Shown here piece after piece: positions 1-64,000 of a stretch of DNA of 64,000 bases. Under the pieces are notes generated by a model. The model searched no databases. It saw only the letters and a program-made list of their open reading frames with translations, and was not told the origin of the DNA. Source of the DNA: Dehalococcoidia bacterium (GTDB lineage Bacteria; Chloroflexota; Dehalococcoidia; UBA2247; RBG-13-53-26). A program made the translations under genes and the position numbers. The stretch covers positions 12,537-76,536 of the forward strand of contig JAUCPZ010000335.1 of the NCBI GenBank assembly GCA_030372995.1. The letters run 5' to 3'. Every line of letters starts with the position of its first letter. Positions within the stretch are counted from its first letter, which is position 1.

Positions 1-423
1 AGGGACACTCTCAAATATCGCCCGTTGCCCCTCTGCCAAGCGGCGGTTGACTATGGCTGCTGCCAAGTGCGTCTTGCCCGAACCGCTGGGGCCGGTGAGC
101 ACCAGCCATCCCTCAGGGTTGGCGGCGAAGGCGGTGGCCGCATGATAGGCGCGCAGGAACAGCTCCTGATTGGCGGGATCTTCGCTCCTGCCCTGAGGCA
201 CGAGGTTGTCGAACGTCAGCCGCGTGAGCGACCCCAGGTTGCTGTGCGACTGCAAACGCTGGAGCCGGCTCTCCTCCAGCCTCTGGCGGGCGCATCGGCA
301 GGGCACCAGGCGGCCATAGTCCGGCTGTCCGTCCGGCAGCCGCGGATGCACGAACCCCACCCCCCTGCACCGGGGGCAGGCCGGCTTCTCCGCCCCGCTT
401 TCAGCGGCGGACAAGGTGTCCAT
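1..423 (-). CDS. DnaC/DnaI-type helicase-loader ATPase (IstB-like AAA+); N-terminal 141 codons only, C-terminus lies beyond the window start
   Basis: Own minus-strand translation; absent from the ORF track because it runs off the window. Reads MDTLSAAESGAEKPACPRCRGVGFV..VPCRC.. then Walker A LVLTGPSGSGKTHLAAAIVNRRL. The ATG at 423 overlaps the 3' end of the DnaD-like gene by 23 nt. Same strand as dnaB. Confidence 0.75.
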   Translation of the reverse strand, partial: MDTLSAAESGAEKPACPRCRGVGFVHPRLPDGQPDYGRLVPCRCARQRLEESRLQRLQSHSNLGSLTRLTFDNLVPQGRSEDPANQELFLRAYHAATAFAANPEGWLVLTGPSGSGKTHLAAAIVNRRLAEGQRAIFESVP

Positions 424-1144
424 ACTTGCCCTTGAAGTAGCGGCCGGGGCTCCCCTTCTTCTTAGTATCTCTCCCAGACTCTCCACTGCCTTTCCCTTCC
501 GTCGACCAGCGCTCCAGGATGCGCTGGATGTAACGCCAACTGCGCTTATTGAGGCTGGCGGCCTCCCGGAAGGCCTCTTCAATCCATGGCGCCGGATACA
601 GTCTTTCCGCCTCTTTCAACTCCTCGGCGATCATGGGTGTCAGCACCCCGATGTTCTGCTCGTACAGCACGAAGACGTTTGGCTGCTCCTCCTTCTTCGC
701 CGCAGGTGCGGCCGGACGCGGTGGTTGGATTGAGATTTCACCGGCTTCCGCCCTGGCCAAAGCCTCCCGGCTGGCTTCGCCGTTGATGAAGTACAGGTCG
801 TGGGACTGTCCATCCTTCTCCACGGCAGCGTGCAGCAGGAAGCCGTGATTGACAGCGGCATCCAAGGCCTCGTGCAGCACTGCTGCCGTATCTGCGCCCG
901 TGTCCAATCCCTGCATCAGGACGGCGTCTGACTCCAATTCCTCCCGGGTCAGGAACCTCATGTTGCCTTTCTTGCGGTACAGCCTCCAGAAGATGTGCAG
1001 CAGCACCTTCAACTCGGGCAAGCTGTCCATCTCGGGGAGGAGCTTGCTGAAGAAAAGGTCCGGAAGCGGGGTCAGGTTGGATCTAGCCGGAAAACCGGGG
1101 AAGGGCTGGCTGTTCAATCTGGTCCTCCACCGGGCAATTCTCAA
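401..1144 (-). CDS. DnaD-domain replication/primosome protein
   Basis: 247-aa ORF. N-terminal FPGFP..TPLPDLFFSKLLPEMDSLPELKVLLHIFW and C-terminal DnaD-type block (WIEEAFREAASLNKRSWRYIQRILERW). Lies between dnaB and a DnaC-like loader. The TTG start at 1144 overlaps dnaB by 62 nt, so the start is uncertain. Confidence 0.75.
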   Translation of the reverse strand: MRIARWRTRLNSQPFPGFPARSNLTPLPDLFFSKLLPEMDSLPELKVLLHIFWRLYRKKGNMRFLTREELESDAVLMQGLDTGADTAAVLHEALDAAVNHGFLLHAAVEKDGQSHDLYFINGEASREALARAEAGEISIQPPRPAAPAAKKEEQPNVFVLYEQNIGVLTPMIAEELKEAERLYPAPWIEEAFREAASLNKRSWRYIQRILERWSTEGKGSGESGRDTKKKGSPGRYFKGKYGHLVRR

Positions 1145-2486
1145 ACCGGGCGATCTCCTCTCGGAACCTCAGACTACGCTGGCCCTGGGGCCCGTTGCGG
1201 TGTTTGGCGACAATGATGTTGGCGATTCCCTGCGGATAGGGAGTGTCCGGGTTCGTGCGGTCCCACTCCTCCCGCGACACATACTTGTCATCGCGGTGGA
1301 TGAACATGACGACATCTGCATCCTGCTCGATGCTGCCGCTTTCCCTCAGGTCGGAGAGCATGGGCTGGTGGCTGGGACGCTGCTCCACGGCACGGCTCAA
1401 CTGCGACAGCGCCAGCACCGGGCAATCCATCTCCCGGGCCAGCGCCTTCAGCGACCGCGATATGTCACTGATCTCCTGCACTCTGTTCTCGGACCGGCCA
1501 TCGCCGCGCACCAGCTGCAGATAGTCCACGATGATGAGATCGATCCCGCGCTCCTGGTTCAGGCGGCGGGCCTTGCCGCGCATCTCCACGACCCGGAGAA
1601 GGGGCGAGTCGTCGATATATATGGGCAGATTGGCGAGTCTCGCAGTGGCCTCGACTACCCTCCTCTCCTGCATGGGCGTCCATTGCCTGGTCAAGATGCG
1701 CTTGGAGTCCACCTCTGCCTCGATGGCCAGAAGCCGCCGCACGAGCGTCTCCTTGGACATCTCCAGGCTGAATATGGCGACATGGGCCCCCTGTTCCATG
1801 GCGGCGTTGCGGGCAATGCACAGCGCGAGGCTCGTCTTGCCCAAGGTGGTCCTGGCTGCCAGGACCACCATGTCAGAGCGCTGCATTCCTCCCAGCAGCT
1901 CGTCGACTGCGGGGAAGCCAGTGTCCACATGGGCGATTCTTCCGGGCTCCTCCAAACCGGCGCCCACTATCATCTTCTCGTCCCAGTACTGGTCCAGTAT
2001 GGGGCGGATGTGCACGAAGTCCCGGGGGCTCTCGCCGCGTCGTACCCGGAAGATGGCGTCTTCTGCCCTGCTCAATGCCTGGTCGATGTCCGGGCTCGCC
2101 TCATAGCCTATGCGGGCGATCTCGGCGGAAGCCGAAATCAGCTTGCGGTGGACATAATGATTGCTGACGATGCGGGCATAGTCCTTGATGTGCAGAGAGG
2201 TGGGGATCGTCTCCACGAGATGGCTAAGGAACGCCACGCCTCCCACCACCTCCAGCCTCCCGCGGTTCGCCAGTTCCTGGGCCACCGTTATCTGGTTGAT
2301 GGCCTCGCCGCGGTCATAGAGCGCCAGGCAGGCCTCGTAGACCCACTGGTTCTTCTCGCGGTAGAAGGCTTCGGGCTTCAAGAAGATGGCGACTTCAGCG
2401 ACGGAATCCGGATCAACCAGCAGTGAGCCGAGAACAGCCTCTTCGGCCTCCACGTTGTGAGGTGGCAGCTTGCCGTTTTCGGCCAC
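1083..2486 (-). CDS. dnaB: replicative DNA helicase DnaB
   Basis: 467 aa. N-terminal PPHNVEAEEAVLGSLLVDP, Walker A LAARTTLGKTSLAL, and the C-terminal RecA-like part (IIVDYLQL..SRSLKALAREMDCPVLALSQLSR). Confidence 0.97.
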   Translation of the reverse strand: MAENGKLPPHNVEAEEAVLGSLLVDPDSVAEVAIFLKPEAFYREKNQWVYEACLALYDRGEAINQITVAQELANRGRLEVVGGVAFLSHLVETIPTSLHIKDYARIVSNHYVHRKLISASAEIARIGYEASPDIDQALSRAEDAIFRVRRGESPRDFVHIRPILDQYWDEKMIVGAGLEEPGRIAHVDTGFPAVDELLGGMQRSDMVVLAARTTLGKTSLALCIARNAAMEQGAHVAIFSLEMSKETLVRRLLAIEAEVDSKRILTRQWTPMQERRVVEATARLANLPIYIDDSPLLRVVEMRGKARRLNQERGIDLIIVDYLQLVRGDGRSENRVQEISDISRSLKALAREMDCPVLALSQLSRAVEQRPSHQPMLSDLRESGSIEQDADVVMFIHRDDKYVSREEWDRTNPDTPYPQGIANIIVAKHRNGPQGQRSLRFREEIARFENCPVEDQIEQPALPRFSG

Positions 2487-2941
2487 TATTCCTCCCTGGC
2501 AACGACTACCTTGACCTTGGGGGTCAAGTCCTTGCTCAACCTGACGGTGAGCTCATGGGTTCCCAGGGTACGGATGGGCGCCTCGAGCACCACCATGGCG
2601 CGGTCGATGGCTGCACCGGTGACACGTGCCAGTTCCTCGGCAATCTGGTTGTCCCTGATGGAGCCGTAGAGGCGTTCGCCCTCGACTGCCTTGGCCTTGA
2701 TGTTGAAGGTGAGGACCAGTCCTTCCAGTTGCTGAGCCAGCTTGGTGAGCTCGTCGAGGCGGCGCTGGTGCTCCTGCTCTTCCCTCTGAAGCTGAGCCTC
2801 AACTTCCTTCAGAGCTGTGGGTGTAGCGGGCCGGGCCAGATTCCGCCGGAGGAGGAAGTTCCTGGCATAGCCATCGGCCACTTCCTTGACGTCGCCCGCC
2901 TTGCCCACGCGGGGCACATCCCTGACCAGTACCACTTTCAT
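2486..2941 (-). CDS. rplI: 50S ribosomal protein L9
   Basis: An internal ATG gives MKVVLVRDVPRVGKAGDVKEVADGYARNFLL, the canonical L9 N-terminus. Stop is adjacent to the dnaB start. Confidence 0.93.
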   Translation of the reverse strand: MKVVLVRDVPRVGKAGDVKEVADGYARNFLLRRNLARPATPTALKEVEAQLQREEQEHQRRLDELTKLAQQLEGLVLTFNIKAKAVEGERLYGSIRDNQIAEELARVTGAAIDRAMVVLEAPIRTLGTHELTVRLSKDLTPKVKVVVAREE

Positions 2942-2948
2942 GGGCGCT

Positions 2949-2976
2949 ATTATACCTTGGACTTCCAGAAAAGCAA
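2949..2976 (-). promoter_or_regulatory. sigma70-like promoter, TTGCTT-N16-TATAAT, ending 7 nt before the rplI ATG (candidate leaderless transcript)
   Basis: Minus strand reads ttgctt-ttctggaagtccaagg-tataat-agcgccc-ATG. There is no SD between the -10 and the ATG. Confidence 0.5.
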
Positions 2977-3489
2977 ATGGTCCTCTCTGAACGGAACCCC
3001 GCACGATTTCTTGAGGTTCTCAGCCTCGCGAGCAGGCAAGATGCGTGTTGGTCTTGTTTCCTGGTGCCAAGGCCAACCAGTCCATAGAAGGGGTCTGAGT
3101 GAAATGGTTGCCGTCTTGGCCCTTTCCGCGTCCGCTACTGATATTGGGTTCACCAGGCTCGACGCCATGGCTTTGCGGTGAGTGGCGGTGATGCTGCCGC
3201 TGGTGCCGCTGGCGTTCCTCCAGGCCGGATCGGGTTTGACTCGCCGTGATCATTTGCGTCCTGTGCAATGACGAAAGATGTAGCATACAGCGGTCAGGAG
3301 GCTCGTATAGCGTGGGAGGATAATCGTGGGTTGCGAGAGGCATCCCACCGCGGAGTCAGGAGAGTCTGCCACAGACAAGTGCTCTCCCACCTGAAGCCAC
3401 GCCATTGCCTGGATCCAGAGGAGCAACGTACACGCCAGCCAGAAGCGTTCAGGCGCAACCCTTCACGTTCGAATGGTGGCGACCATCCC

Positions 3490-4089
3490 TTATATCCCGG
3501 GTACAAGCAGGGCCACAATGAACACCAGGACCATGTATATTATCCAGCCGACCACGCAGGTGCCAATCGCTCGCCAGGTGCTGAAATCGAGAGCCTGCCT
3601 CACCGCGATAACGCCGGCTATGAGGGCCCAGACAGAACCCACCAGGGATATCAACCATCCAACGTACGGCACGAAAGCGAATATGCCGAGAAGCCTTGGA
3701 GTGTTGGAGAACCCCAGAGTACGCATCAACTGCCCTACGGTTGCCTCTGTCTGAGGCCCCTTGAAGATTGTGGTCCCGAGCAGGTAGGCAATGACCGACC
3801 AAGCGAGCCATCCTACTATCGCGGTGCCTATACCGACCAGCAAACCCCAGAGAAACGACAGTGTCTTAGCGTCTTCGGCCATGATGGCTGCGATTCCGCC
3901 ACCGATACCCCCGGCGATAGCCACTATTAGGACAACTGCGAAAGCTTGCCCCGTAGCCGTGCTGTCCGCCTCGACTTCCTCATAGAGGTCGACTTCGAGC
4001 TTCCAGGCTCTCAGCATTCTGCTCCATATCGACCTGGAACGTGCCGTTGGTGCGGGCGCTGAAGGTTCTGTGGGCGTCTGTGTGGTCAT
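3490..4089 (-). CDS. Yip1-family integral membrane protein
   Basis: 199 aa. Polar N-terminus followed by 5 predicted TM helices. The pattern WKLEVDLYEEVEADSTATGQAFAVVLIVAI is typical of bacterial YIP1-domain proteins. Confidence 0.7.
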   Translation of the reverse strand: MTTQTPTEPSAPAPTARSRSIWSRMLRAWKLEVDLYEEVEADSTATGQAFAVVLIVAIAGGIGGGIAAIMAEDAKTLSFLWGLLVGIGTAIVGWLAWSVIAYLLGTTIFKGPQTEATVGQLMRTLGFSNTPRLLGIFAFVPYVGWLISLVGSVWALIAGVIAVRQALDFSTWRAIGTCVVGWIIYMVLVFIVALLVPGI

Positions 4090-4168
4090 TCCTTAACCTC
4101 CTTTCAAGACCGCTCTTGCGGGATCGCCTTCGATGGAGCGGTGTCCTATCACGCCCTCAGGGAGTCCC

Positions 4169-4195
4169 GCGCTCGGCCGCGGTGCGGCCGAGCGC
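4169..4195 (-). terminator. perfect 12-bp GC hairpin (gcgctcggccgc-ggt-gcggccgagcgc), no U-tail
   Basis: Inverted repeat read directly, between the DUF362 gene (ends 4329) and the Yip1 gene (starts 4089). Its role as terminator or attenuator is inferred. Confidence 0.4.
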
Positions 4196-4328
4196 CATCT
4201 GAGGTATGTGCAGCAGCGCTGCAAACCTGATCTCTAATAGCACCGGCCATGAGGTGTTGCGTGAATGTTAAGGGGGAGGTGCCCGTTATGTCAATAGGTC
4301 GTCCCGGCTGGGCCGTCACAGGGGGTCC

Positions 4329-5477
4329 TCAGTGTCGGAAGAAGGTCCTACCCAGCACAGTACCGCGGGCCGAGATGGCTCCCTCAGGGCAGGATTCCTG
4401 GCAGCAGTAGCAGCGGATGCAGCGGTCATAATCATGGACGGGAGGCTTCTCCCTGTCACCTTTCCGCCAGTCAACCGCCTTCGGGTCGACAGGGCACATC
4501 TTGACGCACATGCCGCAACCGGTACATTTCGCCTTGGCGATGACCGGCCTTTCACACACGCGGTTCTTCACGAAGGCCATGATTCTGTTCTGGGTGCAGT
4601 GTTCCTGGGGCGTGCGAATGACGTCAAAATCGCGGCAGAAGAATGATTCCAGACCTTCGCCCACCAGTTCTATGTTCTCACTGTGGTAAGTACCCAGCCC
4701 CGCTTTCTCGCCCGGCTTCGACGTCGTCGCGATCTCCGGGTCAAGGTTGATGATCCGGCAGGCGGTGGCGTCCAGCGCCACCGGGTCGGTAGAGAACAAC
4801 AGAACATCGAGCTTTCGGAGTCTGCCGCTGCGCGGTCCGTTTCCCTCCATGGCCACAATGCCGTCCATCACGCAGAAGCGGGGTCTCACCAAGGTATTCA
4901 GGTCGACCAGCATCGTGGCGAAGTCGTACGGATCGGGCAGCTTCACGTGGTACTGGCTCTTGAGCAGGCCGGGGATGCAGCCAAACTGGTTCTTCACGGC
5001 ACCGGTGAGCCGGGTCAACGGGTGGGTCTTCAGTTTGGGCAGGTTGACCACGCCATCGGAATCCAGCACACCGTTGGCCAGCACGAAGCTCTTGATCAGG
5101 AGACCATCTTTGTGGCTGACAGTCCGGCCTTTGTCGAAATCAGCCAGTTCGATGCCCATTTCGTCGGCCACCTGCTTCAAGCCGCATCTCCGCAGATGGC
5201 CTTCGGCTCCGGCGAAGCTGGGGGAGTCACCATAGGAGACCCGGGCGCCGGATTCCTGAAGGATCTTCCCGACTGCCCGGAAGACCGCTGGGTGAGTAGA
5301 GATACCCTTTTCGGGGTTGGTGCCATAGAGCACGTTCGGCTTCAGAACAATTCTCTCGCCGGATCTCACCAGATTGGAAATCCCGCCGATAAGATCGAGA
5401 CCCTTGACCGCAGCCTGATATATGGCGTCCGGGTCGTAGTTCTCACATCTAACCAGAGCTACTCTTGATCGATTCAT
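4329..5477 (-). CDS. DUF362 domain protein fused to a C-terminal 2x[4Fe-4S] ferredoxin domain
   Basis: 382 aa. DUF362 core (IVLKPNVLYG..VVNLPKLKTHPLTRLTGAVKNQFG..MDGIVAMEGNGP), then CTGCGMCVKMCP and CIRCYCCQESCPEGAI. No signal peptide. Confidence 0.8.
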   Translation of the reverse strand: MNRSRVALVRCENYDPDAIYQAAVKGLDLIGGISNLVRSGERIVLKPNVLYGTNPEKGISTHPAVFRAVGKILQESGARVSYGDSPSFAGAEGHLRRCGLKQVADEMGIELADFDKGRTVSHKDGLLIKSFVLANGVLDSDGVVNLPKLKTHPLTRLTGAVKNQFGCIPGLLKSQYHVKLPDPYDFATMLVDLNTLVRPRFCVMDGIVAMEGNGPRSGRLRKLDVLLFSTDPVALDATACRIINLDPEIATTSKPGEKAGLGTYHSENIELVGEGLESFFCRDFDVIRTPQEHCTQNRIMAFVKNRVCERPVIAKAKCTGCGMCVKMCPVDPKAVDWRKGDREKPPVHDYDRCIRCYCCQESCPEGAISARGTVLGRTFFRH

Positions 5478-5668
5478 CGGTGATCTGCAACTCCCGCATT
5501 GGCGGACGGGTCAGCTCCGAGCCGTCGCGTTTCCGAACGACAATGTGGAAGCGAGGCCGCATGTCTCACCGGGCATGGAGCCGGTCCGTTTCCTCGTGGC
5601 TGGCCTGAGGGCGAATATGGGCCCTACAGCCACTCGGTACTCGTGCCACTTCCGCGGACAATTCATCC

Positions 5669-6736
5669 TCACTTGTCGATAACGTCAAATCCGCGTCCCC
5701 TGTTCAATGTCAGCAGTACGTACAGAGGGAGAAGCGCACCTATGGTGCTGTATATCGGGAACAACACCACTGCCTGCGGCATGGTCTTCGTGCGTCTGGC
5801 TCCTACGATGAAGAAGACGAGAGAGAGGAGGAAACACGAGACGATTGTCAGGTCGATGGCAACGATGCTGGAAGACAATCCGCCAGTGATGAGAAGAATG
5901 GGGATGAATATCCAGGCGATGATGCCCAGGAAGCCCAGACTCCAGGTCAGCATTCGAACCGACACCAGGACTCGAGAGGCAAGAGGGTACTTGGGGAGTA
6001 TGGACATGAGCCCTAGGTACCATCTGCGTCGTTGTTTCCAGAAATCGCCGATAGAATGCGGAGACAGGATGGAAATTTCCGTGCTCGACCGAAAGAATTT
6101 CGTCCCTTCTCCCGCACGTATGCCGAATTCAGCATCTTCCACGATGCTTGTTATGCCCTTCCAGTACCGCTTCAAGATGTCCCCTCTGACCAGCATCCCT
6201 TCACCGTGCATGCCAAACACTGGCTTTCCCATGAGGTGGTTGAGAGCCAGACCCAGTGAGAATCTGTCGTCAGCATATCTCAGGTTGTCGCAAAGGTGCG
6301 GAAGAAGTGACTTTCCTCTCCTTGGCACCAGGATGCAGTTCCCCAATAGCTTGCCTTCTTCCTCATACCTGGCCACATCGCATTGGAAACGGTCATCCAA
6401 GGGATAGCTGTCATCATCCAGAAACATATACCAGCGGTTCTCGTCAGCCACTTCCTGAGCAAACCACCAGATCGCCCGTCCTTTGGCCCTCCCACTGTCC
6501 CATTCTTTGGGAACCAGGAGAACAACAAGCCCGGCTGAACGCGCATATTCAGTCACCTTCTTGGACGCGTCTTCCTCAGTGAGGAGATAGACCTTGCCGT
6601 TGGCGACGCTCAGTGTCTTTTCAATTACTTTAGACAAGGAGCCGAGGAGTCTTTGATCGCCCAAGGTGGTGATGACGATGTCAACAGTCTTTCTGGCTTG
6701 TCCGCCACGCTCTTTTCTGCTCATTGACCTCAGCAT
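5669..6736 (-). CDS. family-2 glycosyltransferase, membrane-integrated (processive type)
   Basis: 355 aa. DxD (FLDDDSYPLDD) and Q(R)xRW (WKQRRRWYLG) motifs, followed by several C-terminal TM helices. Confidence 0.8.
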   Translation of the reverse strand: MLRSMSRKERGGQARKTVDIVITTLGDQRLLGSLSKVIEKTLSVANGKVYLLTEEDASKKVTEYARSAGLVVLLVPKEWDSGRAKGRAIWWFAQEVADENRWYMFLDDDSYPLDDRFQCDVARYEEEGKLLGNCILVPRRGKSLLPHLCDNLRYADDRFSLGLALNHLMGKPVFGMHGEGMLVRGDILKRYWKGITSIVEDAEFGIRAGEGTKFFRSSTEISILSPHSIGDFWKQRRRWYLGLMSILPKYPLASRVLVSVRMLTWSLGFLGIIAWIFIPILLITGGLSSSIVAIDLTIVSCFLLSLVFFIVGARRTKTMPQAVVLFPIYSTIGALLPLYVLLTLNRGRGFDVIDK

Positions 6737-6979
6737 CCTGCTGCGACATTATAGCAGCCCTGGATTTGAGTTGGATGTGCGACGGTGTTCTCTCACCATC
6801 CGCGGTTGACGAACGGAGCGAAGGCGGGCTTTGCGCGGCGCGAGACGTTTGGTAGAATGCTGACATTGCCCGCCCGGCACACGGACGGGTGAAGCCGAGT
6901 GAGGTTGCTGCGCCTTCTTCTCGCTCATGGGAAGAACGGCTCGCAGTCATGATGTGAGACGATCGAAGGAGGAGGGCAG

Positions 6980-7279
6980 ATGATCAGAGTATCAGTCATG
7001 TATCCCAACGAGAAGGGAAAGCGGTTCGATCTGGACTACTTCACCAAGAAGCACATGGCCCTGGTCCACAAGCTTCTCGATCCCGCGGGCCTGGTGAAGT
7101 CCGAGGTGGACAAGGCGGCCGACCCCAACGCTCCCTTCGTTGCCGTAGCGCATCTCTATTTCAAGTCGCTCGAGGAGTCGCAGGTCGGCTTCGCCACTCA
7201 TGCCGCAGAATTCATGGCCGATATGCCCAACTACACCGACTTGGTGCCGCAGGTGCAGTTCAGCGAGATAGTCAAGTAG
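6980..7279 (+). CDS. EthD-family protein (TIGR02118-like)
   Basis: 99 aa. MIRVSVMYPNEKGKRFDLDYFTKKHMALV...PNYTDLVPQVQFSEIV matches the EthD small-protein pattern. SD aggagg lies upstream. Confidence 0.75.
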   Translation: MIRVSVMYPNEKGKRFDLDYFTKKHMALVHKLLDPAGLVKSEVDKAADPNAPFVAVAHLYFKSLEESQVGFATHAAEFMADMPNYTDLVPQVQFSEIVK

Positions 7280-7378
7280 GGGCCGGGGCCCCTCGCAGAT
7301 TCTCGGGCCGTCTCCTGGTCTGCGCGTCGCGCGCCCAATGGGCGCGGCGTTGGGAGGCGGGACAGCCGCGGGAGGGGA

Positions 7379-8104
7379 TTGGCTTTGTCACAAGCTGCGC
7401 CAGCGAAGAGGGGAACAGCTGGTTGGAGAGGCAGGCTGTTTCTCCTGACCATGGTTGGGTGTGTCCAGTTCATTGTGCTGTCGGCAGTGGCGATGCTCCT
7501 CTATCCGGGCGGCAACTACTCCGACAACAGCACCGCCGGCTACGAGTTCCACCGGAACTTCTTCTCTGACCTGGGCCGCACGGTGGCGCACAACGGCGAC
7601 TCGAACACAGCGGCAATGATTCTGTTTATCGTCGGCCTTTCAGTCGCCGGTCTGGCTCTCATCCTCTATTTCTTGGCAGTGCCGCCGCACTTCACCGGGA
7701 ACCGGACAGCGCGGCGCCTGAGCCTCGTCGGCTCAACGGTGGGGGTGATATCGGGGCTTGGATTCATCGGCATTGCCGCCACGCCGGCAAACGCGAACCT
7801 GACGGTCCACCGCCTTTTCGTCGACGTAGCCTTCACGGGTTTCCTCCTTGTTGTGTTCTGCTACTCGGCCGCCATTCTCAAGAGCCGTGCCTATCCGCGG
7901 CTGTATGCGTATGCCTACTTTGCCTTCGCCATCATCCTGGCGCTCTATCTGATACTGCTCTTTGGTGGGCCCGAGGTGGAGTCAGCGGGCGGCGTGGTGA
8001 TCCAGGCCGTGGGCCAGAAGATCGTGGTCTACGCGGGCATCGTCTGCGTGGTCATTCAATCCTGGGGAGCGTATCAGGTGGAGCGGCGGCTGGGTCAACT
8101 GTAG
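7379..8104 (+). CDS. polytopic membrane protein of unknown function (DUF998-like, tentative)
   Basis: 241 aa with about 6 TM helices. TTG start. Family assignment is by general resemblance only. Confidence 0.5.
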   Translation: MALSQAAPAKRGTAGWRGRLFLLTMVGCVQFIVLSAVAMLLYPGGNYSDNSTAGYEFHRNFFSDLGRTVAHNGDSNTAAMILFIVGLSVAGLALILYFLAVPPHFTGNRTARRLSLVGSTVGVISGLGFIGIAATPANANLTVHRLFVDVAFTGFLLVVFCYSAAILKSRAYPRLYAYAYFAFAIILALYLILLFGGPEVESAGGVVIQAVGQKIVVYAGIVCVVIQSWGAYQVERRLGQL

Positions 8105-8140
8105 GGTGGATCAAATCCGCTTAAGGCGGACGGATCCACC
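8105..8140. terminator. compound hairpin between convergent genes
   Basis: ggtggatc..tccgc-ttaag-gcgga..gatccacc read directly. A second 6-bp hairpin lies at about 8167-8188. Confidence 0.45.
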
Positions 8141-8199
8141 GCGGTCTCCGTGTGGCGATGCGATGGTGGGTCCGCTGCGCTTGACCCAGCCTACATTGC

Positions 8200-11100
8200 C
8201 TATGCGCCCACCCTCTTCACCCCCAGCGTCACCTCTCGCCCCTCGATTTTGGCCTTCTGGGTGAAGGCGCCCTCGGCGGGAGGCTGGTTGAGGAGTTCTT
8301 TGGACAGGGTCTCCTGCTTGATATAGGTGGCTTGGGCTTCTATGGCCTTCTGCAGCGACGGCTCTGCTTGGTAGTAGGTGATAATGTAGTCGGCGATCTC
8401 GAACCCGGCTTCCTTGCGCATGCCCTGAATGCGGTGCGTGATCTCGCGGGCTACCCCCTCCTCAATTAGCTCAGGGGGTATCTCGGTGGGCACCGCCACC
8501 GCGCACCCCCCATCTTCCATGGTACAGTAGCACGTCTGGCTGGCCAGGTCGGCATCAGGTTCGGCGAACTCGAGCGCTTTGACGTTGAGCTCCTCCAGTA
8601 TCTGCGGCGCCAGACACCGCAGGCTCTCCTGCTCGCTCCTGGTCCTCGTCTTCACCATCACCTTGGCCACGGGCTGGCGCACCTTGATGCCCGCCTTGCT
8701 GCGCGCTGCCCGCCCGATGCTGCAAATCTTCATCACCAGTCGAGTGTCGGCCTCCAGCTTCTCATCCACCTTCGATAGATCCGCCTTGGGGAAATCGCAG
8801 AGGTGGACGCTCTCCGGCGCCTGGGGATCCACCGCCCGCACCAGGTTCTGGTACAGCTCCTCTGACAGGAACGGAGTCAGAGGAGCCATGAGCTTGGCCA
8901 GTGTGATCAGGCAGTCGTACAGGGCAAAGTAGGCTGAGAGCTTGTCGGCGTCGTTCTCGCCCTTCCAGAAGCGCCGCCGGTTCCGCCTGACGTACCAGTT
9001 GGAAAGGTAGTCGACGAATTCCTCGATCTTCCGGCCCGCCTCGGTCGGGTCATAGTCGGCGTACGCCTTGTCCACCTCATCGACAAGCTGGTTCAGCTCC
9101 GAGATTATCCAGCGGTCCAAATCGTCGGTCATGGCCGCCGGGCGCCTGGCCTTCAGCGGGTCGAACTGGTCGATGTTGGCGTAGATAACGAAGAAAGAGT
9201 AGGTGTTCCACACGGTGGACAGGACCTTGCGCATGGCCTCGTTGACCTGGTCCACCGAGAGCCGCTTGGGGTTGCCGGCGGGGCTGGTGGTGAACATGTA
9301 CCAGCGCAGCGCGTCAGCACCCTGATTGTTGATGATCCGCCAGGGGTCGATGACATTCCCCTTGGACTTGCTCATCTTCTCGCCCTTGGCATCAACGATG
9401 TGGCCCAGACAGACGACATTCTTGAAGCATGGCTTCCCGAACAGCAGGATCGACAGAGCGTGCAGTGTGTAGAACCAGCCCCGGGTCTGGTCGATGGCCT
9501 CGGCGATGTAGTCCGCCGGGAAGCGGCTCTCGAATTCCTGCTTGTTCTCGAAAGGATAGTGGAACTGGGCCAAAGGCATGGCCCCGGAGTCGAACCAGGC
9601 GTCCAGCACCTCGGGCGCCCGCTTCATCTTGCCGCCGCACTTGGCGCAGTCAAACGTAATATCATCCACAAAAGGCCGGTGCGGATCCAACGGCTCGACA
9701 ATGCCTGCCACGCCTGGCTTGGCCTTGAGTTCTCCGATGCTGCCGATGCACTCGATGTGGCCCGGATCCTGGGTGCAACGCCAGATCGGCAGTGGCGTTC
9801 CCCAGTATCTCTCGCGCGAAAGGCCCCAGTCGATGTTGTGCTCCAGCCAGTCGCCGAAGCGTCCCTCTTTGATGTAATCGGGGTACCAGTTGATTTCGCG
9901 GTTGCCGGCCACCATCTGGTCCCGGTAGGCGGTGGTCTTGATGTACCACGACGGCTTGGCGTAGTAGAGAAGCGGTGTCTGACAGCGCCAGCAGAACGGG
10001 TACGTATGGACGATCTTCTCTTGATGGTGCAGAATGCCGCGCTGCTCCAGATCCTCGAGGATCAAGGGATCGGCCTTCTTCACGAACTTGCCGTCCCATG
10101 GTTTACCGTTGGGGATCATCTTCCCGTCGAGATCCACGCTCTGAACCATCGGCAAACCCGCGGTCTTGCCCAGGTCGAAGTCCTCTTCGCCGAAAGCGGG
10201 GGCGATATGGACGATCCCGGTACCGTCGGTGACGGAGACGTAGTCGGCGGTCACAGCGCGGCCGCGTGGCGGCAGCACGTCACCTGCGGGCACAAATTCT
10301 GGCTTGGGTTCGTAGAGGCGATCGTATTCTAGGCCGGCGAGGTCCCTGCCGAGAAAATCCGCGAGTATCTCCCAGTTCCCCGGGCCGAGCGCCCGGTCCA
10401 GGAGAGGTTCGGCCATGATCAGTCTTTCGATCTTACCCTGCGGCGATCTGGCCTCCACCAGTACGTAGGTCTCGTCGGGCGAGACCGCCAGCGCGACATT
10501 ACCGGTGAGTGTCCAAGGGGTGGTTGTCCAGGCCAGAAGGGAAGGAACTTCCTGTTCCCACTTCTTCGTCTGGGCATTCCAACCCAGCTTCGCCAGGGAC
10601 TTGACCTCGGGGTTCTGGGATTGGCTCAGCCGGAAGCGGATGTATATCGAGGGATCCTCGGCGTCCTGGTAACCCAGGGCCACCTCGTGGGAACTCAGCG
10701 ACGTGCCGCAGCGGGGGCAGTGGGGGGTCACGCGGTAGCCCTGATAGATCAGGCCCCGGTCCCAGAGCTGCTTGATGATCCACCAGCAGGACTCCACGTA
10801 GGCTGGCTCGAACGTGATGTACGGGTGCTCCATGTCGAGCCAGAAGCCGATGCGGTCGGTCAGGTCCTCCCATTTCCTGAGATAGCGTAGGACGCTTTCG
10901 CGGCACTTGGCGTTGAACTTGGCGATGCCGTACTCTTCGATCTGGGCCTTGTTGGTGAACTTCAGTTCCTTCTCGATCTCCAGCTCAACGGGCAGGCCGT
11001 GGGTGTCCCACCCCGCCTTGCGGAAGATGCGGTACCCCTTCATGGTCTTGTACCTGGGGATGACATCCTTGTAGATGCGGGATAGCACGTGGTGAATGCC

Positions 11101-11262
11101 GGGATTACCGTTCACCGTCGGCGGACCGTCATACAGCACGAACTCAGGCCCGTCTCGGCGGACCTCGTTGGTCTTCTGGAGGATATTATTCTCCTTCCAG
11201 AAGGCCAGAACCTGCCTCTCCAGTTCGGGGAAGCTGACCTTGCTGTTGACCGGTTTGAACAT
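8200..11262 (-). CDS. ileS: isoleucine--tRNA ligase (long, type-2-like form)
   Basis: 1020 aa. HIGH-type PGIHHVLSR, KMSKS (GEKMSKSKGN), editing-domain and anticodon-binding stretches typical of IleRS. Confidence 0.97.
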   Translation of the reverse strand: MFKPVNSKVSFPELERQVLAFWKENNILQKTNEVRRDGPEFVLYDGPPTVNGNPGIHHVLSRIYKDVIPRYKTMKGYRIFRKAGWDTHGLPVELEIEKELKFTNKAQIEEYGIAKFNAKCRESVLRYLRKWEDLTDRIGFWLDMEHPYITFEPAYVESCWWIIKQLWDRGLIYQGYRVTPHCPRCGTSLSSHEVALGYQDAEDPSIYIRFRLSQSQNPEVKSLAKLGWNAQTKKWEQEVPSLLAWTTTPWTLTGNVALAVSPDETYVLVEARSPQGKIERLIMAEPLLDRALGPGNWEILADFLGRDLAGLEYDRLYEPKPEFVPAGDVLPPRGRAVTADYVSVTDGTGIVHIAPAFGEEDFDLGKTAGLPMVQSVDLDGKMIPNGKPWDGKFVKKADPLILEDLEQRGILHHQEKIVHTYPFCWRCQTPLLYYAKPSWYIKTTAYRDQMVAGNREINWYPDYIKEGRFGDWLEHNIDWGLSRERYWGTPLPIWRCTQDPGHIECIGSIGELKAKPGVAGIVEPLDPHRPFVDDITFDCAKCGGKMKRAPEVLDAWFDSGAMPLAQFHYPFENKQEFESRFPADYIAEAIDQTRGWFYTLHALSILLFGKPCFKNVVCLGHIVDAKGEKMSKSKGNVIDPWRIINNQGADALRWYMFTTSPAGNPKRLSVDQVNEAMRKVLSTVWNTYSFFVIYANIDQFDPLKARRPAAMTDDLDRWIISELNQLVDEVDKAYADYDPTEAGRKIEEFVDYLSNWYVRRNRRRFWKGENDADKLSAYFALYDCLITLAKLMAPLTPFLSEELYQNLVRAVDPQAPESVHLCDFPKADLSKVDEKLEADTRLVMKICSIGRAARSKAGIKVRQPVAKVMVKTRTRSEQESLRCLAPQILEELNVKALEFAEPDADLASQTCYCTMEDGGCAVAVPTEIPPELIEEGVAREITHRIQGMRKEAGFEIADYIITYYQAEPSLQKAIEAQATYIKQETLSKELLNQPPAEGAFTQKAKIEGREVTLGVKRVGA

Positions 11263-11446
11263 GTTGTTTCCTTTTCAACCCCCTGGCCCCCACTCTTGGG
11301 GGCAGGAGAAAGAGCCTGGGGGACACCCCCAGCCCCCGGTCCGCCTCGGGCGGACACCTCTGTTCTGTCATTCCCGCGGAGGCGTGAATCCAAAACGGCC
11401 CTTGGAGGGCTATCCTCCGTCGTGGCTAGCAGAGCATACTGTGCAA

Positions 11447-12232
11447 CTACTTGCCCGGGAAGTTGGGCTTCCTCCTCTCCTGGAAGGACCTCAGCCCTTC
11501 TTTGGCGTCCTGCGTCTGGAAATGGGCCCGTGAGGCCGCCTTCTCGATCTCAATCCCGGTGTAAAGATCAACCTGCATGCCGCGGTTGATGGAGTACTTG
11601 ATGTACTTGGAGGCCATGGGGCTCCGTTGCACCAGCTTGTCCACCACGCCTTCGACGTACTCGCGGAGCTTCTCCCGCGGCACGGCCTTGTTGATGATGC
11701 CCCACCTCTCCGCCTCCTTGGCCGTCATCCAGTCGCCCGTGAACATGAGCTCCCGCGCCACTCTCAGAGGGATCAGCCGGGGCAGACGCTGTGAACCGCC
11801 GCCGCTGGGTATCAGGCCGATCGAGGCATGCTGATCGCCGATATTCACATCGTCGGCAGCATAGGCCAGATCGCAGGCCTCTGCCAGTTCCAGTCCTCCG
11901 GCCAAAGCATGCCCGTTGATCATGGCGATGTTGATCTTACTCATGTGCTCCATCAGATAGAACGTGTCGTGGAACATCTGGCCGTACTCGGCAACGGCTA
12001 TGGGATCGTCCTGGTGAGCGAGAGTCCACTTCAGGTCACCGCCGGCGCTGAAGGCCTTGCCGGCTCCCGTGATCACAATCACTCTGACTTCTGGGTCTTT
12101 GTCCAGTTCTGACAAGCAGCTCTGCAACTGCCTGTGTGTCTCCGGGTCCAGGGCGTTCATGGCGTCCGGCCGGTTGATGGTCAGCCAGGCAGCCCCCTTC
12201 TTCTTCTCTATCAAGAGGTTGCTGTAGTTCAC
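11447..12232 (-). CDS. enoyl-CoA hydratase/isomerase (crotonase) family protein
   Basis: 261 aa. ITGAGKAFSAGGDL and GHALAGGLELAEACD oxyanion-hole motifs. GTG start preceded by ggaaggagg. Confidence 0.9.
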   Translation of the reverse strand: MNYSNLLIEKKKGAAWLTINRPDAMNALDPETHRQLQSCLSELDKDPEVRVIVITGAGKAFSAGGDLKWTLAHQDDPIAVAEYGQMFHDTFYLMEHMSKINIAMINGHALAGGLELAEACDLAYAADDVNIGDQHASIGLIPSGGGSQRLPRLIPLRVARELMFTGDWMTAKEAERWGIINKAVPREKLREYVEGVVDKLVQRSPMASKYIKYSINRGMQVDLYTGIEIEKAASRAHFQTQDAKEGLRSFQERRKPNFPGK

Positions 12233-12369
12233 CAGGGGTTCCTCCTTCCGATGGCGTGTTCTGTGCTTAGGCGCGTACGGTCCGCTTATGTCACGGCCAA
12301 AGCAGAATTCTACGGGTTACGCGTGGCCAGTGTCAATTTGCGAGGCCGGAAATGCACTCTGTTCAAGAA

Positions 12370-12398
12370 TTGCCCGCTCTTGAGGGCTGGGCTATAAT
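12370..12398 (+). promoter_or_regulatory. sigma70-like promoter TTGCCC-N17-TATAAT
   Basis: Read directly, about 75 nt upstream of the OYE-type reductase start. Confidence 0.45.
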
Positions 12399-12471
12399 GT
12401 CTCGAATCGTCGGGGGAGGACGATAATCCTAGCGTGGTCCCGACAAACGGGGGACTGAAAAAGGAGTGCAT

Positions 12472-13713
12472 ATGGCAAAGGCGCCTGTGGAGACGCGAAA
12501 GGCTTTTACACCGGGGAAGATCGCCGGCCTGACGCTGCGCAACCGGATTATCAGGGCCGGTTGCTTCGAGGGTATGTGCGAGAACGGAAGTTGCTCCGAT
12601 CTCTTAATTGAGCACCACCGCAAGGTGGCTGCGGGTGGTGCGGCCATGACCACCGTGTCGTATTGCTCGGTGTCCGAGGCTGCCCGCGCCTACGGGCACG
12701 AAATGTGGATGCGAAAGGAGATCCTGCCCGACCTGCGGCGGTTGACGGATGCGGTTCACAAAGAGGGCGGCGCCGCTTCAATTCAGCTGGGTCACTGCGG
12801 GTACTTCGCCAGCAAGGCCGACACCGGGTTTCAGCCGGTAGGCGCCTCGCGGAAATTCAACCTTTTCCGCATTAGTTTCCCCAAGCCCATGACCGAGGCC
12901 GACATCAACCAGGTGATTAAGCAGTTTGCGGACGCAGCGGTGATGGCCAGGGAAGCCGGGTTCGACGCTGTCGAGATCCATTCAGGCCATGGCTATCTGC
13001 TGAGCCAGTTCCTGTCCCCGTATACCAACAAGAGGACCGACAACTACGGCGGCTCCTTGGAGAACCGCATGCGTTTCCCCGCTGCAGTGGTCAGGGCGGT
13101 CAGACAGGCCATGGGGCCGGATTTCCCCGTGATGGTCAAGATGAACATGACTGATGGCATCAAGGGCGGCATCGAGATTGAAGACGCCGTGCAGATCGCC
13201 AAGCGCTTTGAGGCTGAGGGAGCCAGCGCCTTGGTGCCAAGCTGCGGTTTCACCTCCAAAACTCCCTTCATGATGATGCGTGGAAACCTGCCCATCCTGG
13301 AGTTTGCAGCTGCCGACAAGAGCTTCATGCGCAAGTTCGGGCTGGTCTTCTTTGGCCGCTTCATGTGTCAGGAATTCCACTACGAGGACCTCTTCCTGAT
13401 GGAGGACGCTCTTAAGATACTGAAGGCCGTCAAGATACCGGTGGTCCTGGTCGGTGGTATCTGCTCTCTCGACGACTTAGACAAGGCCATGAACGCGGGA
13501 TTCGAGTTTGTGGAGATCGGCCGGGCGATAATCAAGGACCCGGACATCGTGAAGAAGTGGCAAAGGGCTGAGGTCACAGCTTCTGATTGCGACCACTGTA
13601 ACCGGTGTGTCGCGGTTATGAACGGCGGGCCGGTGTACTGTGTCTGCAACGAGAAAGGTCCTCTGAAGAGGAGGTTTCAGCCCAAGGGCTTGCCCGGCAC
13701 CTGGCGTGCCTAG
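12472..13713 (+). CDS. NADH:flavin oxidoreductase, Old Yellow Enzyme family
   Basis: FMN TIM-barrel motifs (GFDAVEIHSGHGYLLSQFLSPYTNKRTDNYGGSLENRMRF). The ATG at 12472 has SD aaggag 5 nt upstream. The track ORF begins at GTG 12466. Confidence 0.88.
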   Translation: MAKAPVETRKAFTPGKIAGLTLRNRIIRAGCFEGMCENGSCSDLLIEHHRKVAAGGAAMTTVSYCSVSEAARAYGHEMWMRKEILPDLRRLTDAVHKEGGAASIQLGHCGYFASKADTGFQPVGASRKFNLFRISFPKPMTEADINQVIKQFADAAVMAREAGFDAVEIHSGHGYLLSQFLSPYTNKRTDNYGGSLENRMRFPAAVVRAVRQAMGPDFPVMVKMNMTDGIKGGIEIEDAVQIAKRFEAEGASALVPSCGFTSKTPFMMMRGNLPILEFAAADKSFMRKFGLVFFGRFMCQEFHYEDLFLMEDALKILKAVKIPVVLVGGICSLDDLDKAMNAGFEFVEIGRAIIKDPDIVKKWQRAEVTASDCDHCNRCVAVMNGGPVYCVCNEKGPLKRRFQPKGLPGTWRA

Positions 13714-13742
13714 CGGATTCCGGCATTAGCGTGGAGCCTTCC

Positions 13743-13777
13743 GGAGGCGAGTCTCAGACTCGCCTCCGCTCTTTTCG
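13743..13777 (+). terminator. intrinsic terminator (11-bp stem ggaggcgagtc/gactcgcctcc plus a T-rich tail, gctcttttcg)
   Basis: Read directly, 30 nt after the OYE stop. Confidence 0.7.
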
Positions 13778-13830
13778 TCTGTGGGCACATGGGGGTGTGG
13801 TGGTACTCGGAGCCGGACCGGGAGCCAGCG

Positions 13831-14715
13831 TCATCGGTGAACAGTTGGCCCGTCCCCCTCTTTCCAGAAGGCGACGGCCAGGACGCCGGGGCCGGCGTGG
13901 ACCCCCATGATGGGCGTGAACTCGGTGAGGTATATCTCGGCGCACCTGAACCGGCGGGCGATTTCAGACTTGAACTTCTCGCCTTCCTCGAGTTCATCAG
14001 CGTGGTGCACTAACACATGAACTGGGGAGTCTCCAACGCGTTCTGTCATGGTCTGCAGTATGATCTCCACTGCTCTTGCCTTGCTTCTGGGCCGGGCGAA
14101 AGGAGTTGTCTCGCCGACTGACGTGGAGTGTTCGAGGATGGGCTTCATGTTGAGGACCGCGCCTGCCCAGGCCGCCGCGCGGGCGATACGCCCGGTCCGG
14201 GCCAGGAAGTGCAGCGTATCCACCATTGCCAAGAAATTCACTCTCGCTATGGTCTGACGGGCTGCGGCAGAAACCTCTTTGATCCCCGCGCCCGCCTCGG
14301 CCGCGCGGGCGGCCTCCAGCACCGTGAACCCCAGGGCGCCGGACACTGCCCGGCTATCGATGACCTCGATGGGCGTGCGCGGCATCGCCTCCTCGGCCAT
14401 CTTCTTCGCCAGCACGGCGGTTTCGTAGGTCTTGCTTTGGAGACTCGTCAGAGTGATGCAGACTATGCCTTCGGCTTCCTTGCCGGCAGCTACGAAGGCC
14501 TTTGAGAAGGCGTCCGGAGTCGGGACCGAAGTCGTGGGCAGATCCTCGTCGCGCCGCATGATCCGGTATACCTCTTGCGGGGTGATGTCCACATTGTCCC
14601 GGTGAGATTTGCCGCCAATGCATATCAGCAAGGGAACGACGTGAATGGAGTACTTTGCGACCAGCTCCGCCGGCAGACAGCATGTGCTGTCAGTGACGAT
14701 GGCGATTCTACCCAT
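13831..14715 (-). CDS. DegV family fatty-acid-binding protein
   Basis: MGRIAIVTDSTCCLPAELVAKYSIHVVPL.. is the typical DegV N-terminus. SD gaggga precedes ATG 14715. Confidence 0.88.
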   Translation of the reverse strand: MGRIAIVTDSTCCLPAELVAKYSIHVVPLLICIGGKSHRDNVDITPQEVYRIMRRDEDLPTTSVPTPDAFSKAFVAAGKEAEGIVCITLTSLQSKTYETAVLAKKMAEEAMPRTPIEVIDSRAVSGALGFTVLEAARAAEAGAGIKEVSAAARQTIARVNFLAMVDTLHFLARTGRIARAAAWAGAVLNMKPILEHSTSVGETTPFARPRSKARAVEIILQTMTERVGDSPVHVLVHHADELEEGEKFKSEIARRFRCAEIYLTEFTPIMGVHAGPGVLAVAFWKEGDGPTVHR

Positions 14716-14813
14716 CCGTTCCCTCACCTTCCTGCATAGTCAACCGCAACCGAGCTATTGTATCAGAATGTTCGGGGGTTATCCCTCCGTTTAATTCGGA
14801 CGCCGGCATGGTG

Positions 14814-15500
14814 CTACTTGACTGGGACTGCCCTGCGGCCAAGTATCTCATGCTTGACATACCATCTCTGCACAGCCTCGGCGACCTCAGCCGGTTCGTC
14901 GCACAGACGCAGCAGATGCAGGTCGTCCTCGTCGATGAAGGCTCTCGACAGCACTTCGTGGCGCAACCATTCCAGGAATCCCTGCCAGAAACGGCTGTCG
15001 AAGAGTATCACGGGAAACGGCTTTATCTTCTTCGTTTGCATCAGCGTGAGCACTTCGGTGAGTTCATCGAGAGTGCCCAAACCGCCTGGCATGATGACGA
15101 AGGCGGTCGCATACTTCACCAGCATCACTTTGCGGACGAAGAAATGGTTGAACGTGATGGTCCTGTTGGCGTAGATGTTGCACAACTGTTCCGCCGGCAG
15201 GACGATGTTGAGGCCAATGGAGAGGACTCCTGCTTCGCGGGCACCCTTGTTTGCGGCTTCCATTACACCCGGACCGCCTCCGGTGATGATAGAGAAGCCC
15301 ATCTCTCCCAAGCGCCGGGCGATCTCTTCTGTCTGACCGAACAACTTGTCATGAGGCCTCAGCCTGGCGGAGCCGTATATGGTGACCGCAGGTTCGACTC
15401 CGGACAGCTTGTCGAATCCCTCGACCAGCTCGCCCAGGATGCGGAACATGCGCCAGGACTCCTCCTTGGCCATGTCGTTGATTTCGTATCCTTGTGCCAT
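14814..15500 (-). CDS. LOG / TIGR00730-family Rossmann-fold protein (nucleotide 5'-monophosphate nucleosidase type)
   Basis: GGGPGVMEAANKGA and PGGLGTLDELTEVL motifs. The internal ATG at 15500 has SD gggggag. Confidence 0.88.
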   Translation of the reverse strand: MAQGYEINDMAKEESWRMFRILGELVEGFDKLSGVEPAVTIYGSARLRPHDKLFGQTEEIARRLGEMGFSIITGGGPGVMEAANKGAREAGVLSIGLNIVLPAEQLCNIYANRTITFNHFFVRKVMLVKYATAFVIMPGGLGTLDELTEVLTLMQTKKIKPFPVILFDSRFWQGFLEWLRHEVLSRAFIDEDDLHLLRLCDEPAEVAEAVQRWYVKHEILGRRAVPVK

Positions 15501-15658
15501 GTTGTTGCTCCCCCTATGGCCCCGGTCTCGACCGGCGATGGCAGGGACTTGGCCGTTCCCGCGCGGGCTTCGAGCGGGCCGAAGCGTCAACTTGGGGCCC
15601 TTGGCGCTCTATTATAGACCTTTCCCGGTTTGGGGCGTGTTGCCAGGCCCTGGTGGCA

Positions 15659-16105
15659 TTAGTGCCAAGGGTAGTGCCCCTTTCGCTTTGCGCTCCAGCC
15701 GTTGATGCCCTCCCGGCGAATCAGCTCAAGGTGATGTTCCAGATTCGGGTGGAATCTCTTGAGAGGACCGAGCAGCTCACAGCTGCCGTACTCGGCGCAT
15801 TCCCAGCAGCCGAGGAGGTTCCGCCTTTGGACGCAATCCCTCACCGTACATGTGTCCTTGCCGCCGCCCGTGCGGCACGGCGTCATGCACTCCAATCCGC
15901 GGATGGCCTGAAGCACTCTGAGGAACGCCTGGTAGTCACCGAATACGGCTTCGCGCTTGGCCTTGAAAGCGGCGTACTCCTTGAAGTGGAGGTCTGCCAG
16001 CTGGCTCTCCAGTTCGGCAGCCAGGGCGAACAGTCGCCTGTTGGCAGGGATGCAGTCCCGGCAATACAGACCGCAGTAGCTCGTGAGTGTTCGGGGATCT
16101 TCCAT
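15659..16105 (-). CDS. DUF3795-type cysteine-rich protein
   Basis: 148 aa. YCGLYCRDC..CRTGGGKDTCTVRDC..GCWECAEYGSC pattern. Confidence 0.7.
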   Translation of the reverse strand: MEDPRTLTSYCGLYCRDCIPANRRLFALAAELESQLADLHFKEYAAFKAKREAVFGDYQAFLRVLQAIRGLECMTPCRTGGGKDTCTVRDCVQRRNLLGCWECAEYGSCELLGPLKRFHPNLEHHLELIRREGINGWSAKRKGHYPWH

Positions 16106-16122
16106 GGTGAGCCGACTCCTCG

Positions 16123-16899
16123 CTAGGTTCGGTGTGGTTGCTTATGAGGGAGGATACTACCTCTGCTGACAGCCTTGGCCCTTATGAGGCGCGCCAAGTA
16201 GTTGCCGTCGGCCTCCTGGTGGATTACTTCGGTTGTCCAGCCCAACGCCGATGCCTCCGCAGCGAGCGTCTCCGGGTCAATCAGCAGCCAGCCGTATTCG
16301 GGTCCCGTTTGGCCCTTGAACCGGAGACGCAGCCGGGTCTCACCAGGGTAGCGTCCGGCTTTGCGGTTGGCCTCATGGTATGCGAGATGCTGCGGCTCCC
16401 CGGTTGCTCGAGGGTCGACGGAGTCCGCCAGTAGTTGGCCCTCAGGTCTCAGCAATGCAGCCAGATGCTTGAGAAGCCGACGCAGGCCGTTGATGTCTTC
16501 AGCCATGCCTATGCCGTGGCCCAGCATGATGATGGTGTCAAAACGGCTGCCAACGAGCTGGAAGACATTGACCTCGCGCGCGTCAGCAACGCCAGCATCG
16601 CGCATGACTTGGACCGCCTCTGCGGATATGTCGATGGCGCAGACTGGTAATCCCCTCTTCTGGAGGACAAGAGAGTGGTGGCCGGATCCGGCCCCGACGT
16701 CCAGAACATGGTCTCGGCATCGATCCAGTGCCATTCTTTCCAGAACCGTGAGATCCTCCGGGCCTCGGAAGAAGCTACTCACGGGCACATCTACTTCCAG
16801 TCCGTCGTCACGGATGATGGTGATGGAAGCTGACTTGCTGCCTCTACGGTAGTCAATCAGGGCTAGGCCAAGGGGTTTCATTGCCGCCGGATCCGTCAC
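16123..16899 (-). CDS. class I SAM-dependent methyltransferase
   Basis: Motif I VLDVGAGSGHHSLVL and a Rossmann-fold pattern. The GTG start overlaps the stop of the upstream small ORF (GTGA). Confidence 0.85.
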   Translation of the reverse strand: MTDPAAMKPLGLALIDYRRGSKSASITIIRDDGLEVDVPVSSFFRGPEDLTVLERMALDRCRDHVLDVGAGSGHHSLVLQKRGLPVCAIDISAEAVQVMRDAGVADAREVNVFQLVGSRFDTIIMLGHGIGMAEDINGLRRLLKHLAALLRPEGQLLADSVDPRATGEPQHLAYHEANRKAGRYPGETRLRLRFKGQTGPEYGWLLIDPETLAAEASALGWTTEVIHQEADGNYLARLIRAKAVSRGSILPHKQPHRT

Positions 16900-17193
16900 G
16901 CCCTCCCTTTCGCCACTTGCACTTCCAGCCGCACCGTCGTGAAGTGGATGCCGCCGTCCGCCTCTGGTGGCCCAATCCGGGCACGGGCCGCCACGATCTC
17001 ACGTTTGAATTCTTCATTAGGCGGTTGTGGCACTTTGTGTGTAGGGCAGCCAGGTATTTCAAAGCCATGCGGCAAGAGCGTTCTTCCCTTCATGCACCAT
17101 GTCTCTTGGCAGAAGCTCCAACCTGTCTACTTCAAAACCAAGTTCCTCTAGCCAAGGCCGATACTCATGGTACATTCCCCGATTGCTCCGCAC
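16896..17193 (-). pseudogene. two short overlapping ORFs in different frames (17059..17193 and 16896..17093); possible frameshifted gene remnant or small coupled gene
   Basis: Own translation: VRSNRGMYHEYRPWLEELGFEVDRLELLPRDMVHEGKNALAAWL* and MKGRTLLPHGFEIPGCPTHKVPQPPNEEFKREIVAARARIGPPEADGGIHFTTVRLEVQVAKGRA*. The second ends in a GTGA overlap with the methyltransferase start. Confidence 0.3.
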
Positions 17194-17339
17194 CTATTCT
17201 CGCCGATCCCGATGGCTTCAGCAAGCGACAGTCGGAAACAGGGCAGTGCCCGCTAGGCGTTCGCTTCTCGGGGCACGCGGTGACCCGGGCTAACGGTTGA
17301 TGTTGATATAATCAAGGTCATCAGATGCGGAGAGCCGGC

Positions 17340-18248
17340 ATGAAGAAGATCATCGAAGTCGAACACCTGCGGAAGGCGTACGGGCCCACGGTAGCGGTGG
17401 ATGACATCTCGTTTGAGGTAGCCGAGGGTGAGATATTCGGTCTTCTCGGTCCGAACGGAGCAGGCAAGACGACGACCGTCGAGTGCCTGCAGGGGCTGCG
17501 CCGTCCGGACGCGGGCAGGCTCCGCGTCCTGGGGCTGGACCCGCAGTCCGACGGCAGGGAACTTCGCCGGCTAATAGGTTCGCAGCTCCAGGATTCGGCC
17601 CTCCCTGACCGGATGCGGGTATGGGAGGCTCTCGATCTCTTCTCGTCGTTCATGCCCAACTCGCCGGACTGGCGGATGACCATGGAGCAGTGGGGACTCA
17701 CGGAGAAACGCAACTCGACCTTCTCGAGGCTGTCCGGTGGCCAGCGCCAGCGCTTGTTTGTGGCTCTGGCGCTGGCGAACAACCCCAGGGTGGTGTTCCT
17801 GGATGAGATGACGTCCGGGCTTGATCCGGCGGCCCGGCACACTGCCTGGGACCTGATCCGGGCTATTCGAGACCGGGGGACCACGGTGGTGATGGTCACC
17901 CATTTCATGGACGAAGCGGAGCGCCTTTGTGACCGTCTGGGTGTTGTGGACCGCGGCAGGCTGATTGCTTTGGACACGCCGCAAGGGCTCATCGCGACCT
18001 ATGCTGGCCATGTGCGTGTCGTGTTCAGCAGCGAGCAGGCGGATCTGTCCTGGCTCCAAGACGTTCCCAACGTATCACACGTGAAGCGACACGGGCCGCG
18101 CGTCGAAGTCGAAGGCACCGGCCCGGTGCTGGCGCGGGTGGCTGCTGCCCTGGTCGAGCACGGCGCCTTGCCCACTGACCTGCGCCTGGAACAGCCCTCA
18201 CTGGAAGAAGTCTTTCTTTCTATCACCGGCCACACCATTCAGGACTAG
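17340..18248 (+). CDS. ABC transporter ATP-binding protein (ABC-2/DrrA-like exporter)
   Basis: Walker A GPNGAGKTT, signature LSGGQRQR, Walker B VVFLDEMTSGLD. An extended -10 TGATATAAT lies at 17304-17312. Confidence 0.93.
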   Translation: MKKIIEVEHLRKAYGPTVAVDDISFEVAEGEIFGLLGPNGAGKTTTVECLQGLRRPDAGRLRVLGLDPQSDGRELRRLIGSQLQDSALPDRMRVWEALDLFSSFMPNSPDWRMTMEQWGLTEKRNSTFSRLSGGQRQRLFVALALANNPRVVFLDEMTSGLDPAARHTAWDLIRAIRDRGTTVVMVTHFMDEAERLCDRLGVVDRGRLIALDTPQGLIATYAGHVRVVFSSEQADLSWLQDVPNVSHVKRHGPRVEVEGTGPVLARVAAALVEHGALPTDLRLEQPSLEEVFLSITGHTIQD

Positions 18249-18257
18249 GACCGGCGC

Positions 18258-18995
18258 ATGCGGACTCTGCTGAAGATGACCTGGATAGAGCTCAAGCTCT
18301 TTGTCCGCGAGCCGGTGACCATGGTATTCACGTTTGCCCTGCCGCTCATCTTCCTTTTCGTTCTTGGCGGTGTATTCCAGAACATCCCCAGCGAGGAGTT
18401 TCGTGATGCCAAACCGATGGACTACTACACGCCGGCCTACATTGGCCTCGTCATTGCCTCCATCGGCGTGGTGGGACTGCCGGTCCACTTTGCCAAGTAC
18501 CGGGAGCGGGGCGTGCTGCGTCGCTTCCGGGCCTCGCCCATGCACCTCTGGAGCATCTTCGGTGCCCAGGTACTGGTGAGTCTGATCATTGCCACTCTGG
18601 GTGGCCTCTTGCTCGTAGCGGTGTCGATGGTCGCCTTTGATGTCAAATCCCCAGTGTCGCCGGGGCTGGTGACAGCCGCTTTCCTGCCCAGCGTCGTCGC
18701 TTTCGCGGCCATCGGGATTCTCCTGGGTGCTCTGCTTCCGACTACACGGGCCGCCCAGGGGCTGGGCCTGATCCTGTTCATCGTGATGTTGATGTTGTCT
18801 GGTGCGGGGCCGCCTCCCGAACTGATGAGCGAAGCCATGGAGAAGACCGGGCAGGCGATGCCCCTCTTCTACGTGATACGGCTGATCCAAGACCCCTGGC
18901 TGGGCTACGGTTGGGACTGGGATGCCTTCTTGATTCTTATCGGCGTGACGGTGGTAGCAGCGCTGGCCTCACTCTGGCTGTTCCGCTGGGAGTGA
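18258..18995 (+). CDS. ABC-2 type transporter permease
   Basis: 245 aa with 6 TM helices. Starts 9 nt after the ATPase gene. Confidence 0.85.
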   Translation: MRTLLKMTWIELKLFVREPVTMVFTFALPLIFLFVLGGVFQNIPSEEFRDAKPMDYYTPAYIGLVIASIGVVGLPVHFAKYRERGVLRRFRASPMHLWSIFGAQVLVSLIIATLGGLLLVAVSMVAFDVKSPVSPGLVTAAFLPSVVAFAAIGILLGALLPTTRAAQGLGLILFIVMLMLSGAGPPPELMSEAMEKTGQAMPLFYVIRLIQDPWLGYGWDWDAFLILIGVTVVAALASLWLFRWE

Positions 18996-19026
18996 TTCTC
19001 GCCAGGCCGCTGCAGGAGGAATACTG

Positions 19027-19596
19027 ATGGGCAAAGTCACTCTGGGACCACAGACGCTCCTTTACCCGATGCCGGCGCTGCTTGTTGGCGCCAATGTGAA
19101 CGGTACGCCGAACTTCATGACGGTCGCCTGGGGCGGTATCGCATGTGGCGAACCCCCTATGATCTCAGTGGCTATCCGGCACGTCAGGCACACGCTGAAG
19201 GGAATCAAGCAGAGCCAGACGTTCTCGGTGAATATCCCTTCGGTCGAATTGGTCAAGGAGACCGACTATTGCGGCACCGTCTCCGGCTCCAAGACTGACA
19301 AAGTGCACACCTGTCGCTTTGACGTCTTCTATGGCAAGCTGGGCAGTGCGCCGCTTATCAGACAGTTCCCGGTGAATCTGGAGTGCAGCGTAGTGCAAAC
19401 GCTGAACTCGGGCAGCCATGCGCTGGTCATCGGGCGCATCGAAGAAACGCATGTCTCCGAGGAGTGCCTGACGGGAGGCAAGCCGGATGTGGACAAGATC
19501 AAACCGCTGGTGTACGTCACCAGCCCCGCGGCGCGGTACCAGGGGTTGGGGGAAGTGGTGGGGAAAGCCTGGAGCGTAGGCAAACACCTCAGCTGA
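19027..19596 (+). CDS. flavin reductase-like (FMN-binding split-barrel) protein
   Basis: 189 aa. PALLVGANVNGTPNFMTVAWGG pattern. SD aggagg. Confidence 0.88.
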   Translation: MGKVTLGPQTLLYPMPALLVGANVNGTPNFMTVAWGGIACGEPPMISVAIRHVRHTLKGIKQSQTFSVNIPSVELVKETDYCGTVSGSKTDKVHTCRFDVFYGKLGSAPLIRQFPVNLECSVVQTLNSGSHALVIGRIEETHVSEECLTGGKPDVDKIKPLVYVTSPAARYQGLGEVVGKAWSVGKHLS

Positions 19597-19903
19597 CGGT
19601 GGGGTGACGCTGCCGATCCAGTCGCCGCGCCATTCTTCGGCGGAGCATCTCTTGGGCTCAGTTGCCTCAGGAACTCGAGCGTGTTCAAAATGGGTGGCGT
19701 CTGAAGCAGACGGCGCCACCATAGCGCCTATCGTCCGCGGTGGCAGGGTTCCTGCTAGCGGCGGGAGCGTGGCCAGAATCCTGAAGAAATCGTGCTGCCC
19801 CCCTCTTGACAAAGCGCGAATCTTGTGCATATCATTCGCACAGTGTACTCGTGAGCACGTTTGAGCGAACGAGACACAATGAACGCTAAGAGGAGGAGAA
19901 GAG

Positions 19904-20047
19904 ATGGCCCAGGCCTACTGCGTGAAGTGCAAGAAGAAGGTGCAGATCAGCAACGCGAAGCAGGTCACTTTGAAGAACAAGAGGCCTGCGGTGAGCGGCA
20001 CCTGCCCGTCCTGCGGGACGAAGGTATTCAGAATCGGCAAAGCCTAG
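19904..20047 (+). CDS. small zinc-ribbon protein (DUF5679-like)
   Basis: Own translation, below the track cutoff: MAQAYCVKCKKKVQISNAKQVTLKNKRPAVSGTCPSCGTKVFRIGKA. Strong SD aggaggag. A TTGACA-type promoter lies at 19806. Confidence 0.7.
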   Translation: MAQAYCVKCKKKVQISNAKQVTLKNKRPAVSGTCPSCGTKVFRIGKA

Positions 20048-20581
20048 GATCTAGTAGCCTTCATTGCCCTGCACGGCTGCATGGCCGGTGACTGCGCTGT
20101 AGGGGCTCGCCATGCGGACGTAGTGGATCGTCCCTTGGGTGGCATATATCATTAGCATTAGCATCAAGACCTGACAGGCGGCGAAGCGCGCGGCGGATGA
20201 GCGAAAGCCTGCTTCGCTGACTAGGTTATGTACATCTTCATGGCGCCGCTGCCAATCATGCGGCTGCGCGCTGGTGGCGGCTGATCTTGACGGCCGCGGT
20301 ATGTCTCGTTAGTCTTTGGGGGCATCGACTTCACTACTCTGTCTATCGGCAGACTAGCTGAAACCGAATAGCTGTTCAGACTCCAAACCTTCGGGAGACA
20401 GATATTGGCTGCAGTGATGTGAGGTGCGTGTCGGTTTCCCTCGGAGCGAAAGTGCGTGATCGAGTGTTTCTCACGACGTCAGTCCGGGATTGGGGTCTAC
20501 GGCAAGGTTGAGCAAAGAGCACATCATTAGCCACTCCCCTGCCTTGGCAGACGGGGCTGGGTGGCAAAGAAGGAGGATATC

Positions 20582-20797
20582 ATGGCAGACAGCGTGTACA
20601 AGGTGATCGAGCTCGTTGGGACGAGCACGGAATCGTGGGAGAAGGCTGGCGCCGCCGCTGTTGAGCAAGCGGCCAAGACCCTTCGCGATCTTCGGATTGC
20701 CGAGGTTGTCGAGATGGACATGCAGATCGACGATGGCAAAGTCCGCGCGTATCGAACGAAGATCAAACTCTCGTTCAAATACGAAAAGGAAGAATAG
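20582..20797 (+). CDS. dodecin-family flavin-binding protein
   Basis: MADSVYKVIELVGTSTESWEKAGAAAVEQAAKTLRDLRIAEVVEMDMQIDDGKVRAYRTKIKLSF is the classic dodecin pattern. SD aaggagg. Confidence 0.85.
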   Translation: MADSVYKVIELVGTSTESWEKAGAAAVEQAAKTLRDLRIAEVVEMDMQIDDGKVRAYRTKIKLSFKYEKEE

Positions 20798-20890
20798 CAG
20801 AGACTGAACACGGCACGTAGGTTATGCCGCTTGGTCCAAGAAAACGGATTTCCCCCTCCGAGAGCGTGCTCTTCTTTGGCTGGTGTGGTT

Positions 20891-20935
20891 GCGGAGAGCC
20901 CGTGAATCTGCGGGCTCTCCGCGGGTACCTCTTTT
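20891..20935 (+). terminator. intrinsic terminator (12-bp stem gcggagagcccg/cgggctctccgc, then a T-run)
   Basis: Read directly, about 95 nt after the dodecin stop. Confidence 0.55.
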
Positions 20936-21002
20936 GAAGCGTGCCAGGTGAGCCGGCGCGGCTGACTGTGGGTTGTGATTTGAGAACCAGGAAGGAGTCA
21001 GG

Positions 21003-21374
21003 ATGGCCAAGTATGTGCAATGGATAACCCACAAAGGGAAGAGGATACTCTTCCTCAACGCCAAAGGACTTCGCGAGGCGGAGTACATGGTAGCTCAGGA
21101 GGAACTGAAACAGGCGCTCTTGAAAGAGCGGAAGAGTACCATGGTCCTAGTAGACGCGACCGGAACCGAAATGACCACGAAGACAACAAACAAGGCCAAG
21201 GAAGTGGCCGCTGCCACGGCGGCCGAAGGCATTCCGGATGGGCCCAGCGTTGTGGTAGGTCTCACCGGTCTCCAGAGGGCAGTGGCGCAGTTGTTTGGGA
21301 GAGGAGTGCACTTTGCCAGCTCACTGGACGAGGGCAAGGAGTGGCTGGTGAAGCAAGACGAGAAGCGCGGCTAG
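21003..21374 (+). CDS. small conserved protein of unknown function, tandem paralog A
   Basis: 123 aa with SD aggaaggag. Roughly 60% identical by eye to the ORF at 21778 (MAKYVQWITHKGKRILFLN..VVVGLTGLQRAVAQLFGRGVHF..EGKEWLVKQDEKR). Confidence 0.7.
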   Translation: MAKYVQWITHKGKRILFLNAKGLREAEYMVAQEELKQALLKERKSTMVLVDATGTEMTTKTTNKAKEVAAATAAEGIPDGPSVVVGLTGLQRAVAQLFGRGVHFASSLDEGKEWLVKQDEKRG

Positions 21375-21777
21375 ACCTGCGTGAAATCACAACGATCGGA
21401 GCAAGCAGCAGCCAGCGTTTGCCCGGGCCAAGGGCGGAAGCGTTGCGGGGCGTGACTTCCTGTAGACGCCCGATGCAGATTCCGCAGCTTGAGCAGCAGA
21501 GATTCGTGCAGACTAGCCTCTTCTCCCCGCGACGTGAGCAGCGATGTCTGATTCGCGGGGTGCAATCCAATGACTAGGTCGCAGCCAGCGCAGAACACCC
21601 CGCCTTCGCCGACGTGACGGAAACCCAGGAGCAGCATCGTGGATTGCCTGTCTTGACAGATCGGGGGTGCACCCCGCAGCGGTGGATGCTTCCGTCCTGT
21701 GTGACTGGTGATGGCGAGAGGAGAGATACACCGGGAATTTGATCAGCCCGTTGTCGAGTTGGGGAAGGAGGTTCGGC

Positions 21778-22158
21778 TTGGCAAAATACGCACAGTGGAT
21801 AGAGCACAAAGGCAAGCGGATCTTGTTTGTGAACGGCCCTGGCCTGAGCGAAGCCCAGTACATTGAGGCCATGGAGGAGATGAAGCAGGAGATTCTCAAG
21901 GAGAAGGAAGGGGCTTTGGTGCTGGTAAACGTGGCGGGAATTGACATGACAAAAGCTGTGGTTGACAAATCCAAGGAAGTTGTCAACGCCACCAAGGAAG
22001 CCGGCATACCGGACAGGGCCAATGTCGTGGTGGGGCTGACCGGACTGCAAAAGGCTGTGGCGCAGCTGTTTGGCAGAGGCGTGCAGTTTGTAGACACCGT
22101 CGAGGAAGGCAAAGAACGGCTGATCAAAGAGGACGAAAAGCGTCAGAAGAAGAGATAG
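21778..22158 (+). CDS. small conserved protein of unknown function, tandem paralog B
   Basis: TTG start after SD ggaaggagg gives (M)AKYAQWIEHKGKRILFVN..VVVGLTGLQKAVAQLFGRGVQF..EGKERLIKEDEKR. The track ORF 21739.. starts further upstream. Confidence 0.7.
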   Translation: MAKYAQWIEHKGKRILFVNGPGLSEAQYIEAMEEMKQEILKEKEGALVLVNVAGIDMTKAVVDKSKEVVNATKEAGIPDRANVVVGLTGLQKAVAQLFGRGVQFVDTVEEGKERLIKEDEKRQKKR

Positions 22159-22206
22159 GGATCTCTGATCTTCTGCTGATCTTCCACCCTCCGGTGGTAT
22201 TCCTGA

Positions 22207-22401
22207 TTGCCTCAGGTCGGGATGACCGCTGTCTTGCGCCTGTCGGAGACGGCGCGAATGGTCGCTAGGGAGCTCGCCAGAGACAGGTATTTCGCCGGCA
22301 CGCTTGAAGAAGTGGGTGAGTGGTTGGTTAGGGAGGTTGCCGTGACGCGGAGCCGTACAACAAGGCGTTCACTTGGCAAGGTGCGTTACGGCCACGCGTA
22401 A
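22207..22401 (+). pseudogene. degenerate C-terminal remnant of a third copy of the 21003/21778 family
   Basis: PQVGMTAVLRLSETARMVARELARDRYFAGTLEEVGEWLVRE aligns with VVGLTGLQ..AVAQLFGRGVHFASSLDEGKEWLVKQ. The N-terminal two-thirds are missing. Confidence 0.4.
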
Positions 22402-22542
22402 TGGAGTGTTGTCGGTCAGGACTGCTGTGATGCACTACAACTCGGCGGTCATGCCGGGCGTCACATCAGTCGGACACGAGGCATGCCCGCTTCCTCTCGC
22501 GGCGATTGGCTGAGAAGGCCACTTGGATTGACCTCCAGCATC

Positions 22543-23322
22543 ATGTACAGGGACTTCGCCAGATTCTACGCGCGCGGCGACTGGCCGCGCTATAGCAGCA
22601 GGATGGCCAGCATGCTGCCGGGTGTGCTGGAACATTTTGGCCTGTGGCCTCGGAACTTACTGGACCTGGCTTGCGGGGAGGGCACGTTTGCCGTGGCCAT
22701 GGCCAAGAGGGGGTTGGCAGTAACCGGAATCGATCTGTCCCCCGAGATGCTGGACATCGCGAGAGAGCGGGCGGAGAAGGAGGGTCTCGACATTCTCCTT
22801 CTCCAGCAGGATATGCGTTCGCTCCACCTCCGTGGCAAATTCGACCTAGTCACCTGCTGGTTTGACAGCCTGAATTACCTTCTGGAGATCGGGGATCTGG
22901 TACGGACTTTCGCCGGCGTATCACGTGTCCTCGACCAGCGCGGCATCTTCATCTTCGATATGAACACTATTCGCGCTCTCTCTACGGAGTGGATCAGCGA
23001 GCCCTGCTACGTACATCTCGACTCGCGCGACGTCTTTCTCGCATCCGTTCCCAAGTATGATCCGGCTGCTAGGATAGCCAGCCTTCACATCATGGGGTTC
23101 TCCAGAGAGGATGAGGGGTGGGTGAGGGTGGACGAGATCCACCGCGAGCGCGGATACACTCTTAAGGAGGTCCGGCAATGCCTGAGGAAGGCCGGCCTCC
23201 GCGAAATGGCTTGCTGGGCTAGCCTCGACAGGAAGGAGAAACCGAGACGAAGCTCCGTGCGCGTATGGTTTGTAGCGGGCCGGCAGCCGGAACATGCGCG
23301 CCCGAAATCCGCCGCAGCCTAG
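22543..23322 (+). CDS. class I SAM-dependent methyltransferase
   Basis: Motif I LLDLACGEGTFAVAMAKRG and DLSPEML. Start chosen at MYRDFARFY. Confidence 0.85.
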   Translation: MYRDFARFYARGDWPRYSSRMASMLPGVLEHFGLWPRNLLDLACGEGTFAVAMAKRGLAVTGIDLSPEMLDIARERAEKEGLDILLLQQDMRSLHLRGKFDLVTCWFDSLNYLLEIGDLVRTFAGVSRVLDQRGIFIFDMNTIRALSTEWISEPCYVHLDSRDVFLASVPKYDPAARIASLHIMGFSREDEGWVRVDEIHRERGYTLKEVRQCLRKAGLREMACWASLDRKEKPRRSSVRVWFVAGRQPEHARPKSAAA

Positions 23323-25535
23323 GCCTTGAATACTCGGCACGCGAGGGCCCGGTCGCACCAGCCGCCCGAGAGCTCGTCACACCATTCCGGGTCGTCTAGA
23401 GTCAGGACATTGGCGTTCGACTCGAAGACGCCGCTGAATTCTGGCTCGTTCGCCGGGTACTCCGGGAACCACCAGCTGGCCTGACAGTTGACCACGTTGG
23501 GCAGCATGCCCGCATTGTATCTTGCCCTTTGCCTGATCCATCCCCGCCGGGTTTCGATGCAGGCCCAGTCCCCGTCGGCGATCCCCAGCTTGGCGGCAGT
23601 CTCCGGATGGATGTCCATGAGCGGGTCGGGGTGCTTCTCCCTGCCACCCATTCCGTGATGCATGAACTCGGAATGGAACATGGGCATGAAGTTGCCCCCT
23701 GTGTTCAGGATGAGCGGGAATTCTCTGGCTACATCGGGGACTCTCAAGGGGCTTTCAGGAGGTTCCTCGTAGTAGGGCAACGGGTCGTAGCCGAGCTTCT
23801 CCAGAATACTGGAGTAAAGCTCGATCTTCCCTGACGGGGTGGGGAAGCCCGTCTTCTTCCAGGGCTGCATGTCTAGTCTATCGGGAAAAGCCGCATACTT
23901 CTCGACGAGCTCTCTGAAGGTCAAACCGATCGGCCTCAGACGGTAGTCGCTGACCTCCTCAGTTGTCTTCCACGGCCAGTGCTCTTGCTGACCCACGGCT
24001 AGCGCCAGTCCGCGGAAGAACTCGTAGATATCCAGCCGCTCTCCCATGGGCAGGATGGCCTTCTCACCAGCGCGGACGAGGCTGCCGAAATCCATCATGT
24101 TGGTGCAGAGGTCCCTCTCCAGCCAACTGGCGGCCGGCAGAACATAGTCCGCTAGTTGCGCCGAAGGAGTCATGAACAGCTCCTGCACTACGTGAAGCTC
24201 AAGGTTGTCGCTCCTCAAGGCTTCAAAGACCAACCGGGTGTTTCCCGCCCATGCGAGAGGATTGGAGCCCCAGGCAATAAGGGCCTTCACTGGGTATGGT
24301 TTGCCCGTCAGGATGGACCGCCAGAGCATAGTGGTGTGCGCCTGAATCTGGACGGTCACGGGCGCGGGGACGCCGTAGACCCGCTGGAGGTGGGGTTCCA
24401 TCAAACTCCAACCGTTCAAGGAGACCAGCCGGCAGATGTCGAAGCCCATCTGCTTGCGTCGCTGCTCCATCGGCAGAAGGTTCATCAGGCTCAATTCGGC
24501 CTCGGTGATGAACTTGCCGCCGTTCGTCGGCTCGCCGGGGCGGGTGATCAGGTGGCCGCCGAGGACACCCAGGTTGCCAGTAATGGCGCGGAGCGCGATC
24601 TTGCACTGCTCCGCGCGGGTGCCGTTCAACCCCAGTTGGTCAATGGCCACTCCGTACGGCATGCACGCCGGCCCATGGGTAGCGTACGTTCGCGCGGCTT
24701 CGATGATCTTGTCCGCCGGGACGCCGGTGATTTCAGCCACGCGCTCGGGTGGATATTCCTGGACGCGCGCTTTGAGGCGGTCAAAGCCGACTGTCCATTC
24801 CGCGACGAAATCCTTCTTGTAGAGGCCCTCATTTATGATGACGTTCAGCCAGGCCAGCGCCAGCGCGGTATCTGTGCCCGGCCTCAGCCTCAGCCAGATA
24901 TCGGCCACCTCCGTTGTCTTGGTCTGGCGGGGATCAACGACGATGACTTTGAGATCACCCTTTCGCTTCTTCTTGAGAAGTCCCGCCCAGCCGCGCATGT
25001 TCGACTCGGACGGGTCAGACCCCCAATAGACGACGCACCGGGAATTGGACATCTCGATGGCATAGGTAGTGACATCGCCCATGACGGCCATGTTGATGGC
25101 CATGTCATTAATGCCACAGATAATGCCGGGCGCAAAGATGTTGTGAGGGTTGCCGAAGAGGGTGGCGAAGCGGCCTCGGGGCCAGTAGTCGTTGCCCCGG
25201 TACGTGCCCTCGAAGAAACCCAGCGTCTCGCCGCCGTGCTCATTTCGGAGCTCCAGCAGCTTCTGCCCGATCTCGCTGAAAGCCTGGTCCCAGCTTATCC
25301 TCTCCCATTTCCCCTCGCCACGGCTGCCAGCCCGCTTCAACGGGTGCATCAGTTGAGCGGGATGGTAGAGCCACTGGGGAGCGAGGCGGACTCTCTCGCA
25401 GACAAACCCGCGGCTCAACGGGTTGTCGGGATTGCCCCTGACGCTGACCACCTTTCCGTCTTCGACGGTCACGAGCACTCCGCAGAGGTTGCTGCAGTAC
25501 TGACAATAGGTCTTCTTGATGGTCTGATCACCCAC
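23319..25535 (-). CDS. cytoplasmic bis-MGD molybdo/tungsto-enzyme of the DMSO-reductase superfamily, acetylene-hydratase-like
   Basis: 738 aa with no signal peptide. N-terminal CQYCSNLC..C 4Fe-4S motif. Long stretches resemble, from memory, Pelobacter acetylenicus acetylene hydratase (RISWDQA, VGF..LK.RVQEYP..VAEITG, FMTPSAQLADYVLP, TPSGKIELYSSILEKLGYDPLPYYEEP). Confidence 0.9.
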   Translation of the reverse strand: MGDQTIKKTYCQYCSNLCGVLVTVEDGKVVSVRGNPDNPLSRGFVCERVRLAPQWLYHPAQLMHPLKRAGSRGEGKWERISWDQAFSEIGQKLLELRNEHGGETLGFFEGTYRGNDYWPRGRFATLFGNPHNIFAPGIICGINDMAINMAVMGDVTTYAIEMSNSRCVVYWGSDPSESNMRGWAGLLKKKRKGDLKVIVVDPRQTKTTEVADIWLRLRPGTDTALALAWLNVIINEGLYKKDFVAEWTVGFDRLKARVQEYPPERVAEITGVPADKIIEAARTYATHGPACMPYGVAIDQLGLNGTRAEQCKIALRAITGNLGVLGGHLITRPGEPTNGGKFITEAELSLMNLLPMEQRRKQMGFDICRLVSLNGWSLMEPHLQRVYGVPAPVTVQIQAHTTMLWRSILTGKPYPVKALIAWGSNPLAWAGNTRLVFEALRSDNLELHVVQELFMTPSAQLADYVLPAASWLERDLCTNMMDFGSLVRAGEKAILPMGERLDIYEFFRGLALAVGQQEHWPWKTTEEVSDYRLRPIGLTFRELVEKYAAFPDRLDMQPWKKTGFPTPSGKIELYSSILEKLGYDPLPYYEEPPESPLRVPDVAREFPLILNTGGNFMPMFHSEFMHHGMGGREKHPDPLMDIHPETAAKLGIADGDWACIETRRGWIRQRARYNAGMLPNVVNCQASWWFPEYPANEPEFSGVFESNANVLTLDDPEWCDELSGGWCDRALACRVFKA

Positions 25536-25911
25536 GGAGAGTCACCCCGTCACATATGGTAGCAGTTTTGTGATCGGGTTGAAACGCGCCGCCGAGGGGC
25601 CACGTATTGGCGAATGCAGAAGCGTGCTTCCGCGAGTCTTGTCGCCCTCTTCCGTCATCTCCCATTGAGGAAGAGAGAACTTCGGGAACAAGCTCGACAT
25701 ACTGGTTACACATTCACCAAACACATGGCTAGCAATTGACTTCCCGATGACCTCTCGAGCGAGGAGGGCTACCCATTTGGGTTTGGTTCTTCGCCCGAGA
25801 ATGCAGGCCAGGAGTCAAACAAATGCCAACGCTTTCCCGTTGGCCTCCCTGACCGTGTGCGTGCTAACATATATGTCAATACACTGCAGAAGCCTAGAAG
25901 GGGGAGCGTAC

Positions 25912-26715
25912 ATGGCCAAGAAGACGATCGCAGAAATCTTTGATCTCACCGGCAAGGGAGCCATTGTCACCGGCGGCGCCATGGGCATAGGCAGGGCTAT
26001 TGTCATGCGCCTGACGGAAGCTGGCGCTGGAGTCATGATTGTGGACATCGATATGGACGCGGCCAGCAAGGTGGTGCAACGGGTCAAAGAGAAGGGAGGC
26101 AAGGCGGAGGCCATCCGGGCTGACATCCGCAGCCTGGCTGACGCCAAGAAGGTGGTCGAGGCGACTGTGCAGGCCTTCGGGAGCTTGGACATATTGGTGA
26201 ACAACGCCGGGATATATCCCATCTCCAAAGCCCTCGATACCACCGAGGAGCTGTGGGACAGGGTGCTGGATATAAACCTCAAGGGCACATTCTTCTTCTC
26301 CCAGGCGGCGGCACGCGAAATGGTCAGGGCCAAGCACGGCGGCAGGATCATCAATTTGGCCTCCATTGATGCGGTGCATCCGATGGGTGACGTAGCGCAT
26401 TACAACGCCTCGAAGGGGGGAGTCATGTCCCTCACCAAGGCGCTGGCCCTGGAATGGGCGCCTTACGGCATAATCGTGAATGCAATCGCTCCTGGCAGCA
26501 TCTGGACGTCGGGCTCGGAGAAACTCAGGATGGAGCAGGAGGCTGCCGGCAAGGACCCGAAGGAAATGCTCAAGAAGTTCGAGACCCGCTGGCCCCTGGG
26601 CCGGCCCGGGGAGCCGGACGACATTGCCAAGGTGGCACTCTTCTACGCCAGCGACGCCGTAAACTACGTCACGGGAACCACGCTGGTGGTGGACGGGGGA
26701 TATCTGCTCTCGTAG
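25912..26715 (+). CDS. short-chain dehydrogenase/reductase (FabG/glucose-1-dehydrogenase-like)
   Basis: TGGAMGIGRAI, NNAG, YNASKGG (YxxxK). ATG 25912 has SD gggggag. The track ORF starts further upstream. Confidence 0.92.
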   Translation: MAKKTIAEIFDLTGKGAIVTGGAMGIGRAIVMRLTEAGAGVMIVDIDMDAASKVVQRVKEKGGKAEAIRADIRSLADAKKVVEATVQAFGSLDILVNNAGIYPISKALDTTEELWDRVLDINLKGTFFFSQAAAREMVRAKHGGRIINLASIDAVHPMGDVAHYNASKGGVMSLTKALALEWAPYGIIVNAIAPGSIWTSGSEKLRMEQEAAGKDPKEMLKKFETRWPLGRPGEPDDIAKVALFYASDAVNYVTGTTLVVDGGYLLS

Positions 26716-26741
26716 ATCACCCAGCCGCGGCCTCAATCTGA

Positions 26742-28190
26742 ATGAGTAAGATCGACGACTCCTTCTTTGAGCACTCCTCGGTGGCCATCGCTGGCGCCTC
26801 TGCGGAATACAACATCGGTCATGCCTTCGTGCAGTGCCTGCAGGACGCTGGATTCCAGGGCCCCATCTATCCCTTGAACCCTGCCGGAGGCGAGGTCCGC
26901 GGGCTCAAGGTCTACCGCCACATTGCGGACATCCCTGGCACGGTGGACTACGTCATCTCCTGCATACCAGCGCGCTTCACGCCCCAACTGGTGAAGGACA
27001 GCGCGGCCAAAGGAGCCAGGATCGTCTCCTTCTTCACTGCTGGCTACTCCGAGTCCGGCAGGAGCGAGGGGAGAGACCTAGAACTGGAACTCTTGCGGGT
27101 GGCGCAGGCCACCGACGTCCGGCTGCTGGGCCCCAACTGCCTTGGCCTCTATTGCCCCCGGATCGGCCTCTCCTTCGCCGCTGATTTCCCCAAGGAGGCG
27201 GGGAACGTTGGCTTCATCGGCCAGAGCGGAGGCAACGCCATCTACCTGATCCGGGCAGCCGGGCACCGCGGCGTTCGCTTCAGCAAGGCCGTCTCATACG
27301 GCAACGCGTGCGACGTCGACGAATGCGATCTGCTGGAGTACTTCGCAACTGATAATGAGACCGAGGTAGTCGCTGCCTATATCGAGGGCGTCAAGGACGG
27401 TCGGCGGTTCCGCCGCGTGCTGAGGGATCTCTGCGCCCTCAAGCCGGTAGTCATACTCAAGGGTGGGTACACCACTGCCGGCGCAGTCGCCGCTTCATCA
27501 CACACTGGGTCCCTGGCGGGAACCGGCGAGTCGTGGGAGGGCCTCTTAAACCAGGCCGGTGCTGTTCGCGTCTACAGCCTGGATGAGATGGCGGACATGC
27601 TGGTGACCTTCTCGTACATGGTGCCGCCGCGGGGCAGAAGGGCGGTCATCTGCGGCAGCAATGGCGGCTTCAGCGTCCTGACCGCGGACGACTACATCCG
27701 GGCCGGCTTCGAACTGCCGCAGTTGGCGCCGAGGGAACAGGCTGATCTCCTCGAGCTGGTGGCGAAGTTCTCCAGCACTGACGCAGGTATGATGTTGCGA
27801 AATCCATTTGACATCACCAACGTCACGTCGCCAGAGGGGCACCACGCCATTATGCGCAGCCTCATGGCCAACCCGGGTTTTGACCTGCTGGTGGCCCAGG
27901 TGAGCATTAGCAATTCCGCCTGGCCCTTCGCAGAATCGCCGTACGTCTACTGGCCGGACATGTTCCTCGATTCGCTTCTTAGAGCCCAGCGCGACGTGGG
28001 CAAGCCCGCTGCGGTCATACTCCACAGCATTTGCAGTGCGGGAGAGTTCGAGAGAATGGCACGGCTGCGGGAGAAGTGTCAAAAGGCAGGACTGCCGGTC
28101 TACGATTCCATTCCGAAGGCAGCTCTGGCCATGGATCGTTTTCTCCGCTATCACGAAAGGCGCCGGCGGCAACATGCGGAGACAGGGTAA
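26742..28190 (+). CDS. NDP-forming acyl-CoA synthetase alpha-type protein (CoA-binding plus CoA-ligase domains, no ATP-grasp)
   Basis: 482 aa. SVAIAGAS.., PIYPLNP, LLGPNCLGLY, FIGQSGG, HTGSLAG motifs of the ACD/succinyl-CoA-synthetase alpha fold. Confidence 0.85.
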   Translation: MSKIDDSFFEHSSVAIAGASAEYNIGHAFVQCLQDAGFQGPIYPLNPAGGEVRGLKVYRHIADIPGTVDYVISCIPARFTPQLVKDSAAKGARIVSFFTAGYSESGRSEGRDLELELLRVAQATDVRLLGPNCLGLYCPRIGLSFAADFPKEAGNVGFIGQSGGNAIYLIRAAGHRGVRFSKAVSYGNACDVDECDLLEYFATDNETEVVAAYIEGVKDGRRFRRVLRDLCALKPVVILKGGYTTAGAVAASSHTGSLAGTGESWEGLLNQAGAVRVYSLDEMADMLVTFSYMVPPRGRRAVICGSNGGFSVLTADDYIRAGFELPQLAPREQADLLELVAKFSSTDAGMMLRNPFDITNVTSPEGHHAIMRSLMANPGFDLLVAQVSISNSAWPFAESPYVYWPDMFLDSLLRAQRDVGKPAAVILHSICSAGEFERMARLREKCQKAGLPVYDSIPKAALAMDRFLRYHERRRRQHAETG

Positions 28191-28209
28191 TGGAGGGGCG
28201 TTTCCAAGC

Positions 28210-28422
28210 CTAGTCGGCCACCACCTCCTTGATCTCGGGGATCTCTTCCTTCAGTTCTTCTTCCAGTATGGCCACGGTCGCCTCCTTGGGCGGGCCGCCA
28301 TGGCATCCGGGCGCAAAGACCTGCACTCTGACAATTCCATCCTTCACGCTGAGCAGTATCACCTCGGTGGGATCAAACGCCGGTCTCAGCCTGTCAATGA
28401 CCTTCTGCACTCTGTCGCGCAT
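28210..28422 (-). CDS. NifU/Nfu C-terminal-domain-like small protein (degenerate Cys motif)
   Basis: 70 aa. V.KVIDRLRP....VILLSVKDGIVRVQV...GCHGG......ILEEELKEEIPEIKEV fits the Nfu fold pattern but has a single Cys. Confidence 0.6.
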   Translation of the reverse strand: MRDRVQKVIDRLRPAFDPTEVILLSVKDGIVRVQVFAPGCHGGPPKEATVAILEEELKEEIPEIKEVVAD

Positions 28423-28625
28423 CGCAGAACCTCCTGACTTCAGGTTGAAAGCTATCGTATGCCAGTATCAGCCGTTGCCTCACCCGTGGCAGCCTGACGC
28501 TGCTCAGAGAGATGCGCGGGCAGGTGGTGCCATTCTACATCGCCGCAGCTCCACTGGAAAGACAGTCCATGTGTGCTTGCACTCTGGCTTCGCACGGCGG
28601 TGGGCGCCTGCAGCAAGGATGCGTT

Positions 28626-28653
28626 TTGCCTTTTGGCTGGCAGAGGGTACAAT
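28626..28653 (+). promoter_or_regulatory. sigma70-like promoter TTGCCT-N16-TACAAT
   Basis: Read directly, about 60 nt upstream of the DUF362 lipoprotein start. Confidence 0.4.
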
Positions 28654-28714
28654 CAGGCCATAGGCACCTCAGTGTGTGCGCTGACAGTCGCTCAGGTTTC
28701 AGGGCATACCGAAG

Positions 28715-29686
28715 ATGGGCGGTATCGACAGACGCGATTTCCTGCATAAGATGCTCGCTCTAGGCGGAGGCGCGCTGGCGACCGCTGCTTTCATATCTTT
28801 GCTCGGCTGCTCCCCAGATGACACGCTGCAGCCTCCGACCGACAATATCACTCCTCCTCCTCAACCACCGGCTGGCACGGCCTATCTGTCCGTGGCCAGG
28901 GGCGGCAACCCGGCCACATTGGTGCAAAGGGCCGTTGATGCCCTGGGTGGGATCGGACGGTTTGTCAAACCGGGTGATGACGTCATCGTCAAGCCGAACA
29001 TCTGTGTGAGCAACCGCACGCCCGAGTACGCGGCCACCACCAACCCTGAAGTGGTAGCCGCACTGGTCACGCTCTGCCTGGGTGCCGGGGCCAGCCGGGT
29101 CCGCGTGATGGACCACCCGTTCAGCGGAAGCGCTGAAGACGCCTACAAGAACAGTGGCATAAAGGCGGCGGTGGAGGCTGTGGGCGGCGAAATGGAGGTT
29201 ATGGCCAGCGTCAAGTTCCAGGATACGGCGATACCGAACGGCCGAAGCATCAGGTCTTGCCGTGTGTACAGGGACATTCTGAAGGCAGATGTACTTATAG
29301 ATGTGCCCATCGCCAAGGACCATGGAAACACGATCCTGACTCTGGGTATGAAGAATCTGCTGGGCGTGGTGGACAATGCGCCGAGCTACCACACGAGCAG
29401 CCTGTCCGAGCGTGTCGTCGACCTCAACACTCTGGTGCGGCCTCATCTTGTCGTGGTGGATGCCATCCGTGTTCTGATGAAGAATGGCCCCAGCGGAGGC
29501 AACCTCAGCGACGTCAGGCAGATGGATACCATTATTGCCAGCCACGACATCGTGGCGGCGGATTCATACGGCGCCACTCTCTTCGGCATGACGGGGGAGG
29601 ACCTGCCAATCGTCCGCATCGGTGCCGAGAGAGGGCTGGGCGTCATGGACCTGTCCAGCATCAAGATCGAAGAGATAGCAGCATAG
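28715..29686 (+). CDS. Tat-exported DUF362 lipoprotein
   Basis: 323 aa. Twin-arginine signal with lipobox (MGGIDRRDFLHKMLALGGGALATAAFISLLGCS). DUF362 core (VIVKPNICV..LIDVPIAKDHGNTILTLGMKNLLG..VDAIRVLMKNGP). Confidence 0.8.
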   Translation: MGGIDRRDFLHKMLALGGGALATAAFISLLGCSPDDTLQPPTDNITPPPQPPAGTAYLSVARGGNPATLVQRAVDALGGIGRFVKPGDDVIVKPNICVSNRTPEYAATTNPEVVAALVTLCLGAGASRVRVMDHPFSGSAEDAYKNSGIKAAVEAVGGEMEVMASVKFQDTAIPNGRSIRSCRVYRDILKADVLIDVPIAKDHGNTILTLGMKNLLGVVDNAPSYHTSSLSERVVDLNTLVRPHLVVVDAIRVLMKNGPSGGNLSDVRQMDTIIASHDIVAADSYGATLFGMTGEDLPIVRIGAERGLGVMDLSSIKIEEIAA

Positions 29687-29698
29687 GAGCAGTACGGG

Positions 29699-31258
29699 TT
29701 GGCTCCCCGAAAGACGTCGCGTAGGTGGCGCTGGGCCAGGCTATCGGTTCAAATCCTGATTCTCGTCCTGTTCCTCTACCTGCTGATAGGGAATCGGGTC
29801 GGTGCCGCTACCTTTCTGGCGGGTGACCTGTTCTTCCGCCTCGACCCACTGGCGGGGGTCTCTGCCATGCTGGCCGGGAGGCGCCTCATCGCTCCCATGC
29901 TGCTGGGTCTCCTGACAATCGGATTTGCCCTGCTACTCGGCCGGTCCTGGTGCAGTTGGGTCTGCCCACTCGGGACGCTGATCGAATGGACCAGCCTGCG
30001 CCGCTTCCGCAACGACCTGGTACATCCCTCCCAGTGGCGCCAGGTGAAGTATCTGACGCTGGTGGCCGTTCTCCTGGGTGCCCTGGCAGGCACCCTGGCC
30101 CTGATGATCCTTGACCCTATCACGCTTCTATTCCGCACGCTAACCTCCGGCTTCGTCCCCGCTCTGAACTGGATCGTGACCCACGCCGAGACTCACTTCT
30201 ATCGCTACCAGGCCCTGCAGGGCTTCATCGATGGCTTTGACGACTTTGTACGTGGTACGCTGTTGCCAGCCGCGGAGCCGTATTTCATCCCCAGCCTCGG
30301 GCTGATAGTTGTCTTCATAGGAATCTTGGCCATCAATGCCATCAGACCACGCTTCTGGTGCCGCTATGTTTGCCCCCTTGGTGGCTTTCTGGGGCTGTTG
30401 TCGCGGGTCTCGGTGTTCCGCCGCACCGTCGATCAGGAGAAGTGCAATCGCTGCCGCCGCTGTGCACGGGAGTGCCCGATGAATGCCATTGACTCGGAAA
30501 AGGCCTATGCTTCGGATCCTGCTGAATGCACGCTCTGTCTGAAATGCGTAGAGAACTGCCCCACCCGTGCTATTGCAGTTCGCTCCCACACCCACCCAGC
30601 CAAGCCGGAACTTGAGGGACTGACCCGGCGGCAGGTACTCGGGTCATTCGGCATCATGCTGGCCGGCGTGGCTCTGCTGCGTCTGGCGCCCCTGTTGCGG
30701 GGTGCTGAACAAGAGCGGCTCAGGCCACCCGGAGCGGGAGAAAACGACTTGTTGACGAAATGCATCCGCTGTGGTGTCTGCGTCAATATCTGCCCCACCC
30801 GCGCCATCCATCCGAGCGGGACAGGGCCGGACTACGATGGTACCTGGACACCGATGGTGGTACCGCGGCTCGGCTACTGCGACTATACCTGCAACCGTTG
30901 CGGAGAGGAGTGCCCTACCGGGGCGATTCCCAAGCTGTCATTGTCTGAGAAGCAACAGGCGGTGATCGGGAAGGCCGAGATCGATGAAGACCGCTGCCTC
31001 CCCTGGTCCCAGAACGTCAACTGCATCGTTTGCCAGGAGATGTGCCCTCTAGTTGACAAGGCCATTGAGCTGGAGGACGTGATGGTAGTCAATGGTGAAG
31101 GAATGGAAGTGGTCGTCCGCCGGCCGGTGGTGGTGAGGGAGCGGTGCATCGGCTGTGGCCTCTGCGAGCATCGCTGCCCTGTGAAGGGAGAGGCCGCGAT
31201 CAGGGTCTTTCCGGATGATGGCGAACGTCACCAGCGTCGGCGCGGGCGCTCACAATAG
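29699..31258 (+). CDS. membrane-bound polyferredoxin (NapH/NosR-like TM core plus six CxxCxxCxxxCP clusters)
   Basis: 519 aa. TM helices with CSWVCPLGT and FWCRYVCPLGG. Cluster motifs CNRCRRCARECP, CTLCLKCVENCP, CIRCGVCVNICP, CNRCGEECP, CIVCQEMCP, CIGCGLCEHRCP. TTG start 12 nt after the DUF362 gene. Confidence 0.85.
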   Translation: MAPRKTSRRWRWARLSVQILILVLFLYLLIGNRVGAATFLAGDLFFRLDPLAGVSAMLAGRRLIAPMLLGLLTIGFALLLGRSWCSWVCPLGTLIEWTSLRRFRNDLVHPSQWRQVKYLTLVAVLLGALAGTLALMILDPITLLFRTLTSGFVPALNWIVTHAETHFYRYQALQGFIDGFDDFVRGTLLPAAEPYFIPSLGLIVVFIGILAINAIRPRFWCRYVCPLGGFLGLLSRVSVFRRTVDQEKCNRCRRCARECPMNAIDSEKAYASDPAECTLCLKCVENCPTRAIAVRSHTHPAKPELEGLTRRQVLGSFGIMLAGVALLRLAPLLRGAEQERLRPPGAGENDLLTKCIRCGVCVNICPTRAIHPSGTGPDYDGTWTPMVVPRLGYCDYTCNRCGEECPTGAIPKLSLSEKQQAVIGKAEIDEDRCLPWSQNVNCIVCQEMCPLVDKAIELEDVMVVNGEGMEVVVRRPVVVRERCIGCGLCEHRCPVKGEAAIRVFPDDGERHQRRRGRSQ

Positions 31259-31281
31259 CAGGATGCTTCTTCTTCGGTCAC

Positions 31282-31548
31282 CTACGTCGGGCGCCGTCTG
31301 AGCTCAAAAACCACCGGGTTGTCCGGATCGGGGCAGGCGACAGTAGCCGTATCTCCCACGCCTTCCCAAGGGAAAGAAGCTCCAGCCTGCAGAACTGTGG
31401 CAAAGGGCCATAGGGCGCAGAACGCCCAGGCGCACATCCCTGCCGGCGTGGTCTGGCTTATCAGGAACTCGTCACCCACCTTGTGCCCAAGAGCGCAAGT
31501 TCCCTTTTGGGACACGACCCTGGCCACAACATCCTTCATTTCTGCCAT
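31282..31548 (-). CDS. TIGR04076-like small Cys-containing protein
   Basis: An internal ATG gives an 88-aa protein, MAEMKDVVARVVSQKGTCALGHKVGDEFLI..GMCAWAF..FPWE..VACPDPDNPVVFELRR. Family name is from memory. Confidence 0.6.
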   Translation of the reverse strand: MAEMKDVVARVVSQKGTCALGHKVGDEFLISQTTPAGMCAWAFCALWPFATVLQAGASFPWEGVGDTATVACPDPDNPVVFELRRRPT

Positions 31549-31579
31549 GATGGTTTGGACTCTTCCTTGCCGCGTCCGG

Positions 31580-32689
31580 TCAGAAGTCGATGGCGAACTT
31601 GCCGTCCTTGTATAGCAACTGGTCGTCCGCCCATATCCGGCCGCCTTGGCGCAGATCGCTGACCATGTCCCAATGGACTGCTGATTCGTTCTTACTGCCC
31701 GTTTCCGGGTAGCCGGCTCCCAGCGCCATGTGGAAGCTGCCGTTGATCTTCTCATCGAACAATATCTCTCTCGTGGCCCGGTCTATCCCTTCATTCGTGC
31801 CGATGGCGAACTCGCCCACCAGCCGAGATCCCTCATCTGTGTCCAGCGTCTTCAGCAGGAAATCCTGGTTCTTCTCCGCGGTAGCTTTCACCACGCGGCC
31901 CTTCTCGAACCACAGCCGGACACCGATGACCTCCCGGCCTCCGTAGATGGCTGGGTATGAGAAATACACATGTCCCTCCACGCTGTCCTCAACAGGGCCG
32001 GTGAACACTTCCCCATCAGGCATATTCTCGTGGCCATCACAATTGATGAACTTGCGCCCCGTGACGCCAACATGCAAATCGGTCTCCGGTCCCACCACGT
32101 GCAGCCACTTCTTGCCCTTCAGCCATTCGACCACCTTCTGCTGACGCTCAGAGAAGCGACGCCAGTAGCCCACGGGATCGCTCATGTCGGGGAGACAGGC
32201 GCCATAGACGAAGTCCTCGTAGTCGCTCAGACTCATCTCTGCGTCTTGGGCATAGGCGTTGGTCGGAAAGATGGCGTATACCCAGCGCAACTCTCCGGCG
32301 GCGGCGCGGCGCAAGAAGGTTTTCATTATGTCACTGTGCGCGCGCTCGTGGAGCACCATCCTGGCAGGGTCCACATTGCTCATGGACCGCGTGTTGTCGG
32401 CGCCACCGACCGAGATGCGCACGTCGTACTTCTCGATGGTCAGCTTCAGCGGCTCCGGTACGTGCTGCAACTGGTCATCCGAAGCATACTTGAAGAGAAG
32501 GTCCTCTATGCCCGGCAAGCTGACCCGCATCAGCGGGTGACCACCGGCCTGAAGCACCTTGACGAAGAGCGCCTTCATTAGGGGCTCTGCCAGGCTTTCT
32601 CCCTCGATGACGACTTTGTCACCGGGGCGGACGGCCACGGAGTAGTTGACCAGGACTTCGGCCAGCTTCTCTACGCGCGGGTCATGCAT
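31580..32689 (-). CDS. aminopeptidase, M29 (AmpS/thermophilic metalloprotease) family
   Basis: MHDPRVEKLAEVLVNYSVAVRPGDKVVIEG..HMALG pattern typical of M29. Confidence 0.88.
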   Translation of the reverse strand: MHDPRVEKLAEVLVNYSVAVRPGDKVVIEGESLAEPLMKALFVKVLQAGGHPLMRVSLPGIEDLLFKYASDDQLQHVPEPLKLTIEKYDVRISVGGADNTRSMSNVDPARMVLHERAHSDIMKTFLRRAAAGELRWVYAIFPTNAYAQDAEMSLSDYEDFVYGACLPDMSDPVGYWRRFSERQQKVVEWLKGKKWLHVVGPETDLHVGVTGRKFINCDGHENMPDGEVFTGPVEDSVEGHVYFSYPAIYGGREVIGVRLWFEKGRVVKATAEKNQDFLLKTLDTDEGSRLVGEFAIGTNEGIDRATREILFDEKINGSFHMALGAGYPETGSKNESAVHWDMVSDLRQGGRIWADDQLLYKDGKFAIDF

Positions 32690-32703
32690 GTGACGCTGCT
32701 CCG

Positions 32704-33621
32704 CTACACCATCACGTTGATGGCGGCTGGGATGACCTCGCAGGTACAAGGCAGCGTTCCCACGAGATCCCCATCCATCTCGAGCAGAACCTTGTCGTCG
32801 CTGGTCACCTCAACCCGCCGGCCGCGGTAGTGGCTCACTTTAGGGTGGCTCAGATGGGTTCCGTTGCGGAGTCGCGGAACATTCCAAAGAGCCTCGAGAG
32901 TGCCCAGATCGCCGACGTTAACGATATCGAACAGCCCGTCGTCGAGGCTGGCCTCAGGCGCGGCCAGGAAGCCGCGGCCGAAGTATCGGCCGTTGGCCAC
33001 TATCGCGTTTCTGGTAAGGAGGTCGAGGGGTGCCTTGCCGTCAATCGAGATACTGATTCGCCTGGCCTTGTACGCCACTGCTGCCGTGAGGATACCCCAG
33101 ACGTAGTTGGGACGCCGCCCGAGTATCCTGGGGGCCTTGCTGGCCTTCTCTACCACCAACCCTCCGGCGCCGAGATCGGCGATGTTGATGAAGAGGCGGG
33201 TGCGCCTCTTTCCCTCGAGATCGGTGAACTCCACTTTGCCGACGTCGATCTTCCGCGTCGCGCAGTTATCTGCGGGCCGGAGTACAGGCGAAGTCTCGGC
33301 GGTGATCCCCAAGGTGCGTGCCAGGTCGCAGCCTGATCCAAGAGGTACGATTCCCAGGACAGTGCGCCCATCCAGCGGCACCCCGTTCTCGAACAGGCCG
33401 TTGAGCACTTCGTTGACGGTGCCGTCGCCACCCACCGCCACTACCATCTGATATCCGGACTGTGCGGCCTCCCTGGCCAGACGCGTTGCCTCACCGAGCG
33501 CCTTTGTCATCCGGACGTCGGTCGGATGGTGTCCGCTGCTCTTGATGTGCCTTTGAACTCTGTGCCAACGCCCGTAGCTGCGGTCAACTGCCAGGGAATT
33601 GACGATGTAAGCAGTATTCAA
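32704..33621 (-). CDS. diacylglycerol/lipid kinase family protein (YegS/BmrU type)
   Basis: VVAVGGDGTVNEVLNG and GSGCDLAR motifs. Confidence 0.88.
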   Translation of the reverse strand: MNTAYIVNSLAVDRSYGRWHRVQRHIKSSGHHPTDVRMTKALGEATRLAREAAQSGYQMVVAVGGDGTVNEVLNGLFENGVPLDGRTVLGIVPLGSGCDLARTLGITAETSPVLRPADNCATRKIDVGKVEFTDLEGKRRTRLFINIADLGAGGLVVEKASKAPRILGRRPNYVWGILTAAVAYKARRISISIDGKAPLDLLTRNAIVANGRYFGRGFLAAPEASLDDGLFDIVNVGDLGTLEALWNVPRLRNGTHLSHPKVSHYRGRRVEVTSDDKVLLEMDGDLVGTLPCTCEVIPAAINVMV

Positions 33622-33779
33622 ACCGAGGCTGTCTCCTTACCCGTCAGGGTACTCCTCCTCTTCCAACCTCTACCGGGGCCAGGCGATGACTTGCCGCCGA
33701 TTCTAGGGGCCAGAACAGGTGTTGTCAAGCTGTACGGGCTCCCGGAGCGTGGGTCGGGCGCTTCTGAAACCTCAAGTAG

Positions 33780-34715
33780 CTAGCTCCCGCTGGGGTGGTT
33801 CCTGTAATACTGGATATATCCCGAGATGCCGACACGGGCGAACACCGGCAGTTCAGCCTGCTGCGCCAGAGCGCTGCTGTAGTCCAGAATACGCTGTGAT
33901 ATCTGCCGGTCATCCTCGCCGGCGGCGATGCCTTGGTGAATGATCTCATCGAAGGCAAGGCAGACCTCCTTGACCTTGCCGATGAGCTGAGCAACCTCCG
34001 TCCTCGGGCCGTGATGGGCATAGAAGATGACCTCGGGATGGAGGGAGGCCAGCTTGTCTATGGTCTGTGCGTAGGCCCGCGGGTCGAACGGAGACAGGCC
34101 GACAGGAAACGGCACGTCAGGCATGCTATCCGTTAGAAATCCGAGGGCGTCTCCGCAGAAAAGGCCCTTGGTCAGGCTGTCGAACAACGCAATGTGGTGA
34201 GCCGCATGCCCGGGGGAAAAGACAACCTTTAGCTCCCTCTTCCCTAACCTGATTATCTCGCCGTCACGGACTACATGCACCCTGTCCTTGGGCACTGGTA
34301 TAACGGCCCCGAGACTCTTTTCGAAGTCGTCTCCAAAGATCAGCCGTGCCCCGCGCACCAGGGCTGACGTGTCCGTCAGATGCGCCGCACCCTTGGGGTG
34401 CAGCACGACCGTCGTCCCCGGCAGGCGCAGGGCCAGGTAGCCAGCTCCGCCGCCATGATCCAGATGGATGTGTGTCGGGACGATGTAGGAGAGCCTCTTT
34501 AAGTCGATGCCCTGCTGCCCCGCCCCGTCCAGGAGCTCGGCGGCCGCCGTTCCCGACCCCGGGTCGATCAGAGCGGGCAGATCGTCGTCCAGGAAATAGG
34601 CGATGTTGCTCATCGAGAAGAAGGGGTCCAGGCCACAATCGAGGAGGTAGGTGTCTTGGGCTACCTTTCTTACCTGAACAGCCATCGCTAGAAAGTGCGG
34701 ACCGGAGGCCGACAT
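33780..34715 (-). CDS. MBL-fold metallo-hydrolase
   Basis: THIHLDHGGG (HxHxDH) and downstream His/Asp ligands (SPGHAAHH). Confidence 0.85.
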   Translation of the reverse strand: MSASGPHFLAMAVQVRKVAQDTYLLDCGLDPFFSMSNIAYFLDDDLPALIDPGSGTAAAELLDGAGQQGIDLKRLSYIVPTHIHLDHGGGAGYLALRLPGTTVVLHPKGAAHLTDTSALVRGARLIFGDDFEKSLGAVIPVPKDRVHVVRDGEIIRLGKRELKVVFSPGHAAHHIALFDSLTKGLFCGDALGFLTDSMPDVPFPVGLSPFDPRAYAQTIDKLASLHPEVIFYAHHGPRTEVAQLIGKVKEVCLAFDEIIHQGIAAGEDDRQISQRILDYSSALAQQAELPVFARVGISGYIQYYRNHPSGS

Positions 34716-34853
34716 TCAATGATAACACAATGGGCACTGAAGATTGCACACTGGCATCGCTTGGAAGAGGCATTGACTGATCACTCAGGGGTGTGCTATA
34801 GAGTAGGCGTCGATGAGAATGCTGGCGGTTGGGGCCGTGGGGGGAGGTGAGAG

Positions 34854-35627
34854 ATGCCAGTCTATGAGTACTTCTGTCCGCGCTGTTCGAGGGAGCTCGA
34901 GGTTCTCCGTCCCATGGATAGCGCCAGCGAGTATTCCGAATGCCCGGACTGCGGTGGCAGGGCCTGGAGGCTCATTTCCGGATTTGGCTCCAAGACCGGC
35001 TCGTATCTCCAACCCGCGAGAGCGCCCTTCCGGGAGGAAGCTGCATTGGGGGCATGGAGAGGAGGCACCGTAGTGGCTGTTAGCGAGAGTGAAGCCAGGA
35101 GCGCGGCCAAGACTGAAGAAGAGCAGGCTTCGCTCGCGGTTGAGATGTCGTGGCTTCTTGAAGCGCAGCCCAACGGCAGCAACATCTGGTTCATACCGGA
35201 CTGGGGCATCGCCTCTATACTGAGGTACCTCCGGGAGGATTCGGATGTGAAGCCCGAGGAGCAGCCCCCGTGTCCAAGTGAGATGGCGCAGGCCGGACCT
35301 GAAGAGGCTCAGCTCCCCAGTGCGCCCGCCGTTGTTCAGGATGAAGGGATATCCAACGCCACTTCTCTACCGGAAGCGCCGCCGGTAGAGCCGCCAGTGA
35401 CCTCGGCTCCCCCACCAGCCAGTCCGCCAACTGCAGCCCGAGCCGAACCAAGGCGTGTGGCGCGAACTCCACCGCTTGTCGGGATGGCCGAGCCCGCCCG
35501 ACGGACGCTGGGGAGACCGACACGCCGCTGGACCCCGGTGTCATACTTCGGCTGGTTCGTGCTGTTGCTCATCTGCACTGCGGTCATAGTCGTGCCCATA
35601 GTGTGGCTCCTCACGGTGCTCACGTAG
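34854..35627 (+). CDS. FmdB-family zinc-ribbon protein with an unassigned central module, P/A-rich linker and C-terminal TM tail anchor
   Basis: MPVYEYFCPRC..CPDCGG ribbon. The block SWLLEAQPNGSNIWFIPDWGIASILRYLRE is shared with the 37776 protein. C-terminal YFGWFVLLLICTAVIVVPIVWLLTVLT. Confidence 0.75.
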   Translation: MPVYEYFCPRCSRELEVLRPMDSASEYSECPDCGGRAWRLISGFGSKTGSYLQPARAPFREEAALGAWRGGTVVAVSESEARSAAKTEEEQASLAVEMSWLLEAQPNGSNIWFIPDWGIASILRYLREDSDVKPEEQPPCPSEMAQAGPEEAQLPSAPAVVQDEGISNATSLPEAPPVEPPVTSAPPPASPPTAARAEPRRVARTPPLVGMAEPARRTLGRPTRRWTPVSYFGWFVLLLICTAVIVVPIVWLLTVLT

Positions 35628-35834
35628 GCGGCAACCCTCTCGCGTTCGCCCGGTTTCTGGCGAGTTGAGTCTCCGCTTTGCGTTGAGCGTGGGAGAAGGA
35701 ACCAGACAGGGGTATGCGACTAATAGGGTGAGCGAGGTGCGGCGGGATCTAGTCTGAGCGAAATCCATGACGTAAGCGGGAGACGCTGAACCATCACCTG
35801 TATGTGGTCACTTGGGTGGTGGGGAGTCAATAGT

Positions 35835-35868
35835 GAAACCGACCTTGGATGGTCGGTTTCGTGTTTTT
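35835..35868 (+). terminator. canonical intrinsic terminator (gaaaccgacc-ttggat-ggtcggtttc-gtgttttt)
   Basis: 10-bp stem plus a T-run, read directly, 208 nt after the preceding stop codon. Confidence 0.7.
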
Positions 35869-36088
35869 CAAATGGTGATCTGGTGGTTGGAAGCCCTCTC
35901 CTGGGGGTGGTGAGGGAGCCGGGAGAAAGCAGGCGGCTGGACAGTCAGTCTCGCACTGGGGGGTGTGAGTGACTCTGCGTCAGGAGTCGCTGAAGACTGG
36001 CTGACCAGCCACCGGCGCGTCAGGTCCCAGTGCGGTGAAAGTGCTTTGCGGCTGGGCATCGAATGACTGGCGCGGCTCTGACGGGATG

Positions 36089-36118
36089 TTGTGATTCCTG
36101 ATTCTACGCTGCTAGAAT
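36089..36118 (+). promoter_or_regulatory. promoter TTGTGA-N18-(TGc)TAGAAT
   Basis: Extended -10 read directly, about 43 nt upstream of the protease ATG. Confidence 0.5.
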
Positions 36119-36160
36119 TGTACGTTGGAGATAACGTTCTACTTATGGAGGGATGACAAC

Positions 36161-36934
36161 ATGAGCGCAGCGATAAGATTGGTGGTTGCCCTTTGCATGG
36201 CGTTGGTGCTGACCCTTGGTCTGGTGGCCAGTGCCCTGGCGGCACCTGAAGGAGATGGCTCTCAGCCACTCTTGAACAAGGTCGTTTTCGTGCACCAGGC
36301 TGACGAAGCCGCCGCGGGCGGGGCTTCACCAGCTAGACCGGCCAAGCCAGCGAAGGAGTGGTACAAGTACAGCGGGATACACTGGGACGATGATGCAATT
36401 CCGGTGTGCTACAAAATCGGTGGCACTGACAACCTCGACTTCTTGAACGGGATATTGGCGTCATTTCAGACGTGGGAAGATGATGACCTGTCTTACATCG
36501 CCTTCGAATGTGACAACGTATCCTGGCGTGCTGTACCGAGCAGCTTCGAAACCAACGGATATGCCAACGGGTACAACGAGGTCGGCTGGGCGTCGCTGAC
36601 CAGTTCCTACCCCAATGCCATCGCAGTCACCATGATATGGTATGGCAGGGACAAGCATATCGTCGAGGTCGACACCGCACTGAATTCCGACCTGCCTTGG
36701 ACCCAGAACCAAGTCGACGGTGATCCGGATGAGGCGACCGGCGCCCCAGGATATTTCGATGTACAGGACATCATGACCCACGAGGCCGGGCACTGGCTAA
36801 TGCTCTTGGACCTCTATCAGAAGGCCGCCAGTGAGCAGACCATGTACGGCTACGGATCGACGGGCGAAGTGAAGGCGCGGAGTCTGGAGAGCGGCGACAT
36901 TGCCGGGCTGCGCAAGATCTACCCTGGCGCTTAG
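36161..36934 (+). CDS. secreted zinc metalloprotease (HExxH, matrixin/M10-like)
   Basis: Signal peptide MSAAIRLVVALCMALVLTLGLVASALAAP. Active site THEAGHWLMLLDLY. SD ggaggg precedes ATG 36161. Confidence 0.8.
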   Translation: MSAAIRLVVALCMALVLTLGLVASALAAPEGDGSQPLLNKVVFVHQADEAAAGGASPARPAKPAKEWYKYSGIHWDDDAIPVCYKIGGTDNLDFLNGILASFQTWEDDDLSYIAFECDNVSWRAVPSSFETNGYANGYNEVGWASLTSSYPNAIAVTMIWYGRDKHIVEVDTALNSDLPWTQNQVDGDPDEATGAPGYFDVQDIMTHEAGHWLMLLDLYQKAASEQTMYGYGSTGEVKARSLESGDIAGLRKIYPGA

Positions 36935-36968
36935 AAGCCCTGATCTCGACTGACCGGTACACAGCGTG

Positions 36969-36989
36969 AGGGGCCCGCGGAGGGCCCCT
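36969..36989. terminator. 8-bp GC hairpin (aggggccc-gcgga-gggcccct) between convergent genes
   Basis: Read directly. Followed on the plus strand by the T-rich tcattcttcc. Confidence 0.5.
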
Positions 36990-37069
36990 TCATTCTTCCC
37001 GGAAGATGACGCGCGGCTGTGGCTCCTCGCCTATCTTGCTCTCTTGCCGCGACGGCGCAGACGTTTGTT

Positions 37070-37639
37070 TCAGAGAAGGTGTGTCAGCAAGATCCTGAGG
37101 CCGATGCCGATCAAGATGATCCCGCCGGCGACCTCCGCCCGCTCTCCCATGACGTGACTTGCTCTGCTGCCAGCCACGAACCCCGCCCCTGTGATGAGAA
37201 AGCAGACCACCCCGATAGTCAGGGCCGCCAGCGCAATGTTCACGGAAATGAAGGCAAAGCTCAGTCCGACGGCCAGCGCATCGATACTGGTGGCGAATGC
37301 CAATGTGAGCAAGGGCAGCCCCTTGGAGATATCTCTCTTTGGCATCTCGCCCTCTTTCGAGTGGAGCGACTCCCATATCATTCTTCCGCCGATGAAGAGA
37401 AGTAGACCAAACGCCACCCAGTGGTCGTAGTCTGATATCAGATCGACGAGGGTCCTTCCACCCAGCCACCCCAGCACAGGCATGAGTGCCTGGGCTGATC
37501 CAAAGGCCAGGCATACGCGTAGCATCTGAGGGAAGATGATGCGCTTGGCGGATATGCTGAACCCCAGTGCGACGGCGAAACAGTCGGCGGATAGGCCAAG
37601 GGCTATGAACAGGACGGAAACGGGGTCCAGCCTTTCCAT
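37070..37639 (-). CDS. mntP: manganese efflux pump MntP
   Basis: 189 aa. VLFIALGLSADCFAVALGFS and the duplicated DUF204 half (LLTLAFATSIDALAVGLSFA). Confidence 0.9.
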   Translation of the reverse strand: MERLDPVSVLFIALGLSADCFAVALGFSISAKRIIFPQMLRVCLAFGSAQALMPVLGWLGGRTLVDLISDYDHWVAFGLLLFIGGRMIWESLHSKEGEMPKRDISKGLPLLTLAFATSIDALAVGLSFAFISVNIALAALTIGVVCFLITGAGFVAGSRASHVMGERAEVAGGIILIGIGLRILLTHLL

Positions 37640-37775
37640 TAATCCAGTGTGTCACAATGAGGCGAGTATCTCAAACAGTGGACAAAGGTGCCTTGGCCAT
37701 ACCGCCGGCAGGCCAGTAGCGCCGTTCATCTGAGATTGTGAGGGGATGATATAATGTGCTCCCAAGACAGGAGAA

Positions 37776-39167
37776 TTGAGCCAGTCGCAGAGGGTTTCGG
37801 CTGTGGCCCTATATGAGTATTTCTGTCCCGTTTGCGGGAGCGGCTTCGAGTTGATCCGGCCGATTAGCGACGCGCCCGGGAGCGCCGCGTGCCCGCAGTG
37901 CGGTTCTGAAGCGCAGAGGATGATGTCAGGGGTTTCGATTGCAGCCCGTGCGGCTCGGGCTGCTACCGAGCCTTTTGAAGCGGGTGTGAAGACGAAGAAA
38001 CCCGCTGGCGGAGAGCGCGCCGAGAACGAGGCAAGCGCCGTGGGCGCTGGATCCGACCGCGAACGGATCAGCCGGGACAGCGGGGCATCGGAGGTCAACC
38101 GCGGCGCAGACTTGGCTGCCGGGTGCTCACCCGATGGCACCGCCGTGAGCGCTCGGATGTCTGAGGAAGAAGACCGGGCGTCTCTTCACGGGGCCGCTCT
38201 CTGGGAAGACACCGGCCTGCTTGAGGTGCCATGGCTCTCAGCGAACGAGCTAGGTGGCGGAAACCTGTGGCACTTGCGTGATTGGGGGATAGCGTCGGTG
38301 TTCGGGTATCTCAGAGAGACAGGTGCCGCCGGGTCTGCTGGAACGGAGCCCATACCGGCCGGGCTGGATATGAAAGCTCCAGAGCTTGCTGCCGGAGAAC
38401 CCCCTCTCGCGCAGGACGCGTCCGCGGCTGAGCCGACCTCAGTGGTGTGGCCCGAGGGAATCATGAGGGAGCCCCCCACTTTCTCAGAGTGGCGCACTGC
38501 CATCTCCATCATGCCTTGGCTGCAGGAGACCGGCGTGGAATCCTCTGAGGCAGAGAAGGAAGTCTATGACATGGCAGGCCGGCGAGTGGAGGAGATGCCG
38601 GGTCTGCGGCCGCACCGGGGTAAGCGAATCGCCCGGCTTGAGCGGGCTGGCCGGCTCGACCGACAACCGGGAGACGAGGAGATCACCTATTCGGTTAGGC
38701 GGGCTACGCGTCCCATCAAGCAGCCGAAAGAAGGAAGGGCTGACTTCCCTCTGCCAGTCATTGAGGCCGCGTGGCGCAGGCAGGGAGGGAGGTGCGCCGG
38801 ATGCGGCAGATGGTTGATCTGGTCGCGCCGGAACAGGGAAGGCGCCGTCGGTGCGTGGGAGTCCCACCACAGGGTGCCGATCGAGCATGGAGGGAGCTCT
38901 GTGCTGTCGAATTGCGTCCTTCTCTGCTCAGGCGTGGCGGATTGTCATTTCAGGCGGGGGCACGGGGGAGTCGCGTGGACCCACTATGCTCCGCTCGAGG
39001 ATTCCTCGCTCCTATTCCTCTTCGCCGGTACACCGTCGGCAGCACCTCGCGTCGCCGGAGTCCCCCAGAGGAGAAACCTGCTGAGAGACGTTCTGGGGAT
39101 TCCTCAGTCACGAAGTCGCCCGCCAGAATCGGCCAAGGAGCAGGGCGCCCCCGATTCTACCGGGTGA
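37776..39167 (+). CDS. FmdB-type zinc ribbon, shared unassigned module and HNH endonuclease fusion protein
   Basis: ALYEYFCPVCG..CPQCGS ribbon. PWLSANELGGGNLWHLRDWGIASVFGYLRE matches the 34854 protein. HNH: CAGCGRWL..WESHHRVPIEHGGSSVLSNCVLLCSGVADCH. The start may be GTG 37803. TGATATAAT lies at 37747-37755. Confidence 0.8.
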   Translation: MSQSQRVSAVALYEYFCPVCGSGFELIRPISDAPGSAACPQCGSEAQRMMSGVSIAARAARAATEPFEAGVKTKKPAGGERAENEASAVGAGSDRERISRDSGASEVNRGADLAAGCSPDGTAVSARMSEEEDRASLHGAALWEDTGLLEVPWLSANELGGGNLWHLRDWGIASVFGYLRETGAAGSAGTEPIPAGLDMKAPELAAGEPPLAQDASAAEPTSVVWPEGIMREPPTFSEWRTAISIMPWLQETGVESSEAEKEVYDMAGRRVEEMPGLRPHRGKRIARLERAGRLDRQPGDEEITYSVRRATRPIKQPKEGRADFPLPVIEAAWRRQGGRCAGCGRWLIWSRRNREGAVGAWESHHRVPIEHGGSSVLSNCVLLCSGVADCHFRRGHGGVAWTHYAPLEDSSLLFLFAGTPSAAPRVAGVPQRRNLLRDVLGIPQSRSRPPESAKEQGAPDSTG

Positions 39168-40641
39168 TGTTCTTGATGGCTCTCGCAGCGCGCTCGATGC
39201 TGGGGAGCACAGGCACAGCCGCTGCTTTGAAAGAGTCCTCGATTTCGCGACGGCGGACCTCTGCCGGCCCGGGGGGCAGGACCAGCACCAGCGGCTTGGC
39301 ACCACTGCGGCCGTAATCCAGAAGTACCCTGTTGACGGCCTCGGTCACTTCTCTGGGATATATGTCCAGCAGGACCCCGGCGTTCTCATACACCAGCATG
39401 ATGTCGATCTGGGGCTCCTGCGCCACCAGGTCAAAAGCCTGTCTCACAGCGGCTGCGATGGCCTGCCGTTGACTCATGTCTACTGGATTAGTCAGCACGC
39501 TACCCACCTGCCCGATCGACTCTACCAGAGCTTTGGCGGTCTCTTGTCGCAGGGGTGGCACCAAGACCCCAGCCGCGGCGCAAACGTCGGAGATCAACAC
39601 CGCCTCCCCGCCGCCCCCGTCCGTCAGCCCGCAGATAGCGCCCAGGTTGCCGCGGCTGAGTCTGCCGAAGCGGTCCAGCAGCAGCAACGTATCACACATC
39701 TCGTCCAGGCTGTGCACCTCGATGGCTCCGGCCTGGCGCAGAGCGCCGGACCACACCGCCGGAGATGACGCCATCGCTCCAGTGTGGAAGAATATGGCTT
39801 TGTCGCCAGCTGGGCTGTTGCCCCCCTTCCACACCACCACAGGCTTGCGCCGCGTGGCAGCGCGCAGCACTTCAAGTAAACGCCTCGTATCGTGCGGCCC
39901 CTCGAGGTAAAGGGCGATGGCCTTGATCTCGTCGTCCTGGGTCAGATACGCGAGGAAATCGGCGACTCCCAAATCTGAGGCGTTGCCGATGCTTACTCCC
40001 TTGCCGAATCCCAAGCCATGGACCATGCCGTATTCCAGGATCTTGCCCATGATCCCGCCGCTCTGGACGATCAGCCCCACCGATCCCAAGGGCGGCCGGA
40101 CGCTGAACGGCCCGTAGGTTATGCCGTACCGCGGGTTGTAGATGCCGAAGCAATTGGGACCGATGATGCGGAAGCCGCCCTCCCGCGCCGCCCGCACCAT
40201 GTCCCGCTCTGCCTCGACCCAAACGGCATCGCCCGATTCCGAGAACCCGGCGGTGTAAAACTGGATGCACTTGACCTTCTTGGTGGCACACTCCCGCAGC
40301 AGGTCAGGCACGGACTCCCGAGGAATGCACGAAATCACCAGGTCCACCGGGCCAGGAATAGCGGTCAGGCTGGTCCATACCCTGTGACCCTGGAACTGGC
40401 CTCCATTCCTGTTCACTGCATACACACTGCCCCGGAAACCGCTGGAGAGTAGGGTCTTGAACCACAAGGCAGGCACCCGGGTCTCGTCACTTGAGACCCC
40501 AACGACGGCAATCGCTCTGGGGTGGAAGATGGACTCGAGTTCCGCAATGCTCGCCGGTCGCGCGCTACGCATCGTCCGTCGCTCCGCTGGCCGGCAACTC
40601 GTGATCAGGGAAAGCTCTGAAGCAAGCTCCGGCGGGGGCAA
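39157..40641 (-). CDS. NDP-forming acyl-CoA synthetase alpha-type protein, paralog of 26742..28190
   Basis: AIAVVGVSSD.., VYAVNRNGG, IIGPNCFGIYNP, IVQSGG, HTGAMAS. Start uncertain; an alternative ATG lies at 40572. Confidence 0.85.
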   Translation of the reverse strand: MPPPELASELSLITSCRPAERRTMRSARPASIAELESIFHPRAIAVVGVSSDETRVPALWFKTLLSSGFRGSVYAVNRNGGQFQGHRVWTSLTAIPGPVDLVISCIPRESVPDLLRECATKKVKCIQFYTAGFSESGDAVWVEAERDMVRAAREGGFRIIGPNCFGIYNPRYGITYGPFSVRPPLGSVGLIVQSGGIMGKILEYGMVHGLGFGKGVSIGNASDLGVADFLAYLTQDDEIKAIALYLEGPHDTRRLLEVLRAATRRKPVVVWKGGNSPAGDKAIFFHTGAMASSPAVWSGALRQAGAIEVHSLDEMCDTLLLLDRFGRLSRGNLGAICGLTDGGGGEAVLISDVCAAAGVLVPPLRQETAKALVESIGQVGSVLTNPVDMSQRQAIAAAVRQAFDLVAQEPQIDIMLVYENAGVLLDIYPREVTEAVNRVLLDYGRSGAKPLVLVLPPGPAEVRRREIEDSFKAAAVPVLPSIERAARAIKNITR

Positions 40642-40665
40642 CTACCTTAAGGGGCGAGGCTGTCA

Positions 40666-41769
40666 TCAGGATGGTCTTTGGGCCAGGGTGGCCTCGGTGG
40701 TCGCCGGCGGGCTGTCGCCGCGGATGTACGTGATTATGACCTTGTCCCCCGGCATACGTCCGCGGATAGCCGCCCGAAGTTGACTCGCGTCCCTTATCTC
40801 GACATCACCAAACTTCACGATGATGTCGTCAGGCTCCAACCCGGCCTTCTCGGCTGGCGTGTCTGAAAGCACTTCCACGATGAGGGCGCCGTAGTCTACA
40901 GCCAGGTCGTACTGCTCCTTGATGGCCGGCGTGACCGTGAGCATCTTCACGCCCAGCCAGGCCCAGGACACGAATCCCTTCTTGACCAACGAGTTGATGA
41001 CGGGAATCGCTGTGTCCGTGCTTATCGCGAAACCGATGTTCTCATAGTCAGCCGCGATCGCTGTGTTTATGCCGACCACCTGGCCCGCCATGTTCACCAG
41101 CGGACCACCGCTGTTTCCGGGGTTGATGGCGGCGTCGGTCTGAATAAGGTCATCCAAGACTCCGCCCCCCGATACTTCGATAGAGCGTCCGAGAGAACTC
41201 ACCACTCCCTTTGTCCACGTGGGTCCTCCTGGGAGCGCCAGCGCATTGCCCACAGCCACAACTTCTTCCAGCAACTGCAGAGCGGTCAATGAGTTGCTGA
41301 GGAAGTGGGAGTAGGGGAGTTCGCTGTCAGGTTCGATCTCCACCACGGCCAAGTCCGTTTGCTCATCCCTGACCCAGGCTTTCGCATCATATGCGCGCCC
41401 GTCGTGCAAGACTATGGTCAGGGTATCCGCGTCCTCCACGACATGGGAATTGGTGACGATATAGCCTTGGGGATCTATGATGACTCCGCTTCCCGCCCCC
41501 CTCTCAGGGACTGCCCGGAAAAAGCGGTCATAGGTGATCTGTTCACTGATAATCGAGACTACGGTGGGAGCAAGTTGCTCTACCAGAACGTCGGTGGTCA
41601 GGGGGGTAGATGGCTCGTTCTGCACGTACTTGGGATCCCAGTCGGGGTTGGGAGACCAGTCAGAGGCTTTGGTCTTGTCGCTGTTGTTGAAGTAAGCGCA
41701 TCCCACAACCGAGAGAGCCAAGGTGATCACGAGCAAAAGTACAATCGCGGGACGCTGATGTTTACGCAC
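40666..41769 (-). CDS. HtrA/DegP-family serine protease with PDZ domain
   Basis: N-terminal TM. Catalytic H/D/S context (TNSHVV, DLAVV, NPGNSGGPLVN). C-terminal PDZ (PAEKAGLEPDDIIVKFGDVEI). Confidence 0.92.
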   Translation of the reverse strand: MRKHQRPAIVLLLVITLALSVVGCAYFNNSDKTKASDWSPNPDWDPKYVQNEPSTPLTTDVLVEQLAPTVVSIISEQITYDRFFRAVPERGAGSGVIIDPQGYIVTNSHVVEDADTLTIVLHDGRAYDAKAWVRDEQTDLAVVEIEPDSELPYSHFLSNSLTALQLLEEVVAVGNALALPGGPTWTKGVVSSLGRSIEVSGGGVLDDLIQTDAAINPGNSGGPLVNMAGQVVGINTAIAADYENIGFAISTDTAIPVINSLVKKGFVSWAWLGVKMLTVTPAIKEQYDLAVDYGALIVEVLSDTPAEKAGLEPDDIIVKFGDVEIRDASQLRAAIRGRMPGDKVIITYIRGDSPPATTEATLAQRPS

Positions 41770-41848
41770 AGGCTGTTCTCCAAGTGAGATTATAGCACCT
41801 TTCGATCTGGCGGGATGTTGCGCTCCAAAGAAGGTGCTGATGGGTGGC

Positions 41849-43540
41849 TTAGGGTCTGCAGAGACTCCAGATTATGCGGGGCATGTTTCGGATGAAGGAC
41901 TTGGCCGGCCACTGCAGTTCCTTCTTGAGGCATGTCGCTGCCAGAGCCAGTTCCTGTTCATCCGGGACTAGCACAGCGTCCCCACGGGTCGCGATGCGGC
42001 GGTCGAGAGCCGCGATCAGCTCCATGTCTTTCCTAATCCTGGCCTCGACCTGGCTGGCCTCATCCGGCCTGATCACCCCGAACCGCGCTTTGGCCTGGTT
42101 GAATCCGATGGCTGCCTCATAGGTGGCATCGACGATATCCTGGCGGCTCATCCACTGGGTCTCGTAGCTCAACATGTGGCTCCACGCGGGGGAAACGAGC
42201 GCCTGCCGATGCTGCTCTAGCGTGCGGTAGAAAAGACGGTAGCCGAACTCCTCCGGCCGGTCGAAGACCTGGCTGCCCGGGTCGATGAATGGCGCCAGCG
42301 GAGAGATGTGAGGATGGACCACCTTGCCTTTGCCGTATTCTCTCAGGAGGCCCGACATGTATTCGACCGTGCCCGTCACCGACCTGCGGTCCTGTTTCGG
42401 CAGACCGATCATGTAGAATAGATCGAACCTCCGGCAGTTATTGGCGACAGCGGCCCTGATGGTCTCCTCCACATCGACATTGCGCCAGCCCTTGCCGAAG
42501 GCGCGCCGCACTTCTTCGTCATGTGACTCCGTGGACATCTGGATGTTGTAGTGGGGAATGACTCGGCTGACCTTCTTGAAGAAATCTTCCCCTGCAGGGG
42601 AGAACAACTCCAGGACAACCGGCCCGTTGACCCCCCGCCGGCTCATGGCGTGAAGAAGCTCGTCATCATAGCCGTTTCCAGGCTGCCGGATGTCTCCTAT
42701 GATGAAAACCGGGCCTCTCAGATAGCGCTGTATGCTGTGAATGTCATCGGCGAGCAACTGCGGACTGCGGCAGGCCAACTCATCGCGGCCGCACATGTTC
42801 TTGAAAGCGTAGCGCGATCCGCCGCATGAGTGACAGTTGAGTGTGCAACCGCGGCAGGTGAAGACGGCCGTGATCGGGTAGTCCAGCCAGTTGTTGAAGG
42901 GCAACATACCTGAGAGGGACCGGTAACGGATCACGGACCTGACCGCATAGCCGTAGTCCAGGGGAATGCTGTTGAGGTCCGAGAGCACCCAGGAGAGTGC
43001 GTTATGATGAGGTGTGCCGCTCCTATCCTTCCAGCTAACGTTCGGAATGTCATCGAAGGGACCATTTGACTTGATCCGCCGCATGAGCCGCAGCATCGGC
43101 TCTTCGGTAGAGTCTCCTCTCACCACGAAATCCACCTGCGGATACCCGATCAACTCCTCGTAGAAAAAGGTGGAGGACAACCCGCCGAAGATGACGGGAA
43201 TGGACGGGTGAAGCCTCTTCACTACCTTGGCCAGCTCCAGGCTGCCCTGGGCATGCGGAAGCCAATGAAGATCGATGCCAAACGCCACGGGGTGTAGTCT
43301 GCTGAGGAACCTCTCAACGTCGAAGCCGGACTCGGTCAGCATCCGGTTGGCGATGTTTACAATCCTGGTGCGGATGCCCGACTTCTCCAGATAGCCGGCG
43401 ATGCTGGTGAACCCGATCGGGTACATCTCGAATATCGGTGTGGAAGGGATGACGTCGCTTATCGGACCGTAGACAATCGACCGCTGGCGGAAGTCGTAGT
43501 TGCTGGGGGCATGCAGGAGTATGAGCTCAGGTTTGCTCAC
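41849..43540 (-). CDS. B12-binding-domain radical SAM protein
   Basis: 563 aa. N-terminal Rossmann-like cobalamin-binding-type region, and CTLNCHSC (CxxxCxxC) within TCRGCTLNCHSCGG. GTG start after SD ggaagga. Confidence 0.88.
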   Translation of the reverse strand: MSKPELILLHAPSNYDFRQRSIVYGPISDVIPSTPIFEMYPIGFTSIAGYLEKSGIRTRIVNIANRMLTESGFDVERFLSRLHPVAFGIDLHWLPHAQGSLELAKVVKRLHPSIPVIFGGLSSTFFYEELIGYPQVDFVVRGDSTEEPMLRLMRRIKSNGPFDDIPNVSWKDRSGTPHHNALSWVLSDLNSIPLDYGYAVRSVIRYRSLSGMLPFNNWLDYPITAVFTCRGCTLNCHSCGGSRYAFKNMCGRDELACRSPQLLADDIHSIQRYLRGPVFIIGDIRQPGNGYDDELLHAMSRRGVNGPVVLELFSPAGEDFFKKVSRVIPHYNIQMSTESHDEEVRRAFGKGWRNVDVEETIRAAVANNCRRFDLFYMIGLPKQDRRSVTGTVEYMSGLLREYGKGKVVHPHISPLAPFIDPGSQVFDRPEEFGYRLFYRTLEQHRQALVSPAWSHMLSYETQWMSRQDIVDATYEAAIGFNQAKARFGVIRPDEASQVEARIRKDMELIAALDRRIATRGDAVLVPDEQELALAATCLKKELQWPAKSFIRNMPRIIWSLCRP

Positions 43541-43837
43541 TGGGGGGATCCTTCCCGGTGTAGATGGAGCACGAGATTCATGTTCGGCGGCAGGCCAACA
43601 GACGATTCACAACTGGCTAGGCAAGACCTCTCCACTTGGTTCGGCGCGGGTAATCTATGTATATCACGAAGAGCATCGGCGAGGCAAACCCGCTGGCATT
43701 TCTGCGGTGAGACAAGGGCCGTCAATAGCGCTATGTGAGGTTTGCCCGAAGTGAGCAGTTGTGGTATAAGGCCTACAGAGCGCCAGCGCCACGCTGATGC
43801 GCGGGGAGTAGACACTGGCTGAGAAGGACAGGGGCGG

Positions 43838-44605
43838 ATGGAGATACGGATCCTTGGGGCTCATGTCACGGAGGCGGCTGATGCCAGACCGACGTCGCTG
43901 GTTATCGACGACATCTTGGCACTCGACGCTGGCAGCCTATGCTCGGGGCTTTCCATACGGAGCCAGCGTAACCTCAAAGCCGTCTTGATAACTCACTACC
44001 ATTACGACCATGTGAAAGACCTGCCCATGATAGGCATGAACTTCGCCTCCTACGGGTGCCTTGATGTCTACGGCATAGAGTCGGTGCTCGAGGCGCTCTC
44101 GACGCACCTGCTGGATGGCAAGCTCTATCCTGACTTCCGGCAATGGCCGGACTCCCAGCCGTCGCTGAAGTTCATCAAGCTCGACGAATACGAGCGCATT
44201 ACCATCTCAGGCTACAGTGTCATGCCCGTCCCGGTGCCGCACGGCGTGCCGACGGTTGGGTTTCACGTCACTTCGCCGCTGGGGAAGAGCGTGTTCTTCA
44301 CTGGTGATACGGCCGGGGGTCTGGAAGGTTGCTGGGAGCACATATTCCCGGATTTGCTTATCACCGAGATGAGCTGGCCACAGAGCATGGAGGCCTGGGC
44401 AAAGAAGACCACTCACCTCTCCCCCCAAGTCCTGAAGGCGGATCTCCTGGAGTTCCGCCGATTGAAGGGCTACCTGCCTCGAACAGTGCTCATTCACCTC
44501 GATCCGGCGCGCGAATCAGAGGTGGCCGCCGAAGTGGCTGAGATCGCCCGGGAGTTGGATGCGAGCATTGTCTTGGGCCGCGAGGGGATGCTAGTCTCCG
44601 TGTAG
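43838..44605 (+). CDS. MBL-fold metallo-hydrolase (class II cyclic-nucleotide phosphodiesterase-like)
   Basis: ITHYHYDHVKDLP (HxHxDH) and an N-terminal ILG...DD.LALDAG pattern. Subfamily call is tentative. Confidence 0.7.
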   Translation: MEIRILGAHVTEAADARPTSLVIDDILALDAGSLCSGLSIRSQRNLKAVLITHYHYDHVKDLPMIGMNFASYGCLDVYGIESVLEALSTHLLDGKLYPDFRQWPDSQPSLKFIKLDEYERITISGYSVMPVPVPHGVPTVGFHVTSPLGKSVFFTGDTAGGLEGCWEHIFPDLLITEMSWPQSMEAWAKKTTHLSPQVLKADLLEFRRLKGYLPRTVLIHLDPARESEVAAEVAEIARELDASIVLGREGMLVSV

Positions 44606-44612
44606 GCGCGCC

Positions 44613-45128
44613 ATGGACATCGCTTTCATCGTCGACAGCAATGCCGGCAAGCTGGCCCGCTGGTTGAGGATGATGGGGTACGATACCCTGTTCTTCAATG
44701 ACATTGAGGATGGCCGCCTGGTCGACATGGCCATGAAGGAAGGGAGGGTGGTCGTGACCAGAGACACCCAGATCGCCAAGCGGCGGGTGGCGGCCAACGG
44801 GAGCCTCAGGGTCATCGTGAGCCGTGAGGATGATCCGAAGCAACAACTGATGCAAGTGATGAGAGAACTCAATCTGGATTGCCGGGAAACCCAGTTCACC
44901 CGTTGCCTGGAATGTAATCAGCGGCTCATTCCTAGGGAGAAGGACGAAGTAAGGGACCTGGTGCCTCCCTATGTCTTCCGCACGCAGAAACAGTACATGC
45001 AGTGCCCTTCTTGCAGCCGCGTCTACTGGCAGGGAACCCACTGGCAGCGGATGAAGAAGGCGCTCGATGACATTGCCGCGGCCTCATCCGAGCGTAATCA
45101 GGGCGAGAAGGCCTCCCCTGCCATCTGA
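44613..45128 (+). CDS. Mut7-C (PIN-like) RNase domain protein with C-terminal zinc ribbon
   Basis: FIVDSNAGKLARWLRMMGYD..VVVTRD.., RCLECN..CPSCSRVYWQGTHW. Confidence 0.85.
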   Translation: MDIAFIVDSNAGKLARWLRMMGYDTLFFNDIEDGRLVDMAMKEGRVVVTRDTQIAKRRVAANGSLRVIVSREDDPKQQLMQVMRELNLDCRETQFTRCLECNQRLIPREKDEVRDLVPPYVFRTQKQYMQCPSCSRVYWQGTHWQRMKKALDDIAAASSERNQGEKASPAI

Positions 45129-45177
45129 ACCAGGGGCGCAGGCCTCTCCGCGCGAAGCAGTCCCTCGCTCCTACTGA

Positions 45178-46938
45178 CTAGCCGTGATCGTATTCGTGGG
45201 GGTACTTGGGCGCCCACACGGCGCTGGCCGTCGCCACATATGCGTTGTTCAGGTACTGGAGGAGCATGCGTTGTGCGTTGTAGTATGAACCGTTTATCGC
45301 TATGGCCCAGCGCATTACCCGGCAATACTCGTCCGGCTTTCCGTAGAACATTGGCAGAATAACCCGCTCCAGTTTGTCGTACAGGGAGGCAATCTCCTTG
45401 GCCTGATCACTCTCCGGTTCCCAACTGTCACCTATCGCCCAGCCGGTGATCCCCTCGATATGTCCTTCGATCCACCAACCATCCAGAACGCTCAAGCTTG
45501 GCACGCCGTTCAACGCAGCTTTCATCCCGCTGGTGCCAGAGGCCTCAAACGGCTTCTGCGGGGTATTAAGCCACAGATCCACACCAGAGCAGAGGTATTT
45601 TGCCAGCGTCATGTCGTACTCCTCGAGGTACACGACCCTCATTACGTCCTTGAGGGCAGCAGCGGCCTCGAAGATGCTTCGTATGAGGCGTTTGCCGCCA
45701 TCGTCGTGGGGGTGGGCCTTGCCACCATAGATCACCTGCAGCGGGCCAGCCTGACGTGCTATCCGTCTCAGGCGGTCCATATCGGAGAAAAGGAGGTCAG
45801 CCCTCTTGTAAGCTGTTGCCCGCCGCGCGAACCCGATAGTGAAGACCTCGGGGTCGAGGCGCAGGCCGGTACGTTTCTGGACCTCAGCGAACAGCACATT
45901 CTTGGCATGCCGGTGGGCGCGTCCTATTTCGTCGAGAGCAATGCTGACGGCATAGCGCAGGTACAGGTTGTCCCAGCGCCACTCGGGTATGTGCCGGTCG
46001 TAGACGTCTTTGAAGGATGGGGCTGTCCAATTGACCGCATGCACACCGTTGGTGATCGAGTTTATGGGGTAGTTTGGGAACATGCTGTGTGCGATCTCCT
46101 CGTGGTGCATGGAGACGCCGTTCACGTAGTGAGAGAAGGAGAGAGCGAGGTAGGTCATGTTCAGAATGCCGTCCAGGAAACAGCGGCACGATTGGAGGGT
46201 GGAGGAAAGCTCGTCACCGAGGACCCGGGTGACCATTGTTGCGGGGAAGCGGTCATGGCCGGCGGGCACAGGGGTGTGGGTGGTAAACACACACCGTCGC
46301 CTGACCGCATCGATGGTGGCCTCGGACAGTTCACGCAGGCTGTGCCCCTCCGACATTTCCTTTGCCAGCGCGATGGTCAGGAGGGCCGAATGCCCCTCAT
46401 TCATGTGGTAGACCTGGACATTGCGGTAACCGAGGGCGGATAGCATCGCGGCCCCGCCAAGGCCCAAGACGGCCTCTTGGCAAAGGCGGTAGTGATTGTC
46501 TCCGCCGTACAGGTAGTCGGTCAGCGTTTGATCCCAAACAGTGTTCTCGGGGAGGGCTGTGTCCAGGAAGTAGACCGGGACAGTGTGGCCGGAAATGCCA
46601 GTCAATTGGTATAGCCAAGCTCTGATTTGGACTGGTCGACCTTCTATCGTTACCGAGACGCGCTGGGGCATCGGCTGCAGCGATCTCTCCGGTGACCAGT
46701 CGGCTGGACTCTCAGTCTGCTGCCCCTTACTGTCCAGGTGCTGACGGAAGTACCCCTTCCGGTGCAGCAGCGTCATACCGATCATGGGGATACCGAGATC
46801 GGCGGCTGCCGAAAGAGTGTCTCCGGCAAGCATGCCGAGGCCGCCGGCGTATGTGGGCAAAGCGGGGTCAAGCCCAATCTCCATGCAGAAGTAGGCTATA
46901 GTGGAGCTTTCTTTCAGATGCTCAAGAGAAATGCCCAT
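45178..46938 (-). CDS. glgP: alpha-glucan phosphorylase (GT35, short GlgP type)
   Basis: [53 protein letters not shown]. Start chosen at MGISLEHL. Confidence 0.9.
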
Positions 46939-47194
46939 CCTTCGCCTGTCTGTCTTTGTCGGTTGGAGCCTCTGAAAGAGACTTCGAGAGCCTCGTCGGC
47001 CAGCCGGGGAATGCCGGCGGAGGCAGGCCTTCGGAAGTGAATCCTGCAACCGCTTGGCTGCAATGCGCAGTCTAACGCTGCCAATCGGCACTGTCAACAA
47101 GTGCGGAGCTGGCGTTGACGCGGCTGGCCGTCGCTGGTGTAGCGGCGAGTAAGGTGATAATGGTAGTAAACATTATCCACTAGGGCAGAAGCAG

Positions 47195-47701
47195 GTGATG
47201 TCATCCCACGTCCAAGCGGGTTCATTCAGTATCGCGATAGTGGGCTTGGTGATAGCTGCCCTCGCCATCGGAATAGCGCTTGTTGTTGAAGGGCAGTCGA
47301 AGGCCAACCTAATCAAGGACTCGATGCGCGAAGAGCAGGTCAGTCTGGCAGCATTGGCGTTTGAAGGCGCAGATTCTGCGGACTTGATTGACTCGGCCGA
47401 GGAGGCTCAGAGGGCTGCTGATCTCGTGAAGGAGCACCGTCACAACATAGCGGCTACCTCCTCGGACTTGATGGCCGCTTCGGCCACTGGCAGGTACGAT
47501 CCGACGAACCTGAAGCATCTCTCGTATTCACAGGCGATCAATCTGGAGGACTACCTGTACGTGGGCGCTGCCAGCCTGGGCTTGACGACGGTTACCTCTG
47601 TCAGCGGCGTTGTGATGACAGTCACCGGGCTGGCCCCGGCGTTGGCGGGCTTTGCTCTGGCGCGATTCGCCAGGAAGGTGGCAGTTCCGGCCACGGCGTA
47701 G
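47195..47701 (+). CDS. hypothetical membrane protein (TM at each end)
   Basis: 168-aa ORF with no recognisable motif. Coding status rests on ORF length and the TM pattern only. Confidence 0.5.
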   Translation: MMSSHVQAGSFSIAIVGLVIAALAIGIALVVEGQSKANLIKDSMREEQVSLAALAFEGADSADLIDSAEEAQRAADLVKEHRHNIAATSSDLMAASATGRYDPTNLKHLSYSQAINLEDYLYVGAASLGLTTVTSVSGVVMTVTGLAPALAGFALARFARKVAVPATA

Positions 47702-47910
47702 GCCTTGCCTAAAGGTTTCGTTCTTGCCGAGAGCAGCCCTCCGCTGTCAATAACACTTGGCGGAGGGTGGCTGAGAAGGGGGGTCTTGCTGTGCGGCACG
47801 GGCAGCCGCCTCAGACTGAAGTCCGGCCCTGCGCCGCGGCATCCTGACACATGCGGACTCGGATGATTCGAGACGGCGAATGCCATAGCCTGCTTTCGAG
47901 GAAGACCGCC

Positions 47911-48213
47911 ATGAGAGTCCGCGTGGGTCGAAACCTGTGCCGGGGATTGAGGAACTGTGCGGTTGTGGCGCCCACGGTCTTCAAGATCGACGAGGCCAGC
48001 AGGGCAGCGGTCATTGCTGCCACCTCTCCGGATGAGAGTGCGCTATTCGGAGCTGTTGAGAGTTGTCTGGAGAATGCCATCATCCTTGAGGATGACGAGA
48101 GTAGACAAATCTACCCCTGGCCTGTCCAGAGACATCTCTCGTGGTCACGGCCTAATCCCGTCCCACTTCAGCCGCAATGCGTCTGGCTTCCTCCAGGTCG
48201 TTGGGTGTGTTGA
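47911..48213 (+). CDS. small ferredoxin-like protein (CxxxxxC...C; the CP motif is CL here) with a C-terminal extension
   Basis: MRVRVGRNLCRGLRNCAVVAPTVFKIDE....AVESCLENAIILED resembles single-cluster ferredoxins. The last ~60 nt overlap the convergent mobA. Confidence 0.5.
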   Translation: MRVRVGRNLCRGLRNCAVVAPTVFKIDEASRAAVIAATSPDESALFGAVESCLENAIILEDDESRQIYPWPVQRHLSWSRPNPVPLQPQCVWLPPGRWVC

Positions 48214-48763
48214 CGTTGAAGAAGCTCAGACGGCTGGGGTCAAATCTCTCGATCTCTGCCTCTTCAACATACCTAACCCTGACCTTGTCCAGCAACACCC
48301 TGATCTGCAGCTGGTTCCGCTCCAACTGCGTGTGAATCAAGGGCAGGCAATCCCTGGAGTAGACAGCGTGAAGGGGCTCTATGTCTCCTCGGACGCGGGG
48401 CATGACAATATCGAAGCGCCTTGACACGCTGAGAAGGTGATGCAGAAGAGCGGGGTTAAGGAAAGGCATGTCGGCTGCTGCGACCAGGCTGCGCTGGGAG
48501 TCCGAGGCCAAGAGCCCGGTGTAGATGCCGCCCAGCGCACCCTTTTCGGGATAGATGTCGTGTATGCATTCGACCTTGGTCTCCGTTACGTCGATTTCAG
48601 GGCACCCCTGACCTTGTGCAGTGACTATGAAGATGTGCCGGCTGACTGGAACAAGGCTGTCAATCACTCTCTGAAGCAACGAACGCCCTCCGACAGATTC
48701 CAGAAGCTTGTTCTTGCCCAGACGTCTTGACTTGCCGCCTGCCAGCACTATCGCTGCTGTCAT
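48152..48763 (-). CDS. mobA: molybdenum cofactor guanylyltransferase
   Basis: AIVLAGGKSRRLGKNKLL..GG..LL, MobA-like NTP-transferase pattern. Start chosen at MTAAIVLAGG. Confidence 0.85.
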   Translation of the reverse strand: MTAAIVLAGGKSRRLGKNKLLESVGGRSLLQRVIDSLVPVSRHIFIVTAQGQGCPEIDVTETKVECIHDIYPEKGALGGIYTGLLASDSQRSLVAAADMPFLNPALLHHLLSVSRRFDIVMPRVRGDIEPLHAVYSRDCLPLIHTQLERNQLQIRVLLDKVRVRYVEEAEIERFDPSRLSFFNVNTPNDLEEARRIAAEVGRD

Positions 48764-49214
48764 GTCATCCACCGATGCTGTGACTGTCTTCTTCAAACAG
48801 CCATTCTTACAGCTTCCATCATAGTCAACAAGCCACGGGTCGTTCAAGGCGCCGATCATTGCGGCCTGCGCCGGCTTGACAGCGGGACCGCGTTTCAGTT
48901 TTAGCGCGCCTCAGTGACAATCATGAGACATGGTCCACGGGCAGCCCCAGCCAAGGGACGTTGGCACTCATCGGTTTACATAATGGGGATGGACTGTCCC
49001 ATAAGTGTGTCACAACTGCGGAGGTGAAAATCGTGAGACGCAGTGTTCCTGCATTGAGACACGGATGTGAACTTTTTGTTGCAGACTAGCTGTTGTCTGT
49101 GGGAACTGTGTTCCTTGCGGCGGCAAGCTTGCGCGGGCCAGTACCGGGAGCGGTTGGACCCGCGCGGGCGGGGCGCGAACGCTGATGCCGACTGTGGCGA
49201 GAAAGACTTAGAAG

Positions 49215-51326
49215 ATGTCACTCCGCAGAAGAGGGATGATCATGACCCTCGTCGTCCTGGCGGCGGCCATTGTCGCTGCCCTGGCGCTGGCGCAGACCAT
49301 ACTGATGAGACGCTTTGACGAACTGGAGAAGAGGGAGACCCGCCAGAACGTCGACCGGGCCGTGAGCGCACTCTATAGTGACTTCTCCAAGGTCAACATT
49401 GCTTGGGGTGACCAACTGACGGCCAGCAAGGTGGTCTTCGAGGGCGACGAGACCTACCTGGCGCTCAGTATCGATGAGACGACATTCAACACCCTCGGAC
49501 TCAATTTTATCCTCTTTGTGCCGCCGGGCTTTGGCCCCATAGGCTATGGGTTTGACCTGGAGGAGGGGAAGGCGCTTCCCGTACCGCCGGATCTGGCCAG
49601 GGAGCTGCAGCCCGGGAAGCCGCTCATGCCATCGGCCGCAGGCCAAGCGGGCGTGACAGGTATCCTGATGCTTTCAGACGGGCCAATACTGGTCTCGACC
49701 TATCCCACGGTGATCTCACTCGGCAGCGATCCTCTTGAAGGCAGGCTTGTCTTTGCGCGGTACTTGGATGACGCCCATGTTGCTAGGCTGTCACAGGTAA
49801 CGCACCTGCCGCTGACTTTGTACCAGTTCGATGACCCTGCGGTGCCAGAAAAAGTCCGCACCATTGAGGCTACCAGCGGAAGCGATGGCCCCAACTACGT
49901 GAAGGCGTTGAGCTCGGACACAGTCGCCGGGTATGGCGTTCTTGAAGACGTATATGGCGAACCCGCGCTGGTGATGGAGGTGGACCTTCCCCGCGACATT
50001 CATCACCAAGGACAGGCTACGTTGCTGTACCTTATGTGCGGCATGGCCGCAGTGGCCACTGTGACCGGCGTGGTGGGGGGCTATGTAGTCCAGAGGTCTT
50101 TCCTGTTGCGCGCTTTGCGCTTAAGCAATGATGTGGTCAAGGTGCGCACAACAGGGGACCTGTCAAAGCGGGTCGAAGTGACCGGAAACGATGAAATAAC
50201 CACTCTGCAGATGTCCATCAATTCGATGCTGGCATCTCTGGAGAAGTCACAGAAGGAGTTGCGTGAGAGCGAGGCTCAGAACAGGGCTCTGGTGAAAGGA
50301 ATCCCTGACTACATGTTCCGCATAGCGATGGACGGCACGCTGCTCGAGGGTAGGTCGGCCAAAGGTGGCAACATGCTGGAGCCCTACCGACAATTACAGG
50401 GGAGGATGCTCTATCGCCCGTTGAAGAAGTATAGCGACCTGACTAGGGAGGTAATCACGAGGGGCCTGGATCATATGGATCTCGCCCTGAAGACGGGAGA
50501 AACGCAGATCTTCGAGTTCCCGTTGTCTGTTGATGGTCGGGAATACTTCTATGAAGTCAGGATGATGGCCAGCGAGAAGGAAGGGGAACTGCTCTGTGTT
50601 GTCTTTGACGTCAGCCAGCGACATGCCGAAGCTCAGAAGAAAGAGATACTTATCAAGGAAATCCATCACAGGGTTAAGAACAATCTCCAGGTCATTGCGA
50701 GCCTGCTCTACCTGCAATCGACACGGCTGGACGATGCCAAGATCATGCAAATGTTCGAAGAGAGTTCGAACAGGGTCAAGTCCATATCCCTCATACACGA
50801 GAAGCTATACAAGGACAGACTGCAGCCCCAGACCGACCAGGGAGAGGTGGACTTTGGGGCCTACGTGCGTGATCTGACGGATGCCTTGTTTATTTCTTAC
50901 GGCGTCGACCGCAGCGCCATTCGCCTGGTCTTAGATACCAGTCATACGTTCCTGAGCCTGGATGCGGCGGTGCCATGCGGACTCATAGTCAACGAACTAG
51001 TGTCGAATGCGCTCAAGTACGCCTTCCCGGGTGGACGGACTGGTGAGATTCGCATTGGTCTCTACGGGGATCCTGATGGCCGGGTGGCTCTCGTGGTGCG
51101 TGACAATGGCGTCGGCCTCCCGCCTGATACAGACCTGGAGCATTCATCCTCTCTGGGTCTGCGGCTGGTGAAGATGCTGGCGCAGCAATTGGGTGCCGAG
51201 GTACACATAGACGGAAGCAAGGGTGCGGAGTTCAAATTCATCTTCTTCGATGGCAAGAAGAAGGAACAAACGCTAAACACATCGCAACCGAGGCAGTCTG
51301 CCAGCGCCGAGGTTGGGGGAGGGTAG
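49215..51326 (+). CDS. sensor histidine kinase (TM - extracytoplasmic sensor, CHASE4-like tentative - TM - HAMP - PAS - HisKA_2 - HATPase)
   Basis: 703 aa. H-box IHHRVKNNLQVIASLL. ATPase region NELVSNALKYAFP..DNGVGLP..GLRLV. Confidence 0.88.
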   Translation: MSLRRRGMIMTLVVLAAAIVAALALAQTILMRRFDELEKRETRQNVDRAVSALYSDFSKVNIAWGDQLTASKVVFEGDETYLALSIDETTFNTLGLNFILFVPPGFGPIGYGFDLEEGKALPVPPDLARELQPGKPLMPSAAGQAGVTGILMLSDGPILVSTYPTVISLGSDPLEGRLVFARYLDDAHVARLSQVTHLPLTLYQFDDPAVPEKVRTIEATSGSDGPNYVKALSSDTVAGYGVLEDVYGEPALVMEVDLPRDIHHQGQATLLYLMCGMAAVATVTGVVGGYVVQRSFLLRALRLSNDVVKVRTTGDLSKRVEVTGNDEITTLQMSINSMLASLEKSQKELRESEAQNRALVKGIPDYMFRIAMDGTLLEGRSAKGGNMLEPYRQLQGRMLYRPLKKYSDLTREVITRGLDHMDLALKTGETQIFEFPLSVDGREYFYEVRMMASEKEGELLCVVFDVSQRHAEAQKKEILIKEIHHRVKNNLQVIASLLYLQSTRLDDAKIMQMFEESSNRVKSISLIHEKLYKDRLQPQTDQGEVDFGAYVRDLTDALFISYGVDRSAIRLVLDTSHTFLSLDAAVPCGLIVNELVSNALKYAFPGGRTGEIRIGLYGDPDGRVALVVRDNGVGLPPDTDLEHSSSLGLRLVKMLAQQLGAEVHIDGSKGAEFKFIFFDGKKKEQTLNTSQPRQSASAEVGGG

Positions 51327-51331
51327 CACAA

Positions 51332-52783
51332 ATGGTGGAAAAGGCACGAATCATGGTGGTCGAGGACGAGGCGGTGATCTCGCTTGAGATTCAGGAGCGC
51401 CTGACCAAGATGGGGCATTCGATATGCGGCACGGCCGCCAGCGGCGAGGAGGCCGTGGCTATTGCGACGGCCAAGCGCCCCGATCTCATCCTGATGGATG
51501 TTCAGTTGCGGGGAGACCAGGACGGTGTAGACACAGCACAGCAAATCCGCGACCAGATCGAAATCCCGGTGATTTATCTGACCGCTTTCGCTGACGACCG
51601 GACTGTTGAGCGGGCGAGGCTGACTGAGCCTTTTGGGTATCTGATAAAGCCCTTCTCGGAGAAGGAGTTGTATGCTGCCATCGAGACTGCTCTCTACAAG
51701 CACTCCATGGAGGCCAAACTGCGGGAGAGCGAGCGGCGCTATGCTGCCACGGTAAGATGCATAGCTGACTGCGTCATCGTCACTGACACAGAGATGAACA
51801 TAACGCTGATGAATCCTGCCGCCCAAGGTGTCACCGGCTGGGGGCAAGCGGAGGCGGTGGGCAAGAAGGTCGACGAAGTCTTCAAGATCGTGGATGAAAA
51901 GGAGCTCACTCCTGTTGAGAGTCCCCTGGTGGAGACGATCCGGCGGAGGGTCGTAACCAACCTCGCTACACCGGTGCTCTTGATAACCAAGAACGGGGAG
52001 AAGATCCCGGTTGAGGACAGTGCCGCGCCGATGATCGATGACAGGGGCGAGCTTACCGGAGCCGTGCTGGTGTTCCGTGACATCACTGAGCGCAGGAACG
52101 CCGAGGCGGCCATAAAGACGGCCTTTGACTCGCTTGAGGAGAGGGTTCAGGAACAGACCGCCGAGCTCAGGACCAGCTTCGAGAAATTGGGACGGGCGAT
52201 GGAAGGTACTATTCAGGCGCTGGCTACCATGGTGGAGGCGAGGGACCGCTATACCGCTGGCCACCAAGTTCGCGTCGCTGATCTCGCCTGCAGCATCGCC
52301 AGACAGATGGGCGTCATTGAATCGCGACTTCCCATTATCCGCATCGCAGGGCTCATTCACGACGTGGGCAAGGTTTGTGTCCCTACGGAGATCCTCAACA
52401 AGCCGGCACCACTGTCGCAGATTGAGTTCGAGATCGTGAAACAGCATCCTAAGGCTGCCTTCGATGTCCTAGAAAAGATCGAATTCCCGTGGCCGGTAGC
52501 CGAAATCGTTCTTCAGCACCACGAGCGGTACGATGGCTCAGGCTATCCCTCCGGTTTGCGCGGTGACCAGATATTCCTGGAGGCGAGGATTCTAGGGGTA
52601 GCGGACGTGGTGGAAGCGATGTCCTCGCACCGACCTTACCGGGCGGCCCTTGGGATCGAGAGAGGCCTCGAGGAGATCATCAAGGGCAGAGGAACGCAAT
52701 ACGATCCCGACGTGGTCGATGCCTGCGTGCGGGTATTCCGCGAAGAGGGTTTCAAATTCAAAGAGGTTCAGGTTTCCACTTGA
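51332..52783 (+). CDS. response regulator: REC - PAS - HD-GYP (c-di-GMP phosphodiesterase type)
   Basis: REC (IMVVEDE..DLILMDV..KPF). HD-GYP (HDVGKV....HHERYDGSGYPSGL). Starts 5 nt after the kinase gene. Confidence 0.9.
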   Translation: MVEKARIMVVEDEAVISLEIQERLTKMGHSICGTAASGEEAVAIATAKRPDLILMDVQLRGDQDGVDTAQQIRDQIEIPVIYLTAFADDRTVERARLTEPFGYLIKPFSEKELYAAIETALYKHSMEAKLRESERRYAATVRCIADCVIVTDTEMNITLMNPAAQGVTGWGQAEAVGKKVDEVFKIVDEKELTPVESPLVETIRRRVVTNLATPVLLITKNGEKIPVEDSAAPMIDDRGELTGAVLVFRDITERRNAEAAIKTAFDSLEERVQEQTAELRTSFEKLGRAMEGTIQALATMVEARDRYTAGHQVRVADLACSIARQMGVIESRLPIIRIAGLIHDVGKVCVPTEILNKPAPLSQIEFEIVKQHPKAAFDVLEKIEFPWPVAEIVLQHHERYDGSGYPSGLRGDQIFLEARILGVADVVEAMSSHRPYRAALGIERGLEEIIKGRGTQYDPDVVDACVRVFREEGFKFKEVQVST

Positions 52784-53677
52784 TGGGGGAACAGGGCGAT
52801 CATCAGCGCTGTCTTCCTGGATTGACCCTCGGCGCCGCCTGAAGCCGCAGCGGGCACTATTTGATCGTGGGTCTTATCCTTTCCTTCACCCTCCTTTCTG
52901 CCAGGTGATCCGGTGATCTCAGCCCCGAGACGAATCCCTCATTGTTCATCATCCGATGTCATGTTGTCCCGGCTTCGTCGCGGAGATCCACGGTGTCCTG
53001 GCAGTCACTGACCGGATGAGTTGTCGACCAGCATCCCGATGCGCTGCGGGTTCAATGGTGGGTGTGGGGTTACTCCGGCCCCTTAGGTGTCACTAATCCC
53101 TGTTGCCACTTGTTTCTGGTGCGGCATGAGACAAACGGCGTTTGAATCAGATGCCGCTAGCCCGGCTCAGGCCAATTGTCGGGTGGGGCAACAATAATGC
53201 ACAAAGCAAAGGGGAGTTCTCAGGCCTGCGCAACTTGCCCGCGTGCAGATATAGGGTGGCGGTCTGGGGTCAGTCTTTTGGCGAGGAATGGGGAAGGAGG
53301 TCTCTGGTGACTTGGTCAGGGTCACTCATGCGCTTCGGAATGGCTCAGCCCGAAATATATTAAGTTGGTCCTCCTCCCCATCCCTCCCCTGGGGGGTGTG
53401 ACGATGGGATCGTCACTGTGTAGTGTACCCTTGCCGACTCACCACTGTGTCTCTGCAGGCACCACAGATATCACCATCGCCTCTCCTAGACGCACCAAGA
53501 AGTCACAGAAGAATCACAGTGAGCACAACGCTCCTCGATGGCCCGCACAGACGGACTGCGGTGCGGACTGCGCCGCCAGGCGCTGGGTGGCACTAGTGTC
53601 TCGCTTGTGGCTCGGGTCCTACGTCCGAATGCGGGTGTCGTTGGGGGGAGGAAGAACGGGAGGAAAGATCTGTATGT

Positions 53678-54406
53678 CTACTTGGCAAACTCCTTGAAGC
53701 GGTAGCCCAGGCCCCGCTCGCTGAGTATGTACTTCGGGTTCTTCGGGTCCTTCTCTATCTTCTGCCTCAGGTACGTGATATAGAGCCGGACGTATTGGTC
53801 CTCGTCACGGTACTCCGCCCCCCACACGCGGGAAAGGAGCATCTCGTGTGTCAACAGCTTGCCGGCGTTGGTCACAAGCTGATAGAGGAGCCGGTACTCG
53901 GTCGGCCTGAGACGCACTTCGCGCCCCCGCACGATCACTTTGCGCTGGTCAAAGTTGATGCGCAGTTCGTCGTCCACTACAATCTCCGCGCCGGAGACTG
54001 CGGCTGGCTCTGTACGGCGCAGCACTGCCCGGATGCGCGAGGCGAGCTCCCTCGGGCTGAACGGCTTGGTGATGTAGTCGTCGGCACCCAAATCAAGGCC
54101 TTTGATGCGGTCCACCTCCTCGTTCTTGGCAGTCAGGAAGATGACTGGAACTGATGAAGTTTCCCGCAGCCCTTCCAGAGTCTCGAAGCCGTCCATCTCC
54201 GGCATCATGATATCAAGCAGCACCAGGTCGGGGTGCTCTTTGCTTACCTTCTCCAACGCCTCAGGGCCGCTGGCTGCCCTGACGACCCGGAAGCCCTCGA
54301 GCTCCAGGTTCATGGCTATGAACTCCACCATGCGCGGCTCGTCGTCGACCACAAGCACGGTCTTACCGGTGAATGCTGAACCCACGTTACTCCTCTGCGT
54401 CTTCAT
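53678..54406 (-). CDS. OmpR/PhoB-family response regulator
   Basis: REC ([20 protein letters not shown]) plus a winged helix ([28 protein letters not shown]). Confidence 0.93.
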
Positions 54407-55950
54407 CTTTCCTTGCTCAAAGGCAGAGTCAATCTGAATTTCGATCCCTTGCCGACTTCACTGGTGACATCTATCTTTCCTCCGTGTGCTTCAACAATGG
54501 ACTTGCAGATGAACAGACCCAATCCCATCCCCCTTACCTTCTGCACCTGGCCGTTCTCCCCGCGGTGGAAACGCTCGAAGACGCGCTCCAGTTCCCGCCG
54601 CGGTATGCCAATGCCTTCGTCGGCCACCGTAACCTCCACACTGTCTCCCTTGACCCTCCCGGTGACCGCGATCTTGCCGCCCTTCGGCGAGTACTTGATC
54701 GCATTGTCGACCAAATTGGTCAGCACCTCTTCTATGCGGTCTGGGTCAGCATGAACTTCCGGGAAGTCCGCGGGAAAGTCTACTTCAAAGGTGTGAATGC
54801 CTGTTACCGACTCCAGCCTCCTGACCACCTTGTCTGCCATGATCGACAACTGGATTGGCTCCTTTTTGAGGGTCACCGTGCGGCTCTCGATGCGCGATGC
54901 CAACAGGAGCCTGTTCACCAACTTGCTCAGTCGGTCACATTCCTCTTCGATTACCTGGAGTCCTTCGCGCAGCGTCTTCTTATTCCATTTAGCGTCGCTC
55001 CGGGCTAGAGTGTTGGTGTACCCTTTGATGATTGCCAGGGGGGTCTGCAGTTCGTGTCCCAGCATGGAGAGAAAGGCTGATCTCAGGTTCTCGACCTCGC
55101 GCAAACGCCTTATGTCGCGGACGTTCATCACGGCGCCATGCGCCCGGCCGGTGGCCCGGGACCGCGTCACGGAGTAGACCATGGCGACTTCGATGTCCTG
55201 CCCATCCACCGACTGGATTCTGCCCTGGAGTTCACAGGTTGACGATTCACCGTTCGGACGGGTCACCATGGGGCACCGCGTGGAGTTGCAGATCGATATG
55301 CCGTGCCAGTCACGGAAATGCAGAACCTGGTAGCAGGGCTGGCCGATCACCTTGTCGCGCCGGTGCCCCGTCATCTTCTCCATGGCAGCGTTGAACCCGA
55401 CGATGCGGCGGCGGCTGTCGATGCTCATAATGCCTTCGGCGCTGCCTTCGAGCATGGACTCGATCTTCTTCTTTTCGTTCAGAAGATCATGTATCAGCCT
55501 GGCATTGTCCAGCGCGACTGCTGCCTGATGGGCGAAAGCGTTCAGTGCGGACTGTTCGTTTCCCGAGAAGGACGCCGCGCCACGGGGACGCAGGACATAG
55601 ATCAATCCCACTGACCGGCGGCCCACCTGTAATGGCAGGGCGACTATCGGGTCGAGAGTCTGGCCCTGGGCTGACTTGGGGAGCGGCGGTTCGAGAAGAG
55701 CGGACAGGACGTTGAAACTCCGGGAACTCAAAGCTAGGTCGGGTATCGCCTCATTGAGAAGAGGGTAGAGTTGTTCGAGCGCCTTGTCATCCAGTCCGTA
55801 AGAGTCGCTGGCAACGAAGCGGTGTTCCTCCTCATCCCACGTAGCCACCACTCCCGCGCTGCCACCGAGCGCTTCAATGGCGTTCCTCAGTATCGCATTC
55901 AATGTGGCATGCAGGTCGGCGTCCTGCGGGATACCGTCTGGTGGGTTCAT
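54403..55950 (-). CDS. soluble sensor histidine kinase (GAF - PAS - HisKA - HATPase)
   Basis: H-box [15 protein letters not shown] boxes ([30 protein letters not shown]). No TM helices. ATGA overlap with the regulator gene. Confidence 0.92.
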
Positions 55951-55991
55951 AGCACAATCACTGTCATTCAGACGCTCGCATGCTCGGGCGG

Positions 55992-56031
55992 TTCTAACGC
56001 ACTTCTAACAGTCCTCTAGCGGTATTCTAAC
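55992..56031. promoter_or_regulatory. four 11-bp-phased heptamer repeats, TTCTAAC (55992), TTCTAAC (56003), cTCTAgC (56014), TTCTAAC (56025); candidate response-regulator operator
   Basis: Read directly. Located 42-81 bp upstream of the kinase/regulator operon start (55950, minus strand) and about 160-200 bp upstream of groES. Confidence 0.45.
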
Positions 56032-56189
56032 ACAGGCTTCTCTATACTCGTAATTGTGCTGTCACCCGCGTATTCGCGCTGGCGCCCGTAGCCGAACGCG
56101 TTGCGAGTCCAAGGGGATGACGCCAATTCCAAACCGAACGAACCACAGCTAAGAACGATCAAGGTACAACGCTAGGGAAGGAGGAATGC

Positions 56190-56498
56190 ATGGCAACCAA
56201 GGCAAAAACCAGCAAGCTGGATCCGCTTGGAGACCGGGTGGTCATCAAGCCATCCAAGCGGGAGGAAGTGTCCAAGGGCGGGATAGTCCTGCCGGACACG
56301 GCCAAAGAGAAACCCCAGGAGGGGGAGGTCGTCGCTGTCGGGCCGGGTAGGATGACCGACGATGGGAAGAGGATTGCTATGGATGTGAAGGTGGGAGACA
56401 TCGTCGTCTATGCCAAGTACGCCGGTACCGAGCTCAAGATCGATGACGAAGAGCTGATCGTCGTTCGCGAGAGCGACATTCTGGCGAAGAAGAGCTAG
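56190..56498 (+). CDS. groES: co-chaperonin GroES
   Basis: [42 protein letters not shown] ggaaggagg. Confidence 0.97.
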
Positions 56499-56515
56499 GG
56501 AAGGAGGAGTAGAAC

Positions 56516-58135
56516 ATGGCAGGAAAACAGATCATTTTCGGTCAGGATGCCCGGAGGGCTCTGAAGAAGGGTGTGGACATCCTGGCCGATGCCGTCAGAC
56601 CGACTTTGGGTCCCAAGGGTCGTCCTGTGGCCATCGACAAGAAGTGGGGTCCACCGACGGTCATAAATGACGGCGTCAGCATAGCGAAGGAGATCGAGCT
56701 TCCCGATCCATATGAGAACATGGGAGCTCAGCTCCTGAAGCAGGCATCATCCAAGACGAATGACAAGTGCGGTGACGGAACCACAACTTCCACATTGCTG
56801 GCTCAGGCCATGGTCGCCGGCGGTTTCAAGAACATCACTGCTGGCGCCGATGCTATGGCCATCAAACGGGGCATTGAGAAGGGCGTTGGCATCCTGGTAG
56901 AAGAATTGAAGAAGAAAGCGATCTCGGTGTCCGGCAAGGAGCAGATCGCCCAGGTGGCCACCATCTCCGCTGTCGATGCCCAGATAGGTAACCTCATTGC
57001 GGATGTGATGGAGAAGGTGGGCAAGGACGGCGTCATTACCGTCGAGGAATCAAAGGGTCTCCAGTTTGAGACCGAGTTCGTGGAAGGCATGAAGTTCGAC
57101 CGCGGCTACATCAGTCCCTACTTCATCACCAACCCCGATCGCATGGAGACTGTCATTGAGGACCCCTACATACTGATCACGGACAAGAAGATATCCGCTG
57201 TGGCCGACATCTTGCCGGCTCTGGAGAAGATACTGCAGGTCAGCAAGAACCTCGTCATCATTGCTGAGGACGTTGAGGGCGAGGCCCTGGCTACACTGGT
57301 GGTGAACAAACTCAGAGGGACCATCAACTGCCTCGCTGTGAAGGCGCCCGGTTTCGGCGACCGCCGCAAGGCGATGCTGGAAGATATGGCGATCCTTACC
57401 GGTGGCAAGGTCATCTCCGAGGAAGTCGGCCGGAAGCTCGACTCGGTGACAGCGGCTGACCTTGGCCGGGCCCGGAAGGTCGTGGCTGACAAGGACAACT
57501 GCACGATAGTCGAGGGCAAAGGCTCCGAAGAGGCGATCAAGGCCAGGATGAAGCAGATCAAGGCCCAGATCGATGAGACCACCTCTGACTTCGACCGCGA
57601 GAAGCTGCAGGAGAGGCTGGCCAAACTCGCTGGCGGAGTGGCGGTGATCAAGGTTGGGGCTGCCACTGAGACCGAACTCAAGGAGAAGAAGCACCGGGTT
57701 GAGGACGCGCTGTCCGCTACCAGGGCGGCCGTGGAGGAAGGCATCCTGCCGGGTGGTGGGGTAGCCCTCTTGAATGCTTCAGCCCACCTGGATCAGTACA
57801 TCAAAGAGGGTGGCGATGAGGCAACCGGCATCAAGATCCTGAAGGAGGCTATTGAGGAACCTATCAAGTGGATCGCCATCAATGCTGGCGTTGAGGGATC
57901 GGTGGTGGTGGACACGGTCAAGAAGAGCAAGCCGGGCGTCGGATTCGACGCGTCGAAGAACGAATACGGCGACATGGTGAAGAAGGGCATCATTGACCCG
58001 CTGAAGGTCGTCAGGACCGCGCTGGAGAACGCGGCCAGCGTGGCGGTAATGATCCTGACCACTGAGGCACTGGTCACGGACATACCAGAGAAGGAGAAGA
58101 CTCCGGCAGGGCCAGCGATGCCGCCTGAATACTAA
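56516..58135 (+). CDS. groL: chaperonin GroEL
   Basis: 539 aa. [20 protein letters not shown].., DGTTT.., GGGVALL. Confidence 0.98.
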
Positions 58136-58162
58136 GCCGTAGTCTGGAATTCGAGTAAACGC

Positions 58163-58190
58163 GGGGGCGGCTCTGTTGAGGGCCGCCCCC
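58163..58190 (+). terminator. 9-bp GC hairpin (gggggcggc/gccgccccc) after groEL, no U-tail
   Basis: Read directly, 28 nt after the groEL stop. Confidence 0.5.
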
Positions 58191-58249
58191 CATGACGGAG
58201 GGAAGCGCTGCGATAGCTGGTCGAATCTCTTGGAAGGAGGTGGAGTAGC

Positions 58250-58717
58250 ATGACGATGATGCGTTGGGATCCCTACAGAGAAATTGCCAGTTTGAGACAG
58301 GCCATGGACAGGCTCTTTGAGGACACTTTCTTGTGGCCGGCGCGTTCCCAGTACGAGATGGCTGGAGGCAACCTGCCTTTGGACATCTATCAGACGAAGG
58401 ATGACATAGTGGTGAAGGCCGCACTTCCCGGGATGAATCCGGAGGAGGTGGATATCTCGATTACTGGGGACACCCTCACGATCAAGGGTGAGCACAAAGA
58501 AAACAAAGAAGTCAAGGAGGAAGACTATATCCGTCGCGAGCACCGATACGGGGCTTTCAGTCGCACGGTGACGCTCCCTGTCGCGATCCAGAGCGACAAG
58601 GCTCAGGCTACTTTTGAGAACGGGATGCTCACCCTTACGCTACCAAAAGCTGAGGCCGTCAAGCCGAAGCAGATCAAGGTGAAAGCCAAGAGTGCAATTG
58701 AAATCGCCAAGAAGTAG
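58250..58717 (+). CDS. Hsp20/alpha-crystallin small heat-shock protein
   Basis: 155 aa. PLDIYQTKDDIVVKAALPG..ERRYGAFSRTVTLP..A.FENGMLTLTLPK. Confidence 0.93.
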   Translation: MTMMRWDPYREIASLRQAMDRLFEDTFLWPARSQYEMAGGNLPLDIYQTKDDIVVKAALPGMNPEEVDISITGDTLTIKGEHKENKEVKEEDYIRREHRYGAFSRTVTLPVAIQSDKAQATFENGMLTLTLPKAEAVKPKQIKVKAKSAIEIAKK

Positions 58718-58745
58718 CCTTCTTGATGCGCTTCCCTCCTTGCCA

Positions 58746-59213
58746 ATGTGGAAGGAATCCGGCACAGAGGTGCTGACGCGGGCCCGATTCGGGCCCGAAA
58801 TACCATGTTTGCGCTGCGGTGAGTGCTGCCGCCGTTACCAGGTGCGCTTGAACTTATGGGAGGCAAGGCAGATTGCGGATGAATTGGGTTTGACGGTGGA
58901 AGCCTTTCGGGAAAGGTATGCGGACCGGCGGTGGCCGGCCCAGGAAAGCATCCTGATCCGCCTGGAGAACGGGAGGTGCGCGTTCCTGGAGCGCGGCGAC
59001 AAGGAGGGTGAAGAGATCTGCCGCATTCAGCACTGCAAACCGCTGAGCTGCCGAGAGTGGGCGCCCAGCCTTGATCGGCCCGAGTGTCAGACTGGGCTGG
59101 CCAGGCTCTGGGGATTGACGGTCACCCCACTGGGAGGACTTGCCGGTCCGGACGAGAGATTGCGGGATTTTCGTTTGTATTTGGACTCTTTGGGTTGCAA
59201 CGGGAGGACTTGA
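58746..59213 (+). CDS. YkgJ-family (UPF0153) cysteine-cluster protein
   Basis: CLRCGECCRRY ... C.FL......C.I...KP..CREW. Start uncertain; the track ORF begins at 58692 and overlaps hsp20. Confidence 0.7.
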   Translation: MWKESGTEVLTRARFGPEIPCLRCGECCRRYQVRLNLWEARQIADELGLTVEAFRERYADRRWPAQESILIRLENGRCAFLERGDKEGEEICRIQHCKPLSCREWAPSLDRPECQTGLARLWGLTVTPLGGLAGPDERLRDFRLYLDSLGCNGRT

Positions 59214-59214
59214 T

Positions 59215-59517
59215 ATGCCGATATACGAGTACAAGTGCAAGACGTGCGACCTCATGTTCGAGGTGAAGAGGGGCTTCAGCGAAAGCTCGGGAGCCAGTTG
59301 CCCCAAATGCCAATGCCAGGCACAACGCATTTTCTCGCCAGTGCCGATCGTGTTCAAGGGCCCTGGTTTCTATGTCACCGACAACGCCAGTGACGCCAGG
59401 AATCGATATAATAGCAGACGGGACGGGGAGAAGCCGTCAGACGAGCCGGCCGGGGAAAAGGCGGGTGAGAAGAGAGCGGAGGCGGAGGCTCCGAAGCCGG
59501 CAGAGAGTAAGGCATGA
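59215..59517 (+). CDS. FmdB-family zinc-ribbon protein (minimal form with acidic/lysine-rich tail)
   Basis: MPIYEYKCKTCDLMFEV..CPKCQ..RIFS. SD gggagga. The internal ATG of track ORF 59140 is chosen as the start. Confidence 0.85.
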   Translation: MPIYEYKCKTCDLMFEVKRGFSESSGASCPKCQCQAQRIFSPVPIVFKGPGFYVTDNASDARNRYNSRRDGEKPSDEPAGEKAGEKRAEAEAPKPAESKA

Positions 59518-59677
59518 GATCCTCGCCCCGGGGCGGGCACCAAGTGCTGGCGTGTTTGGGAACCCCCGACTCTCATTGAGCGAAGACAGGACCCCATAGG
59601 TCTCCGGAGAGCCATTGGGTAGAAAGAAGGGCCGCCCCTTCATTTGAGGCCGCAATTCCGCTAGTTGTCGAGTCGCC

Positions 59678-60793
59678 ATGGCGAAGAGGGACTACTACGA
59701 GATCCTGGGCGTGGGCAGAGACGCCGATGCAGCGGCCATCAAGAAGGCCTACCGCAACATGGCGATGCAGTACCACCCGGACAGGAATCCCGGCAACGGA
59801 GAGGCTGCAGAGAAGATGAAAGAGGTGAACGAGGCCTATGCTGTTCTCTGCGACCCTCATAAGCGGAGTCTCTACGACGCATATGGGCACGCCGGGCTGG
59901 AGGGATACACGCAGGAAGACATCTTCCGCGGCGTCGACTTTGGCAGCCTCTTCCGGGAATTCCGCTTTGGGTTTGGCGATGACATATTTGACAGCTTCTT
60001 CGGTGGTAGAACGTCGGCCAGGAGAGGTCGCCGTAGAGGTTCCGATCTTCGCTACGACCTCAGTGTGACCTTGGAGGAAGTCGCCTCTGGCGTAGAGAAG
60101 ACAGTCGAGATACCCAGAGTATCCCCCTGTTCCGTATGCAACGGCACGGGGGCGCAGCCCGATGGGCTGGAGGCCTGTCCCAAGTGCAGGGGTGCTGGCC
60201 AGATCGTGAAGGAGCAGAGATCAGGCTACAGCATAGTCAGGCAGATCACCGTGTGCGGGGAGTGCCGGGGTCGCGGGAAGACTGTGAAGAAAGCCTGCAA
60301 GGAGTGCGGAGGGAAGGGCGCAGTTGAGATAACCAGGAAGATTGACGTGCACATCCCACCGGGTGCCGATACTGGCTACAGCATCAGGGTGGAAGGTGAA
60401 GGAGAGGTCAGCGCGGATGGTCTTCCTGGCGATCTCTACGTGGTTGTGAATGTGGAGCGGCATCCGCTCTTCGAAAGGCATGGTGACGATGTCTACATCC
60501 AGCATGATATCTCCTTCGTGACCGCAGCACTGGGCGGCAAAGAGCAGGTCCCCGGGCTCACCGGTCTCGTCGAGGTGGATGTAGCCGAAGGGACTCAGAC
60601 CGGGACTGTGGTTAGGGTTCCGGGGCAGGGCATGCCACGTCTGGGCAAACGCGGAAGGGGCGACCAGTACGTCGTACTGAGGGTGGTTACGCCGACCGAC
60701 CTCACCCGCGAGGAAAAGGATCTCCTCAGGCAGTTCCAAAGCCTGAGGCAGGCGGGCGATATGGGCAGACGTGGGAAGGAGAGAAAGGGCTGA
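59678..60793 (+). CDS. dnaJ: molecular chaperone DnaJ
   Basis: J domain ([15 protein letters not shown]), G/F region, four CxxCxGxG repeats. Confidence 0.96.
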
Positions 60794-60964
60794 GTCCCAT
60801 GAAGACCCCATCGCTTGCCTTTTCCCACACGATCTCGTGCCTGGTGCAGACCGCATTCGGGCACCCAAAGTTGCCTCAGAGCGTTGTCGGCGGGCGAAGA
60901 TTCGAGGCTGGCCTTCGGACAAACCTGCTGGGCCGAGTGAGCAGAAGGGGAGAGTGCACAGAGA

Positions 60965-61591
60965 GTGGCTGAGGAACTGGGCCATATCGAGAGGCCTTCG
61001 GTAGAGTCCTTCGGAGAGAACCGGAAGATTTTTGTTGTGCCTCTCATCCTGCGTAGTGGCGATGCTCCTGCTGACTACACCGAGAAGTTCGAACTCTACT
61101 GGCAGCAGGTGAAGGAACAACTGATCAGACTGGAAGAGAAGACAGGCCCTGTGGAGTGCATCTATCACGAGGCTATTGTGGCCGGAGGCGAAGAAGGCCT
61201 GAAGATGTTGGAGAAGATGAATACCTATAGCTGCCCGATAGTCAAAGAGAGGTGTGAAAGAGGTGCCAGGCTTGAGGCAACGGACGATCGGGAACTTGCA
61301 GAAGAGAGTATGGACTGGGAGAGGATGCTGCTGGGCGGATTCTTGAGCGAGAAAGTCGCCAGGACGGTAAGCCAGTTCTACATCGAGGCTTCCCGGAAGC
61401 GCTACGAACACATGGCCAAGAGGATAGATGAGTCACTGAAGCCTGGAGAAAAGGGTGTCCTGTTCATCACCGAGGGGCACTCCCTCCAGTTTCCGGGCGA
61501 CATACAGGTCTTCAGCGTGTTTCCCCCTGCCCTGGACCAGATTCACAAGTGGTTCCGCGATGCACCGAAGGCGGGTACTGGCAGGGAGTAG
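60965..61591 (+). CDS. hypothetical protein
   Basis: 208-aa ORF with a GTG start, co-directional with dnaJ. Balanced amino-acid composition but no motif I recognise. Confidence 0.5.
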   Translation: MAEELGHIERPSVESFGENRKIFVVPLILRSGDAPADYTEKFELYWQQVKEQLIRLEEKTGPVECIYHEAIVAGGEEGLKMLEKMNTYSCPIVKERCERGARLEATDDRELAEESMDWERMLLGGFLSEKVARTVSQFYIEASRKRYEHMAKRIDESLKPGEKGVLFITEGHSLQFPGDIQVFSVFPPALDQIHKWFRDAPKAGTGRE

Positions 61592-61666
61592 AGTTTCAGC
61601 ACGTGCTGGCGCTTTGCCCCGATCGACGCAAGGTGCATCGATAGGAAGTGATGGTTGTGTGGGGTA

Positions 61667-61698
61667 TTGACAAGGCACTATGCTTGCTGTGATATAAT
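61667..61698 (+). promoter_or_regulatory. strong promoter-like element: TTGACA ... TGaTATAAT (extended -10; 20-nt spacer)
   Basis: Consensus hexamers read directly. No annotated gene lies downstream on this strand. Confidence 0.5.
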
Positions 61699-62211
61699 CA
61701 GGCATCGCGGCGCATACGAAGTCCTTATAGGGGGATTGGAGGGAGCGAGAGGTGGCACCGTCTGCTGTGCATTCCCTTGGTTACTTTTTCCCGCGGTCGA
61801 TACACTGTATCATGGTTCGGTTGAACCGCGTGGAGAAGAACGAGCTGGCGGGCTAGTGACAGCAGCGCGCCACATGTATTATCCTTAAAGTGTAGTACGT
61901 CCCCCTCTCCGGGCCGCTGCGCCCCCTCTGCTGCGCGAGTGGACTTTCTCCCTCACTGGTGGCCCGGAGGGGGTCTCCATTTCCCGGCAGCCATTTGAAG
62001 ATCTCAGAGCAGGCCTCACGGTCGTCTTTCTTCCTCGTGACTGTTGAGCGGGCGCCTTTCACCCCGGCATTCGGGGCCGGCTGATCCTACTGCCCACAGC
62101 GCCGAGAGGCTCTTTTGGGAAGCGTCGCTGGCCGCTGTGAGGATGATGCTGGGTTGCAGTCCGTGTTCCCGTTTGAGACCGAAGAGAGCCGCCGATCGAA
62201 GAAGTGTCTCT

Positions 62212-64000
62212 TTAGTCAGGCTTTGACTGCGTGTGTCCTTCCTCGCTGGGTTCAGTGGGCGTAGAGATGGGCGCCAACTGAGGCTCCTGTTTGGCCGGCA
62301 GCGGGTCGATCTCCGCTGGGCGCCTTCCCCACTTGAGGATGCTGGGCAGCAGGAGCACCAGTGCAATGAGAAAGACCGGCAGTATGTAGTATTGAATGCT
62401 TTGTCCCACATTCAGGGTCAGGTCGCCCGCTATGACGACCTGGCCACCGAAGAGTGGCATGATCATATAGGCCAGGAGCAGCGTGCTCAAGCCGATCCCA
62501 ACCACACGTCTGGCCCAGGAATCCTGGAACCACCAGTCCCACCAGGTCGGCTTCTCCGATTCTATCTGCTGCAATGCCTCCGCTGCCTCCTGGAAATCCT
62601 CGTCTTGTTGCAGGGCAAGCCGCAAATGGCGCACTGCCTCGCTCTTCCTTCTCAGCCGTTGCAGCACCACTCCCGTATGGTAGTGATACACGGCGTTGGC
62701 CGGGCTTACCGCGCACGCTCTCTCGAAGGCCGTCAAGGCCCCCTGATAATCGCGCAGACGCAGCAGGAGGCAACCCTTCATGTCCCAGGCATTCGCGTCC
62801 ATGGGCCTTGCCTTCAAGTAACTATCGATCGCGGTGAGCGAGTTCCTGTCTTGGGCCAAGGTAAACTGAACCGAGGCGATGTTGAACTGATAGCTGGGAT
62901 TATCCGGGTCAAGCGCGGCGGCTCTTTCGTAGCTGATCAGGGCATCCTCGAGCGAACCGAGGTTGTTCAACGCGGCGCCCCGGTTGTTCCAGGTGTCGGC
63001 CTGGTTGACGTCGATCGCCTTTGCCTTGTCGTAGCTCTCGAGAGCCTCCTGATACCGTTCCAGATTGAAGAGCGCGTTACCGCGGTTGTACCACGTGGAG
63101 GCATTGTTCGGGTTGAGCAGAAGCGCTCTATCATAGCTTTGCACCGCTTCCTCGTATCGTCCCAGATAGGCCAGGGCGGTGCCGCATTCATTCCAGGCAT
63201 CTCCGTAGTTCGGATCCAGCGCCAAGGCCTCGTTGTAGCTCTCGACTGCATCCTGATAGCGCTCCAGTTGGACCAGCGCATTCCCGCGGTTGTTCCAGGC
63301 TGCTACCATGGTGGCATCAAGAGCCAGGGCTTCGTCATAGCTGTCTACCGCATCCTGGTCGCGCCTCATCATATAGAGGGCGTTGCCACGGTTGCACCAG
63401 GTCGATGCGTTTTCGGGCTGCAGCGCGAGTGCCATGTCATAGCTTTCGACGGCTTTCTGGTACTGTTCCAAGCGTGCTAGTGCATTCCCGCGGTTGTGCC
63501 AGGCACCGGCATTCCCGGCGTCGATCTTGAGTGCCTGGTCATAGCTGTCCACGGCCTTCTGGTAGCCCTTCAGGATATACAGGCAATTCCCGCGGTTATT
63601 CCAGGCTGAAGCGTTGTTCGGGTCCAGCGACAAGGCTCGGTCGTAGCTCTCGGCTGCCTCCAGGTAGCGCTTCAGGGTGTACAACGCGTTCGCGCGGTTG
63701 TTCCAGGCTTGAGCATCATTCGGGTCCAGTGCGAGTGCTCTGTCATAGCTGTCCACGGCCTCGGCACACTTCTTCAGCTCGTCCAGGGCGCTGGCCCGGT
63801 TGTACCAGGTGGCGGCGTCATCGGGGTCCAGAGCAAGCGCTTTGTCGTAGCTTTCTACAGCCTCCTCATAGCGCTGTAGATGCACCAGAGCCGACGCCCG
63901 GTTCTTCCAGGCCGCCGCATCCTTGGGGTTGACGCTAAGCGTCTTGTCGTAGGCTTCAATGGCCGGTTCCCACTTACTCTCGCTGAAGAGCCTGTCGCCG
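62212..64000 (-). CDS. TPR-repeat protein with C-terminal TM segments; N-terminus beyond the window end
   Basis: The reading frame stays open to position 64000 (own translation continues ..EPAIEAYDKTLSVNPKDAAAWKNRASALVHLQRYEEA..). At least 13 consecutive 34-aa TPR units, then WWDWWF and 2-3 TM helices. Confidence 0.9.
   Translation of the reverse strand, partial: GDRLFSESKWEPAIEAYDKTLSVNPKDAAAWKNRASALVHLQRYEEAVESYDKALALDPDDAATWYNRASALDELKKCAEAVDSYDRALALDPNDAQAWNNRANALYTLKRYLEAAESYDRALSLDPNNASAWNNRGNCLYILKGYQKAVDSYDQALKIDAGNAGAWHNRGNALARLEQYQKAVESYDMALALQPENASTWCNRGNALYMMRRDQDAVDSYDEALALDATMVAAWNNRGNALVQLERYQDAVESYNEALALDPNYGDAWNECGTALAYLGRYEEAVQSYDRALLLNPNNASTWYNRGNALFNLERYQEALESYDKAKAIDVNQADTWNNRGAALNNLGSLEDALISYERAAALDPDNPSYQFNIASVQFTLAQDRNSLTAIDSYLKARPMDANAWDMKGCLLLRLRDYQGALTAFERACAVSPANAVYHYHTGVVLQRLRRKSEAVRHLRLALQQDEDFQEAAEALQQIESEKPTWWDWWFQDSWARRVVGIGLSTLLLAYMIMPLFGGQVVIAGDLTLNVGQSIQYYILPVFLIALVLLLPSILKWGRRPAEIDPLPAKQEPQLAPISTPTEPSEEGHTQSKPD
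62600..64000 (-). repeat. array of 102-nt (34-codon) near-consensus TPR coding repeats
   Basis: Repeated A(V/L)(E/D)SYD.AL.LDP.(N/D)A..W.NRGNAL..L.RY(Q/E)(E/D) units, read from the translation. Confidence 0.8.

Follow-up and report, generated by a model that had tools for sequence, protein, structure and literature searches.

The window, a stretch of 64,000 nucleotides from a member of the Dehalococcoidia, carries a gene for a molybdenum or tungsten (Mo/W) enzyme, here called P0001, which an earlier note had described as resembling the Pelobacter acetylenicus enzyme acetylene hydratase (AH) but lacking its essential active-site aspartate. The question raised by this locus is whether such a protein hydrates acetylene, hydrates some other compound, or carries out a redox reaction. 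The features of the locus are listed in Table 1.

Table 1. Features of the Mo/W enzyme locus, with positions in the window
Feature	Position	Strand	Evidence or remark
Flavin-reductase-like gene	19027..19596	+	PF01613; possible electron carrier
Dodecin	20561-20797		Possible carrier within ~4 kb of Mo/W gene
SAM-methyltransferase gene	22483..23322	+	PF13649; convergent, 4-bp overlap with end of Mo/W gene
Mo/W enzyme gene (P0001)	23319..25535	-	ORF and translation; GTG start; 738 aa
Cys140 codon, presumed Mo/W ligand (AH Cys141)	25116..25118	-	2e7z alignment; next residue Gly141 (AH Ile142)
N-terminal [4Fe-4S] (FS0) domain, residues 6-58	25362..25520	-	PF04879, E 2.9e-14
Ser15 codon, AH Asp13 position	25491..25493	-	AGC; 2e7z alignment and codon read
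Divergent intergenic region, Mo/W gene to SDR, 376 bp	25536..25911	.	Sequence read
Classical SDR, 267 aa	25912..26715	+	PF13561/PF00106; NF005559 254 bits versus cut-off 215
NDP-forming acyl-CoA-synthetase alpha-like gene	26742..28190	+	PF13607, PF13380; TIGR02717 329 bits, below cut-off 567
DUF362 gene and NapG/NapH-like polyferredoxin pair	28715-31258		Possible carrier within ~4 kb of Mo/W gene
MobA-like gene	48152-48859	-	23 kb from Mo/W gene

Fold and metal centre of P0001

By its fold and its Pfam domains, P0001 belongs to the DMSO reductase (MopB, bis-MGD) superfamily, with Molybdop_Fe4S4 (residues 6-58), Molybdopterin (63-510) and Molydop_binding (620-715) all scoring above their cut-offs. 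Formate dehydrogenase, nitrate reductase, PhsA and DmsA were considered as identities and rejected on NCBIfam scores that fell far below the cut-offs (276 versus 666 for Fdh-alpha, 200 versus 1100 for NasC, 264 versus 694 for PhsA). The best solved relative is AH itself (PDB 2e7z; E 7e-135, 454 bits, residues 8-719 aligned with 3-706 of the chain), followed by polysulfide reductase at 244 bits. The AF2 model of P0001 (pLDDT 90.8) matched 2e7z in Foldseek with TM scores of 0.92/0.93 and an rmsd of 2.3, as compared with TM scores of at most 0.81 for redox enzymes, and the structural alignment gave approximately 35% identity. The likeness to AH that had been proposed from sequence motifs is thus borne out by both alignment and model, and the motifs themselves (RISWDQA; RVQEYP...VAEITG; FMTP.AQLADYVLP; TPSGK.ELYSS..EKLGYDPLPYY) all stand in the 2e7z alignment.

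The single N-terminal 4Fe-4S motif recognized earlier (C11, C14, C18 and C46) pairs with Cys9, Cys12, Cys16 and Cys46, the cluster ligands of AH, and is invariant among 42 homologues. Equally invariant in these is Arg48, which occupies the position of Lys48 in the enzyme of Pelobacter (Syntrophotalea) acetylenicus; PsrA/PhsA likewise have an arginine two residues past the fourth cluster cysteine. Psr is exported via Tat and works with the partners PsrB and PsrC, unlike P0001. The cysteine that ligates tungsten in AH, Cys141, had been suggested to be kept in P0001 and indeed pairs with Cys140, whose equivalent is Cys in 42 of 42 homologues and in 101 of 102 family rows. No Tat motif was found at the N-terminus, where the first cysteine is residue 11 and the starts of orthologues coincide, in agreement with the description of a 738-aa enzyme without a signal peptide. 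P0001 is a stand-alone cytoplasmic enzyme that folds like AH, holds one [4Fe-4S] cluster and coordinates the Mo or W of its bis-MGD centre through Cys140. It has in common with AH the four-domain bis-MGD fold, the monomeric state, the cytoplasmic location without a Tat signal, the one N-terminal cluster on four aligned cysteines, and the cysteine metal ligand.

The active-site pocket and its variation

The active site of AH is described as surrounded by Trp179, Trp293, Trp472, Ile113, Ile142 and Phe611, with Trp179 hydrogen-bonded to Asp13 (PMC7970554). The account in PMC12096430 presents Asp13 as confined to the AH subfamily, with the D13E variant active and D13A dead. When P0001 was mapped onto AH through the sequence alignment to 2e7z, six pocket residues were found to be replaced: Asp13 by Ser15, Ile14 by Asn16, Ile142 by Gly141, Trp179 by Met180, Trp293 by Tyr294 and Trp472 by Met481. 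The context of the second cluster cysteine reads CQYCSNLC in P0001 versus CQSCDINC in the AH chain, and the serine reported earlier at the Asp13 position is confirmed by the alignment and by an AGC codon on the minus strand. P0001 accordingly has neither Asp13 nor the Ile142, Trp179, Trp293 and Trp472 that enclose the bound water in AH. Ile113 is also exchanged (Tyr112), while Phe611 is retained as Phe620. Judged by its sequence, P0001 is not an acetylene hydratase.

In the phylogenetic tree, which had been proposed as a check, two Asp-bearing proxies stood in for AH, with scores of 646 and 607 bits against 2e7z (454 for P0001); one of the two retains every AH pocket residue. These two proteins form a clade of their own (support 100), distinct from the P0001 clade (100), and both clades lie inside one joint clade (99), so that P0001 does not group with the AH-type sequences as represented by these two proxies. 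We regard it as highly improbable that P0001 is a genuine acetylene hydratase in which another residue has taken the place of Asp13: the overall similarity to AH would fit, but the pocket departs from that of AH at six residues, among them Asp13 and all three tryptophans, and true AH-type sequences that retain them exist in a separate clade.

The earlier note had treated the change from Asp to Ser as telling, a weight that the family does not bear out. Asp follows the second cluster cysteine in none of 114 close homologues bearing the Cys motif and in 4 of 99 family representatives with the motif (150 were examined, of which 51 had no such motif within the first 120 residues); Asp or Glu occupies the site in 7 of these 99. 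The Ser15 position ranks sixth in variability among the 738 alignment positions, and the eight positions equivalent to the AH pocket have a mean entropy of 2.19 bits versus 1.16 overall, a value reached by 51 of 100,000 random eight-position sets. As seen in the alignment, the pocket is diversifying, and the replaced AH pocket positions are among those that vary most in the relatives of P0001. By its residues, P0001 is typical of the non-AH members of what is a very large group of enzymes. Since the AH-defining residues occur in a small minority of representatives (Asp in the four mentioned, the full signature confirmed in one), AH-like genes of Chloroflexota and other anaerobes should not be taken to imply acetylene use. 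One study (PMC10100899) dates growth on acetylene by how old the branch is.

Gene neighbourhood

The SDR gene is transcribed divergently from the Mo/W gene. Its ORF spans 25747-26715 on the plus strand, and the start given in Table 1 is the most likely one because a GGGGGAG-type ribosome site lies just upstream and orthologues align over 267 aa beginning at that position. The SDR is kept at 9 of 12 loci of the Ser-Asn type and at none of 6 loci of the nearest other types, whereas the CoA-ligase-like gene is kept at only 2 of the 9 Ser-Asn-type loci with at least 3 kb of upstream flank. Of the cluster of three genes that had been suggested to handle a carbonyl product, the SDR survives, within a shallow Ser-Asn subclade only; the low conservation of the CoA-ligase-like gene leaves the three-gene cluster unsupported. 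A consensus scan of positions 23000-26100 yielded two promoter-like sites (0.7 expected), both within coding sequence and neither in the intergenic region, and three terminator-like sites (2.2 expected).

On the other side of the Mo/W gene, the SAM-methyltransferase was found by tblastn at 8 loci (67-76% identity), all with a Mo/W gene at least 87% identical, and is conserved only with the closest Mo/W orthologues. The flavin-reductase-like gene recurs at 6 loci (74-81% identity), 1-4 kb downstream of the Mo/W orthologues. The claim that no electron-transfer subunits adjoin the enzyme is correct for the immediate neighbours, but the flavin-reductase-like gene, the dodecin and the polyferredoxin-containing pair are three possible carriers within ~4 kb. 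The nearby mobA that had been pointed out is present as a MobA-like gene, but at its distance of 23 kb it says little.

Across the family, 404 neighbour ORFs at 91 loci included no conserved operon partner, the largest family of neighbours, aldehyde:ferredoxin oxidoreductase (AOR), being present at 8 loci. Same-strand neighbours were heterogeneous in a Pfam scan of 42 of the 60, the other 18 being known antisense ORFs, repeats of scanned clusters, or very short ORFs.

Possible reactions and relation to catechol dehydroxylases

The expectation of a different chemistry or substrate is the right one; the earlier note had weighed only hydratase-type chemistry, but redox relatives exist. P0134, which is 47% identical to residues 46-737 of P0001, has a GltD-like module (Fer4_20 and Pyr_redox_2), an NAD(P)H-flavoprotein insert of ~470 residues that P0001 lacks, placed directly after the cluster domain; in its group, the second cluster cysteine is followed by His, not Ser. 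This architecture is found in 11 sequence clusters (1184-1222 aa), and the GltD-fused forms fall in a 36-row clade together with P0001 and the AH-type pair. Among remoter relatives, some are fusions with Fer4_11 or with an [FeFe]-hydrogenase domain, and some have Tat signals. In the Ala-type orthologues (75-81% identity), a gene for an FMN/FAD NAD(P)H oxidoreductase lies 9-81 bp downstream on the same strand in three cases out of three.

Both the fused NAD(P)H-flavoprotein, ferredoxin and [FeFe]-hydrogenase relatives and the flavoprotein neighbour of the Ala type count in favour of what we consider, at slightly less than an even chance, the most likely function of P0001, that of a reductase that depends on a carrier and acts on an organic substrate. 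As a redox member of the AH/catechol-dehydroxylase group, P0001 would receive electrons from ferredoxin, a flavoprotein or a similar soluble carrier and relay them via the [4Fe-4S] cluster and then the pterin to the metal, which would strip an oxygen function off the substrate in a dehydroxylase- or deoxygenase-type reduction. The small Ser15 and Gly141 may enlarge the pocket and give the substrate access to the metal, and in the Ser-Asn subtype the divergently encoded SDR might next act on a carbonyl or alcohol that the substrate or product carries. Tungsten is a possible metal, given the nine AOR-family genes of the same genome. Against a reductase, AH, a non-redox enzyme, is far closer to P0001 than are the redox enzymes (454 versus 244 bits; TM 0.92 versus at most 0.81), no electron-transfer subunit is adjacent, and no neighbour family occurs at more than 8 of the 91 loci. 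Further, a hydratase whose product is a carbonyl or an enone would be just as likely to have an SDR or an enoate-reductase-type neighbour downstream of it, and AOR as the commonest neighbour would fit an aldehyde product.

These last points lead to the main rival, a possible though less probable reading: like AH, P0001 would be a non-redox hydratase or hydro-lyase, but its unsaturated substrate would be larger (a substituted alkyne, an allene or an activated alkene). The W or Mo would bind the water that is added to the substrate, and the SDR would then reduce or oxidize the carbonyl or alcohol so formed. AH is the nearest characterized enzyme in sequence and fold, P0001 is monomeric and cytoplasmic with no conserved partner, its pocket appears enlarged, the SDR stands beside 9 of 12 genes of the Ser-Asn type, and AOR genes are the commonest neighbours (8 of 91 loci), all of which suits a hydratase. 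However, P0001 lacks the acid-base residue on which AH depends (D13A is described as inactive in PMC12096430), no substitute acidic residue is seen at the mapped positions, and Trp179, given in PMC7970554 as the hydrogen-bond partner of Asp13, is lost as well. The rarity of Asp or Glu at the site (7 of 99 representatives) and the redox-module fusions within the same superclade also argue against hydration.

An oxidative role appears rather unlikely, with P0001 as an anaerobic hydroxylase or dehydrogenase that would take oxygen from water, oxidize an organic substrate and hand the electrons on via the cluster, with ferredoxin or a flavoprotein as acceptor, leaving the SDR to oxidize the newly formed alcohol, as 1-phenylethanol dehydrogenase does after ethylbenzene dehydrogenase. 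The redox-capable architecture with conserved cluster-to-pterin residues, the SDR neighbour, and the pyrogallol-hydroxytransferase-like genes near 5 of the 91 family members are consistent with this role. Yet the anaerobic Mo hydroxylases of the superfamily that are known to us fall in different clades and work with FeS and haem subunits of their own, P0001 scores low against ethylbenzene dehydrogenase (73 bits) and pyrogallol hydroxytransferase (34 bits), and no feature at this locus points to the direction of electron flow.

To our knowledge, the only tested members of the group are AH and a handful of gut dehydroxylases. In PMC7028382, which names AH as Swiss-Prot entry AHY_PELAE, reductive catechol dehydroxylases are placed beside AH. 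PMC11585353 gives accessions for Cldh (WP_114568826.1), Dodh (WP_041239388.1), Dadh (WP_086414988.1), Hcdh (WP_035577003.1) and Cadh (WP_114556713.1), and an expression host in which dehydroxylases of the bis-MGD kind mature is described in PMC11887054. The Gordonibacter-type enzymes Cldh, Dodh and Gp Hcdh, with which P0001 was compared through their descriptions only, are given as bis-MGD enzymes closest to AH, with a Tat-less catalytic subunit of ~770 aa (PMC7028382, PMC11585353), a description that P0001, at 738 aa, fits (PMC11585353). Their genes are described as adjacent to that of a small FeS accessory subunit and often to a transporter or a LuxR-type regulator (PMC7028382, PMC11585353); none of the three is either adjacent to P0001, whose neighbours are the SDR and the methyltransferase, or conserved in the orthologous loci. 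The dehydroxylases are further portrayed as an expanded family with one narrow substrate per paralogue (PMC7028382, PMC11585353), a pattern resembled by the hypervariable pocket of the P0001 family and by the several AH-like Mo/W copies present in some Dehalococcoidia genomes. Among the papers searched, none linked Mo dehydroxylases with Dehalococcoidia and a single one linked AH with them; the sequence lists and trees that accompany PMC7028382 and PMC10100899 may already include Chloroflexota members.

It is conceivable, if unlikely, that subsurface Dehalococcoidia use a diversified AH/catechol-dehydroxylase-like Mo/W set in the manner of reductive dehalogenases, with one pocket subtype for each oxygenated or unsaturated organic compound, such as a phenolic derived from humic matter or lignin, and each with its own follow-up enzyme. 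The follow-up enzymes would then be the SDR in the Ser-Asn type and the enoate-reductase-type flavoprotein in the Ala type, and the Ser-Asn enzyme together with its SDR would make up a module that performs a so far undescribed transformation in two steps. The single P0001 gene adds little beyond these family-level points; the handles for substrate discovery lie in the neighbours particular to each subtype and in the relatives with fused redox modules.

Relationship of the Mo/W enzyme to acetylene hydratase

Three Pfam domains identify the 738-aa product of the Mo/W gene (hereafter the query) as a catalytic subunit of the DMSO-reductase family. In a search of all PDB sequences, the acetylene hydratase (AH) from Pelobacter acetylenicus (2e7z) was by far the top match, aligned end to end with an E value of 7e-135 and 454 bits, and the runner-up was polysulfide reductase with 244 bits. 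An AlphaFold2 model built with 42 homologues as input (pLDDT 90.8, pTM 0.92) matched 2e7z with TM scores of 0.92/0.93 and an rmsd of 2.3 Å, other folds reaching a TM of at most 0.81. All the AH motifs listed in the earlier note are found in the alignment to 2e7z (published AH numbering is the PDB chain index + 3), and its description of an AH-like enzyme with the catalytic Asp replaced is borne out, as Ser15 aligns with AH Asp13, C11/C14/C18/C46 with the cluster ligands Cys9/12/16/46, and C140 with Cys141.

Most other residues of the AH pocket are also altered in the query: Ile14, Lys48, Ile113, Ile142, Trp179, Trp293 and Trp472 correspond to Asn16, Arg48, Tyr112, Gly141, Met180, Tyr294 and Met481, respectively, and Phe611 is retained as Phe620. 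A DFT paper places Trp179, Trp293, Trp472, Ile113, Ile142 and Phe611 around the AH site, with Trp179 hydrogen-bonded to Asp13 (PMC7970554), and a 2025 review describes Asp13 as specific to the AH subfamily, with D13A inactive and D13E still active (PMC12096430). The query is very probably an AH-fold enzyme with a Cys-ligated Mo/W centre and a [4Fe-4S] cluster that is not an acetylene hydratase but one of a large group of AH/dehydroxylase-like proteins with mixed functions. No twin-arginine motif was found in the query, its first cluster Cys is already residue 11, and its orthologues start at the same point, so the enzyme is cytoplasmic.

Features of the window around the Mo/W gene, and domains of its product
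Feature	Position	Strand or orientation	Remarks
Second DUF362 gene	4329-5477	-	fused to ferredoxin domain
Dodecin gene	20561-20797	+	78 aa; PF07311, E 6e-26; 2.5 kb from Mo/W gene
Small ORF	21003-21374	+	~125 aa; tandem paralogue
Small ORF	21739-22158	+	~125 aa; tandem paralogue
SAM-methyltransferase gene	22483-23322	convergent	3' end shares 4 bp with Mo/W gene 3' end
Mo/W enzyme gene	23319-25535	-	738-codon ORF, GTG start
Molybdop_Fe4S4	residues 6-58		Pfam
Molybdopterin	residues 63-510		Pfam
Molydop_binding	residues 620-715		Pfam
Classical SDR gene	25912 (likely true start)	divergent from Mo/W gene	376 bp from Mo/W gene 5' end
NDP-forming acyl-CoA-synthetase alpha-like gene	26742-28190	+	beyond SDR; CoA_binding_2 plus Succ_CoA_lig
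144-codon ORF		+	between acyl-CoA-synthetase alpha-like gene and DUF362 gene
DUF362 gene, then 519-aa NapG/NapH-like polyferredoxin	28715-31258	+	
Acyl-CoA-synthetase alpha-like paralogue	39157-40641	-	CoA_binding_2 plus Succ_CoA_lig

Pocket variation, phylogeny and distribution

A word-indexed search returned 3639 proteins at E ≤ 1e-30 out of 7999 scored candidates, and an exhaustive search of 50%-identity representatives returned 2318 at the same threshold; MAGs of Dehalococcoidia or Chloroflexota are the source of all close relatives. When the query was taken together with its 120 best homologues (52-92% identity), 114 full-length sequences had a CxxCxxxC motif, and in none of them is the second Cys followed by Asp, the residues found there being Ala (32), Ser (22), Thr (19), Phe (12), His (8), Gly (6), Tyr (5), Pro (4), Glu (3), Asn (2) and Ile (1). 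The motif lies within the first 120 residues in 99 of the best 150 of the 2318 representatives, but not in the other 51; the 99 include four with Asp at this position, three with Glu and 30 with His. The absence of Asp is the rule in the AH-like family and no peculiarity of the query. An alignment of 42 sequences shows no variation at the four cluster Cys, at Arg48 or at Cys140; in it, position 15 ranks 6th in variability among 738, and the eight positions equivalent to the AH pocket have a mean entropy of 2.19 bits versus 1.16 over all positions, a value attained by 51 of 100,000 random eight-position sets. This combination amounts to a fixed scaffold with a diversifying pocket.

AH was represented in the trees by two Asp-bearing representatives, P0137 and P0146, which score 646 and 607 bits against 2e7z; P0146 retains Asp13, Ile14, Lys48, Cys141, Trp179, Trp293, Trp472 and Phe611. 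Both FastTree (107 rows: 102 family members and, as outgroup, five DMSO-reductase-family paralogues from the window's genome) and IQ-TREE in 'quick' mode (43 rows, LG+C20+F+G4) recovered this AH-type pair as one clade (support 100) and the query in another, of 19-20 rows (100), the two being enclosed by a clade of 37-38 rows (99); these were quick runs without bootstraps, so the deeper branching order is provisional.

Of 201 genomes sampled from the class, 34 have a match at E ≤ 1e-100, as do six of seven other genomes of the organism's family; the only genome sampled from the same genus, 93% complete, has none. Some genomes hold five or more scored matches. In the window's genome the query is the single AH-like member, accompanied by five paralogues that represent other types of the DMSO-reductase family and by nine genes of the aldehyde:ferredoxin oxidoreductase (AOR) family, and tungsten use is plausible in view of this gene set. 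Two of the paralogues stand in tandem on one contig (C201; L002, L003) and another (L006) has a Tat-like signal; the pterin-enzyme set is unusually rich for a 3.1-Mb genome.

Gene neighbourhood

The Mo/W gene is the sole gene of its strand at the locus, with a convergent neighbour on one side and a divergent one, the SDR gene, on the other; a ribosome site and the point from which orthologues align make 25912 the most likely SDR start. We compared 91 loci (13 from species-representative genomes and 80 from metagenomes, minus 2 duplicates). The earlier note had grouped the enzyme with the SDR and the acyl-CoA-synthetase-like gene, and the first of these pairings holds within one subtype. Twelve loci encode an enzyme with the motif CQ[FY]CSN.C (Ser-Asn type) and offer 600 bp or more of upstream flank; in nine of them an SDR with 71-93% identity to that of the window is found upstream, on the opposite strand (present in L011, where it is partial, L012, L013, L014, L019, L020, L023, L028 and L053; absent from L015, L016 and L027). 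No orthologous SDR was found in six loci of the nearest other subtypes (75-81% identity). As the loci are close kin, these counts are not independent events. The second pairing is not supported, the acyl-CoA-synthetase-like gene recurring in two (L027, L053) of nine Ser-Asn loci with at least 3 kb of upstream flank. Neither it nor its paralogue in the window adjoins a recognisable ATP-grasp beta subunit.

Other subtypes have other neighbours. An aminotransferase lies upstream in all three Thr-Asn-Val loci. In each of the three Ala-Ala-Leu loci (L021, L033, L034), the enzyme gene is followed after 9-81 bp, on its own strand, by a gene for a 640-aa FMN/FAD NAD(P)H oxidoreductase. Two further SDR-like genes, of weaker similarity (56-61% identity), stand 3.7 kb upstream in L033; region 6001-13494 of this locus encodes, on one strand, the AH-like enzyme, then the FMN/FAD oxidoreductase, a four-cluster ferredoxin (Fer4_11) and a Mo enzyme resembling pyrogallol hydroxytransferase, an order partly kept in L021 and L034 that possibly represents a polyphenol-related operon.

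Across the 91 loci, no family among 404 neighbouring ORFs occurs in more than eight: AOR is found in 8, methyltransferase and SDR in 7 each, the small-ORF array (cluster 3) and the FMN/FAD oxidoreductase in 6 each, and the pyrogallol-hydroxytransferase-like enzyme in 5. A Pfam scan of 42 of the 60 listed same-strand neighbours revealed no common same-strand partner. The window's methyltransferase was found again in 8 loci, all with a Mo/W gene at least 87% identical, and its flavin-reductase-like gene in 6. The array always lies between these two genes, with two copies in the window versus 4-5 in loci of close relatives (L011 3800-6200; L020 8980-10650; also L025 and L075); its ORFs have no Pfam match, and their antisense frame is open too, so that the coding strand is known by conservation only. 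Dodecin, encoded nearby, is a flavin-storage protein.

Redox modules among relatives and candidate reactions

The representative ranking tenth by score, P0134 (1216 aa; 47% identity across query residues 46-737), carries a GltD-like Fer4_20 plus Pyr_redox_2 module inserted right behind the cluster domain. Eleven clusters of 1184-1222 aa (P0134, P0296-P0304 and P0306), which stem from several sources and from contigs as long as 143 kb, share this architecture, placing an NAD(P)H-flavoprotein module between the Fe4S4 and catalytic domains; no published description of it was found in the literature searched. A FastTree of 46 rows groups the fused forms as a clade (100) and sets this clade, along with the query and the AH-type pair, inside a 36-row clade (99), and a 33-row group of weaker support (91) unites the query and fused forms without the AH-type pair. 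Published work sets the reductive catechol dehydroxylases beside AH and describes a Tat-less Gordonibacter type, ~770 aa long and accompanied by a small accessory subunit, amid a large uncharacterised environmental diversity (PMC7028382, PMC11585353).

Carrier-dependent reduction of an organic substrate is the mechanism that we tentatively favour for the query, given that members of its superclade carry fused redox modules, that dehydroxylases are known from the literature, and that the acid-base residue which a hydratase would need is gone. That same loss speaks against non-redox hydration of another unsaturated substrate, the main rival and somewhat less likely; in its favour, AH is the sole tested relative in the alignments, partner conservation is absent, and the neighbours (SDR, enoate-reductase type and AOR) would suit a carbonyl product. 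A role as an oxidative hydroxylase or dehydrogenase appears improbable.

AH-like genes were seen on Chloroflexi scaffolds in 2013 (PMC3971608), and a 2020 paper describes AH and the dehydroxylases as surrounded by a broad diversity that is uncharacterised (PMC7028382). The main texts searched yielded nothing on Dehalococcoidia AH-like members or the Ser-Asn/SDR pairing; the gene adds to a known, largely untested kind of enzyme.

Among more distant relatives, P0231, P0253 and P0257 have Tat signals, and P0179 is fused to a four-cluster ferredoxin domain. In P0222 (1158 aa), the AH-like catalytic subunit is followed by two C-terminal ferredoxin motifs and a [FeFe]-hydrogenase large-subunit domain, an apparent fusion, seen in this single representative, that hints at a hydrogen-driven reductase.

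Follow-up and report, generated by a model that had tools for sequence, protein, structure and literature searches.

Our sequence comparisons indicate that two neighbouring genes on the + strand of an uncultured Chloroflexota bacterium, ORF A and ORF B, are paralogues restricted to Chloroflexota metagenome lineages, and that the difference between them is confined to the C-terminal end, where A carries a tail-anchor transmembrane (TM) helix and B a McrA-like HNH domain. Both genes lie in a window of 64,000 nucleotides, which is the whole stretch of DNA analysed here. Each protein opens with a C4 zinc ribbon of the FmdB type and continues into a long stretch rich in Pro, Glu and Ala, which is probably disordered judging by its composition and the low AF2 confidence, and in which the two proteins have short conserved islands in common. 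We tentatively propose, giving it somewhat less than an even chance, that A displays the same ribbon and motifs at the membrane, engages the partner of B or B itself, and modulates the predicted nuclease B.

By hhalign, A and B are homologous over roughly the first 190 residues of A (100% probability, E 1.5e-41), the aligned region in pairwise BLASTP (E 2e-20) takes in the block of sequence shared by both proteins, and the BLASTP comparison of P0012 with P0062 (E 1e-44) backs the paralogy. The islands common to A and B, at least three in number, read SGFGS.TGS; EMSWL.E.QP.G.N.W.I.DWGIAS...YLR(E/D), of 33 residues; EPAER..YLEE; and S(V/I)(R/M)PW(P/L)EE. The core of the shared block lies at 35139..35237 in A (+ strand, aa 96-128; VEMSWLLEAQPNGSNIWFIPDWGIASILRYLRE) and at 38217..38318 in B (+ strand; LLEVPWLSANELGGGNLWHLRDWGIASVFGYLRE); the ranges given for the block in the first-pass annotation are correct, apart from a start in B that was set one codon early. 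The same annotation let the two proteins diverge right after the block, which is refuted by the alignment: the homology runs on through EPAER..YLEE and S(V/I)(R/M)PW(P/L)EE to about residue 190 of A, and hhalign reaches the second shared island of B (38481..38555, + strand; SEWRTAISIMPWLQETGVE), the counterpart of which in the A family is PSVRPWPEE..AEP. The islands and the block are about 70-90% identical within each family, compared with about 30% for the linkers, and by sequence comparison the shared block stands far above chance expectation.

The block had been described as private and unannotated, and this holds: when 1.84 billion cluster representatives were searched with its profile, only 25 proteins matched, all of them family members, with E values down to 3e-21, and in these 25 the block comes in two architectures only, one ending in a TM anchor and the other with an HNH domain. 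AF2 models of the block have a pLDDT of 25-52 (about 50 for the block of A) and show no secondary structure, even when 28 sequences were combined in the input alignment; in both proteins AF2 is confident on the ribbon alone. These models agree with linear motifs lying in a disordered stretch, and on the modelling evidence the shared block is one among several linear motifs and not a confidently folding domain. It could be argued that the block is a small described folded domain that the searches missed, and DWGIASILRYLRE is indeed amphipathic on a helical wheel (by eye), which makes some fold or interface plausible. However, the block has no match in Pfam, NCBIfam, PADLOC, PHROGs or the PDB sequences, a profile search of the PDB gave nothing below E 1, AF2 predicts no secondary structure, and an exhaustive HMMER search found no relatives beyond the family. 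We therefore regard a missed folded domain as very improbable.

ORF A (34854..35627, + strand) encodes 257 aa, in which the FmdB zinc ribbon comes first, then a disordered linker bearing the motif islands, and last a C-terminal TM tail anchor. Its ATG is preceded by GGAGGTG, and its promoter (34773..34802, + strand) consists of TTGACT, an 18-nt spacer and the extended -10 element TGCTATAGA. TTGACT is invariant, and the -10-like element is TATAGA in 6/9 aligned loci and CTAGA/CTAAA in 3/9; in L001 the promoter is lost along with A. About 25 homologues of the same architecture, with about 50% identity, come from metagenomes. That both proteins open with an FmdB ribbon, as first noted, is borne out by scores above the curated cut-offs: the ribbon of A (34854..34976, + strand, aa 1-41) matches Zn_ribbon_8 (PF09723) at 42.1 bits (gathering score 34.4) and TIGR02605 at 49.7 bits (cut-off 31.3) with an AF2 pLDDT of 83-91, and the ribbon of B matches Zn_ribbon_8 at 44.3 bits. 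The P/A-rich linker and single C-terminal TM helix read earlier in A are likewise supported. The linker (residues 128-222) is 23% Pro, 16% Ala and 12% Glu, and the TM helix (35547..35615, + strand, about aa 232-254) contains the top 19-residue Kyte-Doolittle window of the protein (residues 235-253, mean 3.0), which ends 4 residues short of the C-terminus. This anchor is kept in 20/22 aligned homologues and is preceded by a conserved W.P.SYFGWF motif and by Arg-rich residues, the latter pointing to an N-in topology.

A and B share with the FmdB family (PF09723 Zn_ribbon_8; TIGR02605 CxxC_CxxC_SSSS) their N-terminal 41 or so residues, with the MP.YEY.C start and two CxxC pairs. However, typical members are small and stand-alone, whereas in A and B the ribbon is extended by 200-400 linker residues carrying the private motifs, and by a TM helix or HNH domain. 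Our literature search on the function of this family found passing mentions only and no established function. The third minimal FmdB ribbon of the first-pass annotation, at 59215, is indeed an FmdB protein, but an ordinary one of about 100 aa, which is encoded upstream of dnaJ and does not contain the shared block. In its layout, with a small zinc-binding domain at the cytoplasmic N-terminus that is connected by a linker to one TM helix, A also resembles the ZAS-type zinc-binding anti-sigma factors. In contrast to these, A has an FmdB CxxC...CxxC ribbon where they carry the HxxxCxxC ZAS motif, its chain stops just after the TM helix, leaving no extracytoplasmic domain, and no sigma factor gene is adjacent.

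ORF B (37803..39167, + strand; GTG start, Shine-Dalgarno GAGGG) encodes 454 aa. Its FmdB ribbon leads into a long disordered linker, which carries the islands of A, and this in turn into the McrA-like, zinc-stabilised HNH domain, behind which comes a conserved extension at the C-terminus. The start in the ORF list, TTG 37776 (463 aa), was rejected; all homologues start with MALYEY, so that GTG 37803 is the true start. The promoter (37747..37755, + strand) has the extended -10 element TGATATAAT, which reads TGGTATAAT in homologous loci, and the hexamer TATAAT with its preceding G is invariant in 10 aligned mntP-B intergenic regions. About 35 homologues have the same architecture. The HNH domain with its extension of about 50 aa (38739..39110, + strand) displays CxxC, SHHRVP, GG, N and C-x5-CH, followed by GHGG.AWTHYAPL..S.LLFL...R.LLR.VLGIPQ. 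It matches PF01844 at 24.7 bits in the full protein and 28.1 bits as an isolated domain (gathering score 21.4), the same family is matched by 14/14 members at E 0.1 or better, and several PHROG HNH families match as well. The closest PDB sequence is E. coli McrA (6ghc, E 0.003). The complete HNH motif claimed for this protein is thus confirmed, with the window protein aligning to McrA at CxxC, HH, GG, N and CH.

The match to McrA (PF01844; PDB 6GHC) is weak in score (E 0.003 for the PDB sequence, 25-28 bits in Pfam), and it is position by position over W..Q.G.C..CG, E/S-HH-x-x-P, GG, NC, LC and CH. B differs from McrA in having the FmdB ribbon and disordered linker in place of the N-terminal domain that reads modified DNA, in three extra residues between the last two zinc ligands, where C-x2-C becomes an unusual C-x5-C-H spacing (LCSGVADCH), and in the family-specific C-terminal extension of about 50 residues. 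AF2 models the HNH region with low confidence, so that the fold is assigned from sequence only. The conservation of the catalytic His and Asn is partial: Asn is kept in all 36 sequences and the dyad is HH in 29/36 family clusters, whereas the canonical general-base His is lost in 7/36 (HR in 5, QY in 2). Catalysis may therefore not be the conserved function. It is conceivable, if unlikely, that B is in vivo a DNA-binding or regulatory protein, in which the FmdB ribbon and a degenerate HNH would serve as a nucleic-acid-binding module, perhaps regulating the divergent mntP, and that A would be a membrane-sequestered decoy. Such a role would suit the replacement of the general-base His in clusters where the zinc cysteines and the domain stay conserved, and the position of B, which is divergent from mntP and shares with it an intergenic region carrying conserved sequence blocks. 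On the other hand, the full HH...N...H motif is present in the window protein and in 29/36 clusters, and one locus (L039) keeps B beside a CoA ligase gene though mntP is absent.

According to the modulation that we propose, B would be a cytoplasmic metal-dependent DNA nuclease or nickase, the site or substrate of which would be set by the ribbon and linear motifs binding a partner and not by a folded domain. A would be its non-catalytic paralogue, which would present the very same ribbon and motifs at the membrane, facing the cytoplasm, and for this reason could engage the partner of B, either B itself via the shared block or a common third ligand. Thereby A would likely recruit nuclease activity to the membrane or titrate the nuclease off its target, as an accessory, dispensable modulation instead of an obligate toxin/antidote pair. 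A sister family (P0084, P0086, P0088, P0090), with about 55% identity to B over the HNH domain, has this domain joined directly to an N-terminal TM anchor in the order TM-linker-HNH, which suggests that it is important for this domain to be located at the membrane. The resulting fusion triangle of ribbon-motif-HNH, TM-HNH and ribbon-motif-TM is weak evidence, since TM anchors are promiscuous fusion partners. SNIPE (PMC13190303) is a proven case, from another system, of a nuclease bound to the membrane.

The first-pass annotation had likened A and B to a tethered partner and effector, which our results support in part. The attachment of the shared block to either a TM helix or an HNH domain, the adjacency of the genes and the TM-HNH sister family speak for such a relation, and the non-obligate co-occurrence, the separate promoters and the loss of the general-base His in 7/36 clusters speak against it. 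A and B usually flank mntP, encoding a Mn exporter (37070..37639, - strand; PF02659, 170 bits), in about 10 contigs of several lineages; the arrangement is found in the window, L004, L006/L019, L007, L013/L016/L017, L014 and L020. The pair was also said to bracket a protease. This secreted M10/matrixin-like HExxH metalloprotease (36161..36934, + strand, probable start ATG 36161) is in fact a variable insert outside the A/B pair, which is found only in the window, L004, L010, L011 and L030 and has its own extended -10 at about 36107-36118. The two architectures thus occur side by side in several lineages, but each is also found without the other: two independent lineages (L001/L002/L031/L032; L039) have an intact B but no A, and A occurs without B in L011 and as a divergent lone copy in an integrase-flanked context in L035-L037. 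The promoters of A and B are dissimilar and each is conserved; because of these promoters and the opposite-strand mntP between the genes, the pair is not an operon.

It is quite possible, if on the doubtful side, that A and B are independent paralogues, which arose by tandem duplication of B (or A) and replacement of the C-terminal end in the copy, act separately without meeting and are adjacent for historical reasons; the shared motifs would then persist as each protein separately needs the same generic partner or property. This would account for the loci in which either gene is missing while the other is intact, for the separate promoters and the opposite-strand gene between them, and for the divergent lone A. 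All loci belong to closely related genomes, with 74-87% identity between loci for neighbouring genes (72-77% for mntP), so that gene order would be expected to persist in any case and the adjacency may reflect only a tandem duplication. However, both genes are kept adjacent in several diverged lineages despite an identity of only about 35-50% between lineages, their blocks remain similar to each other, and the TM-HNH family again links this HNH domain to the membrane.

The genes around the pair encode housekeeping functions (DAG kinase, a metallo-beta-lactamase fold protein, mntP, CoA ligase, HtrA); the locus is chromosomal, vertically inherited housekeeping synteny and not a defence island or mobile element. 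Both HNH effectors and membrane partners occur commonly in defence systems, and one could take A and B for an anti-phage defence or toxin-immunity pair, in which B with its HNH domain would be the effector and the membrane-anchored A a sensor or an antidote. The TM-HNH sister family would agree with this, and there is a precedent in SNIPE, a membrane-bound anti-phage nuclease (Saxton et al., Nature 2026, PMC13190303). The likeness to SNIPE is one of concept, i.e. a nuclease held at the cytoplasmic membrane, here covalently in the sister family or hypothetically via A; we found no sequence relationship, and SNIPE differs from A/B in that the latter lie in a housekeeping context and not in a defence island. 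Additionally, PADLOC gave noise-level matches only (E of 0.008 or worse), the synteny is stable and vertical, and the A/B family, confined to a small number of Chloroflexota lineages from metagenomes, was not found in the phage, plasmid and viral-contig collections searched. Genomes that lack A tolerate B, so that A is no antidote. Thus a defence or immunity function is highly unlikely.

The region between A and the protease also contains a riboswitch and a structured RNA, which were not in the first-pass annotation and are both conserved in every related mntP-bearing locus. The c-di-GMP-II aptamer (RF01786; 35770..35853, + strand) scores 64 bits (gathering score 53.5, E 5.5e-12), and 9/10 related loci scanned, including some without the protease or without A, have it at 57.6-69.5 bits; the tenth locus begins downstream of the aptamer position. 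Its stems differ in sequence across loci with compensating changes. The expression platform is a terminator hairpin (35833..35872, + strand; GAAACCGACC-loop-GGTCGGTTTC and a T-run), which overlaps the 3' strand of the aptamer and has nearly invariant stems and variable loops across loci; the riboswitch is probably an ON switch. Downstream, at about 35928-36022 on the + strand, lies a nearly invariant three-way junction of 31 base pairs with no Rfam match, the consensus fold of which is -43.8 kcal/mol with 98.4% of cells paired. One-sided changes that keep the pair give G-U on the + strand in 10/12 cases, and its covariance model scores 93-112 bits on the + strand vs 28-41 on the - strand, with one copy per locus. 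EutX and Rli55 are non-coding RNAs under B12-riboswitch control, and here too an aptamer and terminator are followed by a conserved structured RNA with no conserved ORF. The present case differs in its ligand class, c-di-GMP-II, and in its downstream RNA, a tight three-way junction outside the Rfam families that converges on mntP.

Our comparisons imply that A and B, the two FmdB zinc-ribbon proteins that the first-pass annotation had proposed as a tethered partner and its effector, are paralogues whose difference lies in the C-terminus: a transmembrane (TM) anchor in A and an HNH domain in B. ORF A (34854-35627, + strand) encodes 257 aa from an ATG start behind GGAGGTG. ORF B (+ strand) encodes 454 aa behind GAGGG, and since its homologues all begin with MALYEY, we place its start at the GTG at 37803 and not at the listed TTG at 37776. 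Residues 1-41/48 of A match Pfam Zn_ribbon_8 (PF09723) at 42.1 bits (gathering score 34.4) and NCBIfam TIGR02605 at 49.7 bits (cut-off 31.3); the ribbon of B matches the same two models, with the same thresholds, at 44.3 and 49.5 bits. The ribbon cysteines C8, C11, C30 and C33, which form two N-terminal CxxC pairs, are invariant, and AlphaFold2 (AF2) predicts the zinc-ribbon fold of two beta-hairpins for both proteins (strands 3-8, 13-18, 27-29 and 36-39 at pLDDT 83-96). The homology does not end there. The alignment of A with B (E 2e-20) spans the block quoted in the first-pass annotation, and the comparison of the two family profiles (probability 100%, E 1.5e-41) reaches from residue 1 to about residue 190 of A, taking in the ribbon, an SGFGS.TGS motif, the block, an EPAER..YLEE island and an S(V/I)(R/M)PW(P/L)EE island. 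It is this extent which indicates that the proteins are paralogues differing only in what follows, and the continuation of homology past the block rules out that the latter is an isolated domain between unrelated halves. A database of 5.8 billion clusters holds about 25 A-type and about 35 B-type homologues, about 50% identical overall and of unchanged architecture, and there is a more A-like subclade of B (P0012 against P0062, E 1e-44).

The block itself is a 33-residue conserved stretch (core nt 35139-35237 in A and 38217-38318 in B) with the consensus EMSWL.E.QP.G.N.W.I.DWGIAS...YLR[ED], which in both alignments stands out as an island of 70-90% identity from surrounding linkers of about 30%. 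It had been described as private to this family and unannotated, and this description holds. An exhaustive search of 1.84 billion cluster representatives with a 39-column profile of the block retrieved 25 proteins at E <= 1e-3 and 13 at E <= 1e-10, and all strong matches whose sequences were inspected are A-type or B-type; one variant, P0068, carries two block copies ahead of the TM anchor. The weak matches are long proteins in which multiple stretches match (P0067, P0069, P0072 and others) and P0077, a secreted repeat protein rich in Cys, and they look like low complexity or chance and not like a wider spread of the block. Profile searches of Pfam, NCBIfam, PADLOC, PHROGs and PDB sequences gave no match to the block. 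The NCBIfam model RPWMISH was rejected as its identity: it scores 33-35 bits (cut-off 120), and most of the match lies in the ribbon, with some of it in the B linker, outside the block.

The AF2 models of full-length B (23 sequences) and of residues 1-134 of A with a combined A and B alignment (28 sequences) are confident for the ribbon alone; the block has a pLDDT of 25-52 and no secondary structure in these models, a result whose weight is limited by the shallow alignments. Thus, within such shallow alignments, the block has neither a match to a described domain nor a confident fold. The low AF2 confidence, taken together with the composition of the linker (23% Pro, 16% Ala and 12% Glu in residues 128-222 of A), fits a block that is one of several short linear motifs in a disordered region and may fold upon binding. 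The segment DWGIASILRYLRE within it reads as an amphipathic helix. The first-pass observation is confirmed as a whole and corrected in its details.

The tail anchor proposed for A is borne out by hydropathy. The peak lies at residues 235-253 of 257 (Kyte-Doolittle mean 3.0) and all other sampled windows stay below 0.3; an Arg-rich segment precedes this stretch and four residues separate it from the stop codon. The protein thus begins with the zinc ribbon, has no N-terminal signal peptide and ends with a single TM helix, which is kept in 20 of the 22 homologues. From this sequence pattern we infer that A is a tail-anchored protein inserted into the membrane.

The HNH domain of B matches PF01844 at 24.7 bits in the whole protein and at 28.1 bits as an isolated domain (gathering score 21.4). 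The same model is matched by 14 of 14 B-family members tested (E <= 0.1), and several PHROG HNH families match the domain as well. Its best solved relative by profile is E. coli McrA (6ghc, E 0.003), followed by the En domain of a group II intron maturase (E 0.17). The elements W..Q.G.C..CG, (E/S)HH..P, GG, NC, LC and CH of McrA and B are in register, whereas B has three additional residues between the last two zinc ligands. The catalytic set that we checked consists of the general-base His three residues before Pro, the Asn, the final His and the zinc cysteines; in the window the motif is complete (CAGC...SHHRVP...GG...NCVLLCSGVADCH). Among 36 cluster representatives the Asn and the first three Cys are found in every sequence, and the His-His dyad is HH in 29, HR in 5 and QY in 2. 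The loss of the catalytic His or Asn, which the first-pass annotation had named as one way to refute its reading, is therefore not seen in the window gene, but a minority of the family has lost the dyad. These HR and QY members speak for a regulatory or non-catalytic B; with the window motif intact and the dyad prevailing in the family, we regard such a role as improbable. The AF2 model of the C-terminal region of B stays below pLDDT 50, with the shallow alignment of 23 sequences.

The genomic context was surveyed in forty related loci mapped by tblastn. The usual gene order is a metallo-beta-lactamase-fold gene (-), A (+), the riboswitch and a three-way-junction RNA (+), an optional protease (+), mntP (-), B (+) and an ADP-forming CoA ligase (-). 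A and B occur together in the window and in L004, L006/L019, L007, L013/L016/L017, L014 and L020. In L001, L002, L031 and L032 B is intact, and A is cleanly gone together with its promoter; the 81-kb contig L039 has an intact B with neither A nor mntP within 10 kb, and L011 has A without B. The co-occurrence of the two architectures is thus not obligate. The genes are not co-transcribed either. A has a conserved promoter, TTGACT-N18-TGnTATAGA, and B an invariant extended -10, TGGTATAAT; the two genes are separate transcription units, and mntP (37070-37639) lies between them on the opposite strand. A common operator was also rejected, the promoters being different and no obvious motif being present in both upstream regions. 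A toxin-antidote or effector-immunity arrangement presupposes obligate co-occurrence and co-transcription, and B stands without A in five loci and A without B in one.

A defence or toxin-immunity system is, in our view, very unlikely. In PADLOC-DB A has no match and the best match of B (E 0.0084, 12.6 bits) is noise, the genomic context is housekeeping, and the family was not found in collections of viral contigs, phage genomes and plasmids; a known anti-phage system and a mobile or viral origin are both rejected on these grounds. B is carried by one GTDB species representative, a Chloroflexota MAG, and a sister protein at NCBI bears a Dehalococcoidia label. As far as these sequence collections tell, the A/B pair is a lineage-restricted architecture made from two known domains.

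A search with the HNH-domain profile led to P0084, P0086, P0088 and P0090, sister proteins of 223-245 aa (e.g. L040 888-1622), in which an N-terminal TM helix and the basic residues after it are joined by a Pro/Ala linker to the same HNH domain as in B, complete with its C-terminal extension. They have neither the zinc ribbon nor the block, are about 55% identical to B across the HNH domain and occur in Dehalococcoidia-labelled MAGs; one of their contigs is short, with unannotated neighbour genes. The three parts are hence seen in all pairwise combinations: ribbon/motifs with HNH, TM with HNH, and ribbon/motifs with TM. By the Rosetta-stone analogy this hints that the site of action of this HNH domain is the cytoplasmic side of the membrane, where A could serve as an anchor in trans; the hint is weak, since TM anchors are promiscuous in their fusions. 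This fusion is the best, if weak, support for the tethered partner and effector idea, which is supported in part.

We tentatively favour a joint mechanism in which B is the nuclease and A its tail-anchored, non-catalytic modulator. B would be a cytoplasmic McrA-like metal-dependent nuclease or nickase whose ribbon and linear motifs may bind a partner. A, the paralogue without catalytic function, would present the same binding surface at the membrane and would recruit B or the partner of B, or else compete for the partner, as a dispensable modulator. The architecture, paralogy, motif conservation, frequent adjacency and existing fused TM-HNH form are the observations on which this mechanism builds; from them we infer the nuclease activity, the insertion of A into the membrane and any interaction or biological target. 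The main rival, that A and B are simply diverged tandem paralogues without any interplay, is a real possibility. Each gene is found without the other, and the loci come from close relatives, so that synteny alone tells little on function; between loci the neighbour genes are 74-87% identical, and A and B 35-56%. The TM-HNH sister family and the motif set common to A and B stand on the side of the joint mechanism.

A nuclease split between A and B and recruited to the membrane is, in our view, unlikely. In such a system tail-anchored A would hold B at the inner membrane face by means of the 33-residue block, which would make this block a new docking motif, two polypeptides would reproduce what the sister TM-linker-HNH protein does in one, and cleavage would be limited to DNA appearing at the membrane, e.g. 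incoming phage, conjugative or transforming DNA. Such a system would be like SNIPE in its spatial discrimination of self and non-self, but the parts of A/B are unrelated. If A and B do associate, they would be a compact case of a bacterial short linear motif serving as a docking element and a second, independent means of confining a nuclease to the membrane. At present the pair is chiefly of descriptive value: it brings a new set of conserved motifs, a new fusion of FmdB with HNH and, in Dehalococcoidia-like Chloroflexota, a TM-HNH sister family.

The riboswitch and the three-way-junction RNA are possibly a more useful lead than the A/B pair. In the Chloroflexota, c-di-GMP signalling is little studied. 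The c-di-GMP-II riboswitch (RF01786; 35770-35853, + strand) lies between ORF A and the protease, scores 64 bits (gathering score 53.5) over the full model (positions 1-84), and is the sole Rfam match in the 64-kb window. The aptamer was found at 57.6-69.5 bits in nine of ten related loci scanned, and the tenth, L030, begins downstream of its position. It is kept in loci without the protease (L006, L014, L020) and in loci without both A and the protease (L001, L031), and its stems vary between loci with compensating changes. A conserved terminator, made up of a hairpin and a T-run, overlaps the aptamer in its 3' strand (element 35770-35872, +), which implies that the ligand-bound aptamer permits read-through, i.e. 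an ON switch. The protease-less loci have no conserved ORF in the stretch from the riboswitch to the 3' end of mntP, a convergent gene, so a small conserved ORF as its target was rejected; conservation of the riboswitch without a downstream ORF points to a riboswitch-controlled non-coding or antisense RNA. In this reading the riboswitch may gate a new structured non-coding RNA, or an antisense transcript of mntP, in place of a protein-coding gene. Control of B by the riboswitch is unlikely, since B is preceded by an invariant extended -10 of its own, with mntP intervening on the opposite strand. The candidate targets are the junction RNA, a transcript antisense to mntP or, in loci that have the protease, additional read-through into that gene.

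The three-way-junction RNA (35928-36022, +; also L001 6989-7083 and L006 9034-9127) is a block of about 95 nt, almost invariant across loci, 60-150 nt 3' of the riboswitch. It folds into a tight junction of 31 pairs at -43.8 kcal/mol, with 98.4% of the pair cells paired across loci. Compensatory changes occur at two pairs, and 10 of 12 one-sided changes that keep a pair give G-U on the + strand, a bias which marks this as the RNA strand. With its covariance model each locus yields exactly one copy, which scores 93-112 bits on the + strand and 28-41 bits on the - strand. The RNA, which is convergent with mntP, is found in every locus that holds the 3' flank of mntP and is missing where mntP is missing (L039). 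A repeat or mobile element is rejected by the single copy per locus and the absence of the motif from viral contigs, a known RNA by the lack of any Rfam match even at an E of 10, and a hammerhead-like core by junctions that, read from the sequence, are too tight. It may be a riboswitch-controlled non-coding RNA or an antisense leader into mntP. Between the terminator and this RNA lies a short conserved hairpin-like element, GGCCCTCCCCTGAGGGGTGTGA (35873-35927, +), whose motif GGGGTGTGA recurs in the junction RNA in the region of the G-rich hairpin loop; by sequence, the CCUCCCC of the element could base-pair with this loop, UGGGGGG.

The secreted M10/matrixin-like HExxH metalloprotease (36161-36934, +) shows a presence/absence polymorphism between loci and partially matches the myxosortase-dependent MXAN_2677/2678 family. 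Its promoter, TGnTATAAT, lies at about 36107-36118, 3' of the junction RNA, and a relic of this promoter survives in L001 and L031, from which the gene itself is gone. The third ribbon protein of the window (59215-59517, +; MPIYEYKCKTC..., about 100 aa with a Lys/Glu/Ala-rich tail) lies immediately 5' of dnaJ (59678-60793); it is an ordinary FmdB protein that has neither the block nor the rest of the A/B motif set, and was rejected as a member of the A/B system.

Some loci depart from the common arrangement. A divergent A-type gene in L035 (1599-2339; also in L036 and L037) has a degenerate block, NARSINNWGIASILRFLDDD, and an intact tail anchor; it lies outside the usual synteny and is flanked by two tyrosine-recombinase/integrase gene fragments. 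In the long contig L007 (5569-9926) a DDE transposase stands directly 5' of a 5'-truncated A and B is fragmented, which may reflect a decaying locus or a frameshift-prone assembly. Rfam gave no match to a yybP-ykoY Mn riboswitch at mntP. Upstream of this gene (- strand), at 37640-37680, about 35 nt are strongly conserved (CCAGTGTGCCACAACGAAACGAGTATCTCAAAC as read on the + strand) and may be an operator or a leader.
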